Source: Squalus acanthias (lineage: Eukaryota). From it: a stretch of 64,000 bases of DNA. Where the stretch lies: contig CM059432.1 in assembly GCA_030390025.1 (NCBI GenBank), positions 74,898,001-74,962,000 on the forward strand, in the 5' to 3' direction. Below, piece by piece: positions 1-64,000 of this stretch; positions within the stretch are counted from its first letter, which is position 1, and the number at the start of each line of letters is the position of its first letter. The translations under genes were made by a program, and so were the position numbers. The notes beneath the pieces are model-generated. The model saw only the letters and a list, made by a program, of their open reading frames with translations, did not search any database and was not told the DNA's origin.

Positions 1-1329
1 AATATCACTGTTATATTAAATATTTATCAATTCACAACTACTCAGCAGAACATTACAGTTATAATGAAACTGTTAAAGGTGTTAGAAACACATCCATCAG
101 CTATGTAAATGTGTTAAATTGTGCCATCAACTGTTATGAACAGTTGGAATCTATTGAACAAAACAGAAGTGAAAGCTAATAACAACCACTATTTTTGTAT
201 TTATATTTTGCTTCTCACGTAAATAGAAATGTTAAAGCACTTCACAATCCAAAGAGCATGAAAAGGAGGAAATCTAAAGGGGGTAGAGAGCAAGAATATT
301 GTCAAACAACAGTAAAAACTGGAAACACACAGCAGCTCAATCAGCATCTGTGTAGAGGACAGACTGTCCGTGTTTCAGATGTGTAATCTTCTTGAAACAT
401 GGTCAAGGAGATAGCTTTTGTAAGCAGGGAAAGAGCTAGGAAGGTGAAATGTTTTGGAACAGGGGCATAATACTTAAATGATTTTATAGCAAAGAGAGCA
501 GGAAACAAACAGTACTCCACAGTCAAAGGAGCAAACGTGCACACAGATATATATTGCTGAAAAAAAAATTGTTCAGAAAAAATTGAGAAATGCCATGGAG
601 AAATTTGAAGATGAAGATGAAAATCTTGCAGTCAATTTGCTAGGGCACTGAAAGCCAGAGGAGCTTGGCAAGAACTGAGGTGATGCGTGGGATGTGGAGT
701 AAGCAGATTGTTTAACTTATGCTACGCAATACCTAAGAACACGAGCGCAAAATTAACAAGCCTTAAGATGAAAGGTTCTACTTTATTCCATTCACTAATT
801 TTAGTGAAAAAGTACATGTAAGTATAAATTGAATACCACTTTATACTCACTTCTACTTTATTGCTAAGATCAGCACACAGAGGAATTATGCTCCAGGGTG
901 ATTTGGCCTATCATTTTTTTCCTGCAGTAAGTTCTTCCTAAAAGTAGCCAGTGAGTGAATAGACAAAAGCAGTTCATTGTGTGTTGATTAACTCCTGTAA
1001 AAAATGAAGCTGGATAAATATCTGGCTAAGAACAGGATTGAAGGCAATAAGGATAAGTATAGATATTGATGAGTAATGGTGCCTGTGCTACTGGGACCAT
1101 AGGAATGCCTTCTATGGCATGAAACTGGTTAAGGATGAAAAAGGAGATTAGTGAAAATATAGGGTAGATTTTATGAATTAGCAGTCCCATCGCAGGAAGC
1201 TCTGCACTTGGAGCAGTAATTTGTAAGATCTAACCCATGAAGTCTAAGAAGGAGACATTTAATAAAATTAAGGCTAGTAATATGGAAGAAACCCACTAGA
1301 AAAAACAAAAGGAGAAAGCGCCTTAAAGT

Positions 1330-3330
1330 GGGAAATTTGGAGGATTGAGAGTGTGATAAAAAGACCATCGGTCAACATAGAAGTATAAAGTTTACAGGCT
1401 GCACTCTTGAGCCGTGCTTGACCGGAGAGTTGGTGTGGAGGTCAGTGTGTCCAATACATGGCACTCATGAATATCCACTGAAGCTTAGAAAGTTTACCCT
1501 ATCAGTTAACAACAAAGGACATCAAAGCAAGAGTATAGGCAAAGAAGGAGTTAGACCACTAAAGGGTTGAAGATGGCAATCTGATGCAGAATGAAAGAAT
1601 TTCAGAGATGCTTAGCAAGTATTTTGCCTCTGTATTTACAAAGGAGAATGAAGGAAGGGCTGTAGGATTACCAGAAATAAAGTCACAGCTTCAATGTAAG
1701 TAACTATCAGCTGCCATTTTCCCATGCTCTTCACCGGGAATGTGCTGATAGCATTGGACGCCCATATAAAGTTGGCACTGAAGGGTACGCTGATTCAGAC
1801 CCTTGAAAATTGGATACTTAAGAGTGTAGTACTTTGTTTATTAGTCCTTTTTATTCCTTTTACTTACATTTTGATTCTAACAACTTTTTAAATTTTGTTT
1901 AGCCCTTTTGTATATTTTTGGAAACTTGCCCCACCCACTTATTGCAAACATTTATCCCCATCCTATGGCTTTAAATGTGAAATGATGACTTGGCTGGAGG
2001 GATGGCTGAAAGATAGAAAGCAGAATTGGAGTAAATGGGTGTTCCTCCATCCAGTTGGCAATTTGTAACTAGTTACGTGCCTCAGGGATCTCTCATTTGC
2101 CATATGCATAAATTATTTAGGCAGAGAGAATATTAAAATTTGTTGATACCAAATTAGTGTAATTGCAAACTGTAAGGAAGGATGCAGAAAACGACAGGAT
2201 AGACAGATTAGTTAAGTGGGCAGATATATGGCGAATGCAGTTTCACGAAGATAACTCTGGAGTGACAGATTTTGGTAAAAAGAACAGAGAATGGAATTAT
2301 GGTAAAATTTTCAATGGAGTGAAGGAGTAGTGAGATAGATCGAGGAATGGAGATGCACAGATCTTTAAAAGCAGGATTCCATGCATAAAAAGACATTGGC
2401 CCAGAAATTGATCTCGCTCTGTTCCCGCGGGGGTAAGGCTTCCCCGCGATCTCTCACTCCGCGTGTGCTTTTTCAGATCCAGCTCGCACAAACTTGATGT
2501 TCCAGACATCAGCTGGGCAGTGCTTGCGTATCCCACCGGCGTAGTGAATTCGTGCGAGCTGTGGGATCACGTGACTCAGTTAGAGCCAATGGCAGCACAC
2601 CATCTTCCATTCATAAGTTTCACATACGTGCTGTGAAATCTATGAATCTTACACCCCCCCAAAATAACAGCTAAACCTCAATTAAATTTTTAAAAAAAAC
2701 CATCACATTAATAAAATAAGTATAGTTAAATAAATTAACCATTTTAAATAAAAAATTAAATTTTTGAAAAAATTTAAAATCTTTTAAAAAGTTATAAAAA
2801 TAAACTTACCTGTCTTTAAAGTCTCTAAAAAAGATATACCTGTTAAAAAAATTCAAAAAAATACTTAATTCACTACTTACCTTGTTAAAAGTGAGTCTTA
2901 CTCCTCCTTTTTCCATTTCTAAAATCTTCCGTACTTACCTGCGCGTCCAAAGCACGAAGTGCACAGCGTGCGCGCAGCCTGTAGCGCGCACGCGATGCAC
3001 CGAGGAACCGCCCCCTTTTCAAAAGACCAAGTGCCGGTTTTCAGCGCATGCGCAGGGCATGCAGAAAACCGGCAATTGGAGAGAGAATACGCGAGAGTAC
3101 GCAGTGCGTACTCTCGCGCAGCGGGATCAATCTTTGGCCCAGTAAATGACAAATTTGATTCTGGGTGTTATACATAGGAGCATTGAATACAAATGCAAAG
3201 AGATGATGATGATGAATCTGTACAAGACATTATTTAGGGCACAGCTGCGGTACCGCGTGCACAGTTTTGGGAACCCAATTATAGACAGGACATTATAGCC
3301 ATGGGAAAATTGCAACATAGATTCACTAGT
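1330..3330 (+). mobile_element. Old, degraded CR1-type LINE ORF2 fragments, interrupted by a DNA element at 2398-3140
   Basis: Decayed matches to CR1 ORF2 segments seen elsewhere in the window (tattttgcctctgtatttaca, gtgcctcagggatc, gtgcacagttttgg). Boundaries approximate. Confidence 0.55.
2398..3140. mobile_element. Non-autonomous PIF/Harbinger-type DNA element
   Basis: TIRs GGCCCAGAAATTGATCTCGCT and (revcomp) GGGCCAAAGATTGATCCCGCT match 17/21. Flanks ATT/AGT give an imperfect 3-bp TSD. GC-rich arms, AT-rich core; shares internal motifs with 22499-24324. Confidence 0.7.
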
Positions 3331-3760
3331 TTTTGGTCACTTTACTAATATCTCTTTCTTTGTCTCTGTATCTATTTTTGTCTTATTACACCTCTGTGAA
3401 GTGCCTTGGGATGTTTTTCTACGTTAAATGAATGCAAGTTGTTGTTGTTGAGTATGATGCCAATGGGAGTATAGATCAGAAAGATATGCATAGTTTCCTT
3501 TTTATTAAAAAATCATAATTAACAACCCTAAATATGTTTGTTAAAAATATATTTTTGAGTCTCCTAGTGCAGGAGTCCACTTTTGTTTTATTTATTTTTT
3601 AGCCTGTTTCTTCTTGTAGTGCAGTAGTCTGATTCACACACAATTTCACAATGACCTAAAATGGAAAATTGTTTGGCAGGAATTAAAAGTTGCCACCCTC
3701 CCATAGTAACACCCTTCTGTGTACCCACAATGCTAGCACCCAGATATCTGAGTTCATTGT

Positions 3761-4990
3761 GGGGTACGGTGGCATAGTGGTTATGTTACTGGACCAGTAA
3801 TCCTGAAGCCTGGACTAATTGATCCAGGGACATGAGTTCAAATCCCACCATTTAAATTCAGCTAATTAAATAAATTTGGAATGAAAAGCTAGGGCTGGAT
3901 TTTGCCAATGGGGAGCTTTTGGAGGCAGGACTCCCACTTGTCGGGTTTCAGTCCCACCTCCATCAACTTCTGGCCAACCCACGCTATTTTCCCTTGATTG
4001 ACCTTGTTAAGCCCGCCCAGCGGGCTTAGCAGGCCAATTAAGGGAAAGCCGGTTACAGGGAACGTCAGCGTATGACGTTTCATCTGTCAAAAAATTTTAA
4101 CAGATGAATTGTCATCGTTTGACAGCTCTGTGAAGCTGTCAAACATTGACATTCTCTGTAGTTTGATGAGTTCTTGAATTCAAGACCTCATCAAGCCTCT
4201 TTCTTTTGCAGAAATTAGATGGTTGTTGCTTTGGAGAATGCAACGGCCATCTATCATCTCTGCCGCGGAGGTGCGAGACTCTCCGCATACCCACCGATTT
4301 GAAGCCTGCAGGAAGAAACAAAGGTAAGTACACTTTTTCTAACACTTACCTCACATACTCACCTCTTCACACTTGCACCCATCACTCACCTCCGCAGCAC
4401 ACTTTTGGACCCCTCTGACTCCCGCAGACCCACTACTCACCTCAGTGACCCTTGCGGGTTTTGGAGCCTTCGGGAAGCCCGCACTTGTATGGGCAAAATG
4501 GGGATAATCCTCTTATCTGCCTGTTAACTACCTTTTAACAGGCAGATAAGTGGCTGTAATCCCTTCCCGCATCCAAGGAGACGGGACCCGGCGCGGGACG
4601 GCTTCCCGCCTCCTGGCAAGATGGCACAGAGGTAGGTTGGGGGCGGGTTGGGCACCCGCCCCCAAATTCTGCCATTTTCCCGGCAGTCCCGCCTCCATAC
4701 CCGCCTCCTCAGGACTGGCAAAATCGCCCCTAGTGTCAGTAATGATGACAATGAAATTACTGGATTGTTGTCATAAACCATCTGGTTTAATAATGTCCTT
4801 TAGGGAAGGAAATCTGCCGCCCTTACCTGGTCTGGGCTATATGTGACTCCAGACCCACAACAATGTGATTGACTCTTAACTGCCCTCCGCGGTTCAAGAA
4901 GGCAGCTCACCACCACCTTCTCAAGGGCAATTAGGGATGGGCAATAAATGCTGGCCTTGCCAGTGATGCCCACATCCCATGAACGAAAAA
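3761..4990 (+). mobile_element. tRNA-derived SINE, interrupted by a DNA element at 3893-4730
   Basis: A-box-like TGGCATAGTGG and B-box-like GAGTTCAAATCCC at the 5' end. The 3' tail (caccaccttctcaagggcaattagggatgggcaataaatgctggccttgccag...) ends in an A run and resembles the 3' end of the LINE at 10945-11940. Confidence 0.75.
3893..4730. mobile_element. Non-autonomous PIF/Harbinger-type DNA element
   Basis: TAG duplicated at 3890-3892 and 4731-4733. Termini GGCTGGATTTTGCC ... GGCAAAATCGCCCC. Removing it restores the SINE (aaagctagtgtcagtaat). Confidence 0.8.
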
Positions 4991-5929
4991 AATATATATT
5001 GGTTACAGTTGCTGACACAAACCCTACAGTTGCAACTTGAAACAAAATATGTGGGCAGACCTGCACCAGAGCAAAAATTTAGGACAATATTTTTTAGGAA
5101 GATCACTCAAGTTTTAAAATGTATCCACCTATTTATTAATCATACAGCTGTCCTTTTTATGTGCAAGCCTCATTCACGGGGATTTGTTTTCTCTGCCTTG
5201 ATCTGTTGAATATAATAGGATTAAACTGTGTGTCATTTTATTGTAGCCTATTAAAGGTACACCATGAAATTGTGCACTTCCCCCAAACCATTCCTTTAAT
5301 CTAAGAGTCATTTTACAACTGCTTTGTTATCAAAGATGCGCAACATTTGATATGAAGATGATTCTGTCCGGTTACTAATTGAGTTTATGACATTTTAGGA
5401 ATTGGTTAGAGAGAACAGTGCATCATATACAATTTATACCTAAATGACACAAACAAGCCAATGGAACACAAGAATGTCTAGGGTAATTGGCTGCTGATTT
5501 TATGTTACAATAGTTATCACAAGGTATTCAGGCATTCAGAATAGATGGCTATTCAAAATAATTGTGCTGTTTCAGGTTTATTTCAGAGTCCAATTTAAAA
5601 AGGAGAACATTACTACTTAGGGTGGCAAGGTAGAGCAGTGAGTTGGTACTCCAATAGTACGCCAGATTAGCTCTTGCTTCTAGGAAGAAGGAAGAACTTG
5701 CATTTATAGAGACCTCATGATGTCCCAAAACACTTCACAGCCAATTAAGTGCAGTCATTGTTGTAATATAGGGAAACGTGACAGCCAAATTCCACACAGT
5801 AAGGTCCAACAAACAGCAAAAAACAGAGAGAAACGATCAGTTAATCTGCTTTAATGGTGTTGATTGAGAGATAAATGTAGGCCAGGACACCAAATTAACT
5901 TTACCACTTTTCTTCAAATAGTGCCCTTG

Positions 5930-8103
5930 GGGGGGAAAAAATTGGGCTACTTACCGCCACCCGTTAGCGTCGGAATCCTGGAAAGAAATGGCGGCTGCCG
6001 CTCTAATGCCTGCCTCTGGTGCGGGACTCGGCAGCCGCCATTTTGGTGAGGGCCATAGCGCTGCCGTTAACAGCAAACAGCATGCAAATATGGGGAGCGT
6101 GACACGCCGACTTAACGCCACGCTCTGCGAAGTTGGCCCTTTACGCTGAGTTCAGCGCTGGGTCCTAAGCTCACTCTGAAAAACGGGCCTGCAGCAGACC
6201 GACAGAGATGCTGTCAGCACTTCTTAAAGGGACACACACATCTTTCAGAAAAGTTTGCATTTAAGCTTTTGGACTGGATGTTTTATATTTTATTGAAGTA
6301 GTGGCTTGGTGCAATATGTGCTAAAAGTTTTTAAAGTGTGCAGGGACTGCAGGGAGTTCTGCTGGATGCTTGTGAGGCCTTGGATGGTAAAGGAAGGCCT
6401 CTAGAAGACAGAAAATGCTGGAAATACTCAGCAGGTTAGGCAGCATCTGTGGAGAGAGAAACAGAGTACACGTCTCAGGTCAAGATTCTACCTGACCTGC
6501 TGAGAATTTCCAGCATTTTATGCTTTTATTTCAGATTTACAGCATCCGCTCACAGAGGGAGAAGGAAGCAGAAGGAAGAATGCAACCCAAACAGCCCCTT
6601 TCTGGCCGAGATATCCGGGATGGAATCATCCATCTGCAATACCAGTGACCACAACCCCAATTCCTCTTTCAACATTTGTCCCACACCTTACCTTCCCTCT
6701 GTTACTGACCATCACAGCGTCCTCTTGGCCACAATGTTGAAATAAAAGCCATCACAAAGCAAACTTTCCAATCCAACTTTATACCTCTATCCATCCAATA
6801 TGACATCAAAAAATCAACTAATCAGCTTTGTGCATTCCCTTAGTGACTGTCTTGTGTCTGCCTTTGCCTATCCTAGTGATGTAATGCAGTGCTACCGCAG
6901 TGGCTGCAGCATTGCTGGTGGAAGGCTGCTGACTTTCAGTGGGGGACACTGCATATGGCCTTGCAGGTCGACCTTGAGGAGCTGGTGGCTGGGAGTGTAA
7001 AATCGAGTGATGGTGTTTCTTCTTCACTCTCCTCTCCCTCTTCTTGGTCAACCACTGGCTGGGCAGGCTGCATTACTTGGGTGTGTAAAATGAGGAAGGC
7101 ACAAGGGTGGAGTTGTGGTAATGGGAGGGTGGGAAAGCAAGAGGTGCATGCGAGAAGGAGGATAATGCATGAGGATACCAGCATCTTGTATCCTTTCAGC
7201 CCTGCTGTGGGCCGGGGCTCAGCCATGCCCCTGCCAAGAATGGCCTGCACCATCTCCTCCATGGGGGTGAGGTGAGGCTAGGAATGGGAGGTGTGCCTCG
7301 TGTTTGGTACAGATTATTGGTAGGTGAGTGATGCGGTGGGGGGGGAGTCGTGTGTTGAGAAGTGTGTGAGGCTGGTGGTGTAGTTGGTAGGAGATGGTTT
7401 TTGAAGATGCATTCACTGACCTTGACCACTGATCTGTGGTCATGAAGCTTCCTTGGGCACTGCAGCCAAGTCGTAGGGGTGACACTGGTGGCAGTGACGG
7501 CCTTGGTGATCTGGTCCCACATCATTCTTTCTGGAGGGCCCCTGGCCCTTGTGGGTAGAGGGCCTCTCTTGCAGTGTTGACTCCCTGCACAACGCTGGAG
7601 TGCTGCGTACAAGACCCTGGGTGCCCTTCCCTGGCTTGCTGAGCCATTTGTGTTACTGCTGAAGCACTTTTCCCATTTTTTTTTGGTGTGGCTGGCAGTT
7701 CGGCTTTCAGAGCTGAAGACTCCCGTTTGGGAATTCTTTTTAATGTTAATTTTTTCTCAGAAGGCAGTTGAGCTCTAAGGGCTAAAAACTGCCTTGTTAT
7801 AAATTATTTTTATTTTTTTCATTTTAGAAGGCAGTTCCCCTTTAAGGGACCAACACTGCTTTCTAAAATGACAGCCTTGCTTTAAGAGAAGACTGTTCTT
7901 GCTCCAATGACGATACAGTCACGCTACATTGGACCTCCTGCTGAGACTACCGCCATGAAAACCAGCCTTGCACAGTAAGTTTAGTGCTGCGCTAATGTTA
8001 ATTAGGAAGCAGCACCAATATACCGGTACTGCCTGCGCTATTAATTTAACTGCGGCCCATGGTGCCATCGGCAGGTTTCTAGCGCGCTTGAATTTCTAGG
8101 CCC
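5930..8103. mobile_element. Internally deleted PIF/Harbinger transposon with a Myb/SANT-like gene remnant (-) and a probable transposase 3' end (+)
   Basis: TTG duplicated at 5927-5929 and 8104-8106; termini GGGGGGAAAAAATT ... AATTTCTAGGCCC. Minus-strand peptide MWDQITKAVTATSVTPTTWLQCPRKLHD resembles the trihelix Myb/SANT motif. Plus-strand ...SGRDIRDGIIHLQYQ* near 6600-6648 resembles a HARBI1-type C-terminus. Confidence 0.75.
6405..6549. mobile_element. Penelope-like terminal fragment in inverted (hairpin) arrangement, inside the Harbinger element
   Basis: aaaatgctggaaatactcagcaggttagg ... cctgacctgctgagaatttccagcatttt form an inverted pair. The same sequence forms the 3' end of the Penelope copy at 16280-16330. 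Confidence 0.7.
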
Positions 8104-9729
8104 TTGGCTCTTTTACATCCACCTGAGAGAGCAGAAGGGCCTTGATTTAATGTCTCATCCAAAAGACGGCATCGCCAACAGTGCAGCATTCCCTCATTAC
8201 TGCTCTGAAGTGTCAACCTAGATTTTGTGTTCAAATCTCTGGAGTGGTCCTTGAACCCATGACCTTTGACTCAAAAACGAGAGTGCCAGCACTGAGCCAA
8301 GACTGACACTGGTTCTAATCTTACAAACTAACTGGGTTTGGGGACACTACCAGAAAATTGCAAGATAGAAAACATTGCACCCTTATACAGAAAAAGCAGG
8401 AATTAAAAAAAAAAAATAGTTGCAGGCTAATGAGTTTAACATCAGCAGGTGGAAAATTGATAGAATCCACCATAGGGCAGAATAAGTGAGCACACAGAAA
8501 ACTATAAGCTGATTAAAGAAAGTCAGCATAGTTTTCTGAAAGGTGAGTCATGTCCAACCTAATGGAGTTCTTTGACAGAATTAAAGAGGTGCAGGGGCTA
8601 GAGGCCATGCCACGGGCTTGATCTCAGTCACTTGTAGAGGTGAGACATCAAGCAGAAGCTAGGCCCCTCCTACAGTGAGAGAAAAAGGAGCTTCTGGATC
8701 AGTGTTAATAATTTGGGAAACTTTATTTTCTCCTTGAAGTTTAATTAATCACCACCTCCCAGGTCAAGGATCTCCTGCAGCCTACTAACCTACTCCCAGG
8801 ACTCCAACAATGCTGCTCTTAATGTAATTTTGCACTATTGATGATGCCAATATCCTCTGTATATTTCCAAATGCAGGACAGTTCAAAGACAATTCTTGAC
8901 CTTATACACGATTGGTGGAGAACAGTATTTGGTTTGGTTGTTTGCCTTTATTGAATGTGCAAAAAATCTTGGTCATACAGCTTGTAATTCTTTGCAGTTC
9001 ATACTAATTACAATAAGTTGAATCCCAAACTCAAGACAATTTTGTTTTCTCTGTCAGAGTACAAATCTGATTTTTCCAAGTAATTTCTTCCCATTTCAAT
9101 ATTCTGATTTCCTCAGACCAACTGCAGGTTGGTATGCCAGACCTTCATTCTCAGTCGAATGCTGGGAGGTATACAAGAGTGACTGACAATGACTCTTCCT
9201 CAGACTTCCTCCTTACCCCCACCTCTCCTGGTTGGGTAGTGTCTGCCTGCTACTCAACATATGCCCATGATTGCAATTGGGAGCTCAGTGGCATAAGAAA
9301 TCATGGACAAGACCTCACACCATAACACAGTGTGCTTGTGCTCCAGTGCTCTGGGCCAACTCCAGTTATCATAATGTGCTTCAAGACGCCATTTAAATTC
9401 ATATAAATCACATAAAGCAAGTTCTAGTTCTAGGAAACATTGGAATTTTTACCACTTAACTGAGGTTGTATGATGTAAGAGGTTAAACTGGAGGAAACTA
9501 GAAAAAAAATGTAGAAAAATAATTTTCAGCAATGTGAATGTCTGAGCATATTTCTTTCAGTGCAGTTTGAGGATTGTGAGCTGTACAAATAAAAGCAAAA
9601 GCATTCAAAAATGAAACGGGTAGCAGTACCCTTTCAGTGGTGCTGATTTTACAGACAGCAGTCACCTTGCTTGATTCTTCTGTGACTTTAAGTTACTAAT
9701 CATTGGATTCTGTGCTCTCATCTCTGCAG

Positions 9730-9840
9730 GACAGCTTCCCTGCGCGCTTTGGAGGCATCCATTTTGTGAACCAGCCTTGGTATATCCACGCTTTATATAC
9801 GATAATAAAGCCATTCCTGAAAGACAAGACCAGGAAAAGG
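9730..9840 (+). CDS. CLVS1: Clavesin-1 internal coding exon (CRAL-TRIO/SEC14 domain): [37 protein letters not shown]
   Basis: Acceptor ...tctctgcag at 9729, donor gtaatt at 9841. 111 nt, phase 0/0. The peptide is recognisably clavesin CRAL-TRIO. CLVS1 is preferred over CLVS2 because of the C-terminus and the ASPH adjacency. Confidence 0.95.
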
Positions 9841-10944
9841 GTAATTAAAATTTCAGCAGATGGGAAACCTGATTCAGTATGGCAAATAACAATTAATTTG
9901 CAAGTATGGTTCAGAATAATAAAACTCTTCTCTGCCTAGTTGAATGGGAAAGGAGGGCAAACTTATATAGAGGGGAGAGGAAGCTGCAAATGGTCAGTGT
10001 GTACCTCATGCTATGCATGTCTGTGTGCATATTATAAATGATTTATTGACTCAGACACAGTTCTGATCAGTGCTCAGCCTGTCTTGAAATCCAAGACTCC
10101 ATTTTAACCCTCTGAATGCTGAATTAATTTTTGCATTTGCACACCATAAACTGTCGCTTGAATCCATAATACCAATGTGAAATTATTATGAACAAGAGAG
10201 TGAAAGACAAACATTCTTCATTAATAATCTTTTTTTAACTTCTTTGCCCCTCTCCTCCTCTCGCTCCTTTAGTTCAGGGCCCAACCGAGCCACACATGCG
10301 ATCTGACAGAACAGTCAGCTGACCTGTACTAAGGCCTATGCCAATGCTGCTGTGTAACTAATCACTAAGAGGCCTATGGAAGCATTTGATATTCAACTGC
10401 TTTCCTGGTTAAATGCACCAAAAAATCTTTTCCCTGTAGCACGAGTGGGGTTGGAAGCTCAATATATGGGGAATTCTGGGCACCTGTCTAAATCCTTCTT
10501 CAATTTACAATTTGTTCTTGACTGATGTGGGATGAAGTGACTGTCATTACCTTCAAAGAGTTCTCACTGTAACAGCTTTGAATAACTTGTTGCATTATAG
10601 TTTAGTCACTGGAACAAGTTTTAAACAATTTCAATCGTGAAACCTGTTGTTAATAATGAACCAATTCATTTACTTGACATACTTTAACAAAGCTATCTTC
10701 AAATCAATTTTAAAGGTTTGCTATATGTTGTATAGGTATATTATAGAGATACATGTGAAATGTTCTCATTATAAAATGTCATAATTTCAGATACTTGGAA
10801 TGCCTTTATTATTAATTAATGTCTTAATTTTATAATACTTTGGCAATTTTTAGTCAAATTATCATTGAGAGTGAAACAGTGCTGTTTATGAATCCAGTCC
10901 ATTGTATCCTGTCATCTGGGTCTCAGTGCACTTTCTTTTGTTCT

Positions 10945-11940
10945 TTGGATTTGGGTGATGCTGGCAAGGAAACATTTATTGTTAATCCTTAGTTTTCCTG
11001 AGAAGATTGTGGTGGCCCTTCTCCTTGAATCATTGCAGTCCTTGTGATGATGGTGCTCTCATGATGGTTTTAGATCGGGAATTCCAGAATATTAACTCAG
11101 CGATGATGAAGGAAGAGCAATATATGTCCAAGTCAGGATGATGTGTGACGTGGAGGTGTTGATTTTTCCACAGCACTGCTGCTTATCGATTTTGGTGGTA
11201 GAGGTATTGGGGCTGTGAGGTGTTGAAGTAAGCTAGGTGAATTGCTGCAGTGCATTCTATAGTTACTATATCCTGCAGTCATAGTGCGCCACTGGTGGAT
11301 GGGTTAGATATTGAGTCCAATGTCAGGGGTGCCAATCAAATGATCTGCTCTGTCCTGGATGTCTTTGACCTTCTTAAGCGTTGTTGCAGCTGCACCCATC
11401 CAGGTGAATGGTGAGTATTCTATTACTCTCCGGCCTTGAACCTTGATGGTGAAGAGGCTTTGAGGGGTCAGGAGGTGAGCCACTGGTCACTGAGCATCCA
11501 ACCTTTGCATTGATCTTGTAGCCACAAGATGTGTTAATATGGTTGGTCAAGTTAAGCTTTTTGTCAATGGTGATTCCCAAGATATTGATGGTGCGGGTCT
11601 CGGTAATGGTGTTGCTGTTAAAGGTCATGGGGTGATGGCTGAGCTTTCTCTTGTTTGAGTTGGCCTGGCATTTATGTGGCGTGAATGTTACCTGCCATTT
11701 GTCAGCCGAAGCCTGGATGTTGTCCAAGTCCTGCTGTAGGCCAGCACTGGATGCTTCATTATCGGAGGAGTTGTGAATGGAGCTGAACACTATGGAATCA
11801 TTGGCCAAAAACCCCAATTCTCAACTTATGGCGGAGCAAAGGTCCTTGATGAATCAGCTGAAGGTCGTTGGGTTGAGGACACTTCTCTGAGGATCACCTT
11901 CAGTGATGTCCTGGGGCTGCAATGATAGGCCTCCGTTAAC
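10945..11940 (-). mobile_element. Degraded CR1/L2-clade LINE 3' portion (RT C-terminus)
   Basis: ORF 11374-11817 (LQQDLDNIQASADKWQVTFTPHKCQA...INILGITIDKKLNL) is typical post-RT LINE sequence. Its 3' tail resembles that of the SINE at 3761-4990. Confidence 0.8.
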
Positions 11941-14395
11941 CAGTTCTTCTCATCAGCGTGTTCTTTCATTCACTAGTGCTAGTACAACTTACCAGTATTT
12001 CCAATAGATGAGACAGGAGAAGAAATGTTCAGGCGGGTACAGCATGCATTAAGATTCAGCAGTATGCGCGATAAGTGTTCACCACTGGGGTACTCCTCAA
12101 GACATGGCTGTAATCAGGCCTTTGTAAACAGTTCCTGCCACTGACCACATTCATATATCCTTTGTTCATCAAGGATAGATTCAAAGAAATAAATGGCTCA
12201 CTGATAAATAAGATAAGATTACTTTTTGAAACATTCTAAATTATAAATGGTCATTATTGATGAAAAAAATGACTTTGTAAATTGCACTTATTTCATCTGT
12301 ACAACTGCAGTCAATCAGATCAACAATACTCCGATATTACAGCGTAAATCCAGAGCCAGCCTGACACTGGATTCTCTGCTTAAATGTGGAGTCAGTTAAT
12401 CTGGATTTACAGTACACCTTTAGACTTGGTGTGAAGTGAAAATGATTTTCACCAGTGCTACGGTTATAGTGTGATGTAGGCTAAAAGTGTTGGATTAAAA
12501 TTCGTCTTTTACATTACATTGGCAGATGTTTTTAAACAAAGCTATTTAAGTAGAAGCCGATGAATTACATTAAAGTTCCGAGCCACAACACTTGTATTTT
12601 GAACAAAAAACAAAACATTGCAAATGCTGGAAATTTGAACAAAATAATTTGCTGGAAACACTCCGCAGGTCAGGCAGCATCTATGGAGAGAACAAAGATG
12701 ATGTTCTGGGTATGGACCCTCCCTCAGAACTTGTACTTTGATCACGTTAAGATTTTTCAGGATTGTGTTATGTATCAGTTGACAGAATGTTTGTAATGGT
12801 TACCAAAGTTATCCAAAGGCAGGGAAACTCAAAACCAGCTCAAGCCACCATCTGTGGTCCAGATTTATCAAGAACAAAGGAATTACTTTTAGCCACAAGA
12901 TGTCGCTATTGTGCTTGGCCATAATATATTGTTGATCACTTGAAAAGTGACATCCAATGGTAGCAAGAGTAGCCTTCAACTCATTTTAAATGCTTAATAG
13001 ATTAGGTATATGAATTAGGATTTTGATAAATACACGTTGGCCCTTAGTTCCTTGTTTTAGGTGAGTGGAAGTGTTGAAGATATAGACAACGCGCCTATAG
13101 GCAATAGATGTATTCAGCCCAAGATTTAGCTCAGAGAAGCAAACCAAATGGTTGACTGGGTTTAGGTTGGCTATGAATAGGCCTGACTTCTCCAGCTCTG
13201 CTTGTGAACTATGTAATGATTTTTGTTCCAACAATGCAGTGCAGCAAGCACATAACTGCGCTGTTACCCTCTTAGTACTGAAAAACCCTTTAAACTTTTG
13301 AACACTTCATTTTCATATATAACAATTTCTAATGCTGAACATTGTAAATTAAAAGAAAAAGTAACTGGTCAGTGTTTTAGAACTAATTGAGCAAAAAAAC
13401 CTACAGTCTTGTTAGATTTTTATTCAGAAATGTATTGCTGTCTTCAGAAAGGTGGTATCCATTTATTGTCACTTGTAAACTGCATTTGAAAATTGATCTT
13501 TAATTGTAAACCATTTTTAAATGAAGACACAGTTCTTTCTGAAAGTACATTGCAATTCTTTTTTTAAATTACTGGGGATGAAATTGATCTTCGGCAGTAG
13601 TAGGAACCAGCTCATGGCGAATTAGCAGCCCGTTTTACACTGCGCTTGATTTTCTTTTCCATTGAAGTCAATGTTTAAAAGATGTAAAAGTTCATTGAAA
13701 AGGATATCTGTTTAGATGTTGGTCACTTAAAGAAAAATGTTGCACTGATATTTAGAAGAAAAAAATGACCGCTCATAACAACTGGATGCCACAATAGGGA
13801 ATGGGGGAAGGAACTGTAGGGTCTTCCTGGATGGATGAACGAAGATGAGCTAATTAGCCTTGATCAACTGTAATTATTTTGCAATCTTGTGATAAACAGC
13901 GTGCCTCATGCATTTGAGACTTGGAATGTTTTAAACTGAGCATCTTAACGCCATTGGCAGAATCAATTATCTCTATTTGGAGCCATTCAGAACTTCAGCT
14001 TTGGCTGAAAGCGTGAAAAATTATTAAGGAGCTGAATTCCTAATGTGAAGGGCTTCACAGCCAGCATGATGATATCACAGAGCCATTGAGACCTTTAGCA
14101 ACATATAACATATAGTGGATTACACCACTAAACTGTGTTGGTTACTACTTCATCTCAGCAGGAGCGATTTCCTAATAAAAACAATAAGAAGAAATATTTA
14201 TCTATCTAAATACTTACGGGCAAAATTATTTATGCATTTCATAGATGTTGGATATTTGAGATCTGAATTAAAATAAAACTTCATTAAATGGAAATTTTAA
14301 TTTGTCTAACCTGGATAAAATTCAGTTTGGCACTATTGATTTTAATTTACCATAATTTTGTGATTGCTTTTTGCATTTCATTCTTTTTGTCCCAG

Positions 14396-14631
14396 ATCTT
14401 TCTCCATGGCAACAACCTGAACAGTCTGCACCAGCTAATCCATCCAGAATATCTGCCATCTGAGTTTGGAGGCATCCTACCCCCATATGATATGGGAACC
14501 TGGGCACGGACACTGCTAGGTCCAGAGTACAATGATGATACTGAATATACCTACAATTCCTACAACTCGATGCATGTGAAAGACATGCTGGATAATCGTG
14601 ATAGCAATTGTTCTCCCAAGCATATGAAGAG
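14396..14631 (+). CDS. CLVS1: Clavesin-1 penultimate coding exon: [45 protein letters not shown]...SPKHMK(R)
   Basis: Polypyrimidine tract plus cccag acceptor at 14395; donor gtttgt at 14632. 236 nt, phase 0/2, in frame with both neighbouring exons. Confidence 0.95.
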
Positions 14632-15475
14632 GTTTGTACAGTCTCGTTATATCAGCTGTTGCACTGGATTTCCATTGGAGCTTTCAAAATCTGCGCATAT
14701 TCCTGTCTATTTTTCAATGCATTTTATAATAATGTCAAATTAAAGTCCCCCAGAAATTAATGGGCAAATGCACCATGTGGGATAGCACTGAGGCAGACAG
14801 AACAGGAGGAGGAGAGAAAATAAGAATAAAATCAAATTGTAAAAATGCTACAGTGATTCTCGGAGTTCAAGGTGTATTTAAGTAAATCAATGATGTTGTA
14901 ATCAACAGTACTAATTTCCAGGAGATGCAACACCTGCCCTTTTACCTCCCCCCCTTCCCACTGTCCAGGGCCCCAAACACTCCTTCCAGGTGAAACAGCG
15001 ATTTACTTGTACTTCTTGCAATTTAGTATACTGTATTCGCTGCTCACAATGAGGTCTCCTCTACATTGGGGAGACCAAAAGCAGATTGGGTGACCGCTTT
15101 GCGGAACACCTCCGTTCAGTCTGTAAGGGTGACCCCGAGCTTCCGGTCGCCTGTCACTTTAATTCTCCGCTCCACTCCCACTCTGACCTCTCGGTCCTCG
15201 GCCTCTTACACTGTTCCAATGAAGCTCAACGTAAGCTCGAGGAACAGCACCTCATCTTTCGATTAGGCACTTTACAGCCTTCTGGACTCAACATCGAGTT
15301 CAATAATTTCAGACCATAACCTCTGCCCCTATCTTTTTTTCCATTTTTTTTCTCTCTCTCTCACATGGCAGCTGTCGATCATTCTGCCATTGGCATTTAC
15401 ACATCATCTTTTGTTTCTTAACTTGTCCCATTACCATCTCCTTTGGCCTTGCACCATCATCTCTTTTGTCTCTTA

Positions 15476-16113
15476 GGGGGAAAAATTTGGTTGCTTTGCG
15501 CCTCCCGTTAGCGCAAAGCAACTAGCACCCGGGCGCGGCGCCGCCTACGTCTCCCACAAAATTCAGCGGGAAGTTAGCGGCGATGGTAACCGGTAGCGCC
15601 CCACCATGCTGTGCCGTCGACGATGACGTCATCGCAGTGCGCAGCACCCCGGCCTCGATCTTCGGGAGCGCCCCCTGACTTACCACCGGACACTCTGTCC
15701 AACGGGGTCAGGGGGGCCTACCTGCGGCCGTGGAGGCGCTATTTAAAGGCGAGGTGCGGGGTGGCCATTTTTGTTGCTGGCTGCCTGCCAGCACCTGCCT
15801 CCTTACCCACCCCCCCCCCGCGGAGAGCCAGCTGCACTCCCGATCCCCTGGGGCCCAGCTGGGCCCCGGGTCGCGCTGCGCAAGGCCCCTCCCCTTTAAG
15901 AAGGGGAGGAAGGCCTGCAATACCGCGGTGCGACGTGCCGCAGCGCGTGGTACTGCGGCATGTTGCACCACGATATTCCCTTGCAGCGCCCCACGAGGGA
16001 GGCGGGGCACTTCCAGTAGCGCCCCGCTTCCCTCTTGGGGCGCTACCATTCAATTTCCGTAGCGCCCCGGCGAAGTTAGCGCCCCAAAGGGGGCGCTACT
16101 CAATTTTTAGCCC
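15476..16113. mobile_element. GC-rich PIF/Harbinger-type MITE nested in the Penelope element
   Basis: TTA TSD at 15473-15475 and 16114-16116; termini GGGGGAAAAATTTG ... CAATTTTTAGCCC. The empty site matches the uninterrupted Penelope copy near 43725-43750. Confidence 0.88.
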
Positions 16114-16229
16114 TTAATCTCTCCTGCCTTCCATCCTATCACAGACCTTCCCTTTTGTTCTTTTCTCCCCTCCCCCCTTTCCCTGCCCCTACACTTGCTT
16201 AAAAACCTGTTACATCTCCAGCTTTTTCC

Positions 16230-16266
16230 AGTTCTGACGAAGGGTCATCGACCTGAAACGTTAACT
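16230..16266 (+). ncRNA. Minimal type I hammerhead ribozyme motif in the Penelope terminus
   Basis: Stem I AGTT / core CTGACGA / extra A / stem II GGGTC-ATC-GACCT / GAA + palindromic ACGT + T / stem I AACT. Confidence 0.75.
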
Positions 16267-16496
16267 CTGTTTCTCTCTCCACTGATGTTGCCTGACCTGC
16301 TGAGTATTTCCAGCATTTTCTGTTTTTATTTTAGTACTAATTTCCATAGTGGCTGTGAAAATCACAATTTCAATGCATGTTAGACATTTGGCAGAAATTA
16401 ATTTAAAGGGGCAATGCTGCCTCTCTGGGGCTTCAGGCAGGCTCAGATCCTGGATCAGTTAGGAATAGTGTACAGTGGAAACTCATTTGTAACTCT

Positions 16497-16604
16497 CGGG
16501 GTAATTTTGACTTCAATGGAAATAAAATCGGGACAGATCTAAAATTAGCTGCCAATTCACTAACAGCCATGTTACACTGTCGCACAAAGTCAAAATTACA
16601 CCCG
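16497..16604. mobile_element. Small MITE-like element
   Basis: Inverted termini gggtaattttgactt ... aagtcaaaattacaccc. A related fragment lies near 13575-13672. Confidence 0.5.
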
Positions 16605-17084
16605 CTCTGTTTTTGTGGGGAAGCTTCCTACCCCCGCTTGGTGTTTTGCTACACCAATATGGCTGAGATCAGGAAATTAGCATGCGAGAGGATCACAGGT
16701 TCGGGGCTGTGCCCTAACTTTCCATGGAACAGTGTCTGGGGCTGCAGTGTAGTCTGTCACTGCATTGCCTTTATGTTTCATTTTCATGAATTTAAAAAAA
16801 GTAGATCCATTTCATTATCATATCACCAATTACATTACTATGCTCGTCTCAGTTTACCACCTAAATGATTACTGGATGATGAAGGCCCTTTTAAATGATG
16901 ACGTTTGACTACTGTCCTGTTCAGACTTCAGCCTATTGATCACTGTACTGCATGCCGGAGGTCAAAAATAATGTCACATTTTTCAATCAACTCAGGCAAC
17001 TCACTCCAGCTTTCTCCTGTGATATTCGTCATCAGATGGGCTCTGATGAAAACTACATCAACAACAACTACTTGTATTTATATA

Positions 17085-17456
17085 GAATCATACAGCACAT
17101 AAGCAGACCACTTGGCCCATCGTGCCTGTGCCAGCTCTTTGAAAGAACTATCCAATTCCACTCTTTCTCCATAGCCCTGAAAATGTTTTCTTTTCAAGTA
17201 CATATCCAATTCCCTTTTGAAAGTTACTATTGAGTCTACTTCCACCAACCTTGCAGGCAGTGCATTCCAGTTCATCACAACTCGCTGCATTAAAGAATTT
17301 CTCCTCCTCTCCCAACTGATTCTTTTGCCAATTATCTTAAATCTGTGTTCTCTGGTTTCTGACCCTCCTACCAGTGGAACCAGTTTCTCCTTTATTTACG
17401 ATCAAAACCCATCATAAATTTGAACACCTTTATTCAGTCTCCCCTTAACCGCCTAT
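17085..17456 (-). mobile_element. CR1 LINE 3' fragment
   Basis: ORF 17078-17290 (QRVVMNWNALPARLVEVDSIVTFKRELD) is the CR1 ORF2 C-terminus. Confidence 0.8.
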
Positions 17457-17954
17457 ACAAGCCAATGATCAGCTTTTTAAGTTGGCAGTCAATACTGCTT
17501 GGTGAGTGGTGGCTTATATTGGGCCATTTGTACCCTGGAAATGCATTGTTTTTTGCTGAATGTTCTGTGGTCTACCAAAGAACTTAGCTTGGTCATTGAT
17601 GTTGACAACAGAGTATTTTGGTCTGCATGTACTGAATCCAAAGATCTTTGTTTTTTCTTTGTCATTCTCTGTGTCAGTAACAAGAGTAGGATTCTTATTG
17701 GTATTGGACTGTGAATTGTTAATGTGTGCATTCTCCTGGGGTCTGTGGGCATCATCCAGTTTGGATTCCAAGTCATATATGGTTAATTTATATAGCACCT
17801 TTAACGTAGTAAAATGTCCCAAGACGCTTCATAGGAGTGTTATAAGATAAAAATGTTTGACACTGAGCTTAAGGAGAAATTAGGGCAGGTGACCAAAAGC
17901 TTGATCAAAGAGGTACCTTTTAAGGAGCGTCTTAAAGGAGGAAAGAGAGGTTTA

Positions 17955-20900
17955 AGAACATAAGAACATAAGAAATAGGAGCAGGCGTAGGCCATTTGGC
18001 CCCTCGAGCCTGCTCCGCCATTCAATAAGATCATGGCTGATCTTCTACCTGAACTCCACTTTCCTGCACCATCCCTATATCCCTTGATTCCCTTAATATC
18101 CAAAAATCTATCGATCTCTGTCTTGAATATACTCAACGACTGAGCCTCCACAGCCCTCTGGAGTAGAGAATTCCAAAGATTCACCACCCTCTGAGTGAAG
18201 AAATTTCTCCTCATCTCAGTCCTAAATGGCCGACCCCTTATTCTGAGACTGTGACCCCTGGTTCTAGACTCCCCAGCCAGGGGAAACATCCTCCCTGAAT
18301 ATAGGCCTAGTCTACTCAATCTGTCCTCATAGGACAATCCCCCCATCCCAGGAATCAGTCTGGTGAACCTTTGTTGCACTCCCTCTATGGCAAGTATATC
18401 CTTCCTTAGGTAAGGAGACCAAAACTGTACACAATACTCCAATTGTGGTCTCACCAGGGCCCTATATAATTGCAGTAAGATGTCTTTACTCTTATTCTCA
18501 AATCCGCTTGTAATAAAGGCCAACATACCATTTGCTTTCTTAATTGCTTGCTGTATCTATGTGATAACTTTCAGTAATTTGTGTACAAGAACACCCAGGT
18601 CCCTCTGAACACCAACATTTCCCAATCTCTCACCATTAAAAAATACTCTGCTTTTCTATTTTTCCTACCAAAGTGGATAACTTCACATTTCTCCACATTA
18701 TTTTCCATTTGCCATGTTCTTGCCCATTCACTTAGCCTGTCTATATCCCCTTGAAGCCTCTTTGCATCCTCCTCACAACTTCCATTCCCACCTAGCTTTG
18801 TATCATCAGCAAACTTGGATATATTACATTTGGTTCCCTCATCCAAATCATTGATATAGATTGTGAATAGCTGAGGCCCAAGCACTGATCCTTGGGGTAC
18901 CCCACTAGTTACAGCCTGCCAACCCAAAAATGACCCATTTATTCCTACTCTCTGTTTTCTGTCCGTTAACCAATCCTCAATCCATGCTAATATATTATGC
19001 CCAATCCCATGAGCCCTAATTTTGTTTAATAACCTCTTGTGTGGCACCTTATCGAATGCCTTCTGAAAATCCAAATACACCACATCCACTGGTTCCCCCT
19101 TATCTATTCTGCTAGTTACAACCTCAAAAAACTCTAACAGATTTGTCAAACATGATTTCCCTTTCATAGAAAATAATAATAGGATTGGACAGAGTCAACA
19201 TGGATCTAAGTGCCCTGTTACCACGTCCTTAATAATAGATTCTAGCATTTTCCCTACAACTGATGTCAGGCTAACTGGTCTGTAGTTCCCCGTTTTCTCT
19301 CTCCCTCCTTTCTTAAATAGTGGGGTTACACTTGCTACCTTCCCATCCGCAGGAACCATTCTAGAATCTATGGAATTTTGGAAGATGATAGCCAATGCAT
19401 CCACTATCTCTATAGCCAACTCTTTCAAAACCCTAAGATGTAGGCCATCAGGTCCAGGGGATTTATCGGCTTTCAGTCCCATTAATTTCTCCAGTACTTT
19501 TTTCTACTAATACTAATTTCTTTCAGTTCCTCATTCTCGCTAGACTCTTGGTTCACGACTATTTCTGGGAGGTTTTTTGCAGCTTCTTCCATGAAGACAG
19601 ACACAGCAGCTGGGATCTTACCTGACGAGGTGTGTTGGGGGCGGGACTGCTGCCTTTCGGGTTCTAGTCATGCCCGCAGCGACGTCCGATGCACAGACGC
19701 TATTTTGCGTCAATTGGCCTTGTTAATCCCGCCCTGCGGGCTTGCTGGCCAATTAAGACAAAGCCGGTGTCAGTTGATGATGCGTCATCTGCAGGTTTTC
19801 TTAAAGGGGCCACTACCATTTCTTTTTGACAGGTGATTTTTTCAGTGTTTGACAGCATTGAAGTGCTGCAAACACTGACAATCACTGTACAAAGGTGAGC
19901 CCTTGTACCCAGGCTCTCCAGTGACTCTCTCCTTAGGCTAAAACAGATGGCAGCTGCAGGTGAGGTTACAGAAGTGATCTGTCACTGGTGAGAGTGGTTC
20001 TCCCAATGAGGTGGGACTACACAAACACTTCAAAGCTTGTCACGTACAGAAATTTCTAAACACATTAAAAATGACTCTTCCAACATTTTCTTACCTCTGC
20101 AACTCACCAGTGTCCCATTGGATCCTTCACACTACTTCTGCAGCTGTCATCTATACACAAATGTTACAGTAGACCCACAGCATGCCACACTTACCCTGGC
20201 GGGGTTTCCTGATGTTGGGAAGCCTGCAGTAGAAGTGCCAGAATTGGAAAAAGCCTCTTAACTGCCTGTTAACTACCTGTTAACAAGCAGTTAAGTGGCT
20301 ATAATCCACTTCCCACCACTAGGAGTCGGGTCACTGTGCAAATTGGGGACCCGACTCCCGGGAAGATTGATTGGAGGCGAGTTGGAAGTGTGTTCGGGAT
20401 CCGCTGCCAATCTTTTTGATTTTGCCAGCAGTCCCGCCTCCAAACCCAACCTCTGAGTGCCGGCATAATCGCCCCCAAAGTATTTGTTTAATTTCTCAGC
20501 CATTTTCTTATTCCCCATTATAATTTCTCCTGTCTCAGCCTGTAAGGGACCCATGTTTCCTTTCGTTAATCTTTTCCTTTTTACATACCTATAGAAGCTT
20601 TTACAGTCTTTTTTTCTGGCTCTTGTTAGTTTACTCTCATATTCTATTTTCCCTTTCTTTATCAATTTCTTGGTCCTCCTTTGCTGAATTCAAAAATCCT
20701 CCCAATCCTCAGGCTTATTGCTCTTTTTGGCAATGTTGTAAGCCTCTTCCTTTGATCTTAAACTATCTTTAACTTCTCTTGTTAGCCACGGTTGGACTAC
20801 TTTTCCTGTGGGGTTTTTGTGCCTTAATGGAATGTATATTTGTTGTAAATTATGTATTAATTCTTTAAATGCTAGCCATTGTTTGTCTACCATCATACCT

Positions 20901-21513
20901 GTTAATGTAGTTTCCCAATCTACCTTAGCCAACTCGCCCCTCATATCCATGTAGTTTGCTTTGTTTAGATTTAAGACCCTAGTTTCAGATTTAACTAAAT
21001 CATTTTTGAACTTTATATAAAATTTTATCATATTACGGTCACTCTTCCCTAAAGGCCTCTTTACTACAAGGTTATTAATTAACCCTTTCTCATTGCACAA
21101 TATTAGATCTAAAATAGCCTGTTCCCTAGTTGGTTCCTCAACATACTGATCTAGAAAACTATTTGTATAGATTCCATGAACTCGTCCTCTACACTATTAC
21201 TGCAAATTTGGTTTGCCCAGTCTATATGTAGATTAAAGTCCCCCATAATTACTGTATTACCCTTGTTACATGTGCCTCTAATTTCCTGATTTATACTCTG
21301 CCCTACATTACAACTACTCTTTGGGGGCCTATAAACAACTCCCACCAATGTTTTCTGCCCCTTGCTGTTTCTTAGCTCCACCCAAACTGATTCTACTTCT
21401 TGATTTTCGGAGCTAAGATCCTTTCTCTCTACTGTCTTTATCCCATCCTTTATTGTCAGGGCTACCCCTCCTCCTTTTCCATTTTGCCTATCTCTTCTAA
21501 AAGTTAAGTATCT
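17955..21513 (-). mobile_element. CR1 LINE, ORF2 (APE + RT), disrupted
   Basis: ORFs 21151-21381, 20690-21100, 20291-20665, 19195-19482, 18571-19167 and 17840-18526 give APE (VVYRPP, MGDFN) and RT (GVPQGSVLGP, FADD) in order. 3' tail (TATGTTCT)n; TSD AGGTTTA at 17948-17954 and 21514-21520. Confidence 0.93.
19607..20475. mobile_element. Non-autonomous Harbinger-type DNA element (same family as 3893-4730) inside CR1 ORF2
   Basis: Interrupts CR1 at gaagacagacaca|aagtatttg; right end GGCATAATCGCCCC. Shares the internal hairpin (ctgcctgttaactacc.ttaaca.gcag) with 4512-4550. Confidence 0.75.
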
Positions 21514-22498
21514 AGGTTTAGGGAGGGAATTCAGGGCCTAGGCAACTGAAGGCACAGCCACCAATGGTTGAGCGATTAAAACCAGGGATGCTCAAGAGGG
21601 CAGAATTAGAGGAGCGCAGATATCTCAGGGGGAGGGGTGGGGGGTTGTGGGGCTGGAGGAGATTACAGAGATGGGGAGCGGCGAGGCCATGGAGGGATTT
21701 GAAAACAAGGATGAAAATTTTTTAATTGAGGTGTTGCTTAACCAGGAGCCAATGTAGGTCAGCGACCACAGGGGTGATGGGTGAACGGGACTTGGTGCGA
21801 GTTGGAGCACGGGCAGCAGAGTTTTGGATGACCTCAAGTTTACGTAGGGTAGAACATGGGAGGCCAGCCAGGAGTGCATTGGAATAGTCAAGTCTAGAGG
21901 TAACAAAGGCAGGGATGAGGGTTTCAGCACCAGATGAGCTGAGGTGGGGAAGAGACAGGCGATGTTATGGAGGTGGAACTAGGTGGTCTTAGTTATGTTG
22001 TGGATATGTGATTGGAAGCTCATTTCTGGCTCAAATATGACACCAAGGCTGCAAACAGTCTGGTTCAGCCTCACAGATGTTCGGGAGAGGGATGGAGTTG
22101 GTGGCTAGGGAACAGATTTTGAGGCGGGGACCAAAGACAATGGTTTTAGTCTTCCCAATATTTAATTGGAAAAATTTCTGCTCATCCAGTACTGAATGTC
22201 AGACAAGCAGTTTGACAATTTAGAGACTGTGGAGCAGTTGAGAGAATTGGTGGTGAGGTAGAGTTGGGTGTCATCAGCATACATGTGGAAAGTGACGCTG
22301 TGTTTTCGGATGATGTCGCCAAGGGGCAGCATATAGATGAGAAATAGGAGGGGGCCAAGGATAGATCCTTGGGGGACCCCAGATGTAATGATGCGGGAGT
22401 GGGACGAGTATCCATTGCACTACCACTTAGAACAGATTTGAATTTTTGATGCAGATGGTATTTTAATGGGGCACTATCATCTAATATAGGGTGACCAT

Positions 22499-24324
22499 GG
22501 GCCGTATTTTCCGATCGGAGGCTTCCTGCGTGCGGAGGCCTCCGATCTGGAAAAAATCTACGGACTTATCTGAGGGCTCCCGAGGTCTGGACACTTCTGC
22601 TCCTGGGCCTCTCCAACTCGAAATGTGCAGGGCCCACATATCCCAGAGGTGCATGCGGTTCGCAAGCGTCCCTGGAATCACGTGGGCCATGGGGAGCCAA
22701 TCAAAGAAGGGAATCTCCCTTCATACACTTGACAGATAGACCTGTCAAATATATGAATGGAGATCACCCCAAAAACACTGTAAAACATTAAATACATTTT
22801 TTTTTTATTACATTTTTAAAATTAGTTGAAATTACAAAAAATTAAGATAAGATAGATAAGGGAGAACCAGTGGATGTGGTGACTTTGGATTTTCAGAAGG
22901 CCTTTGATAAAGTCCCACATAAGAGGTTAGTGTGCAAAATTAAAGCATATGGGATTGGAGGTAATATACTGGCATGGATTGAAAACTGGTTAACAGACAG
23001 GAAACAGAAAGTAGGAATAAATGGGTCTTTTTCGGGGTGGCAGGCGGTGACTAGTGGGGTACCGCAGGGATCAGTGTTAAGGCCCCAGCTATTCACAATA
23101 TATATCAATGATTTGAATGAGGGAACCAAAAGTAATATTTCCAAGTTTGCTGACGACACGAAACTAGGTGGGATTGTGAGTTGTGAGGAGGATGCAAAGA
23201 GGCTTCAAGGCGATTTAGACAAGTTGAGTGAGTGGGCAAATACATGGCAGATGCAGTATAACGTGGATAAATGTGAAGTTATCCACTTCGGTAGGAAAAA
23301 CAGAAAGGTAGAGTATTATTTAAATGGTGATAGATTGGGAAATGTTGATGTATAAAGTGACCTGGGTGTCCTTGTACACCAGTCACTGAAAGCAAACATG
23401 CAGGTGCAGCAAGCAGTTAGGAAGGCAAATGGTATGTTGGCCTTCATTTCAAGAGGATTTGAGTACAGGAGCAAGGATGTCTTACTACAGTTGTACAAGG
23501 CCTTGGTGAGACCACACCTGGAGTACTGTGTGCAGTTTTGGTCTCCTTACCTAAGAAAGGATATACTTGCCATAGAGGGCGTGAAACTTATAAAATTCTG
23601 ACCGGGCTAGACAGACTGGATGCAGGGAGGATGTTTCCCCTGGCTGGGAGGTCTAGAACGAGGGGTCACAGTCTCAGGATACGGGGTAGGACATTTAGGA
23701 CTGAAATGAGGAGATATTTCTTCACTCCGAGGGTGGTGAACCTGTGGAATTCTCTACCACAGAAGGCTGTGGAGGCCAAGTCACTGAATATATTTAAGAT
23801 GGAGATAGATAGATTTCTAGACACAAAAGATGTCAAGGGGTATGGGGAGAGAGCGGGAATATGGTATTGAGATAGAGGATCAGCCATGATCCTATTGAAT
23901 GGTGGAGCAGGCTCGAAGGGCCGAATGGCCTACTCCTGCTCCTATTTTTCTGTTTCAAAATATTTTAAACAAAAATTGAATTTTTTGAAAAAAGTAATTA
24001 AAGTTTTTTACGGGGCTAAAAATAAACTTACCTTTTTTGAAGTATTTCTAAATGATAAATGAGTGAAATCATTATTTTTTTTACTTTTTTCAAATCTTAT
24101 GCTGGTAAAAGCAGGCCTTATGCCTGCTTTTACCAGGCGTAAGATTTCTAAGGGTGTTCCGCGGGCGGAGGTTCTCCAGAAAGCGGAACTCTCCCCCCAC
24201 AGAGGCCCTTCTCTAGGGCAGGCGTCCGATCTGTCAAGAACAATCTTGACAGATCAGAAATGCCGGTTTTCAGCATGAAACCGGCATTTCCGATGTCCCT
24301 ACGGGTGTGTAGAGTATGCCGCCC
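22499..24324. mobile_element. Harbinger-type non-autonomous element nested in the hAT element, itself carrying a CR1 insertion
   Basis: CAT duplicated at 22496-22498 and 24325-24327; termini GGGCCGTATTTTC ... GAGTATGCCGCCC. Shares motifs AATAAACTTACC and GCCGGTTTTCAGC with 2398-3140. Confidence 0.75.
22850..23956 (+). mobile_element. 5'-truncated CR1 LINE (RT plus 3' end)
   Basis: ORFs 22870-23355, 23398-23601 and 23538-23870 (DFQKAFDKVPH, FADD, RTRGHSLRI). The 3' UTR closely matches 17955-18060 in the opposite orientation. Confidence 0.92.
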
Positions 24325-27300
24325 CATATTTTCAAAACCAAATCTGGGGACACACAGGCAATATTCCCCTGCAATTTTTTTCGGTGCACGGCCACTTTAA
24401 CGGGCCGCGCGGCCCATTTAAAGCTTTGCGCAGAAATTTCACATTGGAAAAGCTGGTCCCAGGCTGCGCAGGACCGGCAGACAGTTGCGCAGCTTAGATA
24501 CACCGAATTACGAATCTTGCGTGTGTTCTGGCAATAGTGCTGTACCATCTACTCATCCCCGAATACCCTAAATTTAAATTTCTCAATTTTAAATCTGTTC
24601 CCAACAGACTGAGATTTTCCATGAAACACCCTCTGTCTCAGAAGGTTTCAGATTCACAAACCTCTTCCCGGTGGGAGAATTTAGAGCTTTCCTTCCCTTA
24701 TTCAATAAAAAAACCATGGTGCACCATACAGGTAAACTGGTAAAGTAGAGAAAATAGGGACATCTGGTCAGCCTAATCTAATAAACCACTCTGCTCATAT
24801 TGTAAATAGAAGTGTGTCCAGTGTCTGGCTCTGGTAAAATGCAAAAAAATACTTATTGCAAAGGCTGCGCTATGGATGTCACATTGGTGAAATTTTTCCT
24901 CATTATTTATAGATGGGACCGAAACTCAGCTCATTGGAGGCTTGTCCATGAGCCAACATATTAGACTGCTGAAGGAGAAGGATACTGTATGTAATTGTGC
25001 TGCTAAGTTGCAAAGCCAACTTATTTAAAACACATCCAGCAGTCTTGACAAAGTGGAACTAATGCTGTCAAGCTAGGCTGCGCGCCAGTTTGAATACCAG
25101 GTTTCGGCGGTGTATCATTGCTGAAGACCACTGGTGAACAATAGGATCATCAATCACAAATATACAGGCTTTTGCAGTGCAACCATAGCTAGAAGGTGTA
25201 ATATAACATCAGTTCTCGGGACATTTCGTGGCTGGTTTCGTAATTTATGCTACAATTCCACTTATATCTCCGAATCCAATGTATTTTCTTTCTTAAAAAT
25301 AACTAACAAAATGAGACAAGATTACAATGTAATTTACATTTTGTTTATTAAACATTTACTCTCACTTCATTGTAGATGAATCTAAAAGTAAGAGAAATAG
25401 TATTTCACCCTTGGATTTTAATTTTTTCCCAGTAACATATCAAACAACAAAAACATTTTTGCTTTACAATTCGGAATGTAACAAAATACATGCTCAATTA
25501 TTTGAAGATGTTCGTCCTACCTTAAGTTTTCTCGAAGAAGCTCATGAGTTGCATTTGTAGAAAATAGATTCTCTTCTAGATACTTCAGTGAATTATGGGA
25601 ACTTAACAATATTCGAACTGCTGCTTCACTGTGGACGCCTTTCACTTAATTAGGTCAACAGGAGGCCAGTGGTAGCTTGATAAAATAGCACAGCTTGTAT
25701 TGTTTGATGGGTGACTATGTATCTGCCAGGAAGGCCTCAGGCTTTCTTTCGTTTAAATTTAAAAGAGGCACAGATATGATTTATTATCTGAAAAATTGAC
25801 TTCTGTTTGGGTTAAATGGTCCAGCAGAGCATGGGGGGAAAGTCATTATCTTCTGTGTTACTTAGCATAAATCAGTATTTTTTTTCCCTAACATTGAGCA
25901 ATCTCAAGCACAATAGACAGAAATATACTAATACTGGAGCTTCGGCCCATTCTAATCATCAGCAGCCACTTTCCTCTTTTACAGAGGCACTCCCTTCCCC
26001 TTCACAGAAGCTTTCTTTCCCACTATCCTCCTCCCCCTCCCTCAATTCAAAGAGCATTCTCCCTGTCTAACCCTTCCCCATTTCACAGAGGCACTCTACC
26101 TCCTTACTGCTGTTCCTGACTGCAGCTCCTACCTGATACTTTTATTTCCAGGATTGGACTATTGCAGGCAGAATTCCTGATTTATCAGAAAACCAGGAAT
26201 TCCCCACAGACTCTCATCCCAGAACAAAGCAGCAGCGTCAGGTACAAGCTGCAGCTGGAACCACCAGTAAGAAGAACAGATGCATTTATATACCGTCTTT
26301 AATGTAGAAAAGTTTCCCAACATGCTTCACAGAGTCGTGAATAAAGAACAGACACCGAGCCAAAGAACGAAAGATTAAGTGGGTTGACCAAAAGCTTTGT
26401 CAAAGGGGTGAGCTTTAAGGAGGGTTTACAGAGGGAATTCCAGACAGTGTGACCTAGGCAACTGAAGGCATGGCTGCTAATGGTCTTTAGTAAATGGAAT
26501 GCTGTAATTTGCCTGCAAGATCCCTTGTGGCAGCAAATCATCTGTTAATTTGCCAAGCCAAGGGATAAAAAGTACACCCATTTTCTGCTGGGGTTGGGGT
26601 AGGGGAGAGATCAAGTGGTGCAATGTTAGATAATGTCCTATCACCTCTGGGAACTGGGTTCAAATCGAGCCCAATTTATGGGATAAAAGTCTGTTCTCTC
26701 TGATGGCAGGAAGGGTCCTATATGAAAACAGTTTGGCGAATTTCAATCCAGTTCCTATTGGGCATTGGTTCACAGCATAAAACTGCTTCTAATTTGACAA
26801 TAATTAGCAATAAATTGACATTCTCAATTAGTGGTCTGAAAATGCTGACACTGGCTGACAGGAATTCCCCAGCACCAACTTCCCTCACCTTGACGAGCAC
26901 ATGTGTTTTTTTTAAATGAATAAGGTTGCTGTAAAACATTAATTTATCAAAGAGTTACTTTTTGAAATGGAAAACAGAAGATGGGGGTTTCAGCGAGTAA
27001 GATTCTACCCACACTTGCTTTTAGAATATCTCCACATCATGCTTTTAGAATGACCATTGCTAACATGACTGAGTAGAAGGGAATGACCATCTGGGATTGT
27101 GGGGTCATAGGAACAAAGCTTCAATTCTTTTATCTGAACTCATAGTTTCAGCAGAATGGAGAAAGCTGATTGGTCAAGTAGTAGCATCATATTTCTGAAG
27201 CTTTAATACCACTTAACAGCTACTTTTAATTTCAACACACACAAACACATTTTGGGAAGAATATTTAGCTTGCAAGCTTTGTTTGGGTTTGTTTCTGGAA

Positions 27301-27344
27301 CATACAGTAGAGAATTTACTTCAATGATAACAGTACAAACAATA

Positions 27345-28073
27345 GATACAACCTTGGTATCATATTTGACCCTGAAATGAGCTTCCGACCACATATCCAC
27401 AGCATAACTAAGACCGCCTATTTCCACCTCTGTAACATCATCCATCTCTGCTCTTGCCTCAGCTCATCCACTGCCTCATCCATGCCTTTGTTATCTCTCG
27501 ACTTGACTATTCCAACGCACTCCTGGCTGGCCTCCCACATTCTACCCTACGTAAACTTGAGGTCATCCAAAACTCGCTGCCCATGTCCTAACTCGCACCA
27601 AGTCTCGTTTACCCATCACCCGTGTGCTCGCTGACCTACATTAGCTCCCGGTTAAGCAATGCCTCGATTTCAAAATTCTCATCCTTGTTTTCAAATCCCT
27701 CCATGGCCTTGCCCCTCCCTATCTCTGTAATCTCCTCCAGCCCCACAACCCCCCTGAGATATCTGCGCTCCAATAATTCTGCCCTCTTGAGCATCCCTGA
27801 TTATAACCACTCAACCATTGGTGGCCGTGCCTTCTGTTGCCGAGGCCCTAAGTTTTGGAATTCCCTGCCTAAACCTCTACGCCTCTCTACCTTTCTTTCC
27901 TACTTTATGGCGCTCCTTAAAACCTACCTCTTTGACCAAGCATTTGGTCACCTGCCCTAATTTCTCCTCATGTGGCTCAGTGTCAAATTTTTTGTCTTAT
28001 AACACTCCTGTGAAGTGCCTTGGAACATTTTATTACGTTAAATGCGCTATATAAATACACGTTGTTGTTGTTG
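27345..28073 (+). mobile_element. L2-clade LINE 3' fragment
   Basis: ORFs 27377-27634 and 27622-27960 (TAYFHLCNI..., IGGRAF...WNSLP...LKTYLF); tail gcgctatataaatac..(GTT)n. Confidence 0.85.
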
Positions 28074-28379
28074 TAGTAGACGCAATGGAGGTTTCTAGCA
28101 CTTACATTACTGGGACCAGAGAGAACAGTAAGCCTAATAGGAAAGGGATATATTGGCATTCCTTAAACTGAGCTCCCTCACTGACGTTGGATCAGAGGGT
28201 TGTCTGCAAAGACGATGAGTTGGCTGTGTTTTTAAGTTATGTTGTTTTCTTGCCTTGCATGCAGACACTGGAGATGTGGTCAAACTGGCACTTGTGCTTG
28301 CCTGTCCCAGATTAATGAGATGCCCTCCCACTGACCGCGCAACAGCCAGGATCACAACCCAAGGAATTTGTCTCAGATA

Positions 28380-31115
28380 TGGTTTTATGGAGAAGTGCCT
28401 GGGGACTGGAGAAAGGCAGATGCTACTCCTATTATTTTAAAAAAGGTAACAAAAGTGACCCAGGAAACTACAGACTAGTGAGTTTGATGTCCATTGCAGG
28501 TAAAGTTATGGAAACTCTCATTAAAGATGAGATCATGGAGCATTTGGATTGAAATATCATCATAAAAGGTAGCTAATATGGATTCATGAAGGGGAAGTCT
28601 TGTGAACCTAACTTACTGGTTTTCTTTGAGGATGTGATGAAAGAGCTTGATAAGGGTATGACAGTGGATGTGGCGAACTTGGATTCCAGTAAGGCCTTTG
28701 ATACAGTTCCTCTGGAAAGACTGTTACTGAAAATAAATATAGCAGGAATCCGTGGAAATATTTTACAATGGATACATAATTGGTTGATCAAATGAACCGA
28801 GAGGCACTTTGCCCATGGGATCCAGGGCAAAGTGTCAAGTTGGATTCAAAACTTGCTCGGAGACAGGAAGCAGAGGGTAATGGTTGATGGGTGTTTTTGT
28901 GACTGGAAGGCGGTTTCCAGTGGGGTTCCGCAGGGCTCAGTACTAGGTCCCTTGCTTTTTGTGGTACATATCAATGATCTAGACTTGAATATAGGGGGTA
29001 TGATTAAGAAGTTTGCAGATGATACTAAAATCGGCTGTGTGGTTGATACTAAAGAAGGAAGCTGTAGACTGCAGGAAGATATCAATAAATTGGTCAGGTG
29101 GGCAGAAAAGTGGCAAATGGAATTCAATCCGGAGAAGTGTGAGGTAATGCATTTGGGGAGGGCTAACAAGGAAAGGGAATACACATTAAATGGTAGGGCA
29201 CTGAGTAGTGTAGAGGAACAAAGGGACCTTGGAGTGCATGTCCACAGATCCCTGAAGGTAGCAGGCCAAGTAGATAAGGTGGCTAAGAAGGCATACGGAA
29301 TGCTTGCGCTTATTAGCCGTGGCATAGAATACAAGAGCAGGGGGGTTATACTTCAACTGTATAAAACACTAGTTAGGCCTCAGCTAGAGTACTGCGTGCA
29401 GTTCTGGTCACCACATTACAGGAAAGGTGTGATTGCACTAGAGAGGGTACAGAGGAGATTTACAAGGATGTTGCCGGGAGTAGAGAATCTTAGCTATGAG
29501 GAAAGACTGGATAGGCTGAGTCTATTTTCCTTGGAACAGAAGAGGCTGAGGGGAGACCTTATTGAGGTGTATAAAATTATGAGGGGCATAGATAAAGTGG
29601 ATAGAAAGGACCTATTTCCCTTAGCAGAAGGGTCAAAAACCAGGGGGCACAGATTTAAAGTAATTGGGGGAAGGTTTAGAGGGGATTTGAGGGGAAATTT
29701 CTTCACCCAGAGGGTTGTGGGAGTCTGAAACTCACTGCCTGAAAGGGTGATAGAGGCAGGAACACTAACCACATTTAAAAAGTACTTGGATGTGCACTTG
29801 GGATGCTCTAACCTGCAGGGCTACTGACCAAGAGTTGGGAAGTGGGATTAGGCTGGATAGCTCTTTGTTGGCCGAAATGGCCTCCTTCCGTGCTGTAACT
29901 TTCTATGATTCTATGAGAGGATAATTGTACAGCGATTTACATCAGACTGGGAGAATGTTACCAGTGGGGTCCCACAGAGGTCTGTTTTGGGACCTCTTTT
30001 GTTTAATATCTTCATAAATAATGTGGAGCTAGGAGTCAAAAGCACAATGGCTAAATTTGCAGATGATCCAAAGCTAATGAAGGTGGTAGACTCCAAACTG
30101 AACCAGATAAGCTATAAGAGGATTTGAATATACTTGGGAATTGGGCAGACAGGTGGCAGATGAAATTCAATGTAGAGAAATTCAAAGTGCTTCACCTGGG
30201 GACAAAAAATCAAGGTAGGGACTATTAGTTAAATGGATAAAAAATAATGTGCATAGAAAATGAAAGCAATCTGGGGGTCCTGATTGACAGTAAATTGAAA
30301 CTATCGCAACAATGATCGGTGGCAGTGAGTAAAGCAAATCAGATGTTAGAATATATTAAACGGTCAATAGTGAGGTAATCCTGCCACTTTATAAATCATT
30401 GGTGTGACCACACTTAGAATACTGTGTACAATTCTGGTTGCCACAGTACAAAAAGAATATTGCAGCTATTGAAAGGATACAGAAGAGAGCAACCAGAATG
30501 ATTGAGAGGATGGAGGGATTGGATGATGAGGAGCAATTATGTAAATTGGGCATGTTCTCATTGGAGAAGAGAAGGGGGAGAGTTGATATGATTGTTTTTA
30601 CAATTCTAAAGGGACTAGATAATGTAGACCATGACCAGCTATTCCACCTTGTTCAGAACAGTTGTACCAGAGGACACGGCCTGCGCTTGAAGGTGGGGTA
30701 AATTCAAAACTAATCTGCAAAAACATTATTTCAGTGAGTGAGTGGTCAATCTATGGTACAGGCTCCTTATGGAGAAAGTGGAAGCAGCTAGTATTGATTC
30801 ATTCAAATGCAAATTAGATAGATTTCTTTCAGAAAATATTTTGGGATACAGTGCATGAGTAATTTACACATGACGTATGGTAAGTGTAGCATGCTTGGGA
30901 GGAACAGATGACTTTGGACCTATGGTTCTAAAAGATTTCCACCACTGGGGGTTTCCTCACCTCAAGTCTGGGTCTGGTATAGAGTAATTAATAATGATTG
31001 ATTGCGATGTTTAGTCAACAACTCCATTATTGTTGTATCATGCCACTACCAAGATGGTAGAAGGTGAACTAGATGGACCTTGTTTTTTTTTCATCTAACA
31101 ATTCCTATGTTCCAT
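28380..31115 (+). mobile_element. Older CR1 LINE (28380-28795 plus 29915-31115) split by a younger CR1
   Basis: Degraded RT-domain ORFs 28586-28795 and 30438-30701 are collinear across the insertion. Confidence 0.8.
28800..29914 (+). mobile_element. Younger 5'-truncated CR1 LINE (RT)
   Basis: ORF 28832-29728 with GVPQGSVLGP and FADD; 3' tail ttctatgattctatga. Confidence 0.93.
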
Positions 31116-32683
31116 GAGGAGCAAGGGAGATTGGCTAATACCTTGTTTGTGTATGCATCTGCACAGTCTGAGCAACAGAATACTTGGTTATCATGTGCTA
31201 TTTAGAAGAAGATGCAAATTTGATCAGCAATCCTATTTATATAGACAACTGTAGAACAACTCCCTGGTGAAAGTAATCCTATTAAGTTGCTTTGCTAAGT
31301 GCAAATGACTTATTGTGTGATACATCTTGACAGACTACAGGGAGATTTTCTACACTTAGCAGATGGAACAAAATGTCCTATTCAGAAGCAATAACTACTC
31401 TTCCGTAGGAAATATTGCTGAGCGTGTATGAATCCATATCAACAACATGCATATACACACACATTACATTAATAACTTGCAGTTATATAGTGGAGGGGTC
31501 CCGAGAGGTGGTGGAAAGGTAGAGTAAGTATCTGTAGTGTACATGTGTAAGCTGACCCCTTGTCTTCAGATGATTTCACCAAGGGGCAGCAAGTAGATGG
31601 GGAGAGGATGGAGCCAAGGATAGATCCATGGGGGACTCCAGAGGTAATGGTGTAGGGATGGGAAGAGAAGCTATTGCTGGAGATGCTCTGGCTATGATTT
31701 GAATGGACAAGAGTGGAACAACAGAGAAGTTGGAGGACGATGGTGTGGCCATCCATCAAATGCTGCAGAGAGCAAAGGGGCACGAGGAGGGAAATGTACC
31801 AAGCAAATAATGTGATATTGATTAGGACCGTTTCATTGTTGTGTCGGGGCAGAAACCTGATCAGAAAGATTCAAACTTGAAGCTGTGTGAAAGCTGGGCT
31901 TGGGTTTGGCATTCAAAGCCTTTGGAGAGCAAAGGGAGGTTAGGGATTGGAGAAAATAACAAGACTGAAGATTGACAAATCTCCAGGACCTGATGGCTTC
32001 CACCCTAGGGTATTAAAAGAAGTAGATGAGGTAATTGCAGATGCTTTAATCATGATCTTCCAATGCTCTCTTGATTCAGGAATTGTCCCCTTGGATTGGA
32101 AAACTGCCAATGTCACTCCATTATTTAAGAAAGGCGGGAGAGAGAAACTAGGAAATTGTCGACCTATTAGTCTATCGTCTGTTGTGGGGAAGTTACTAGA
32201 ATCTGCCATTAAGGACAGAGTGCTTGGATAACTTCCAACATAGCACAGGAGGAGCACTTGGATAAATATGAACTGATCAGAGAGAGCCAGCATGGATTTG
32301 TAAAGGGTAAGTCTATTCTAACTAACTTAGTTGATTTTTTTGAGGAGGTCACTAATGTAGATAAGGAAGTGTCTATGGATGTTATTTATATGGACTTCTA
32401 GATGACATTCGATAAGGTTCCTCACAAGAGGCTGTTAGCAAAAATGAAAGTGCATGGAATTGGAGGCAACCTATTGACATGGTAGGGACTTGGTTAGGAG
32501 GTAGGAGACGGACAGTAGGGTGTAGGAATGGGTATGTACTCCAGTTGGCACGATGTGACTAGTAATGTCCCACAAGGGATCTGCACTGGGGCCTCAATTT
32601 TCACTATATTTATCAATGACCTAAATGAAGGAAATGAGAAGTTGCACAACACCAGGTTATAGTCCAACAGGTTTATTTGAAAT

Positions 32684-32718
32684 TACGAGCTTTCGGAGCT
32701 CTGCTCCTTCGTCAGGTA
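32684..32718 (-). ncRNA. Minimal type I hammerhead ribozyme motif (mirror copy)
   Basis: Exact reverse complement of 32734-32768. Confidence 0.8.
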
Positions 32719-32733
32719 CAGTGACCCTCACTC

Positions 32734-32768
32734 TACCTGACGAAGGAGCAGAGCTCCGAAAGCTCGTA
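32734..32768 (+). ncRNA. Minimal type I hammerhead ribozyme motif
   Basis: TAC / CTGACGA / A / GGAGC-AGA-GCTCC / GAA + palindromic AGCT + C / GTA. Confidence 0.8.
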
Positions 32769-33400
32769 ATTTCAAATAAAACTGTTGGACAATAACCTGG
32801 TGTTGTGCGACTTCTCATTTTTGTCCACCCCAGTCCAACACCGGCATCTCCGCATCATAAATGAAGGAAGAGAGAGCCATATATTTGCTAACAACACTAA
32901 GTTAGGTGGCACAGTAAGTCATGTAGATGGGAGCAAAAAGTTGCAAGGGGTATTGATAGATTAAGTGAGTGGGCAAAACTGTGGCAGATGGAGTTCAATA
33001 TGGGGAAGTGTGAGGTCATCCACTTTGGATGATCTCACAATAAGGAAGATAGATCAAAGTATTTTCTGAAATAGTGAGAAGCTAGGAACTGTGGAGGAAC
33101 AGAGAGAGTGCAGATTGGAACAGAGTGTTAAACTGCGAGTTTGGTGAGTGAGGGAGTTTGGGGAGGGAGGTATTCCTTTCTTTTTCCATCTTTGTCAGCT
33201 TCCAGGAGAGCAGGAGCTAAAAAGCTGCACAAGAGGGGACAGAGAACCAGTGGTGAGTATTTCTACATTCCAGTCATTAAAGTAAAAGTAAGGTCTCTAG
33301 TTTAGAGTAAGTAGTGTTTAAAGGGAAGTAAGGTCCCTAGTGTATTTAATATTCTTTAATTTAAAGGGAGTAAATTAAGGGTAGGACATGGCAGGGCAGC

Positions 33401-34342
33401 GTGGAGTGCTCCTCCTGTGCTATGTTGGAAGTCAGGGACACTTTAGGTGTCCAGGGCGAACACATGTGCAGGAAGTGTCTCCAGCTGCAGCTACTCGAAA
33501 TCCGTGTTTCGGAGCTGCAGCTGGAGTCACTGTGGAGCATCCGCGAAGCTGAGATCTTCGTGGATAGCATGTTTAATAAGGTGGTTACCCCACAGTTAAA
33601 GAGTGCACAGGCAGACAGGGAATGGGTGACCGCCAGACAGAGTAAAAGAACTAGGAAGGTAGTGCAGGAGTCCCCTGGGTCCATCTCCCTCTCCGACAGA
33701 TTTTCCGTTTTGGATACTGATGGGGGAGATAGTTTCTCAGGGGAATGCAGCAAGAGCGAAGTCCGTGGCACTACGAGTGGCTCAGCTGCACAGGAGGGGA
33801 GGAAAAAGAGTGGGAAAGCAATAGTGATAGGGGATTCTATCGTAAGGGGAACAGATAGACGTTTCTGTGGCCGCAGATGTGACTCCAGGATGGTACGTTG
33901 CCTCCCTGGTGCCAGGGTCAAGGATGTCACTGAACGGCTGCAGGGCATTCTGAAGGGGGAAGGCGAACAGTCAGAGGTCGTAGTTCACATTGGTACCAAC
34001 GACATGGATAGAAAGAGGGATGAGGTCCTGCAACAAGAATTTAGGGAGCTAGGTAACAGATTAAAAAGCAGGACCTCAAAGGTTGTAATCTCTGGATTAC
34101 TCCCGGTGCCACGTGCTAGTGAGTATAGGAATAGGAGGATAGAGCAGATGAATGCGTGGCTAAAGAGTTGGTGCAGGAGGGAGGGCTTTAGTTTCCTGGA
34201 TCACTGGGTCTGCTTCTGGGGAAGGTGGGACCTGTACAAGTTGGACGGGTTGCACCTGAACCGGAACGGGACCAACATCCTTGCAGGGAGGTTTGCTAGT
34301 ACTGTTTGTGGGGGGGGGGGGGGGGGGGGGGGTTTAAACTAA
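33401..34342 (+). CDS. CR1 ORF1p: CxxC..CxxC zinc-finger/leucine-zipper N-terminus plus SGNH/GDSL esterase domain
   Basis: Motifs CSSC...CRKC, IVIGDSIVRG, VVHIGTND and DGLHLN. The likely ATG at 33388 is out of frame with the ORF, so the start appears damaged. Confidence 0.85.
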   Translation: MECSSCAMLEVRDTLGVQGEHMCRKCLQLQLLEIRVSELQLESLWSIREAEIFVDSMFNKVVTPQLKSAQADREWVTARQSKRTRKVVQESPGSISLSDRFSVLDTDGGDSFSGECSKSEVRGTTSGSAAQEGRKKSGKAIVIGDSIVRGTDRRFCGRRCDSRMVRCLPGARVKDVTERLQGILKGEGEQSEVVVHIGTNDMDRKRDEVLQQEFRELGNRLKSRTSKVVISGLLPVPRASEYRNRRIEQMNAWLKSWCRREGFSFLDHWVCFWGRWDLYKLDGLHLNRNGTNILAGRFASTVCGGGGGGGGLN

Positions 34343-34460
34343 CTTGGCAGGGGGATGGGATACGGAGTGGAGCTATACTAGGGGTGATGCACAGCCAAAT
34401 AAACAGGAAAAAGCAAGTCAGCCTGGAAGGCAGAGCAAATATGTAACGGCACAAGGGAGT

Positions 34461-37327
34461 ATGGCAAGGCTGGATGGCATTTATTTTAATGCAAGGAGTC
34501 TTACGAGTAAGGCAGATGAATTGAAGGTGTTGATGAACACATGGGAGTATGATATTGTTGCTATCACAGAGACATGGTTGAGGGAGGGGCAGGACTGGCA
34601 GCTCAATATTCCGGGGTATAGAATCTTCAGGTGACACAGAGGGGGGTGTAAAAGAGGAGGGGGTGTCGCAATATTAATCAAGGAGTCAATTACTGCTGTA
34701 TGGAGGGATGATATCTTAGCAGGTTCCTCTAATGAGGCCATATGGGTAGAACTTAAAAACAAAAAGGGGGCAAGCACTTTGCTGGGAGTGTACTATAGGC
34801 CGCCAAACAGTCAGGAGGAGATAGAGGAACTGATATGTAGGCAAATCTCAGAAGTGTAGAAATAATAGGGTAATAATAGTAGGGGATTTCAACTTCCCCA
34901 ATATTAACTGGGATAGTCAGAGTGTGAAAGGCTTAGAGGTTGCGGAATTCTTAAAGTGCATCCAGGAGAGCTTTTTGAGCCAGCATGTAGAAAGTCCTAC
35001 AAGAGAGGGGGTGGTACTGGATCTAATTCTAGGGAATGTAGCCGGGCAAGTGGTAGAAGTGTCAGTAGGAGAGCATTTTGGTGACAGTGACCATAATTCG
35101 GTGAGATTTAAGGTAGTCATGGAAAAGGACAAAGATGGACCGGAAATAAAGGTTCTAAATTGGGGGAAGGCCGATTTTAATATGATAAGGCAGGATCTGG
35201 CCAAAGTGGACTGGGATCAGCTACTTGTAGGAAAATCCACATCAGAGCAGTGGGAGTCCTTCAGAAAGGAAATAGAGAGTACAATGCCAACATGTTCCTG
35301 TAAAGGTCAAGGGTGGGACCAACAAGCCCAGGGAACCCTGGATGTCAAGGGATATACAAGAATGGAGTAGGAAAAAAAAGGAGGCTTTTGGCAGATGCAA
35401 AGGACTAATAACAGTGGAAGCCCCAGAGGAGTATAGAAAGTGCAGGGGGGCACTTAAAAAAGAAATTAGGAGAGCGAAGAGGGGGCATGAAAAAACACTG
35501 GCGGGCAAAATAAAGGAAAATCCCAAGGTGTTTTATAAGTATATTAAGGGCAAGAGGATAACCAGGGAAAGAGTAGGGCCCATTCGGGACTAAAGTGGCA
35601 ATCTGTGTTTAGAGGTAGGTGAGGTTTTAAATGAATATTTTGCATCTGTGTTTACTATGGAAAAGGACGATGTAGGCATAGAAATCAGGCAGGGGGATTG
35701 TGATATACTTGAACAAATTAGTATCGAGAGGGAGGAGGTACTAGCGGTTTTAGCGGGCTTAAAAGTGGATAAATCCCCAGGCCCAGACGAGATGTATCCC
35801 CGGCTGCTGCGTGAGGCAAGGGAGTAGATTGCAGGGGCTCTGACACAAATTTTCAGAACCTCTCTGGCCACAGCGGAGGTGCCAGAGGACTGGAGAACAG
35901 CTAACATAGTACCATTATTCAAGAAGGGTAGTAGGGATAAACCAGGGAATTACAGGCCAGTGAGCCTAACATCAGTGGTAGGGAAATTATTGGAAAAAAT
36001 TCTGAGGGACAGAATTAGTCTCCACTTGGAGAGGCAAGGATTAATCAAGCATAGTCAGCATGGCTTTGTCAGGGGGAGATCGTGTCTAACCAATTTAATT
36101 GAATTTTTCGAGGGAGTGACTAGGTGTGTGGATGAGGGTAGTGCAGTTGATGTAGTCTACATGGACTTCAGTAAGGCTTTTGACAAAGTCCCGCATGGGA
36201 GACTGGTCAAGAATGTAAGAGCCCATGGGATCCAGGGCAATTTGGCACATTGGATCCAAAATTGGCTTAGTGGCAGGAGGCAGAGGGTGATGTTCGAAGG
36301 TTGTTTTTGTGACTGGAAGCTTGTGTCCAGTGGTGTACCGCAGGGATTGGTGCTGGGTCCCTTGCTGTTTGTAGTGTACATTAATGATTTAGATATGAAT
36401 GTAGGAGGTATGATCAGTAAGTTCGCAGATAACACGAAAATTGGTGGAGTGGTAAATAGCGAGGAGGGAAGCCTCAGGCTACAGGATGATATAGACGGGT
36501 TAGTTAGATGGGCAGAACAGTGGCAAATGGAATTTAACCCTGAAAAGTGTGAGGTGATGCATTCTGGGAGGACTAACAAGGCAAGGGAATACACAATGAA
36601 TGGTAGGACTCTAGGAAGGACAGAGGATCAGAGGGACCTTGGTGTGCATGTACATAGATCCCTGAAGGCAGCAGGACAGGTAGCTAAGGTGGTTAAAAAG
36701 GCATATGGGATATTTGCCTTCATTAGCCGAGGCATAGAATATAAGAGCAGGGAGGTTATGATGGAGCTGTACAAAACGCTAGTTAGGCCACAGCTGGAAT
36801 ACTGTGTGCAGTTCTGGTCGCCACACTATAGGAAGGATGTGATTGTATTGGAGAGGGTGCAGAGGAGATTCACCGGGATGTTACCTGGGCTGGAGCGCTT
36901 TAGCTATGAAGAGAGACTGGACAGGCTGGGGTTGTTTTCCTTAGAGCAGAGAAGGCTGAGGGGGGACCTGGTTGAGGTGTACAAAATTATGAGGAGCATA
37001 GATAGGGTAGATAGAAAGGAACTTTTCCCCTTAGTAGAGGGGTCAATAACCAGGGGGCATAGTTTCAAGGTAAGGGGCAGGAGGTTTAGAGGGGATTTGA
37101 GGGAAAACTTTTTCACCCAGAGTGTGGTTGGAATCTGGAACTCACTGCCTGAAAAGGTGATAGATGCAGGAACCCTCACAACATTCAAGAAGTATTTAGA
37201 TGAGCACTTGAAACGCCATAGCATACAAGGCTACGGACCAAGTGCTGGAAAATGGGATTCGAATAGACAGGGCTTGATGGCCGGCGCGGACACGATGGGC
37301 CTCTTTCTGTGCTGTATAACTCTATGA
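34461..37327 (+). pseudogene. CR1 ORF2 (endonuclease-reverse transcriptase), inactivated
   Basis: Several stops/frameshifts (e.g. TGA 34632-34634, TAA 35591-35593). The RT catalytic motif reads FADN instead of FADD. Confidence 0.9.
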
Positions 37328-38914
37328 CTCTAGATTAAGGGTCCAAGTACAGAAATCAGTAAAAACTAGTAGACAAATACAAAAAATAATCAAAAATGCT
37401 CATGGAATGTTGGCCTTTATCTCAAGGGGGCTGTAATACAAAGGGGTGGAAGTCCTTGGGAAGGATATATTACCTTGGAGGGGTTCAGCGCAGATTCACC
37501 AGAATGCTACTGGGGCTAAAAGGGTTAAGTTATGAGGCCAGGTTGTATAGACTAGGCTTGTATTCCTTTGAGTATAGAATATTAAGGGGTGATCTAATTG
37601 AGATGTTTAAAATGATTAAAAGATTTGATAGGGTAAAGAGAGAGAAACAATTTCCTCTGGTGGAGGAGTCCAGAACAAGGAGGGCATAACCTTAAAATTA
37701 GAGCTGGGCCGTTCAGGAGTGACTTCAAGAAGCAGTTCTTCATGCAAAGGGTAGGAAAAGTCTGGAACTCTCTTCCCCCAAAAAGCTATTGAGGCTAGGT
37801 CTATTGAAAAGTGGGATTGATAGATTTTTGTTAGGCAAGGGTATTAAGAGATATGAAGGCAAAGCGAGTAAATGGAGTTAAGATACAGATCAGCCGTGAT
37901 CTAATTAAATGACAGAACAGGCTCAAGGGGCTGAATGGCCTACTCCTGTCCCTATATTCCTAGATGGGATGGTATTTTGCAAGAACAGAGAGTTCAAAGG
38001 TGTTTTTTTGAGGGGGGTGATGATGGCGGTATTTTAAAAAGTATGGGGCAGTCCCTGAGGGGAAAGATTTGACTTTGTCAGCTAGCATGGGGACCAGGAA
38101 GAGGTTGGGTAGTCAGTATTTTAGTGGGAATGAGATTCAGGGAGCATGACATGGGCATCATTGACAAGATGGACTCAGAAAGGGCATGAAGAGAGACAGG
38201 AGAGAAACCAAAGAAAGACATGGGATCAGGGCTAGGGCAGAGGAGAACCTAGGATGAGGGTTGGCTTGTTGGATAATGGGAAGTTGGGAGGAAGCAGCAG
38301 AGGTAGCTGAATGGACGGAGTGAATAGGGGTAGGAGAATTTATACGGAGGGGGTGGAAGAACTGAAACAATGTGAAATAAGAGAGAGGGCAAGGGGAGCT
38401 GAGATGGAGGCTGAACTCAACAAGGATGAGGAGTTGCTCAGTACAGAGGCTGAAGAAAGGAGGGAGGATATCTCAGGAATAAACTTGGGGTGGGGCTTGG
38501 GGGACTGGTAGAGAACAAAACTTTTAAAGGAGGTGAGAGGGATGAAAGCAAGGTGAGGTACTCGAAAGATTCACTCAGTATGGTACTGATGTTAAGATTA
38601 CAAGTGGGTGCATGTTCTTACCAAGTGTACTTGCTGTGGCCAACTATTGAGTGAATCCCAACCACAGTATTTAAATATGGTCAAGGTACAGTAAACAAGT
38701 ACTTCATTAAGACAATCATATTTCATATTACCAAACAAGTTCATTATAGCAAAGCTTTAATATAAATGTTAACTAACATTGTAATATTGCATAAAATATA
38801 CAGCACAGAAACAGGCCATTCAGCCCAACTAATATGTGCTGGTGTTTATACTCCAGAAGAGTCTCCTCCCATTCTATCGACCGCATCTCAGCCTTTCAGT
38901 GTATCATTCTATTC

Positions 38915-39327
38915 TAGGGTGACCATACGTCCCGGTTTTCCGGGGACAGTCCCCGGATGAGGTCCTGTGTCCCCGGGCAAACAACGTCCCTGGAAGAGTC
39001 CCCAGTTCATGAACCTTGTCCCCGAATAGACTAGAGCCATATTTATTGGAAAATATGCATATCACACCGTTCGACATAATCACAGTTTCAGGTCAATTAA
39101 CTGAACCGGGTTATTGTATTATTTATAAATGGTGTCTGAATGCGCTTCAGTGGTGTGACGTCACATCCGCAGTAATTATATGCACATTTGTTTTGCGTTG
39201 TAGTGTATATGTGCAACTGTTTAAAATATAGGCTGCCAAAAAACTTTGCCTCGGTACGCTGTGGCTACTTTGCTGTGCTCCAACCCTGTGTCTCCCCGGA
39301 TTCGATTTAGAAAATATGGTCACGCTA
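38915..39327. mobile_element. hAT-type MITE (413 bp)
   Basis: TIRs TAGGGTGACCATA ... TATGGTCACGCTA; perfect 8-bp TSD TTCTATTC at 38907-38914 and 39328-39335. One terminus matches the reconstructed end of 22487-24775. Confidence 0.9.
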
Positions 39328-39535
39328 TTCTATTCCCTCTTCTCTCATGTACTTATCTAGTTTCCTTTTGAAAGCATCTAAGCTATTTGCCTCAACCACT
39401 TCCTGTGGAAGTGAGTTCCGCCTTCTAACCACTCTCTGAGTAAAGACATTTCTCCTTATTTCCCTCTAGGATTCATTAGTAACTATCTTGTATTTATGGC
39501 TACTAGTTTTGGATTCTTCCACAAGTGGAAACATT

Positions 39536-40353
39536 GGCCTGAATTTTAATTGGGAGGTGGGTTGGGAGCAGGGGGGGGAGGGGGCTCAGAAGCATTTGGG
39601 AAACCCAGGACAATGGGCCTGATTTGCATTTGAAATATCTGTTTCTCACTCGGAGCTAGCCAGATGGAGTGGCTAGCTGGCTACAGGCGGGTAGGCCTGC
39701 GGCACTAGACCGCAGAGAGGAGGGAGGGAGGGAGGGAGGGATCCGGGGGGCTGGTTGGGGGCCGAACTCGAGCATCGGAGGGGGTAGGGAAAGAATATCG
39801 GAGGCTGGAGGAGGATCGGGGAGGGAGAGAGAGAACATCATGGGCCAGAAGAGAATCGGGGGGAGGGAGAGAACACTGGGGGCTGGTGGAGGATTGGGGA
39901 GGGAGAGAACATCGGGGCCGGCCTGAAGATCATCCGTGGCGGTGGGGGGGAATTGGAGGCCTGGGGGGTGGGGTGATCAGGGGGATTGGAGGCCTTGTGG
40001 GGGGTCACTGATCACGGGGGGGGGGGGTTAGGCAGAGACGCTGGATCCAGGCGGTGAGTGTAAAGGCACTTACCTCCTGGAACTAGCAGTCCTTACCTTC
40101 CATTAGCTGTCAGGTTTTCAGAGTCCTGCGAAACCTGACCAGCCATAGTTAAATTTGAAATCTGAGGAACGTCAGCCTCATTATAATATTTAAATGGGTG
40201 ACCCACATCCTGGGAGTGGGTTGGTTGCCCACCCACATTCTGCCTCCGTTAAAACCAGAAGTGGGCGGGTTAGGGTCAGGATTAATTTTTTAAAACACTT
40301 TAACCTCCCATCCGATCCCAACCCACCTGTTTTTTGGGGTTAAAAATTTCCAC
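39536..40353. mobile_element. Harbinger-type non-autonomous element with a G-rich core
   Basis: ATT duplicated at 39533-39535 and 40354-40356; removal restores CR1 (agtggaaacatt|atctccatatctacc). TIRs are weak. Confidence 0.65.
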
Positions 40354-43300
40354 ATTATCTCCATATCTACCCTGTCCAACCCATTCATAATTTTAATGAC
40401 CTCTATTAGGTCTCCTCTACATCTTCTCTTTACTAAAGAAAAAAGCCCCAACCTGTTCAATCTTTCCCGATAGCTGTAATCTCTCAGTTCTGGTACCATC
40501 CTTGAAAATCTTCTTTGCACTTTTTCCAGTGCTTCTGCATCCTTTTTAATAGTATGGAGACCAGAACTGTGCACAGTACTCTAAGTGCGGCATGTCCAGG
40601 GTCCAAAACAAGTTTAACATAACTTCACTACCTGTGAATTCTATATCCCCAGAAATAAATCCCCAGTGCTTTGTTAGCATTTTTGATTGCTTTGCTTTGC
40701 AGACCTGCGATGCTGCTTTTAATGATTTATTCACCTGTATCCCTAGATCCCTTTGCTCTTCTACCCAATTCAGTTTCTTATTTTCTAAGGTGTAGGTGAG
40801 GTCTCTGTTTTTCCTACCAAAGTGCATCACCTCACAATTATCTATATTAAAATTAATTTGCCATTTACCATCCAGTCTGCAAGTTTTCTAATGCCTTCTT
40901 GTATTATATTGCATTCTTCCTCGGTGTTAGCTCAGTTTGGTGTCATCTGGAAATTTTAATATTGAGTTACTTATTCCTAGGTCAAAATCATTAATGTAAA
41001 TTATGAATAACAGTGGTCCCAGCACTGATCCTTATGGAACATCCCTACTCTCTTTCTATTTTTTAGCCAATTTGCTATCCATTCGGCTATTTGTCCCCTG
41101 ACTCCACATGCTATAACATTTTTCATGAGCCTACCGTGTGCTACCTTATCAAAGGCCTTTTGAAAATCCAAGTATATGACATCTACTACACTGCCCTTGT
41201 CTACTCTTTGTTACCACTTCAAATCATTTTATCAGGTTAGTTAAGCATGATTTAATGCTTCGGAATCTATGCTGACTATTTGATATATTTTCTGTCTCTA
41301 GATGCTCTTCTAGCACTTCTTTTAGTATAGATTCCAGTATCTTTCCTATCGCTGAGGTTAAGCTGACTGGTCTATAGTTCCCAGGTTTTTGTCCTGTCTT
41401 CCCTTATTCTATATCAGAGCAACATTAGCTGTCCGCCAGTCCTCTGGCACTACCCCCTCTTCTATGGAACTTTTTAAAAAATATATAAACTAGTGCCTCT
41501 ACTATCTCCTCCCTAGTTTCCTTGAGTATGTGTGGGTGCATACCATCTGGACCTGGGTTTTATCCTCTTTTAGTTTTGCTAGTTTGTCAATTATTTTCTC
41601 CCTTTCTATCCCAACTGTGTTAATATTCTTTTTAAGCTCATCTTCTAATGAAGTGTCTATTTTATTATCATCTTTAGTAGAAACTGTATTCCCATTTTGC
41701 TTACAGAGCAAATTAATCATTTGAAGCCACTTTATCAAGATATTTGTTTCAGTACAAAATCAACTTGCATTTATACAGAACCTTTAATGTAGAAAACATC
41801 CCAAGGCATTTAACAGAGGGGCAAAAAAAGCAGGAAACATCACAATTAGATATTTCAAGCCATCATCTTGCTTCACTATTTTAAGAATGAACATATAGAA
41901 CAAATTTATTTCACAAACCAGCCTTGCATAAAGCTTCTAATGCACCATATTATATCCTAGGTACTGCATTGATATTCAAAGTAAAGCTCCCTTTAGTTTT
42001 AAGCTAGAACATCCAAACAATTAACAGTTTTAATGCCATGCAACCGCAGTGCAAAACAAATTACGATTCCAATAATCTCTGTGATCTATGCAGTTATAAG
42101 AGTTCCGCAATGTCATTTCCTAGACACTTATCTAGTCCTATGAGTTCTTCCCCGATGGATTGGGTGTATATGCAGCACTCGGTGTAGTACGAAGTTATAC
42201 AGTGCAAGAAGGTCCCATATTTGGTGCCTGGCCTGTGCGGAGATATTTGATCTCAATGAGGGCAGTAATATGGACACTACAATTGACCTCCGAAGAAAAA
42301 TAAAGCTGGGGCTGCTTCTAATTGTGATGCAATGACTCCTACTGGACATTTGTGTGCGTTGTGTTTATGTATGCTTTTTGGGTAAGCTTAGGTGTGATGT
42401 CCTCCCCCTTGGTTAACGAGCTTGCTGAAACTACTGTATAGCCTCACACATCAGGAATGGTCACTTGAGTGAGGTGTAAGAGGAAAGCTGGGACTTCTGA
42501 AACTGTACCCTACAAAGTCAGTGCCTAGTAAGGAAAGGGAAGAAAATTGGGAACAAACATTTAAAGCACTGAATATCCTTTACAATGTTGAAAATATGAA
42601 CCCAATTTTTAATAGTAAACTTCCAAAAAAAACTACATGTTTTTAACAGTGCAGAATTAGCAGAATGTACAGAACCAAACCACTAATACTCTCTGATGTG
42701 GCGAAGCAGAGTGGTGTTGATCTCTCTCTCCTACCCAGTCTGATTGCTGATGGAATTCCTTCTAACAGCCATGAATAATCCCTTGGTTACCATCAGTAAT
42801 TATTACCATTTCCAAGTGATTATTCATGGTTCAGTTAAAGGTCACCCCATACATCAGTTGCATGAGAAAAAAAATCATTGGTTGATTGGCAGAAAAAGCA
42901 ACAAAGGAGAAAGATTTAAGGTACCATACTCCAATAGGGTAGTACAGAAGCTTCATATTACAATGGGTGACGCACTCTTTGAACTCATTAAAGCACTAAT
43001 TTCCCTCTCTCCAACCCCACTCCCCTGTGCACCAGCTACATCACTATAAATATCTATTCAGAAACTGCTGGAGATCCATGACAGGTTAGTAATCATTTGA
43101 AAGAGAAACGTGCTGGAGAGTTTCACCTGGAAACTATAACTTGCCTTTTTTCCTTCATATGCTGACTAACCCCTGCTGTCTACTTTCAATCTTTTCTTTT
43201 TTTAGTTTCAGATTTTCAGCAATAGTAATTTATTTCTTTTTTTATTCTCCAATTTTATCCTCTCCATTTTCTGCTCTCCTGAAGGCGATGACTCTCTTGC

Positions 43301-43493
43301 TGAGTTCCATGGGAAGTAGTTCCTCTCTTTATCACACTGCAGTGGTAAGAGTACCGGACCATGTGCATGAGAAAATGCCATTCAGCCTATCACAAGATTG
43401 AAACCAATGAGGAAGGTCTTTCAACTCATCCAGGAAGAAAATTGCAGTCCCCCATCACAGTATTCAGCTGTTTCTTAAACAAACCTTAATAAT

Positions 43494-45186
43494 ACAAAAG
43501 CAAAATACTGCGGATGCTGGAGATCTGAAATAATAACAGAAATTGCTAGAAATACTCAGTAGGTCAGACAGCATCTGTGAAGAGAGAAACCTAGTTACCG
43601 TTTCAGGCCGATGACATTTCATCAGAGTTGGAAAACATTACAGATGTAACAGGCTTTAAGCAAGTACAGAGGCAGGGAAAGCCAGGACGAGAGGAAAGAA
43701 CAAAAGTAATAGGGTGGAAGGAAGGAGAGATTAAATGACAAAAGGGATGATGGTGCAAGGCGAAAGGGGGTGGTAATGGGACACGTAAAGAAACAAAAGA
43801 TGGGTCTAGAAGTGTAAATGGGAATAGCAGAATCATCAACAGGTGCCGTCCAAAAAAAATGGGGGCAGAGGTTATGATCTGAAATTGTTGAACTCATTGT
43901 TGAGTCCAAAGGCTGTAAAGTGCCTCATCGAAAGATGAGGTGCTGTTCCTCGAGCTTACATTGAGCTTCATTGCAACAGTGTAGGAGGCAGAGGATAGAG
44001 AGGTCAGAATGGGAGTGGAGTGGAGATTTAAAGTGACAGGCGACCGGAAGCTCAGGGTCACGCTTGCGGACTGAATGGAGGTGTTCTGCAAAGCAGTCAC
44101 CCAATCTGCATTTGGTCTCCCCAATGTAGAGGAGACCACATCATGAGAAGCGAATACGGTATACTAAATTGAAAGAAGTAAAAGTAAATCACTTTCACCT
44201 GGAAGGAGTGTTTTGGGCCTGGGAAGGGAGGAGGTAAAAGGGCAGGTGTTGCATCTCCTGGGTTTGCATGGGAAGGTGCCATGGGAAGGGGAAGGGGTGT
44301 TGGGTGTGATTGAGGAGTGGACCAGGGTGTTGCGGAGGGAACGGTCTCTTCAGAATGCTGAAAGGGGAGGGGAGGGGAAGATGTGTTTGGTGGTGGGATC
44401 ATGCTGGAGATGGTGGAAATGGCGGAGGATGATCTGTTGAATGTGGAGACTGGTGGGGTGAAAGGTGAGGACAAGGGGAAGCCTATCATAGTTCTAGGAG
44501 GGAGGGGAAGGGGTGAGAGAAGTGCGGGAAATGGAACAGACACAGTCGAGTACCATGTCAACCACGATGGAGGGGAATCCTTGGTTGAGGAAAAAGGAAG
44601 ACATATTGGAAGCACTGGTATGGAAAGTGCCATTGTTAGAACTGATGCGACGGAGACGGAGAAACTGGGAGAATGGAATAGAGTCCTTTCAGGAAGTGAG
44701 GTGGGAGAAAGTGTAGTCAAGGTAGCTGTGGGAGTCAGTGGGCTTATAATGAATATTAGTCGATAGCCTATCCCCAGAAATGGAGACAGAGAAGTCGAGG
44801 AGGGGAAGGGAAGAGTCGAAGATGCACCCTGTGAAGGCAAGGGAAGGGTGATAATTGGAAGTAAAGTGAATGACATTTTCCACTTCGGGGTGAAGTGAAA
44901 AATGTCATCAATGTACTGAAAAAAGAGGCGAGGGAGGGGACCCAAGTAGGACTGGAACAAAGAATGTTCTACATATCCCACGAAAAGGCAGGCATATCTA
45001 GGAGCCATGCAGGTTCCCATAGCAACACCTTTTATTTGGAGGAAGTGATTGGAGTCAAAGGAGAAGTTGTTCAATGTGAGAACAAGTTCAGCCAGGCGGA
45101 GGAGGGTGGTGGAATGGGACTGGTTGGGTCTCTGTTCAAGGAAGAAGCGGAGCGCCCTCAGGCCGTCCTGGTGGGGGATGGAGGTG
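43494..45186 (-). mobile_element. Penelope-like retroelement (RT plus GIY-YIG, frameshifted) with 3' terminal region
   Basis: ORF 44097-45074 begins NNFSFDSNHFLQIKGVAMGTCMAPRYACLFVG...FFQYIDDIF (Penelope-type RT). The downstream part is highly similar to 14921-16332. Confidence 0.92.
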
Positions 45187-46142
45187 TTGTCTCTTATTTT
45201 CCCCTATGAGGCATCCTCTCTTTCAAGCTGAAAGGCGAAGTTTCTCTCGTCTTTCCTTATAACTCAGTTCTTTGATGCCAAGTATCAGCCTCACTTCTAA
45301 GGTTTCAACGTCTCAGTAGCCAAATCATTTAAGCTCACATACAGAAACCATTTTGATCTCACCCCTGCCTTATCCTCAAAGGGTTAATGTTCTTTAGCTG
45401 GTTTTTACTAATCTGTCACCTTGTGCAGCCTGCCGTCTATCGACAGCAATAAATAATACAGATTTCCTGCATAATGAATGATCCTTTTTCTACTGTGCAT
45501 CACCACTTTTTACTTATTCCACCTGCACCTCACTCTCTGACCAAATTATAGCAAATGTTTTATCCTCCAATTAATCCAAAAGGTTAAAATGGATTAGTAA
45601 AAATGAGCACAGAAAAAATAAAGGTCAAAATCCCTCCCACACAAGCTGTTCCTCCAGAGGTAATTCCAGGATAAATACAACTGTACTGAGAGATCCTTCG
45701 CAAATCATTGTAGCGTTTTGCAAGTTAAGTCCGAGGGTGCTCTGTTAATTATTCTTTTAAAAGTGCAGCAGATTTGAGCATTTACTCCACAGGCATAATA
45801 CATGTGCAGTCTACCACAAGTCTATTAATCCAGCTTCTCTAAACGAGTGACTGCCAATTAAGTCAGAAACACTGTGCCGGCACCTTTGTTCTCAAGCTTG
45901 CTAGTAACATTTATCGTAGTTTTTAGTTGCAAAATGCTTTTATTTCTCTCAGTTTCAGATAATAATTGAGATAAATAACAGCAGTATATGCAGTAGCCCC
46001 CTGCTCTCTCGCTTTAAATTGGTTGGAATGCATTTTTGCTCCTCAATCAGCAAGCCTTTTACAAATATAATTGTAATACATTCATTTCCCTTTTTAAAAG
46101 TTCTAATGTTTGTAATTACTATGTCATTTAAAAAATGTTTTA

Positions 46143-46579
46143 AACTTGTATTTATATAGCGCCTTTCACGACCACCAGACATCCCAAAGCACTTTACAGC
46201 CAATGAAGTACTTTTTGAAGCGTAGTCACTGTTGTCATGTAGGAAATGTAGCAGCCAATTTGTGTACAGCAAGCTCCCACAAACAACAATATGGTAATGA
46301 CCAGGTAATCTGTTTTAGTGATGTTGATTGAGGGATATATATTGGCCAGAACACCGGGAATAACTCCCCTGCTCTTCTTCGAAATAGTGCCATGGAATCT
46401 TTTATGTCCACCTGAGAGAGCAGATGGGGCCTCTCGGCACCTCCAACAGTGCAGCACTCCCTCAGTACTGCACTGGAGTGTCAGCCTAGATTTATTTGGG
46501 CTCAAGTCTCTGGAGTGGGACTTGAACCCACAACCTTCTGACTCAGTCGAGGTTGCTACCAACTGAGCCACGGCTGACA
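46143..46579 (-). mobile_element. Intact Deu-domain tRNA SINE (SacSINE1/AmnSINE1-like)
   Basis: On -: A box TGGCTCAGTTGG, B box GGTTCAAGTCC, central taaaagattccatggcactatttcgaagaagagcagggg...cccggtgttctggccaat, and L2-like tail ggcgctatataaatacaagt. Confidence 0.8.
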
Positions 46580-46915
46580 AACATCTGTTTCATATTCCTG
46601 CCATTAACGTGATCATACAGTGATGTCATTTTTATTAGTGAGGCAATACAGAGATTGGGAAAGCAGTTGGGAGGGTAAAAGATGAGGGAAGTTAGGAGCA
46701 CATGAATTGTTTTCTGCAGGTGAGTTCCTAACAATGGTGAAATTGCTGCTCAATAAATGAGTAAAATTATGGTAAATTTACGGCATATTGGTGCTCACAC
46801 GATTGTTTAAATAATTGTTTGTACACTTTCCTTAACTACCCTAGGAAGAGAATCCAAGTCATAGGGGAATGCAATGTAAACTGCTTGGACAGAAGTGGGA
46901 AGTTAGGAAGCAAAC

Positions 46916-47208
46916 TAGGATTGCCAATCCTCCAGGATTTCCCTGAAGTCTCCAAGAATTAAAAGCCTAATCTCCAGGACACAGCTGTGAGCAACCCAGG
47001 AGATAAATCACAGGGGCATTCATTTTTTAAAAAATTCTCTTTTAACACTTTTGTTTATCAGTTATAAAAATATCGGACATGGGGGGAAAAAGGCTGTTTG
47101 ACGGATATGTTGAGCGACCAATGGCGAGTGTGGGGGTGGGGAGGTTGAAGACAGGAGGTCATGTGATGACACCTCCAGGAATATGTCCAACCAGAGTTGG
47201 CACCCCTA
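46916..47208. mobile_element. hAT-like MITE
   Basis: Termini TAGGATTGCCAA ... TTGGCACCCCTA. No matching TSD seen. Confidence 0.55.
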
Positions 47209-50200
47209 AGGCTTGTGTTATCCATTTTGTTTTGCTACTGCCAAACAAAACCTGGGCTGGAGCAAGCGAAAACAGAGCAGGAACTCTAGTAAGTTCTTGA
47301 GCTATGTTACGGTGTTCGGGAAAACAGCAGGGAAGTGGCATTAGGCAGATTTACATTTTGGAAACTTATCCAAAAACTTTGAGACATTTGATCAACATTT
47401 CAGAAGGTTATGATGTTTGTAGTCATGATATCCACCAAACTTAGGAAATAAATTCCAGAAATTCAGCCTCCTTTGCAGTTTAACCAACTAATTTGATTTT
47501 TTGCAGTATATAATATTGTATTTACTTTACGTGCTGCTACTGGCTGTACTGTAAGGGTAATGAGGCAGCGCTACTGCCTTTGGAGCGACAGACAACTATC
47601 TCTAGATGGATTTCCGCAGAACATTCTAGGAAATGGGCACAGCAACAATGTAAATAACTGCCAATGGCTACATTACTGCCATTTTGTTTTTCTGGTTAAA
47701 GGCAGGTTCAGCACTCGGCCCACCTGAACAGACCAGCAATGTAGTTTTCCACTTGCTGGATTGTACGATGGACTCAACACCACCGACAGTAACAAAAACT
47801 GCACATATACCGTTATTAAAGTAACAGCAATTTTTAATTTCTGGTTGTTCGACATTGCGAAGTAACGACATATGAGCATTTTTTGTGTTTGTTAGAACTG
47901 TGGAACTCATCATCCAATGTCAATGGGACAGATTCTACAGCACCAGAGCTTGAGTGCATGATCGAACTGTCTTACATTTCTGTAATATAAACATTGCGTT
48001 TCTCTAGTTGCCTTTATAAATACTGATCAAGTTCTAACTTTATTTTAATGTTTATCTCTCTCTTTTGCATCCCAATCAATTGGCTCTTGATCCCTGAAAT
48101 ATTGCTGACAAATTATTACACTAATTGGATGTATAAAACAGAGACCCACACACCTGTCTCAGATTTTTTTTCAATCGTTATTTCTTTCTTCTTTAAAGTT
48201 TGATGGTATTCCCTGAAGCTTCAGTTGTCTTTAGCAACTTGAAGAAAAATAAATCATCTTGTCCTATTCTGCAGCTTTTTTTTTATTCCACCCCACCCCC
48301 AGCAGCTCTGATCCCTCCATAGTTTGTCCTTTCATCCTCCTGGCAGTTCTGCTCTCTCTGTGACCTTTTAGCCATTGCACCCAGTAGCTCCAGTTTTTAT
48401 TGGAGCACTTTCTACCTTCCCCTGGGAGCCCTGATCATTGTTACAGACTCGTCTGAAATACTCCCTTCCCCCTCTATTCTTTATATTAGCCATTTATCAG
48501 CTCCTCCTAACACTTTCAATACTTTACCCCAACAGTTATATTTTTCTCTCTTCCCATTGCCTTCAAACAAAGAGATAGAAAAAAACCACAATTAGAAATG
48601 AAAGCTTTGTAACGGGAATGACAAACTGAAGGCTGGAGATGAAAAGTGGAAGAAAAAGTCACAGAAAGAAAAAGAACAAATGGATTGAGAAGACACAAAC
48701 ACAAGATAGATTTCTCAGCACTACACAGCCAGATACTCCAGCAGGGCAAAATCACACTTAGCTCTCAGTTAATACTGCCTGAAAAACATCCACTAATGAT
48801 TTCAACAAGAAAATAAGGGCTAGGCTACTGGAGGTGTTAGCTCAGTATAATTCTATTTGAGAAAATTAGAATAAACTCTTCAGTATTGTATATGAAAATA
48901 AGACCCAAGGATAGCCTGATAATAACAGAGCAGAAACCCTTGTAACAAATCTGTGGCAAAAGGAAGCTGGATTGATCAGTGTAATAAGTGAAATCAGTGA
49001 AACTAATGAAAACTTGGGCATTTCTGCAGTAATATTGCTGTTAAATACCCCATTAAATGTTAAGCCTTGTTGGAATAGGTATAATTGGGGTTTTAATAGC
49101 GTATTGATGGGTAAACAACTGTTCTGGCCCTGAAAACTGATTTTTATATCTTTGGAGTGTCTAATTTCTCCATTATAATAAAAATTACAATTTAAATTTT
49201 TTTTAAATTTTTTTAAAGTTTGTTCTTGATATTTCAAGCTTCTACCTTATTCCCATTTGAGAGTCCTAATTTTTATTTCGCTCTCTGTAACATTTTTAAA
49301 AAGTCTGGATAAAAGCTGCTTCTCATTTCCTGGTTTCCTGTCTGTGAGAATTCTGCAATGTGATTGGCTGCTTAGATAGCTTGTTGACGTCACTGCAGCA
49401 TCACACTAGGAATTCCCATTACAGAGCACTGCAATTAATTGAACAAAAAAGGCAAACTTCTCACTACAGCGATTGCAAGATCTCTGTGGGGAGCTTTCTT
49501 TGGTGCCAGCAGCGAGAGTCTTTGCTTCGCTGCTGACCGCAAATTACTGGCCAATAAGTTCAAATGCAATGCTGTGACGCAAGTGAATTTGCAACTGGGA
49601 AATTCACACAGGTGTATGCTATACAATGCATTTTACAGTAACTGGGTTGATACTGACCAAACTCATTTTACATAGGACCTTTACAGTTTCGGCAAAAGAG
49701 ATTTCCATACCATCTGCGTGAGCCAGGTTGCAAACACAGGTGCCAGAGAAAGGCCAGTGTCAAATTCACAATACCCACATCTTCTATATTACACCAATGT
49801 AATAACATGTTCCGGTTCGGACGAAGGGTCATAGACCTAAAACGTTACCCCGGCCTTCTCTTCTCCGATGCTGCCTGACCTGCTAACTCTTTCCAATATG
49901 TTGTTTTTATTTCTTATTTGCAGTATCTGGCTTTTGGCTCAGTTTGGAACATCTATGGAAACTCCATCCTTCAGGAGGTGCCTAACGACACAATCCCCAG
50001 TTCTATCCATTCCTACCCGTTCAAAATTAATTTTTTCTCCCTAATTGCGCTTCATTTTAGTTATTTTGGTAGCATTCTTGATTTTGTTTTGAAACTTGAC
50101 TTTTCAACTGAAGGTTTTTTTTAAAAAAAAATTTGTTTGCAATCTAGTATTGTCTTTTTTTAAAATAGATAAAGCCCAATAGAAATTCATGTTAAAATAT

Positions 50201-51482
50201 TCTTTAGGGCTCTTTCTGCACTTGTCAATTAGTAAACAGTCAGAGTTCAGACCACCAGTGTAAACATGTGAGTGTACGCGTGTGCGCGCAAACATTTCAG
50301 CAGAGGAATCTCAGAAAACAGTTGTAAAATGTTCTTAGTTAATGTTGGTAAATTGTTCCTTAGTCAGTAACTTGAAAATGTTTTTAAAAAATGTATTTGT
50401 ACTTCTGTCCTTAGGCTGTTGACCACACTCCATTCAAATGAGTGAAGAGACAGGTTAACTGTCCCAGGCTTCTGCCCAGGTCACTCTAAGGCAGCCATTG
50501 TCTTTTAAGTGGCTCAGGGTGATACCCATGTAGAGTACAGTAAATACAAATGCACATTCCAATTCTAATGGTGCAGGCATTCCTCTTAAAATAATTCTTT
50601 CATAAGACAGCTGACAGTTTGCCATTTGATTGGGAAACACACTTATCTGTAACCATGTAGAAAATGCTATTTTTTTTCTCTCTTTTTATCATTAGACAAC
50701 ATGCTTGATTGCAGATGACTGGTTGTTACTGGGCAACTATGAGAAAAAGATCAATGTCTACTTAATTCACTAGGCAATTAAAAAACAACTTTGCTTCTAA
50801 GTAAAACTTCTTAGAAGGACATGTAGGCCAATCCAATAAATGCTTATTGTGCTTCTACCAAATCTGCACTGAAAATAGATAATTGTGTAGGATGCTCAGA
50901 TCACCCATAATAGCTTCAGTCACACAAAGGCTCTTGGGAGGTAACAAAAGGTTACTTGGGTACAATGTTTCCAATTATGCATCTATTTAAAGAAAATGCA
51001 AACAAATATTGAAGTGATTAAAATATTATTGCATCCCCAAATTTGATTTATGGTCTGTGCTGAGATCCCTAACACAGAAGCGCGGAGGCTAATTGGACTG
51101 CTATAATTAGCACCAGCTTGAGGCAAAATAAATCAGCCAGGCCTCGCACTCTCAATGGGTCCCACTGGATAATGTGCACATCTGGATATTGGGTGCAATC
51201 ATGGTCAATTGTGGTGCCTGCCACAGTTGAATAGAAAGAAAGACTTGCATTTATATAGCGCCTTTCACAACCACCGGACGTCCCAAAGCACTTTACAACC
51301 AATGAAGTACTTTTGAAGTGGAGTCACTGTTGCAGTGTAAGAAATGTAGAATAGCCTGCCAATACTCATTGCCAAGAATTGCACGTGAAGAATGACCATT
51401 GTGAGGGGTAGAAATGTGCTGTTGGTCCCAAATGGAATCATAATCTTGCAAAAGCCATTGCTGCAGAAGTGTAAGGGATAAA

Positions 51483-51651
51483 GGGGGAAAAAGCGCAGCG
51501 CCACGTGGCGCTATCGGCTACCGCTAACCTCCCACTGAATTTCGCGGGAGGAGTTAGCGGCGCTGCGTCCAGGCGCTAGGGGCTTTGCACCCCGTTAGCT
51601 CACCCCCGGGGGTGCTAACAGGAGGTGCAAAGCAGCCCAATTTTTCCCCCC
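51483..51651 (-). mobile_element. Fragment or mini-copy of the 15476-16113 Harbinger MITE family
   Basis: The revcomp of the right end, GGGGGGAAAAATTGGGCTGCTTTGCACCTCCTGTTAGC, matches the MITE left end; followed by TTA. Confidence 0.7.
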
Positions 51652-54045
51652 TTAACGTTTATTTCTGAATTTTTAAAGTTTGCTGCAAGTATCAGATTTG
51701 ATCAGTTCCTATGGAAGTCTATAGACATATATCCATATCCCAGCTGGTCTAGAAAATGCTTGGCTATTCACAGATCTGCTTTGAGTAGATAACACGCATC
51801 ATCAGTATAAATCTTATGTTCTTGCAGTATTTCATGTTTGCTAACAGAACTTTGGAGATGCACCAAATTTGTGCTGGTACAAATTTCTGAAATCAAGCCT
51901 TTTTGTTCTATGTGCACGTGCAAAATCTCACCCATGACTAGGGTGTGGGACCAGCCACTGATCGTGTGTGTATAAGCAGCCAGCTGCTGTTGATTGTGAC
52001 TCCCATCCTAACAAAATCATTGTCCGGAGTCCCAAAACAAGACATCAGAGTGAGGTAGAGATGAATACTTGTAGAATAAAACTAAGCAACATCTAGTTCA
52101 CTGGTAGCCCTGGAAGCTATGCATGAGGCATCCCTTGCATCGTTATCTTTTGGAAAGGGGAATGGAATGTATTCCATTGATGGGAAATGTAAGTTTTTTT
52201 TTCAGGGGGTTGGGTGAGGAAAATGGTAAAGGGGTTGCATTGGAATTTTAAAAAGTATTAAATTCGACATTTGAATAGGGGCGAGTCTCAAGGAAAAAAA
52301 GCCTGTTCTGGGAAATGTTTCAGTTTAAGTATTATTTCTGTGCACAATCTAAAGTAGCTAGACAAATAAACTTTGGTAGAAAAATATACATTTACAGTTT
52401 GAGTTATTGAGGAATGTCTACTTTGTAATATATTGAAAGTGTAAGTACAGTAATCTAATTAAAACAATTACCACTATTGCAAATAGCAATGAATATATTA
52501 TCCACATGTTGTAATGATAGGTTATACAGCTCTAATACATGGGCAAAATCTGTTTTTAAATTATGTACATTGCAATTTAATCACCAATATGCTATCGTTT
52601 TGCATACTTCTGCAAATTGGCAGTAGGTGACATCTGAGTGCCCGCTCAGTTTTTCTGGGTGTATTGCAGTCTAAAGGGGCCGCTGGAGGCTGCCAAAGAA
52701 CATGCAAGTTTTTTTTTCCCATTTACCTCAATGTGGAGCCAGGAGGAGCAGGAGTGCTTCTCCTGGTTCCACAGCAATACTGCAGGCCACTGTCAGCCCT
52801 CGCTCGCTCCCCTTCAAATCTCCTTCCTCCTCCCCAGGACTTGCCCAATGCAGACCAATTTTGGGAAACCCCCGACCAGTGAGCTGCATCGTAATGCCCA
52901 ATTGGCGTTTCCACCTTGCAAGGATTATAGAAATGACCGCTGAGGCCCAATTTTGAGCAAGCCTCAGGCCTGTTTTTGGGCACGTGTTTCATGGAGTTAA
53001 TAAAATGTGAAAAAGTTTGCACTGACGGGGAAAAGTAAAAGAATAGCACTAAGCTTCACAGGTAAAGTAATTCATAGGAGGGTTAAAATGGTGACTATTT
53101 TAATTAGATCTACAAATTCAATATATTACAATTATGATGCAAGGGATGTATCAAGGCATCTAAATTCTTATTTAAGTTCATATACTGTCCTCACTTGGTG
53201 TCCAAACACATGTAGCACCCATGACTGGGTTATGATTGTCAATGGGTAACCTGGTTGATTTCCCCCCCCCCTTTAGCCTAAAAGCACTGAAGATAACTGT
53301 AGTGTCGCAACTGCTGCCCTCACTGACATCAGCTCACTTAGCAGAGACCAGGAATCAAATCTGTGGATTTTTGATCTGTATAACTTTGTGCAATGCCAGC
53401 TGGTGCCTTTCCCCACTAGGCTGTCAGGGGAGCTGCCTATTGCTATTTTCATACGCTGTTCACTTTAGATTTTGCTAGGCTACAACAAGCAGCAAAATAC
53501 GTTTGAATCCAGAAAGAGAAATTTGCTTAGAAATCTTAAAGCCCATATTTAAAATGTTGTTACTGCTTCCATTTCTATGCCTTTTTCCCTGCCTATTGCA
53601 GCATGAATATATAGACAAGAGATAATGTGTGGACTCAACACAGTGAGTGCAACTTGAAAAACAAATATGAAGCAGGATTCAAACTACAGCTAAAACAAGG
53701 TTTGCAATGACAATACACCTGGTTAATAGCCAATTAAAAAGGTTATATATAAAAATAGGAATAAAACCCAGATTCAGTAACATTTTTGACTTCTTTAATA
53801 GTTTCCAGTTGTTGGACTGATAAATGGATTATTCAGACAGATCTTTCTACAGTACTCCAACTAATACTGGACATTTCCAAAACTAATTTCCATTTTGTAG
53901 TATTTACCTTGCAGCAGAACTAATACTGATTTGGAACAGTAAAGCACCATTTTTGTTTTTTGCTCTGAAACAGTGGAAGAATTTACAGCTACCTTCCATT
54001 GATTAAGGCTCAGTTTAACCACAGCCTGATTTGTCCATCTTGCAG

Positions 54046-54130
54046 GTCACAGTCGGTGGTAGAACCAGGTGTGCTGAAGCACGAAGACAGGGATGATGAT
54101 AACACTCAGCCACTACTGGCTCTGGACTGA
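54046..54130 (+). CDS. CLVS1: Clavesin-1 last coding exon: (R)SQSVVEPGVLKHEDRDDDNTQPLLALD*, with C-terminal clathrin box LLALD
   Basis: Acceptor ttgcag at 54045; a phase-2 join completes the Arg codon AG|G; TGA at 54128-54130. Too short for the ORF track, so translated by hand. Confidence 0.95.
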
Positions 54131-57100
54131 AATAAAGGCATCTCAGAGGTCACACAAACAATGGTAACTCCATGGCTGGATCTCACTGGTGCAAACATTA
54201 ATGGAGCAGTTGCTTAAATCAAGTCACATTCAGCTACGTGAAGTGTTTTTTTCATTTTTCTTAAAATGGCAAAATTCAAATATCACCAGTCATCAGCTTT
54301 CTCGTCAGATCTGTCAGAACTTGATTAAAGATTGAGATCGTTTAAAATAAGATACCTGAAGGATTTTGTATCTGCTGTAGGCGGCCTGATAGTAACCTTG
54401 GCAGCATCATAGATATTGGTACTTTGCTAAGGAAGAGAGAAGGAAAGATTTCCATTAATGCAGAACTGTTTAGGTCTCAATAACAGGCATGTGATATTCA
54501 GACATATTTGTGCCTTTGCGTGGTACCCAAGAGAGGATTTGTTTTTATAGTTCAATATGAGATTGGAAAACTCAAAAACAAATAAGTTATGAATAGAAGG
54601 CAGGATGAAAATCCATTTATTAAAGTGCCAAAGATCCATATATCCATTCCTCTATTTATTTGCTGGATGAATATTCAAAATCCATCAATGCATTTTATTT
54701 CAGTAAGTGAAGCTAACTTTGCCAACCACAAAGCTGTTTATTTGAATGGGCAAATAAAGAAGAATTACTCAAGTTCTTTTGTGTTTTATTTTGGGAAAAA
54801 TCAAGATTAGTGACTTATACAGCATTTTACAAAGTGTTTGTGTCCATTAATAGTTTACAGACATTCCTTCCCAACATTTTTCACTGTAATTAAATGTTTA
54901 CTGATGTAATGCTGGTTCTTGATATAAGAGCTGTATAAAAACCTAAAGCATAATTTATGTGAAAAGCATAAAAACTTTAATTTCAAAACTAACTATTTAC
55001 AGTTGGAAATACACTGTTGAAATCTGTAACAATCATAGTGGTAGCTCCATTTTGTTCAAAGAGTATGAGGTTTATACTCTTTAAAAAAAAAACCATATTA
55101 TTCCATTTATGCTAATACTAAAGGGTAGATAAAACACAAGCAAAACCAAGCTGGGCTTTGTATAACTTAATAAGGGTGCCTGTGAAAGACATGACATGAC
55201 TCGCTTGTTTATAAAAATAACTCAACTTCTAGAACATGTACTACAGTACGAGGCTCCGTAAATGCACAGGTACTTGCAGTTAAAAATCATTGTCCCATTC
55301 TCTTAGAAACCACTTCAGCGAAGTATCAATCGACATGATACCAGTACTTAGAACACATACCCATAACACTCAGAGCAAATTCATTTTATCCAATGATACA
55401 CAGTAGTATTGACTTTAGAATTAAAACCCCATCATGTCACTGACAGGATATAAAAAGAATTGCAGTGCAGAATCTGGTAGACTGAATCCACTCACTTTAG
55501 CAAGGCGAATTTGATATCAAAAAGAAAACGATAAACTATTCTAAAAAAAAATGCCAAAATAAAATAAAATGCAATCAGTTTTCTATCTAAGAGAACAGGT
55601 TTTTAAAAACCCTATTCCAAGTAGTCATTTGAAATAGAAGTGGATTGAAGCTTGACTTATTTTACAAACTGGCGTAAACTAGTATGAAATTCTTTTCAAA
55701 ATTGAGCTAGACATCTAATCATCTTTTGGCAGGATACACTAGATTAAAATTTATTTGAAGGCTGGGAGTAGGAGAGAAATGAAAGCAACCATGTTCTCAA
55801 TGTCAGCTCTCACTAAAAATGCATCATCTTATGATGACTCTAATGATCACCACCAGCATGAGTCTCTTTAAACAGGCATGCGCAATGTTTCAAAATGGAG
55901 AAAAAAATCAGATGGCTTTGAATATTGTTAAAATAACAATTTACGAAATGTTGCAGCATCTCTGAAGCCAGACACCATGTTTTTATTTATGGCTACAAGA
56001 AGGTTTTGTCATTTTATTTCTGTGAATTATAAAACTAGATAGTCAAAAGAAAGGGAAAATAACGTGAAATCTCACTGAAGATTACTCCCTAGTTCTTTGA
56101 TGCTCCTTTTTTGACTTTGCCTTGACTTAATAAACAGAAGTCCAATTAGTTCAGAATCAATGTCACTGGAATACTGGGCACCATGCAGCTTTAGCCATCA
56201 CTACAAACATATTAAATGCAGTGTAACAGAAAAGAGGAGAGTAAAACATGATGCCGCAATATACAGATACCATAGTAATATAAAGTCGAGGAGCATTCAG
56301 TTACATTTGCATTAAAAAGGACTCCAGTAATATCAGCATGTATGTGATAAGACAGAAATAAACCAGATTAACAGAAATAAAAGGCTCCTCCCCTCTGTGC
56401 AGCTAATCCAATTCCTTTGGGCAGCTTGCAATCAGTAAATCTATCAAAACCAGCATCTACAGCATTAGTCTAACAGAATTATACTTTACACACTACAAAA
56501 AGTGAGATATTTAAATCACAGTATCTCTACACATTATTAGACTAAAATATAGTTTCCCCATGATCTTCCTGTTCCCCAATGTACTGCTGCTTATGTAAAA
56601 GAAAGAATTAGGTAGTGTGACAAAACATAAAAATGTGAATGCAAATTGCATTTTCCCACAGTCTGACGTAGGTTGCAATCCTCATCTCTCTGCAGGGACC
56701 TGACTGCTCCTTTAACTGCTTTGAGACAAAAGTATCTTGGCTATGTGGTGAACTCGGTCCTCCTTGCCTTGCCCCTGCAAAGTAAAGTCTGTCATTTACA
56801 CTTGGCACAATAAATTTGAACGTAAAAACATATGGTCATTTTATTGTAGATGTATTATGGCTGTCACAAGCCATCTGCATTTTGGCACTTTGCACAGATG
56901 TATCAGCTGTCTATTGGATGAATGTGCCTCTCACATTGGCATTTGTTCATTTCTGTCACACTAAAAAAAGTTCTCATTGGCATCTGCAGCAATTCGCGTC
57001 TTATGGGAGTGCATTTTGGGTTTTTTCCACAGAATTAATATGTACAATTCTATACTTAAAGAAGGACTTATTTTTATGTTTAGTAAGCAACACTGATGGT

Positions 57101-58141
57101 GAGAAACTTACTCCATAACTACTTATATTAATTTCAACTTTTTATTTGAACAGTGAGCACTTGTGATGCTGCTGGGGAAATGACTTTGGACGAGTTACTA
57201 AGCGCAGTGTGGGGGAGCTAAGTATAAGCACAGATACATCTGTTAATTCAGGATGCTTCAGTGATCATGTCATTTCAACTCTGTGTATTAATCAATCTCG
57301 CTCACACTGTCAGGCTTAGTAACTTCTCAAAGGCAGCTCCCCCATTGAGGGCATCAGCATTCACTGTGTAAACAAAAAAAAAATAAGAGAAATAGAGCAA
57401 AAAAGGGTTCTGTTGTGTGAAACACTATAATTTGTTAATATTATCCAAGAAGAAATGCTGATTTCAAGTAAATCTGTGACAGAGTGCAAACATACTGACT
57501 AAATACAAGAATGAGGTACAAATCATCTTTATGTAACTGGCCAATATCTATGATTAAGGAACTCATGAATATCTGTACAATTAAAATAATCATCAAACTA
57601 TATACAGAATGATTCCATGTGGAAATACACTGAAGACCAGTTATATGAATGTGACAATTTGTGTATCTTCTAGAAACTAGACAGACCCAATTCCGGAGAT
57701 TTAATACGGTGGAAAGCCATATAGTCCAATTTGATTTTCACAATGAAGGGTTTCTTCAATAGCTTGCAGTGAACTATTTTGTAACTTTGAAACTGTTCCA
57801 AATCAGAATCGGGAAAATGTCATGTTGGATTTTCCTCAGTAGATCTTATTCAGTTTTGGTCTTAGTGTTTTGTTTTGGAAGAGGACAAGGCTCAAGTTTG
57901 CATTACCCAACCTCTACATAAAATATGCCCTCGTAAAAATATTCCCGTAGACCTTTTTATTTTATCAACTGATTTTTTTCAAAATACATTAGCCCTCCCA
58001 CCCCCAGAAAACTCTTCTGTGCCAAGAGTTTCAGCAAAAAACTAATCAATGGGACTTTCTACACTTCATAACATAAGACAATTCCTTCATGTTCGCTCAA
58101 CTCCCAAACTTCCCTCTCCAGTTTATGTACCAAATACGCCA
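54131..58141. other. Convergent 3' UTR region of CLVS1 (+) and ASPH (-)
   Basis: Lies between the two stop codons, AT-rich, no recognisable transposon. AATAAA on + at 54131, 56129 and 56809; on - (TTTATT) at 54655, 55750, 55982 and 57141. Confidence 0.75.
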
Positions 58142-58292
58142 TTAGATTGGTGAAAGGGTTCTTCGTTGGTGGGATGTCAGCTCTGGGTGCCACACATCCA
58201 CTATGAAGATAAGCCTATAGCTGTTAGCATCCTGCCAAACTTCATGCTCAAAAGAATCGTCAAAGATGATCACCTTCCCCTCCTTCCACTCT
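58142..58292 (-). CDS. ASPH: Aspartyl/asparaginyl beta-hydroxylase last coding exon: (R)EWKEGKVIIFDDSFEHEVWQDANSYRLIFIVDVWHPELTSHQRRTLSPI*
   Basis: Minus-strand acceptor ttttgtag ending at 58293; 151 nt; TAA at 58144-58142. The FDDSFEHEV and IVDVWHPEL motifs are characteristic of ASPH. Confidence 0.96.
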
Positions 58293-59474
58293 CTACAAAA
58301 AACAGAGTAACATTGAATTTGGATCAATATCTGTTGAAAAGGATTTAAGCTTATAGAGATATTTAACAACATTGTTTGATTTTTTTTTAAGGGAATTTGA
58401 AGAAAATTATTGTTTCCTAAAATAAGGCATCAATAGGTAGTGCAAGATATAATAATCATACATCGACTCTGGATGAAGCAGCTATTGTCATTTTAGATTT
58501 TCTTGTTTTTGACGTGCTGGTTGCTTGCTTCATTAACATTGAATGTTTGAAAATTCTTCAAAACAGTTTTACTGCATTGCTCTGAGCAGATATTATAGGA
58601 GTACCTGTCATGATTTTTTTTGCTCAATAGGGTGAGGGATGTTGGTGATGGGAAATGGAACACTTTTTCCAACTACTCCTAGGTCTAGTGAAACAGCAAG
58701 CTGCAACAATGCACCTGTACTCCAACTTCTGATGAGCGCCCCTATTGCGGCAGTGGGAACTTATCCACTTTTAAAACCAATAGGGCTTACCAATTTAAAT
58801 AAATAAAAAATCATTCCAATTGAAAAATAAATTAGAGATTTGAGCACAGGTCTGACACTGGAACACGACTTGCAGCCATTAATGCTCAACAGTGTATAGA
58901 AAGGCACAAAGACAAAACTGTACCAGATCAATACAGGATCTGCCTGTGGGCAAGAAAGGGTAACGTGGTTATTTAAGATTTAGATGATCAAATGTCTGGG
59001 ATGGATGGAATGGGATGTCACCATAACTCCCTATATGCTTTTAAGTTAAGCCTGTACAAATATATACCTGCATATATATTTGAATGTGATGCATGCAAGA
59101 TCTGAAGCACGTGACTAATGTAACAATATCAAAGCAGAAATTAGTTTAAGGCTAATTAAGCTACATTTCAGTGGAGGCAGTCAGATGTTTACTTTCAATT
59201 TATAAACAATTGAGTTGAATAGTTTTATAAATGCTGGGGTAGAATTTCCACAGACGTTCTCCTAATCTCCTGCTGTAACTTTGGCAGAAACCTCGGGAGA
59301 ATCCCGTGAAATATTCAGGCATTTATACACAGCAGTAGTAATGCGAGGACAGCTTTTTTTGCCATTGTAACAAACTGATTACACTTAGGTGAGGCAACCA
59401 AACTTTAAAAAAGGTTCCTATAAATTTTGGGCTTTATTCTTAACATGTTCAAAAAACACCAACAAACATCTTAC

Positions 59475-59608
59475 CTGGTGTCATTGGCACAGCGTATTCT
59501 ACATCCTTGTTTAGGAATGACCAGGCCCAGATGCATTCTTAGGCGGCAGTTTGTTGGTCCAGTGTGAGGCCACACATGAGTCCCTGGCTGCATAACTGAA
59601 TACTTGAT
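59475..59608 (-). CDS. ASPH: ASPH penultimate coding exon: IKYSVMQPGTHVWPHTGPTNCRLRMHLGLVIPKQGCRIRCANDT(R)
   Basis: Minus-strand acceptor tttttttag (59609) and donor gtaaga (59474). 134 nt, phase 0/2, joining the last exon in frame. Contains the PHTGPTNCRLRMHLGL catalytic-domain motif. Confidence 0.96.
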
Positions 59609-59999
59609 CTAAAAAAAGATGCACAATAGTAAATTAAATATTAGTGTCCCACATTTACAACCTACTACTGATTTTGACAAGTACCTTAGGACAACAATTT
59701 TTACATCAACAAACTAAAACAGCAGTACTAATATTTTTAAGAACCTGACTGTTGACAAAACATTTGCCAAAATATTATCTACATTCCTTAACTTTAGAAA
59801 AGTTGCCCATGAACTCCTACGAGGAGAAGCCAGACAGGATGTAAATAACAAAGGATAGGTTTATAAAAATATCAAATGCTAACATAGCCAAATACAGACA
59901 ATTTGCATCCAAAAATCAAAAGGATACGGGGACTGAAATTACAATTGCTTTAACAGCTATTTTTGTAAGTTCATTAGCTTCATGACAGATTTGTGAGGT

Positions 60000-61525
60000 T
60001 TGTAAAGTGGACGACATCTGGAAAGCATAGACCACATATATTTAGCATCTGTTATAGGGAAGGTCTTTGAAATGATCTTGAGAGATTGAGTGGATGATCA
60101 TTTGGATAATAAGAATTTGCCAATGAACAATCAGCATAGATTCAAGAAAGGACGATCATGTTTAACTAACCTGATGGAATTTTTTCAAAGATATTATGGA
60201 CATAGTGGACAGAAAAATGCAGCTGACACCTGGATTTTTAAGCTACACTTTGGCAATTAATGCCTAAGGTAAAGAGTCACAGAATAAAAGCTGAAGAATG
60301 GCTCTGGGTAGAAAACTGTTGTAAAAACAGGAAACTGAGGCTAGCCATAAATGGTAATGTTTTAGGCTGGAAAGAACTTATGAGTGGGGTATGCAGAACA
60401 CCAGTCTTGGAACCACAGCTATTTTTAATATGTGCAGTGAGCTCCACTTATAGTAGACACAGTCTGTATAGCAATCAGGTAAATTGTACAAATTGTGGCT
60501 CCTGTACCCATGAACTGAAAGTAATGGATGTGGAGTCAATTTGCCTGGACACACCAACTTTTTTCCACATAAGACAACAACCCTCCCTGGCTTTCAGTTT
60601 GCCAGCCCTCTCTCAATTCTCGGCTTGCCAATCTTTCCAAGCTACACACTTGGGACCTGACACAACAAGTAGCTAGTTAGAAGTGGACAGTGCTGCACCA
60701 ATTCGTCCATTCTAAATGGTTTGTATTGTTTTAATAATTTGATGAGAGTATAGTAAGCAAAATCTCCAAGTTTGTGATGATACCAAAACAAGAGGCAGGG
60801 CAAATAATAAGGAACTGTGCAACCAGAATCAGAAGGATCTAGATCGTTTTGGTAACTGGTAGCTGTTGCAGTTCAATGCACAGAATTATAAAATAATCAT
60901 AATGAGAGTAAAGAACTGAAAGATGGAATTTGTGTTAAATGGAACAATTTTGCTGACCAGTGATTTAGGGATTTTAGTGGCTAAATCTATGAAACGTATC
61001 AGCACAGTGCTTATTTGCTGTAAAAAAGAGGCAATCTGGGTGCATTAGCAAGAGGATAGGGTATATTTCAAAAGAGCAACAGTATAAGGTGAAGTTCTCT
61101 CAACTTTGAGAGGCGAACAACAAATATGGTTTCAATATCAGGCATTTAAGTTTTTGAAAAAAGGTTCAGGAAGTTGGGCTTTTTTGGGGGAAAGTGGAGA
61201 CTTCAGGTTAATCTCACTGAAATTTTGATATTAACAAAATTGATCCAGGCAAAATGTTCACAAAATTGAAGGATTTAAAAACTTAGTCAAGAATGAGGAA
61301 GTTAGGCATGAGAAGGGAAGTCAGGCAGAACTTTGACAGCCAAAGGGTAATAGAGTTGTGGAATAAGTTACTAGGGGAGATGACTGAAGCAGACGTTACA
61401 AATTGGATGCATTTCTGAAGAAAAAATGGATTGAGGGATATGGTGAGGAGAGTAGGGTACGGTTGATTTCTGAAAAAGGCGTGGGCTTGTTTAGCCTAAT
61501 GACCTTTTCCTGTACCTAAAAATGC
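60000..61525 (+). mobile_element. Old degraded CR1 LINE in an ASPH intron
   Basis: Remnants of NQHRFKKGRSCLTNLMEFF and ISKF.DDTK, with CR1-like 3' sequence. Confidence 0.7.
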
Positions 61526-62309
61526 TCATGTGCTTCTGCCCTCACCAACCTATTTGCTGTTGGAGTAAAAACATCCATTTCAGAAGAAATGTATGCATCC
61601 AGTGAGGATAAAAGGTTCAACTATGAAGTCTTTTTTCACAACACCCATTCTCAATAACCTTTCTGGGACACAATGTCCTTGCCAAAATTCTATAAAATGA
61701 AGCTGACCTAGACATGTTATTGATTCATTTGCTTTTCAAATGAACCACTAAGTGCATCCTATTGATTCACAGGCAAGTATGAAATGGGGGTGGGTAGGCC
61801 AGGGTTAAAGGTCAAAAGCGTGCTGTCAACCCTGAAGCTACTGCTTACTAATGATAATTGCTCACCGCAAGACTTAGCATACAGATTTGAAGATCCTCTA
61901 ACATAGACTACTTCTGTTGCTATTCTTTCCAATGTACCAAACATAATCTGACTTATCAGTCAGTACTGCTAAGAAAGGAATGCATTAACTCATCCCTGTG
62001 CAGCTGTTCTGTATGCTAGGCTACGTAGGGCAATCTATCTATATTAGCAATGGGACTCCCATGAATAGCTTTTTAAAAAAAAAATAAGTTGACTATTTGA
62101 CCCTTTACTGATCAAATAGGCCCATTAATAAAATGGGTTCAGACAAAAGAAATGCACTGCTATTCAGCTTGTAAAGAACTAGTACCAACCGGCTGGGTTC
62201 CCCAGCTGTCATGTGGCTGCTGTTCTCAATTCACTCCTCCCAGTGGTTTCTGTGCTGCTTTTCCTGTTAGTGGGTACACAGCCAATTCCTTTCATGTGTA
62301 ATGAAACTA

Positions 62310-64000
62310 CAGAGACAGGCAGAGCGCCAGAGACAGAGACAGCGACAGGCGGAGCGCTAGAGACAGAGACAGAGACAGCGACAGGCAGAGCGCCGGAGAC
62401 AGCGACAGGCAGAGCGCCGGAGACAGCGACAGGCAGAGCGCCGGAGACAGCGACAGGCAGAGCGCCGGAGACAGCGACAGGCAGAGCGCCGGAGACAGCG
62501 ACAGGCAGAGCGCCGGAGACAGCGACAGGCAGAGCGCCGGAGACAGCGACAGGCAGAGCGCCGGAGACAGCGACAGGCAGAGCGCCGGAGACAGCGACAG
62601 GCAGAGCGCCGGAGACAGCGACAGGCAGAGCGCCGGAGACAGCGACAGGCAGAGCGCCGGAGACAGCGACAGGCAGAGCGCCGGAGACAGCGACAGGCAG
62701 AGCGCCGGAGACAGCGACAGGCAGAGCGCCGGAGACAGCGACAGGCAGAGCGCCGGAGACAGCGACAGGCAGAGCGCCGGAGACAGCGACAGGCAGAGCG
62801 CCGGAGACAGCGGCAGAGACAGGCAGAGCGCCGGAGACAGCGGCAGAGACAGGCAGAGCGCCGGAGACAGCGGCAGAGACAGGCAGAGCGCCGGAGACAG
62901 CGGCAGAGACAGGCAGAGCGCCGGAGACAGCGGCAGAGACAGGCAGAGCGCCGGAGACAGCGGCAGAGACAGGCAGAGCGCCGGAGACAGCGGCAGAGAC
63001 AGGCAGAGCGCCGGAGACAGCGGCAGAGACAGGCAGAGCGCCGGAGACAGCGGCAGAGACAGGCAGAGCGCCGGAGACAGAGACAGCGACAGGCAGAGCG
63101 CCGGAGACAGAGACAGCGACAGGCAGAGCGCCGGAGACAGAGACAGCGACAGGCAGAGCGCCGGAGACAGAGACAGCGACAGGCAGAGCGCCGGAGACAG
63201 AGACAGCGACAGGCAGAGCGCCGGAGACAGAGACAGCGACAGGCAGAGCGCCGGAGACAGAGACAGCGACAGGCAGAGCGCCGGAGACAGAGACAGCGAC
63301 AGGCAGAGCGCCGGAGACAGAGACAGCGACAGGCAGAGCGCCGGAGACAGAGACAGCGACAGGCAGAGCGCCGGAGACAGAGACAGCGACAGGCAGAGCG
63401 CCGGAGACAGAGACGGCGACAGGCAGAGCGCCGGAGACAGAGACGGCGACAGGCAGAGCGCCGGAGACAGAGACGGCGACAGGCAGAGCGCCGGAGACAG
63501 AGACGGCGACAGGCAGAGCGCCGGAGACAGAGACGGCGACAGGCAGAGCGCCGGAGACAGAGACGGCGACAGGCAGAGCGCCGGAGACAGAGACGGCGAC
63601 AGGCAGAGCGCCGGAGACAGAGACGGCGACAGGCAGAGCGCCGGAGACAGAGACGGCGACAGGCAGAGCGCCGGAGACAGAGACGGCGACAGGCAGAGCG
63701 CCGGAGACAGAGACGGCGACAGGCAGAGCGCCGGAGACAGAGACGGCGACAGGCAGAGCGCCGGAGACAGAGACGGCGACAGGCAGAGCGCCGGAGACAG
63801 AGACGGCGACAGGCAGAGCGCCGGAGACAGAGACGGCGACAGGCAGAGCGCCGGAGACAGAGACGGCGACAGGCAGAGCGCCGGAGACAGAGACGGCGAC
63901 AGGCAGAGCGCCGGAGACAGAGACGGCGACAGGCAGAGCGCCGGAGACAGAGACGGCGACAGGCAGAGCGCCGGAGACGGCGACAGGCAGAGCGCCGGAG
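62310..64000. repeat. GC-rich minisatellite with successive homogeneous blocks of 24- and 30-bp units, running off the window end
   Basis: 18x AGCGACAGGCAGAGCGCCGGAGAC (62377-62808); 9x AGGCAGAGCGCCGGAGACAGCGGCAGAGAC (62791-63060); 11x ...AGAGACAGCGAC (63061-63390); 19x ...AGAGACGGCGAC (63391-63960). Confidence 0.97.

Follow-up and report, generated by a model that had tools for sequence, protein, structure and literature searches.

A short hairpin with two hammerhead motifs in a shark intron: a probable 5'-truncated insertion of a Penelope-like element

Insertions of Penelope-like elements (PLEs) have been described as containing an inverted, 5'-truncated copy and a tail of 30-40 bp, often at one end only (PMC8557442). 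The PLEs of rotifers have inverted pLTRs, mostly head-to-head, a 31-bp tail and a target-site duplication (TSD) of 8-10 bp. Self-priming was inferred from their palindromic inverted junctions, and according to the same source mobilisation in trans is possible for the pLTR sequence on its own (PMC3846280). Inverted copy, tail and TSD are listed as routine traits for curators (PMC8969392). Pairs of minimal hammerhead ribozymes, lying about 100-700 bp apart on opposite strands, were reported in 2014 and read as truncated PLEs (Cervera and De la Pena, PMC4209133), and the self-cleavage activity published for the minimal motif is low (PMC4209133).

The PLE protein of a lizard (PAc, Poseidon of Anolis carolinensis) was described to cut and extend both strands of A+T-rich DNA and to start at two adjacent sites of its RNA, the interval between them being the tail. 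Hammerhead cleavage is protein-assisted in this system, and it was not needed in vitro (Frangieh et al. 2024, PMC11167929). When hammerhead dimers of Xenopus were assayed, one of nine was cut (bioRxiv 10.64898/2026.07.22.740005). The definition of animal retrozymes requires a head-to-tail tandem arrangement (bioRxiv 10.64898/2026.07.22.740005; PMC7229834), and according to the former source they derive from pLTRs.

The fold-back pattern is already described in this literature, and the hairpin presented here, found in a window of 64 kb (the whole stretch of DNA that was analysed), probably does not represent a novel type of mobile element. It is very probably the dead-on-arrival product of an abundant Penelope-like retroelement with an endonuclease, inserted in an extremely 5'-truncated form.

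The insertion and its host site

The insertion comprises 224 bp and is enclosed by exact 12-bp TSDs at 32622-32633 and 32858-32869 (+ strand, 75% A+T, 12/12 identical). Its composition is 91 + 3 + 91 + 39 nt. The left arm (32634-32724, - strand) is an inverted, 5'-truncated and tail-less copy of the PLE 3' end. It is followed by the loop of the head-to-head junction, which consists of three C residues (32725-32727), and by the right arm (32728-32818, + strand), a forward 5'-truncated copy of the same 3' end. The one-sided PLE tail (32819-32857, + strand) ends at the main 3' end of the family. With two more complementary nucleotides of the left arm that lie inside the TSD, the inverted arms cover 32632-32724 and 32728-32820, that is 93 nt with four mismatches (32643/32809, 32661/32791, 32671/32781 and 32719/32733). 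The first-pass annotation had described an insertion of about 224 bp with a perfect 12-bp TSD, which proved correct. Of its 93-bp arms and 37-nt tail, the arms and the 3-nt loop stood; the tail has to be given as 37-39 nt, since the left arm begins with two nucleotides that are part of the TSD.

Four differences per 91 nt between the arms suggest that the insertion is not brand new. One of them, at 32791, is peculiar to the right arm: the left-arm base was found in 87-99% of the family depth in assembled contigs of four public runs. Elsewhere in the window no match to the element was obtained (blastn, word size 7), except for two chance hits of 15-17 nt, and this upheld the earlier statement that it belongs to a second family. 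No tandem array was found at the hairpin site.

The host site is a decayed LINE reverse-transcriptase (RT) region at 31948-33028 (+ strand), identified by similarity to other copies in the window and interrupted by the insertion; 31948-32633 and 32884-33028 match 19493-18834 and 18813-18668, respectively. The flanks are collinear with a homologous copy at 22846-23355, in which the TSD sequence is single (23114-23125), and it follows that both the duplication and the insertion are true. The host and the neighbouring LINE are presumably of the CR1 type, as they will be called here. The neighbouring long copy (33374-37327, + strand) gave RVT_1 and ORF1 esterase hits, and contains an esterase-like ORF1 (322 aa open) and an RT frame of 499 aa. 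A perfect 28-nt inverted repeat (32231-32258 and 33405-33432, 1146 nt apart) brackets the hairpin element and corresponds in sequence to the beginning of the ORF1 frame in this copy, at 33374. The insertion is held by a 39.4-kb intron (14632-54045, + strand; AG/GT ends, matching phase) of a CRAL-TRIO (CRALBP-like) gene, whose flanking exons lie at 14396-14631 and 54046-54130 (+ strand; the second is the last exon), with an exon match to retinaldehyde-binding protein 1 (E 2e-6). We take this gene to be clavesin. By its repeat types the genome resembles that of a cartilaginous fish.

The window also holds copies of another PLE family, here called family A. The first-pass annotation had noted two coding Penelope copies; those at 14907-16346 and 43487-45200 are PLE copies with RT and GIY-YIG pieces, but they are decayed, with stops and frame changes. 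The former is 5'-truncated and tail-less, lies inside a 14-bp TSD, and contains a GIY-YIG piece with a stop and an intact-looking minimal hammerhead at 16230-16267. The latter (- strand) is longer and retains RT and GIY-YIG remains, a degenerate hammerhead and a tail. A head-to-head fold-back of family A was found at 6405-6552, with an inverted arm without tail (6479-6405) and a forward arm with tail (6483-6552); the arms are unequal, a whole hammerhead is lacking, and no TSD is clear (best 7 nt). Additional old fragments of the 3' end of this family are located at 12606-12731 (- strand), 49817-49927 (+ strand) and 305-357 (- strand).

Two additional features of the window were recorded. The family-A copy at 14907-16346 is itself interrupted at about 15473-16116 by a G+C-rich insert of about 640 bp with a short T/A-rich duplication at its flanks and G-rich/C-rich inverted ends, presumably a Harbinger-type non-autonomous element. 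At 62309-64000 there is an array of a 30-bp tandem repeat (about 60 copies, 97% matches), which runs off the window end.

Hammerhead motif and predicted folding

A descriptor scan revealed a minimal type I hammerhead motif in the right arm at 32734-32768 (+ strand), with its predicted cut 3' of C32765, and the left arm carries the identical 35 nt at 32684-32718 (- strand). The two motifs are spaced 15 nt apart. In the right arm, stem I has 3 bp (32734-36/32766-68) and is followed by the core CUGACGA (32737-43) and an extra A (32744). Stem II, which is closed by G-C, has 5 bp (32745-49/32753-57) and a 3-nt loop, and after it come GAA, the palindromic helix III AGCU (32761-64) and C17 at 32765. 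The motif therefore shows the CUGANGA / GAAA / UH core, the extra nucleotide after A9, the G10.1-C11.1 pair and the palindromic helix III that mark minimal hammerheads, and its earlier assignment to the minimal PLE type agrees with the traits given in PMC4209133.

The generic minimal-hammerhead descriptor matched four places in the window (32737+, 32715-, 16234+ and, more loosely, 9116-), whereas 100 Markov-1 simulations averaged 0.05 per 62 kb. The family-specific pattern gave two matches in the window and none in 100 shuffles. Both the identity of the 35 nt and the descriptor result, far above the simulations, confirm that a complete minimal core is present in each arm, as had been annotated. 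It had further been noted that all four arm mismatches fall outside the motif. The fact is correct, but such a distribution arises by chance with a probability of 0.14-0.15. The sparing of the motif was considered as a sign of selection and was rejected at this chance-level p of about 0.14.

The Rfam search that the first-pass annotation had proposed returned nothing at gathering score in the whole 64-kb window, and no hammerhead model matched. In 32500-33000 the search at E<=10 gave 12 hits, which were miRNA-type stems and weaker matches and included no hammerhead family; near the element the long stem dominates this search, and the motif of the other PLE family at 16234 was also missed. The sub-threshold miRNA hits, all owed to the long stem, would fit a microRNA hairpin or a DNA-type foldback element or MITE in which the hammerhead-like motif arose by chance. 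This explanation is effectively refuted, as the motif is far beyond chance and shows a compensatory change in comparison with two related loci (L001 and L002, described below). Moreover, the inverted repeats are not terminal, 39 nt of tail lying between the right arm and the TSD, and the family copies in contigs of four public runs are mostly without hairpin geometry.

The whole insertion was predicted to fold at -160 to -166 kcal/mol, with a pair probability of 0.0 for hammerhead stems I and II on either strand. When these stems were forced, the energy was -95.8 kcal/mol, a cost of about 64 kcal/mol. The monomer of one arm plus tail folded no better than its shuffles (z -0.61), with probabilities of 0.28 for stem II and 0.06 for stem I. 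In a cofold of two motifs the palindromes paired between the molecules and both stems II formed; the lowest-energy form paired the 3' ends, not the canonical junction. Each strand of the hairpin has one sense hammerhead only, so that no cis dimer can form.

According to these predictions the hairpin locks its ribozyme by geometry, its transcript pairing the ribozyme with its own antisense, which is what the first-pass annotation had anticipated for a whole-hairpin transcript. Any duplication in head-to-head orientation would give such a self-locking fold, without a need for design. The folding models indicate that the element is most likely inert.

Copies of the family and look-alike loci

Words shared with the element were found in 24 public runs, belonging to 11 studies and at least nine organisms. 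Contigs of four runs were aligned to 32725-33100 at 85% likeness (20071, 12406, 1913 and 7027 contigs). The reference for this comparison began at the loop, and no contig of the four runs spans the whole of 32725-33100. The right arm was covered by thousands of contigs in each of the four. In run X3 the summed word depth, which is not a copy number, reached 3.4-5.2 million over 32777-32841; it fell to 373 immediately after the TSD, and the thinnest bin of the flank had 16. The PLE family of the hairpin is a repeat of very high abundance, with its end at the tail. At 32725-32737 the depth in X3 was still 321k, which indicates that many copies reach that point. The 5'-ward fall of depth was set aside as proof of truncation, being partly an effect of the reference edge and partly one of subfamily divergence.

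Loose ends behind 32857/32858 were seen in three of the four runs among the rows listed (24 of 944), with 121, 20, 191 and 384 contigs. In the same 24 rows the sequence behind the tail was heterogeneous and A-rich (agreement 0.34-0.41). Since the loose ends disagree and are A-rich, they point to many independent sites. The 15 joints listed of a total of 28 comprise eight from the element into CR1, three strand switches, one internal skip and three within CR1. Four of the eight element-to-CR1 joints leave the element at 32817-32823 and the other four at 32855-32859. The family thus has two recurrent 3' ends, one at about 32817-32823 and one at about 32855-32859. The inverted arm of the hairpin stops at the equivalent of 32818-32820, an end point common to other copies of the family (joints from 32817, 32817, 32821 and 32823).

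The three strand switches among these 15 joints, 32735/32818, 32745/32782 and 32752/32787, are asymmetric and mutually different, so that truncation and inversion points vary in all three of this small sample. Judged by coordinates, each would contain one nearly whole hammerhead or none, and never two whole ones. The recurrence of the junction had been proposed as a check of mobility, and here none of the three strand switches shared the hairpin junction 32724/32728, in contigs whose shortness could hide a recurring symmetric one.

These joints bear on the proposal that the hairpin is a non-autonomous unit, whose whole fold-back would be transcribed, carried in trans by a PLE protein and re-inserted with both hammerheads. 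Such a unit would be in line with the two intact and identical motifs and the clean TSD, with the mobilisation of a pLTR alone in trans (PMC3846280) and with the origin of retrozymes from pLTRs (bioRxiv 10.64898/2026.07.22.740005). However, the integrity of the motifs is at chance level (p 0.14), and the junction was common to none of the three other strand switches listed, short contigs as they are. In addition, the single sense hammerhead of the transcript is predicted to be fully paired, allowing neither self-cleavage nor a cis dimer, and the hairpin would bury the 3' region on which priming depends. We consider a unit of this kind very unlikely. Its description as retrozyme-like was not supported either: the other junctions lie elsewhere (all three strand switches listed), the head-to-tail tandem with same-strand hammerheads that marks retrozymes is replaced by a head-to-head arrangement, and the structure is one published for PLEs.

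Another proposal concerns the parent, which might itself derive from a PLE end as a short non-coding unit without ORF, similar to a SINE or a retrozyme, the hairpin being one fold-back insertion of it. The absence of a linked ORF in the window and the very high depth over the last 130 nt would be expected for such a parent, and a few joints lead back into the unit from the end of the tail (32857 to 32742, 32857 to 32826 and 32858 to 32820; strand not given). The return points differ, however, as they do in partial tandems of PLEs, and the 75 contigs of run X19 that extend before 32735 agree at 0.40 only, which argues against a single upstream sequence. A non-coding parent is accordingly judged improbable.

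A scan with a 28-nt motif detected two loci in metagenome contigs, and none in genome contigs or viral contigs; the scan with a pattern of the downstream sequence gave no match in either of two contig collections. The two loci, L001 (374) and L002 (109/110), are marine metagenome contigs with a hammerhead identical to that of the hairpin in 30 of 35 nt. The outer U-A pair of stem I is replaced by C-G, and besides this only N7, loop II and position 17 are changed. L002 comprises a frame with Cys-knuckle and GIY-YIG, a long 3' region and, about 750 nt downstream of the GIY-YIG ORF, the motif; in front of these stands an inverted piece of the L002 3' region. In L001 a 3' region of the L002 type is joined head-to-head to an RT piece. 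Both loci therefore combine PLE RT or Cys-knuckle/GIY-YIG sequence with head-to-head junctions, at different places. Neither the L002 endonuclease nor the decayed ORF of family A was recognised by Pfam, and they were identified by mutual tblastn and by known motifs.

The similarity of L001 and L002 to the hairpin unit in the downstream sequence was not significant, being reached by 157 of 2000 shuffles; with family A included, the counts were 157, 831 and 933 of 2000 shuffles, again not significant. Linkage of the terminal sequence to an RT and GIY-YIG ORF was seen in L001 and L002 only, that is in another organism and with just the 28-nt motif shared. On sequence grounds, these loci appear to illustrate the habit of the class and not the parent of the hairpin family. 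A Cys-rich, Zn-finger-like motif between RT and endonuclease, which is a mark of Neptune, is present in the look-alike locus L002. The PLE parent of the hairpin was probably of the Neptune type.

Variation was also observed within the family contigs. Position 17 was U in 28-94% of the depth among the positions listed (40 of 87 rows). Position 32768 was G in 51-92% of the depth and pairing was kept, its partner position not being among these 40 rows. As far as the aligned sequences indicate, the variation of the motif preserves the fold, both in L001 and L002 and in the family contigs.

Origin and comparison with known systems

Five of six marks of an insertion by an endonuclease-bearing PLE were found in the hairpin or its family, namely the hammerhead, the inverted copy, the tail with two 3' ends, the TSD and variable junctions. 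Mobilisation by a Penelope RT/GIY-YIG protein had been put forward in the first-pass annotation, and the anatomy, which matches published PLE insertions (PMC8557442, PMC3846280), speaks for it. The following course of events is proposed. The GIY-YIG endonuclease would make a 12-bp staggered cut in A+T-rich DNA and free two 3' ends, and from both of these the element RNA would be reverse-transcribed. The right end would prime at the downstream start site and yield the arm plus tail (+ strand), and the left end about 38 nt upstream, yielding the tail-less inverted arm (- strand). Both cDNAs would stop 6-9 nt past the hammerhead and then be joined head-to-head. A transcript from either side, host pre-mRNA included, would make the antisense arm first and form a 91-bp hairpin; the ribozyme would thereby be silent and the host intron uncut.

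The polarity and the end points of the hairpin fit this two-primer model, drawn from the lizard work, exactly. We infer the coding parent in the host genome, the two-primer mechanism and the inactivity in vivo. A parallel for PLE debris of this kind is offered within the window by family A, with its fold-back at 6405-6552 and its tailless (14907-16346) versus tailed (43487-45200) copies.

In a variant of the same origin, the first cDNA would snap back on a 4-bp stem with a 3-nt loop and prime itself. The product would be the same PLE debris, and the variant is counted within the preferred reading. It would make the junction a recurrent hot spot among independent insertions, without any mobile hairpin. 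The junction is symmetric, with its 3-nt loop, and the near-perfect symmetry fits the snap-back as well as two primers; self-priming is also what was inferred from palindromic inverted junctions in PMC3846280. The snap-back alone leaves unexplained why the inverted arm stops at 32818-32820, an end point of unrelated copies too, and the three other strand-switch joints among the 15 of 28 listed are asymmetric. We regard the snap-back as possible but doubtful. In either variant of the PLE insertion the double hammerhead is a by-product: the element carries its hammerhead at 50-90 nt from its 3' end, which is why two ribozyme motifs are present.

As it stands, the locus matters little: it adds a further stub to a known class. 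The family, with thousands of junctions and two fixed 3' ends, constitutes a natural data set, and its junctions could be used to test in a genome whether the start sites found with the lizard protein in vitro explain the long-unexplained structure of inverted copy plus tail. There is a slight chance that symmetric double-hammerhead fold-backs are re-copied as a unit, or are kept in introns since the hairpin silences a ribozyme that would cut the pre-mRNA and dsRNA silences the family. If so, sharks would carry a head-to-head counterpart of retrozymes, and re-copying or selection in introns would represent a new way for a ribozyme to be shut down by its antisense.

Compared with the minimal hammerheads of metazoan PLEs (PMC4209133), the hairpin shares the core, the extra nucleotide between 9 and 10.1, the G10.1-C11.1 pair, the palindromic helix III and the short helix I. 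Helices I and II have 3 and 5 bp, against 4-5 and 7-8 bp in the Schistosoma families, and the motifs are spaced by 15 nt, in contrast to about 100-700 bp in the published pairs (PMC4209133). The shark-type family of the hairpin is not named in the text of PMC4209133 considered here; the motif may be listed in the supplementary alignment of that paper or in the family tables of bioRxiv 10.64898/2026.07.22.740005, for which one cartilaginous fish was sampled.

With animal non-LTR retrozymes the hairpin has in common that it is small and non-coding, has a type I hammerhead and comes from PLE terminal repeats (PMC7229834; bioRxiv 10.64898/2026.07.22.740005). According to the same sources, retrozymes are head-to-tail, with a hammerhead per unit on one strand, mostly canonical motifs and expression as circles, whereas the hairpin is head-to-head and has one sense motif per strand.

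The two 3' ends one tail apart resemble those of PAc (Frangieh et al. 2024, PMC11167929). The hammerhead lies upstream of the start sites in both, and the cleavage and extension of both strands by PAc fit the fold-back (PMC11167929). The PAc hammerhead overlaps the ORF start, in contrast to the location about 750 nt behind the GIY-YIG ORF in the look-alike L002, and the mechanism was tested for PAc (PMC11167929), whereas for the hairpin we infer it.

Finally, the insertion unit of endonuclease-bearing PLEs (PMC8557442, PMC3846280) is matched by the head-to-head inverted copy, the one-sided tail, the TSD, the hammerhead in the terminal repeat and the A+T-rich target. The TSD has 12 bp, compared with 8-10 bp in rotifer PLEs (PMC3846280). 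Unlike the described examples of such elements, the hairpin consists of only the last 91-130 nt, with a near-symmetric junction and no ORF.
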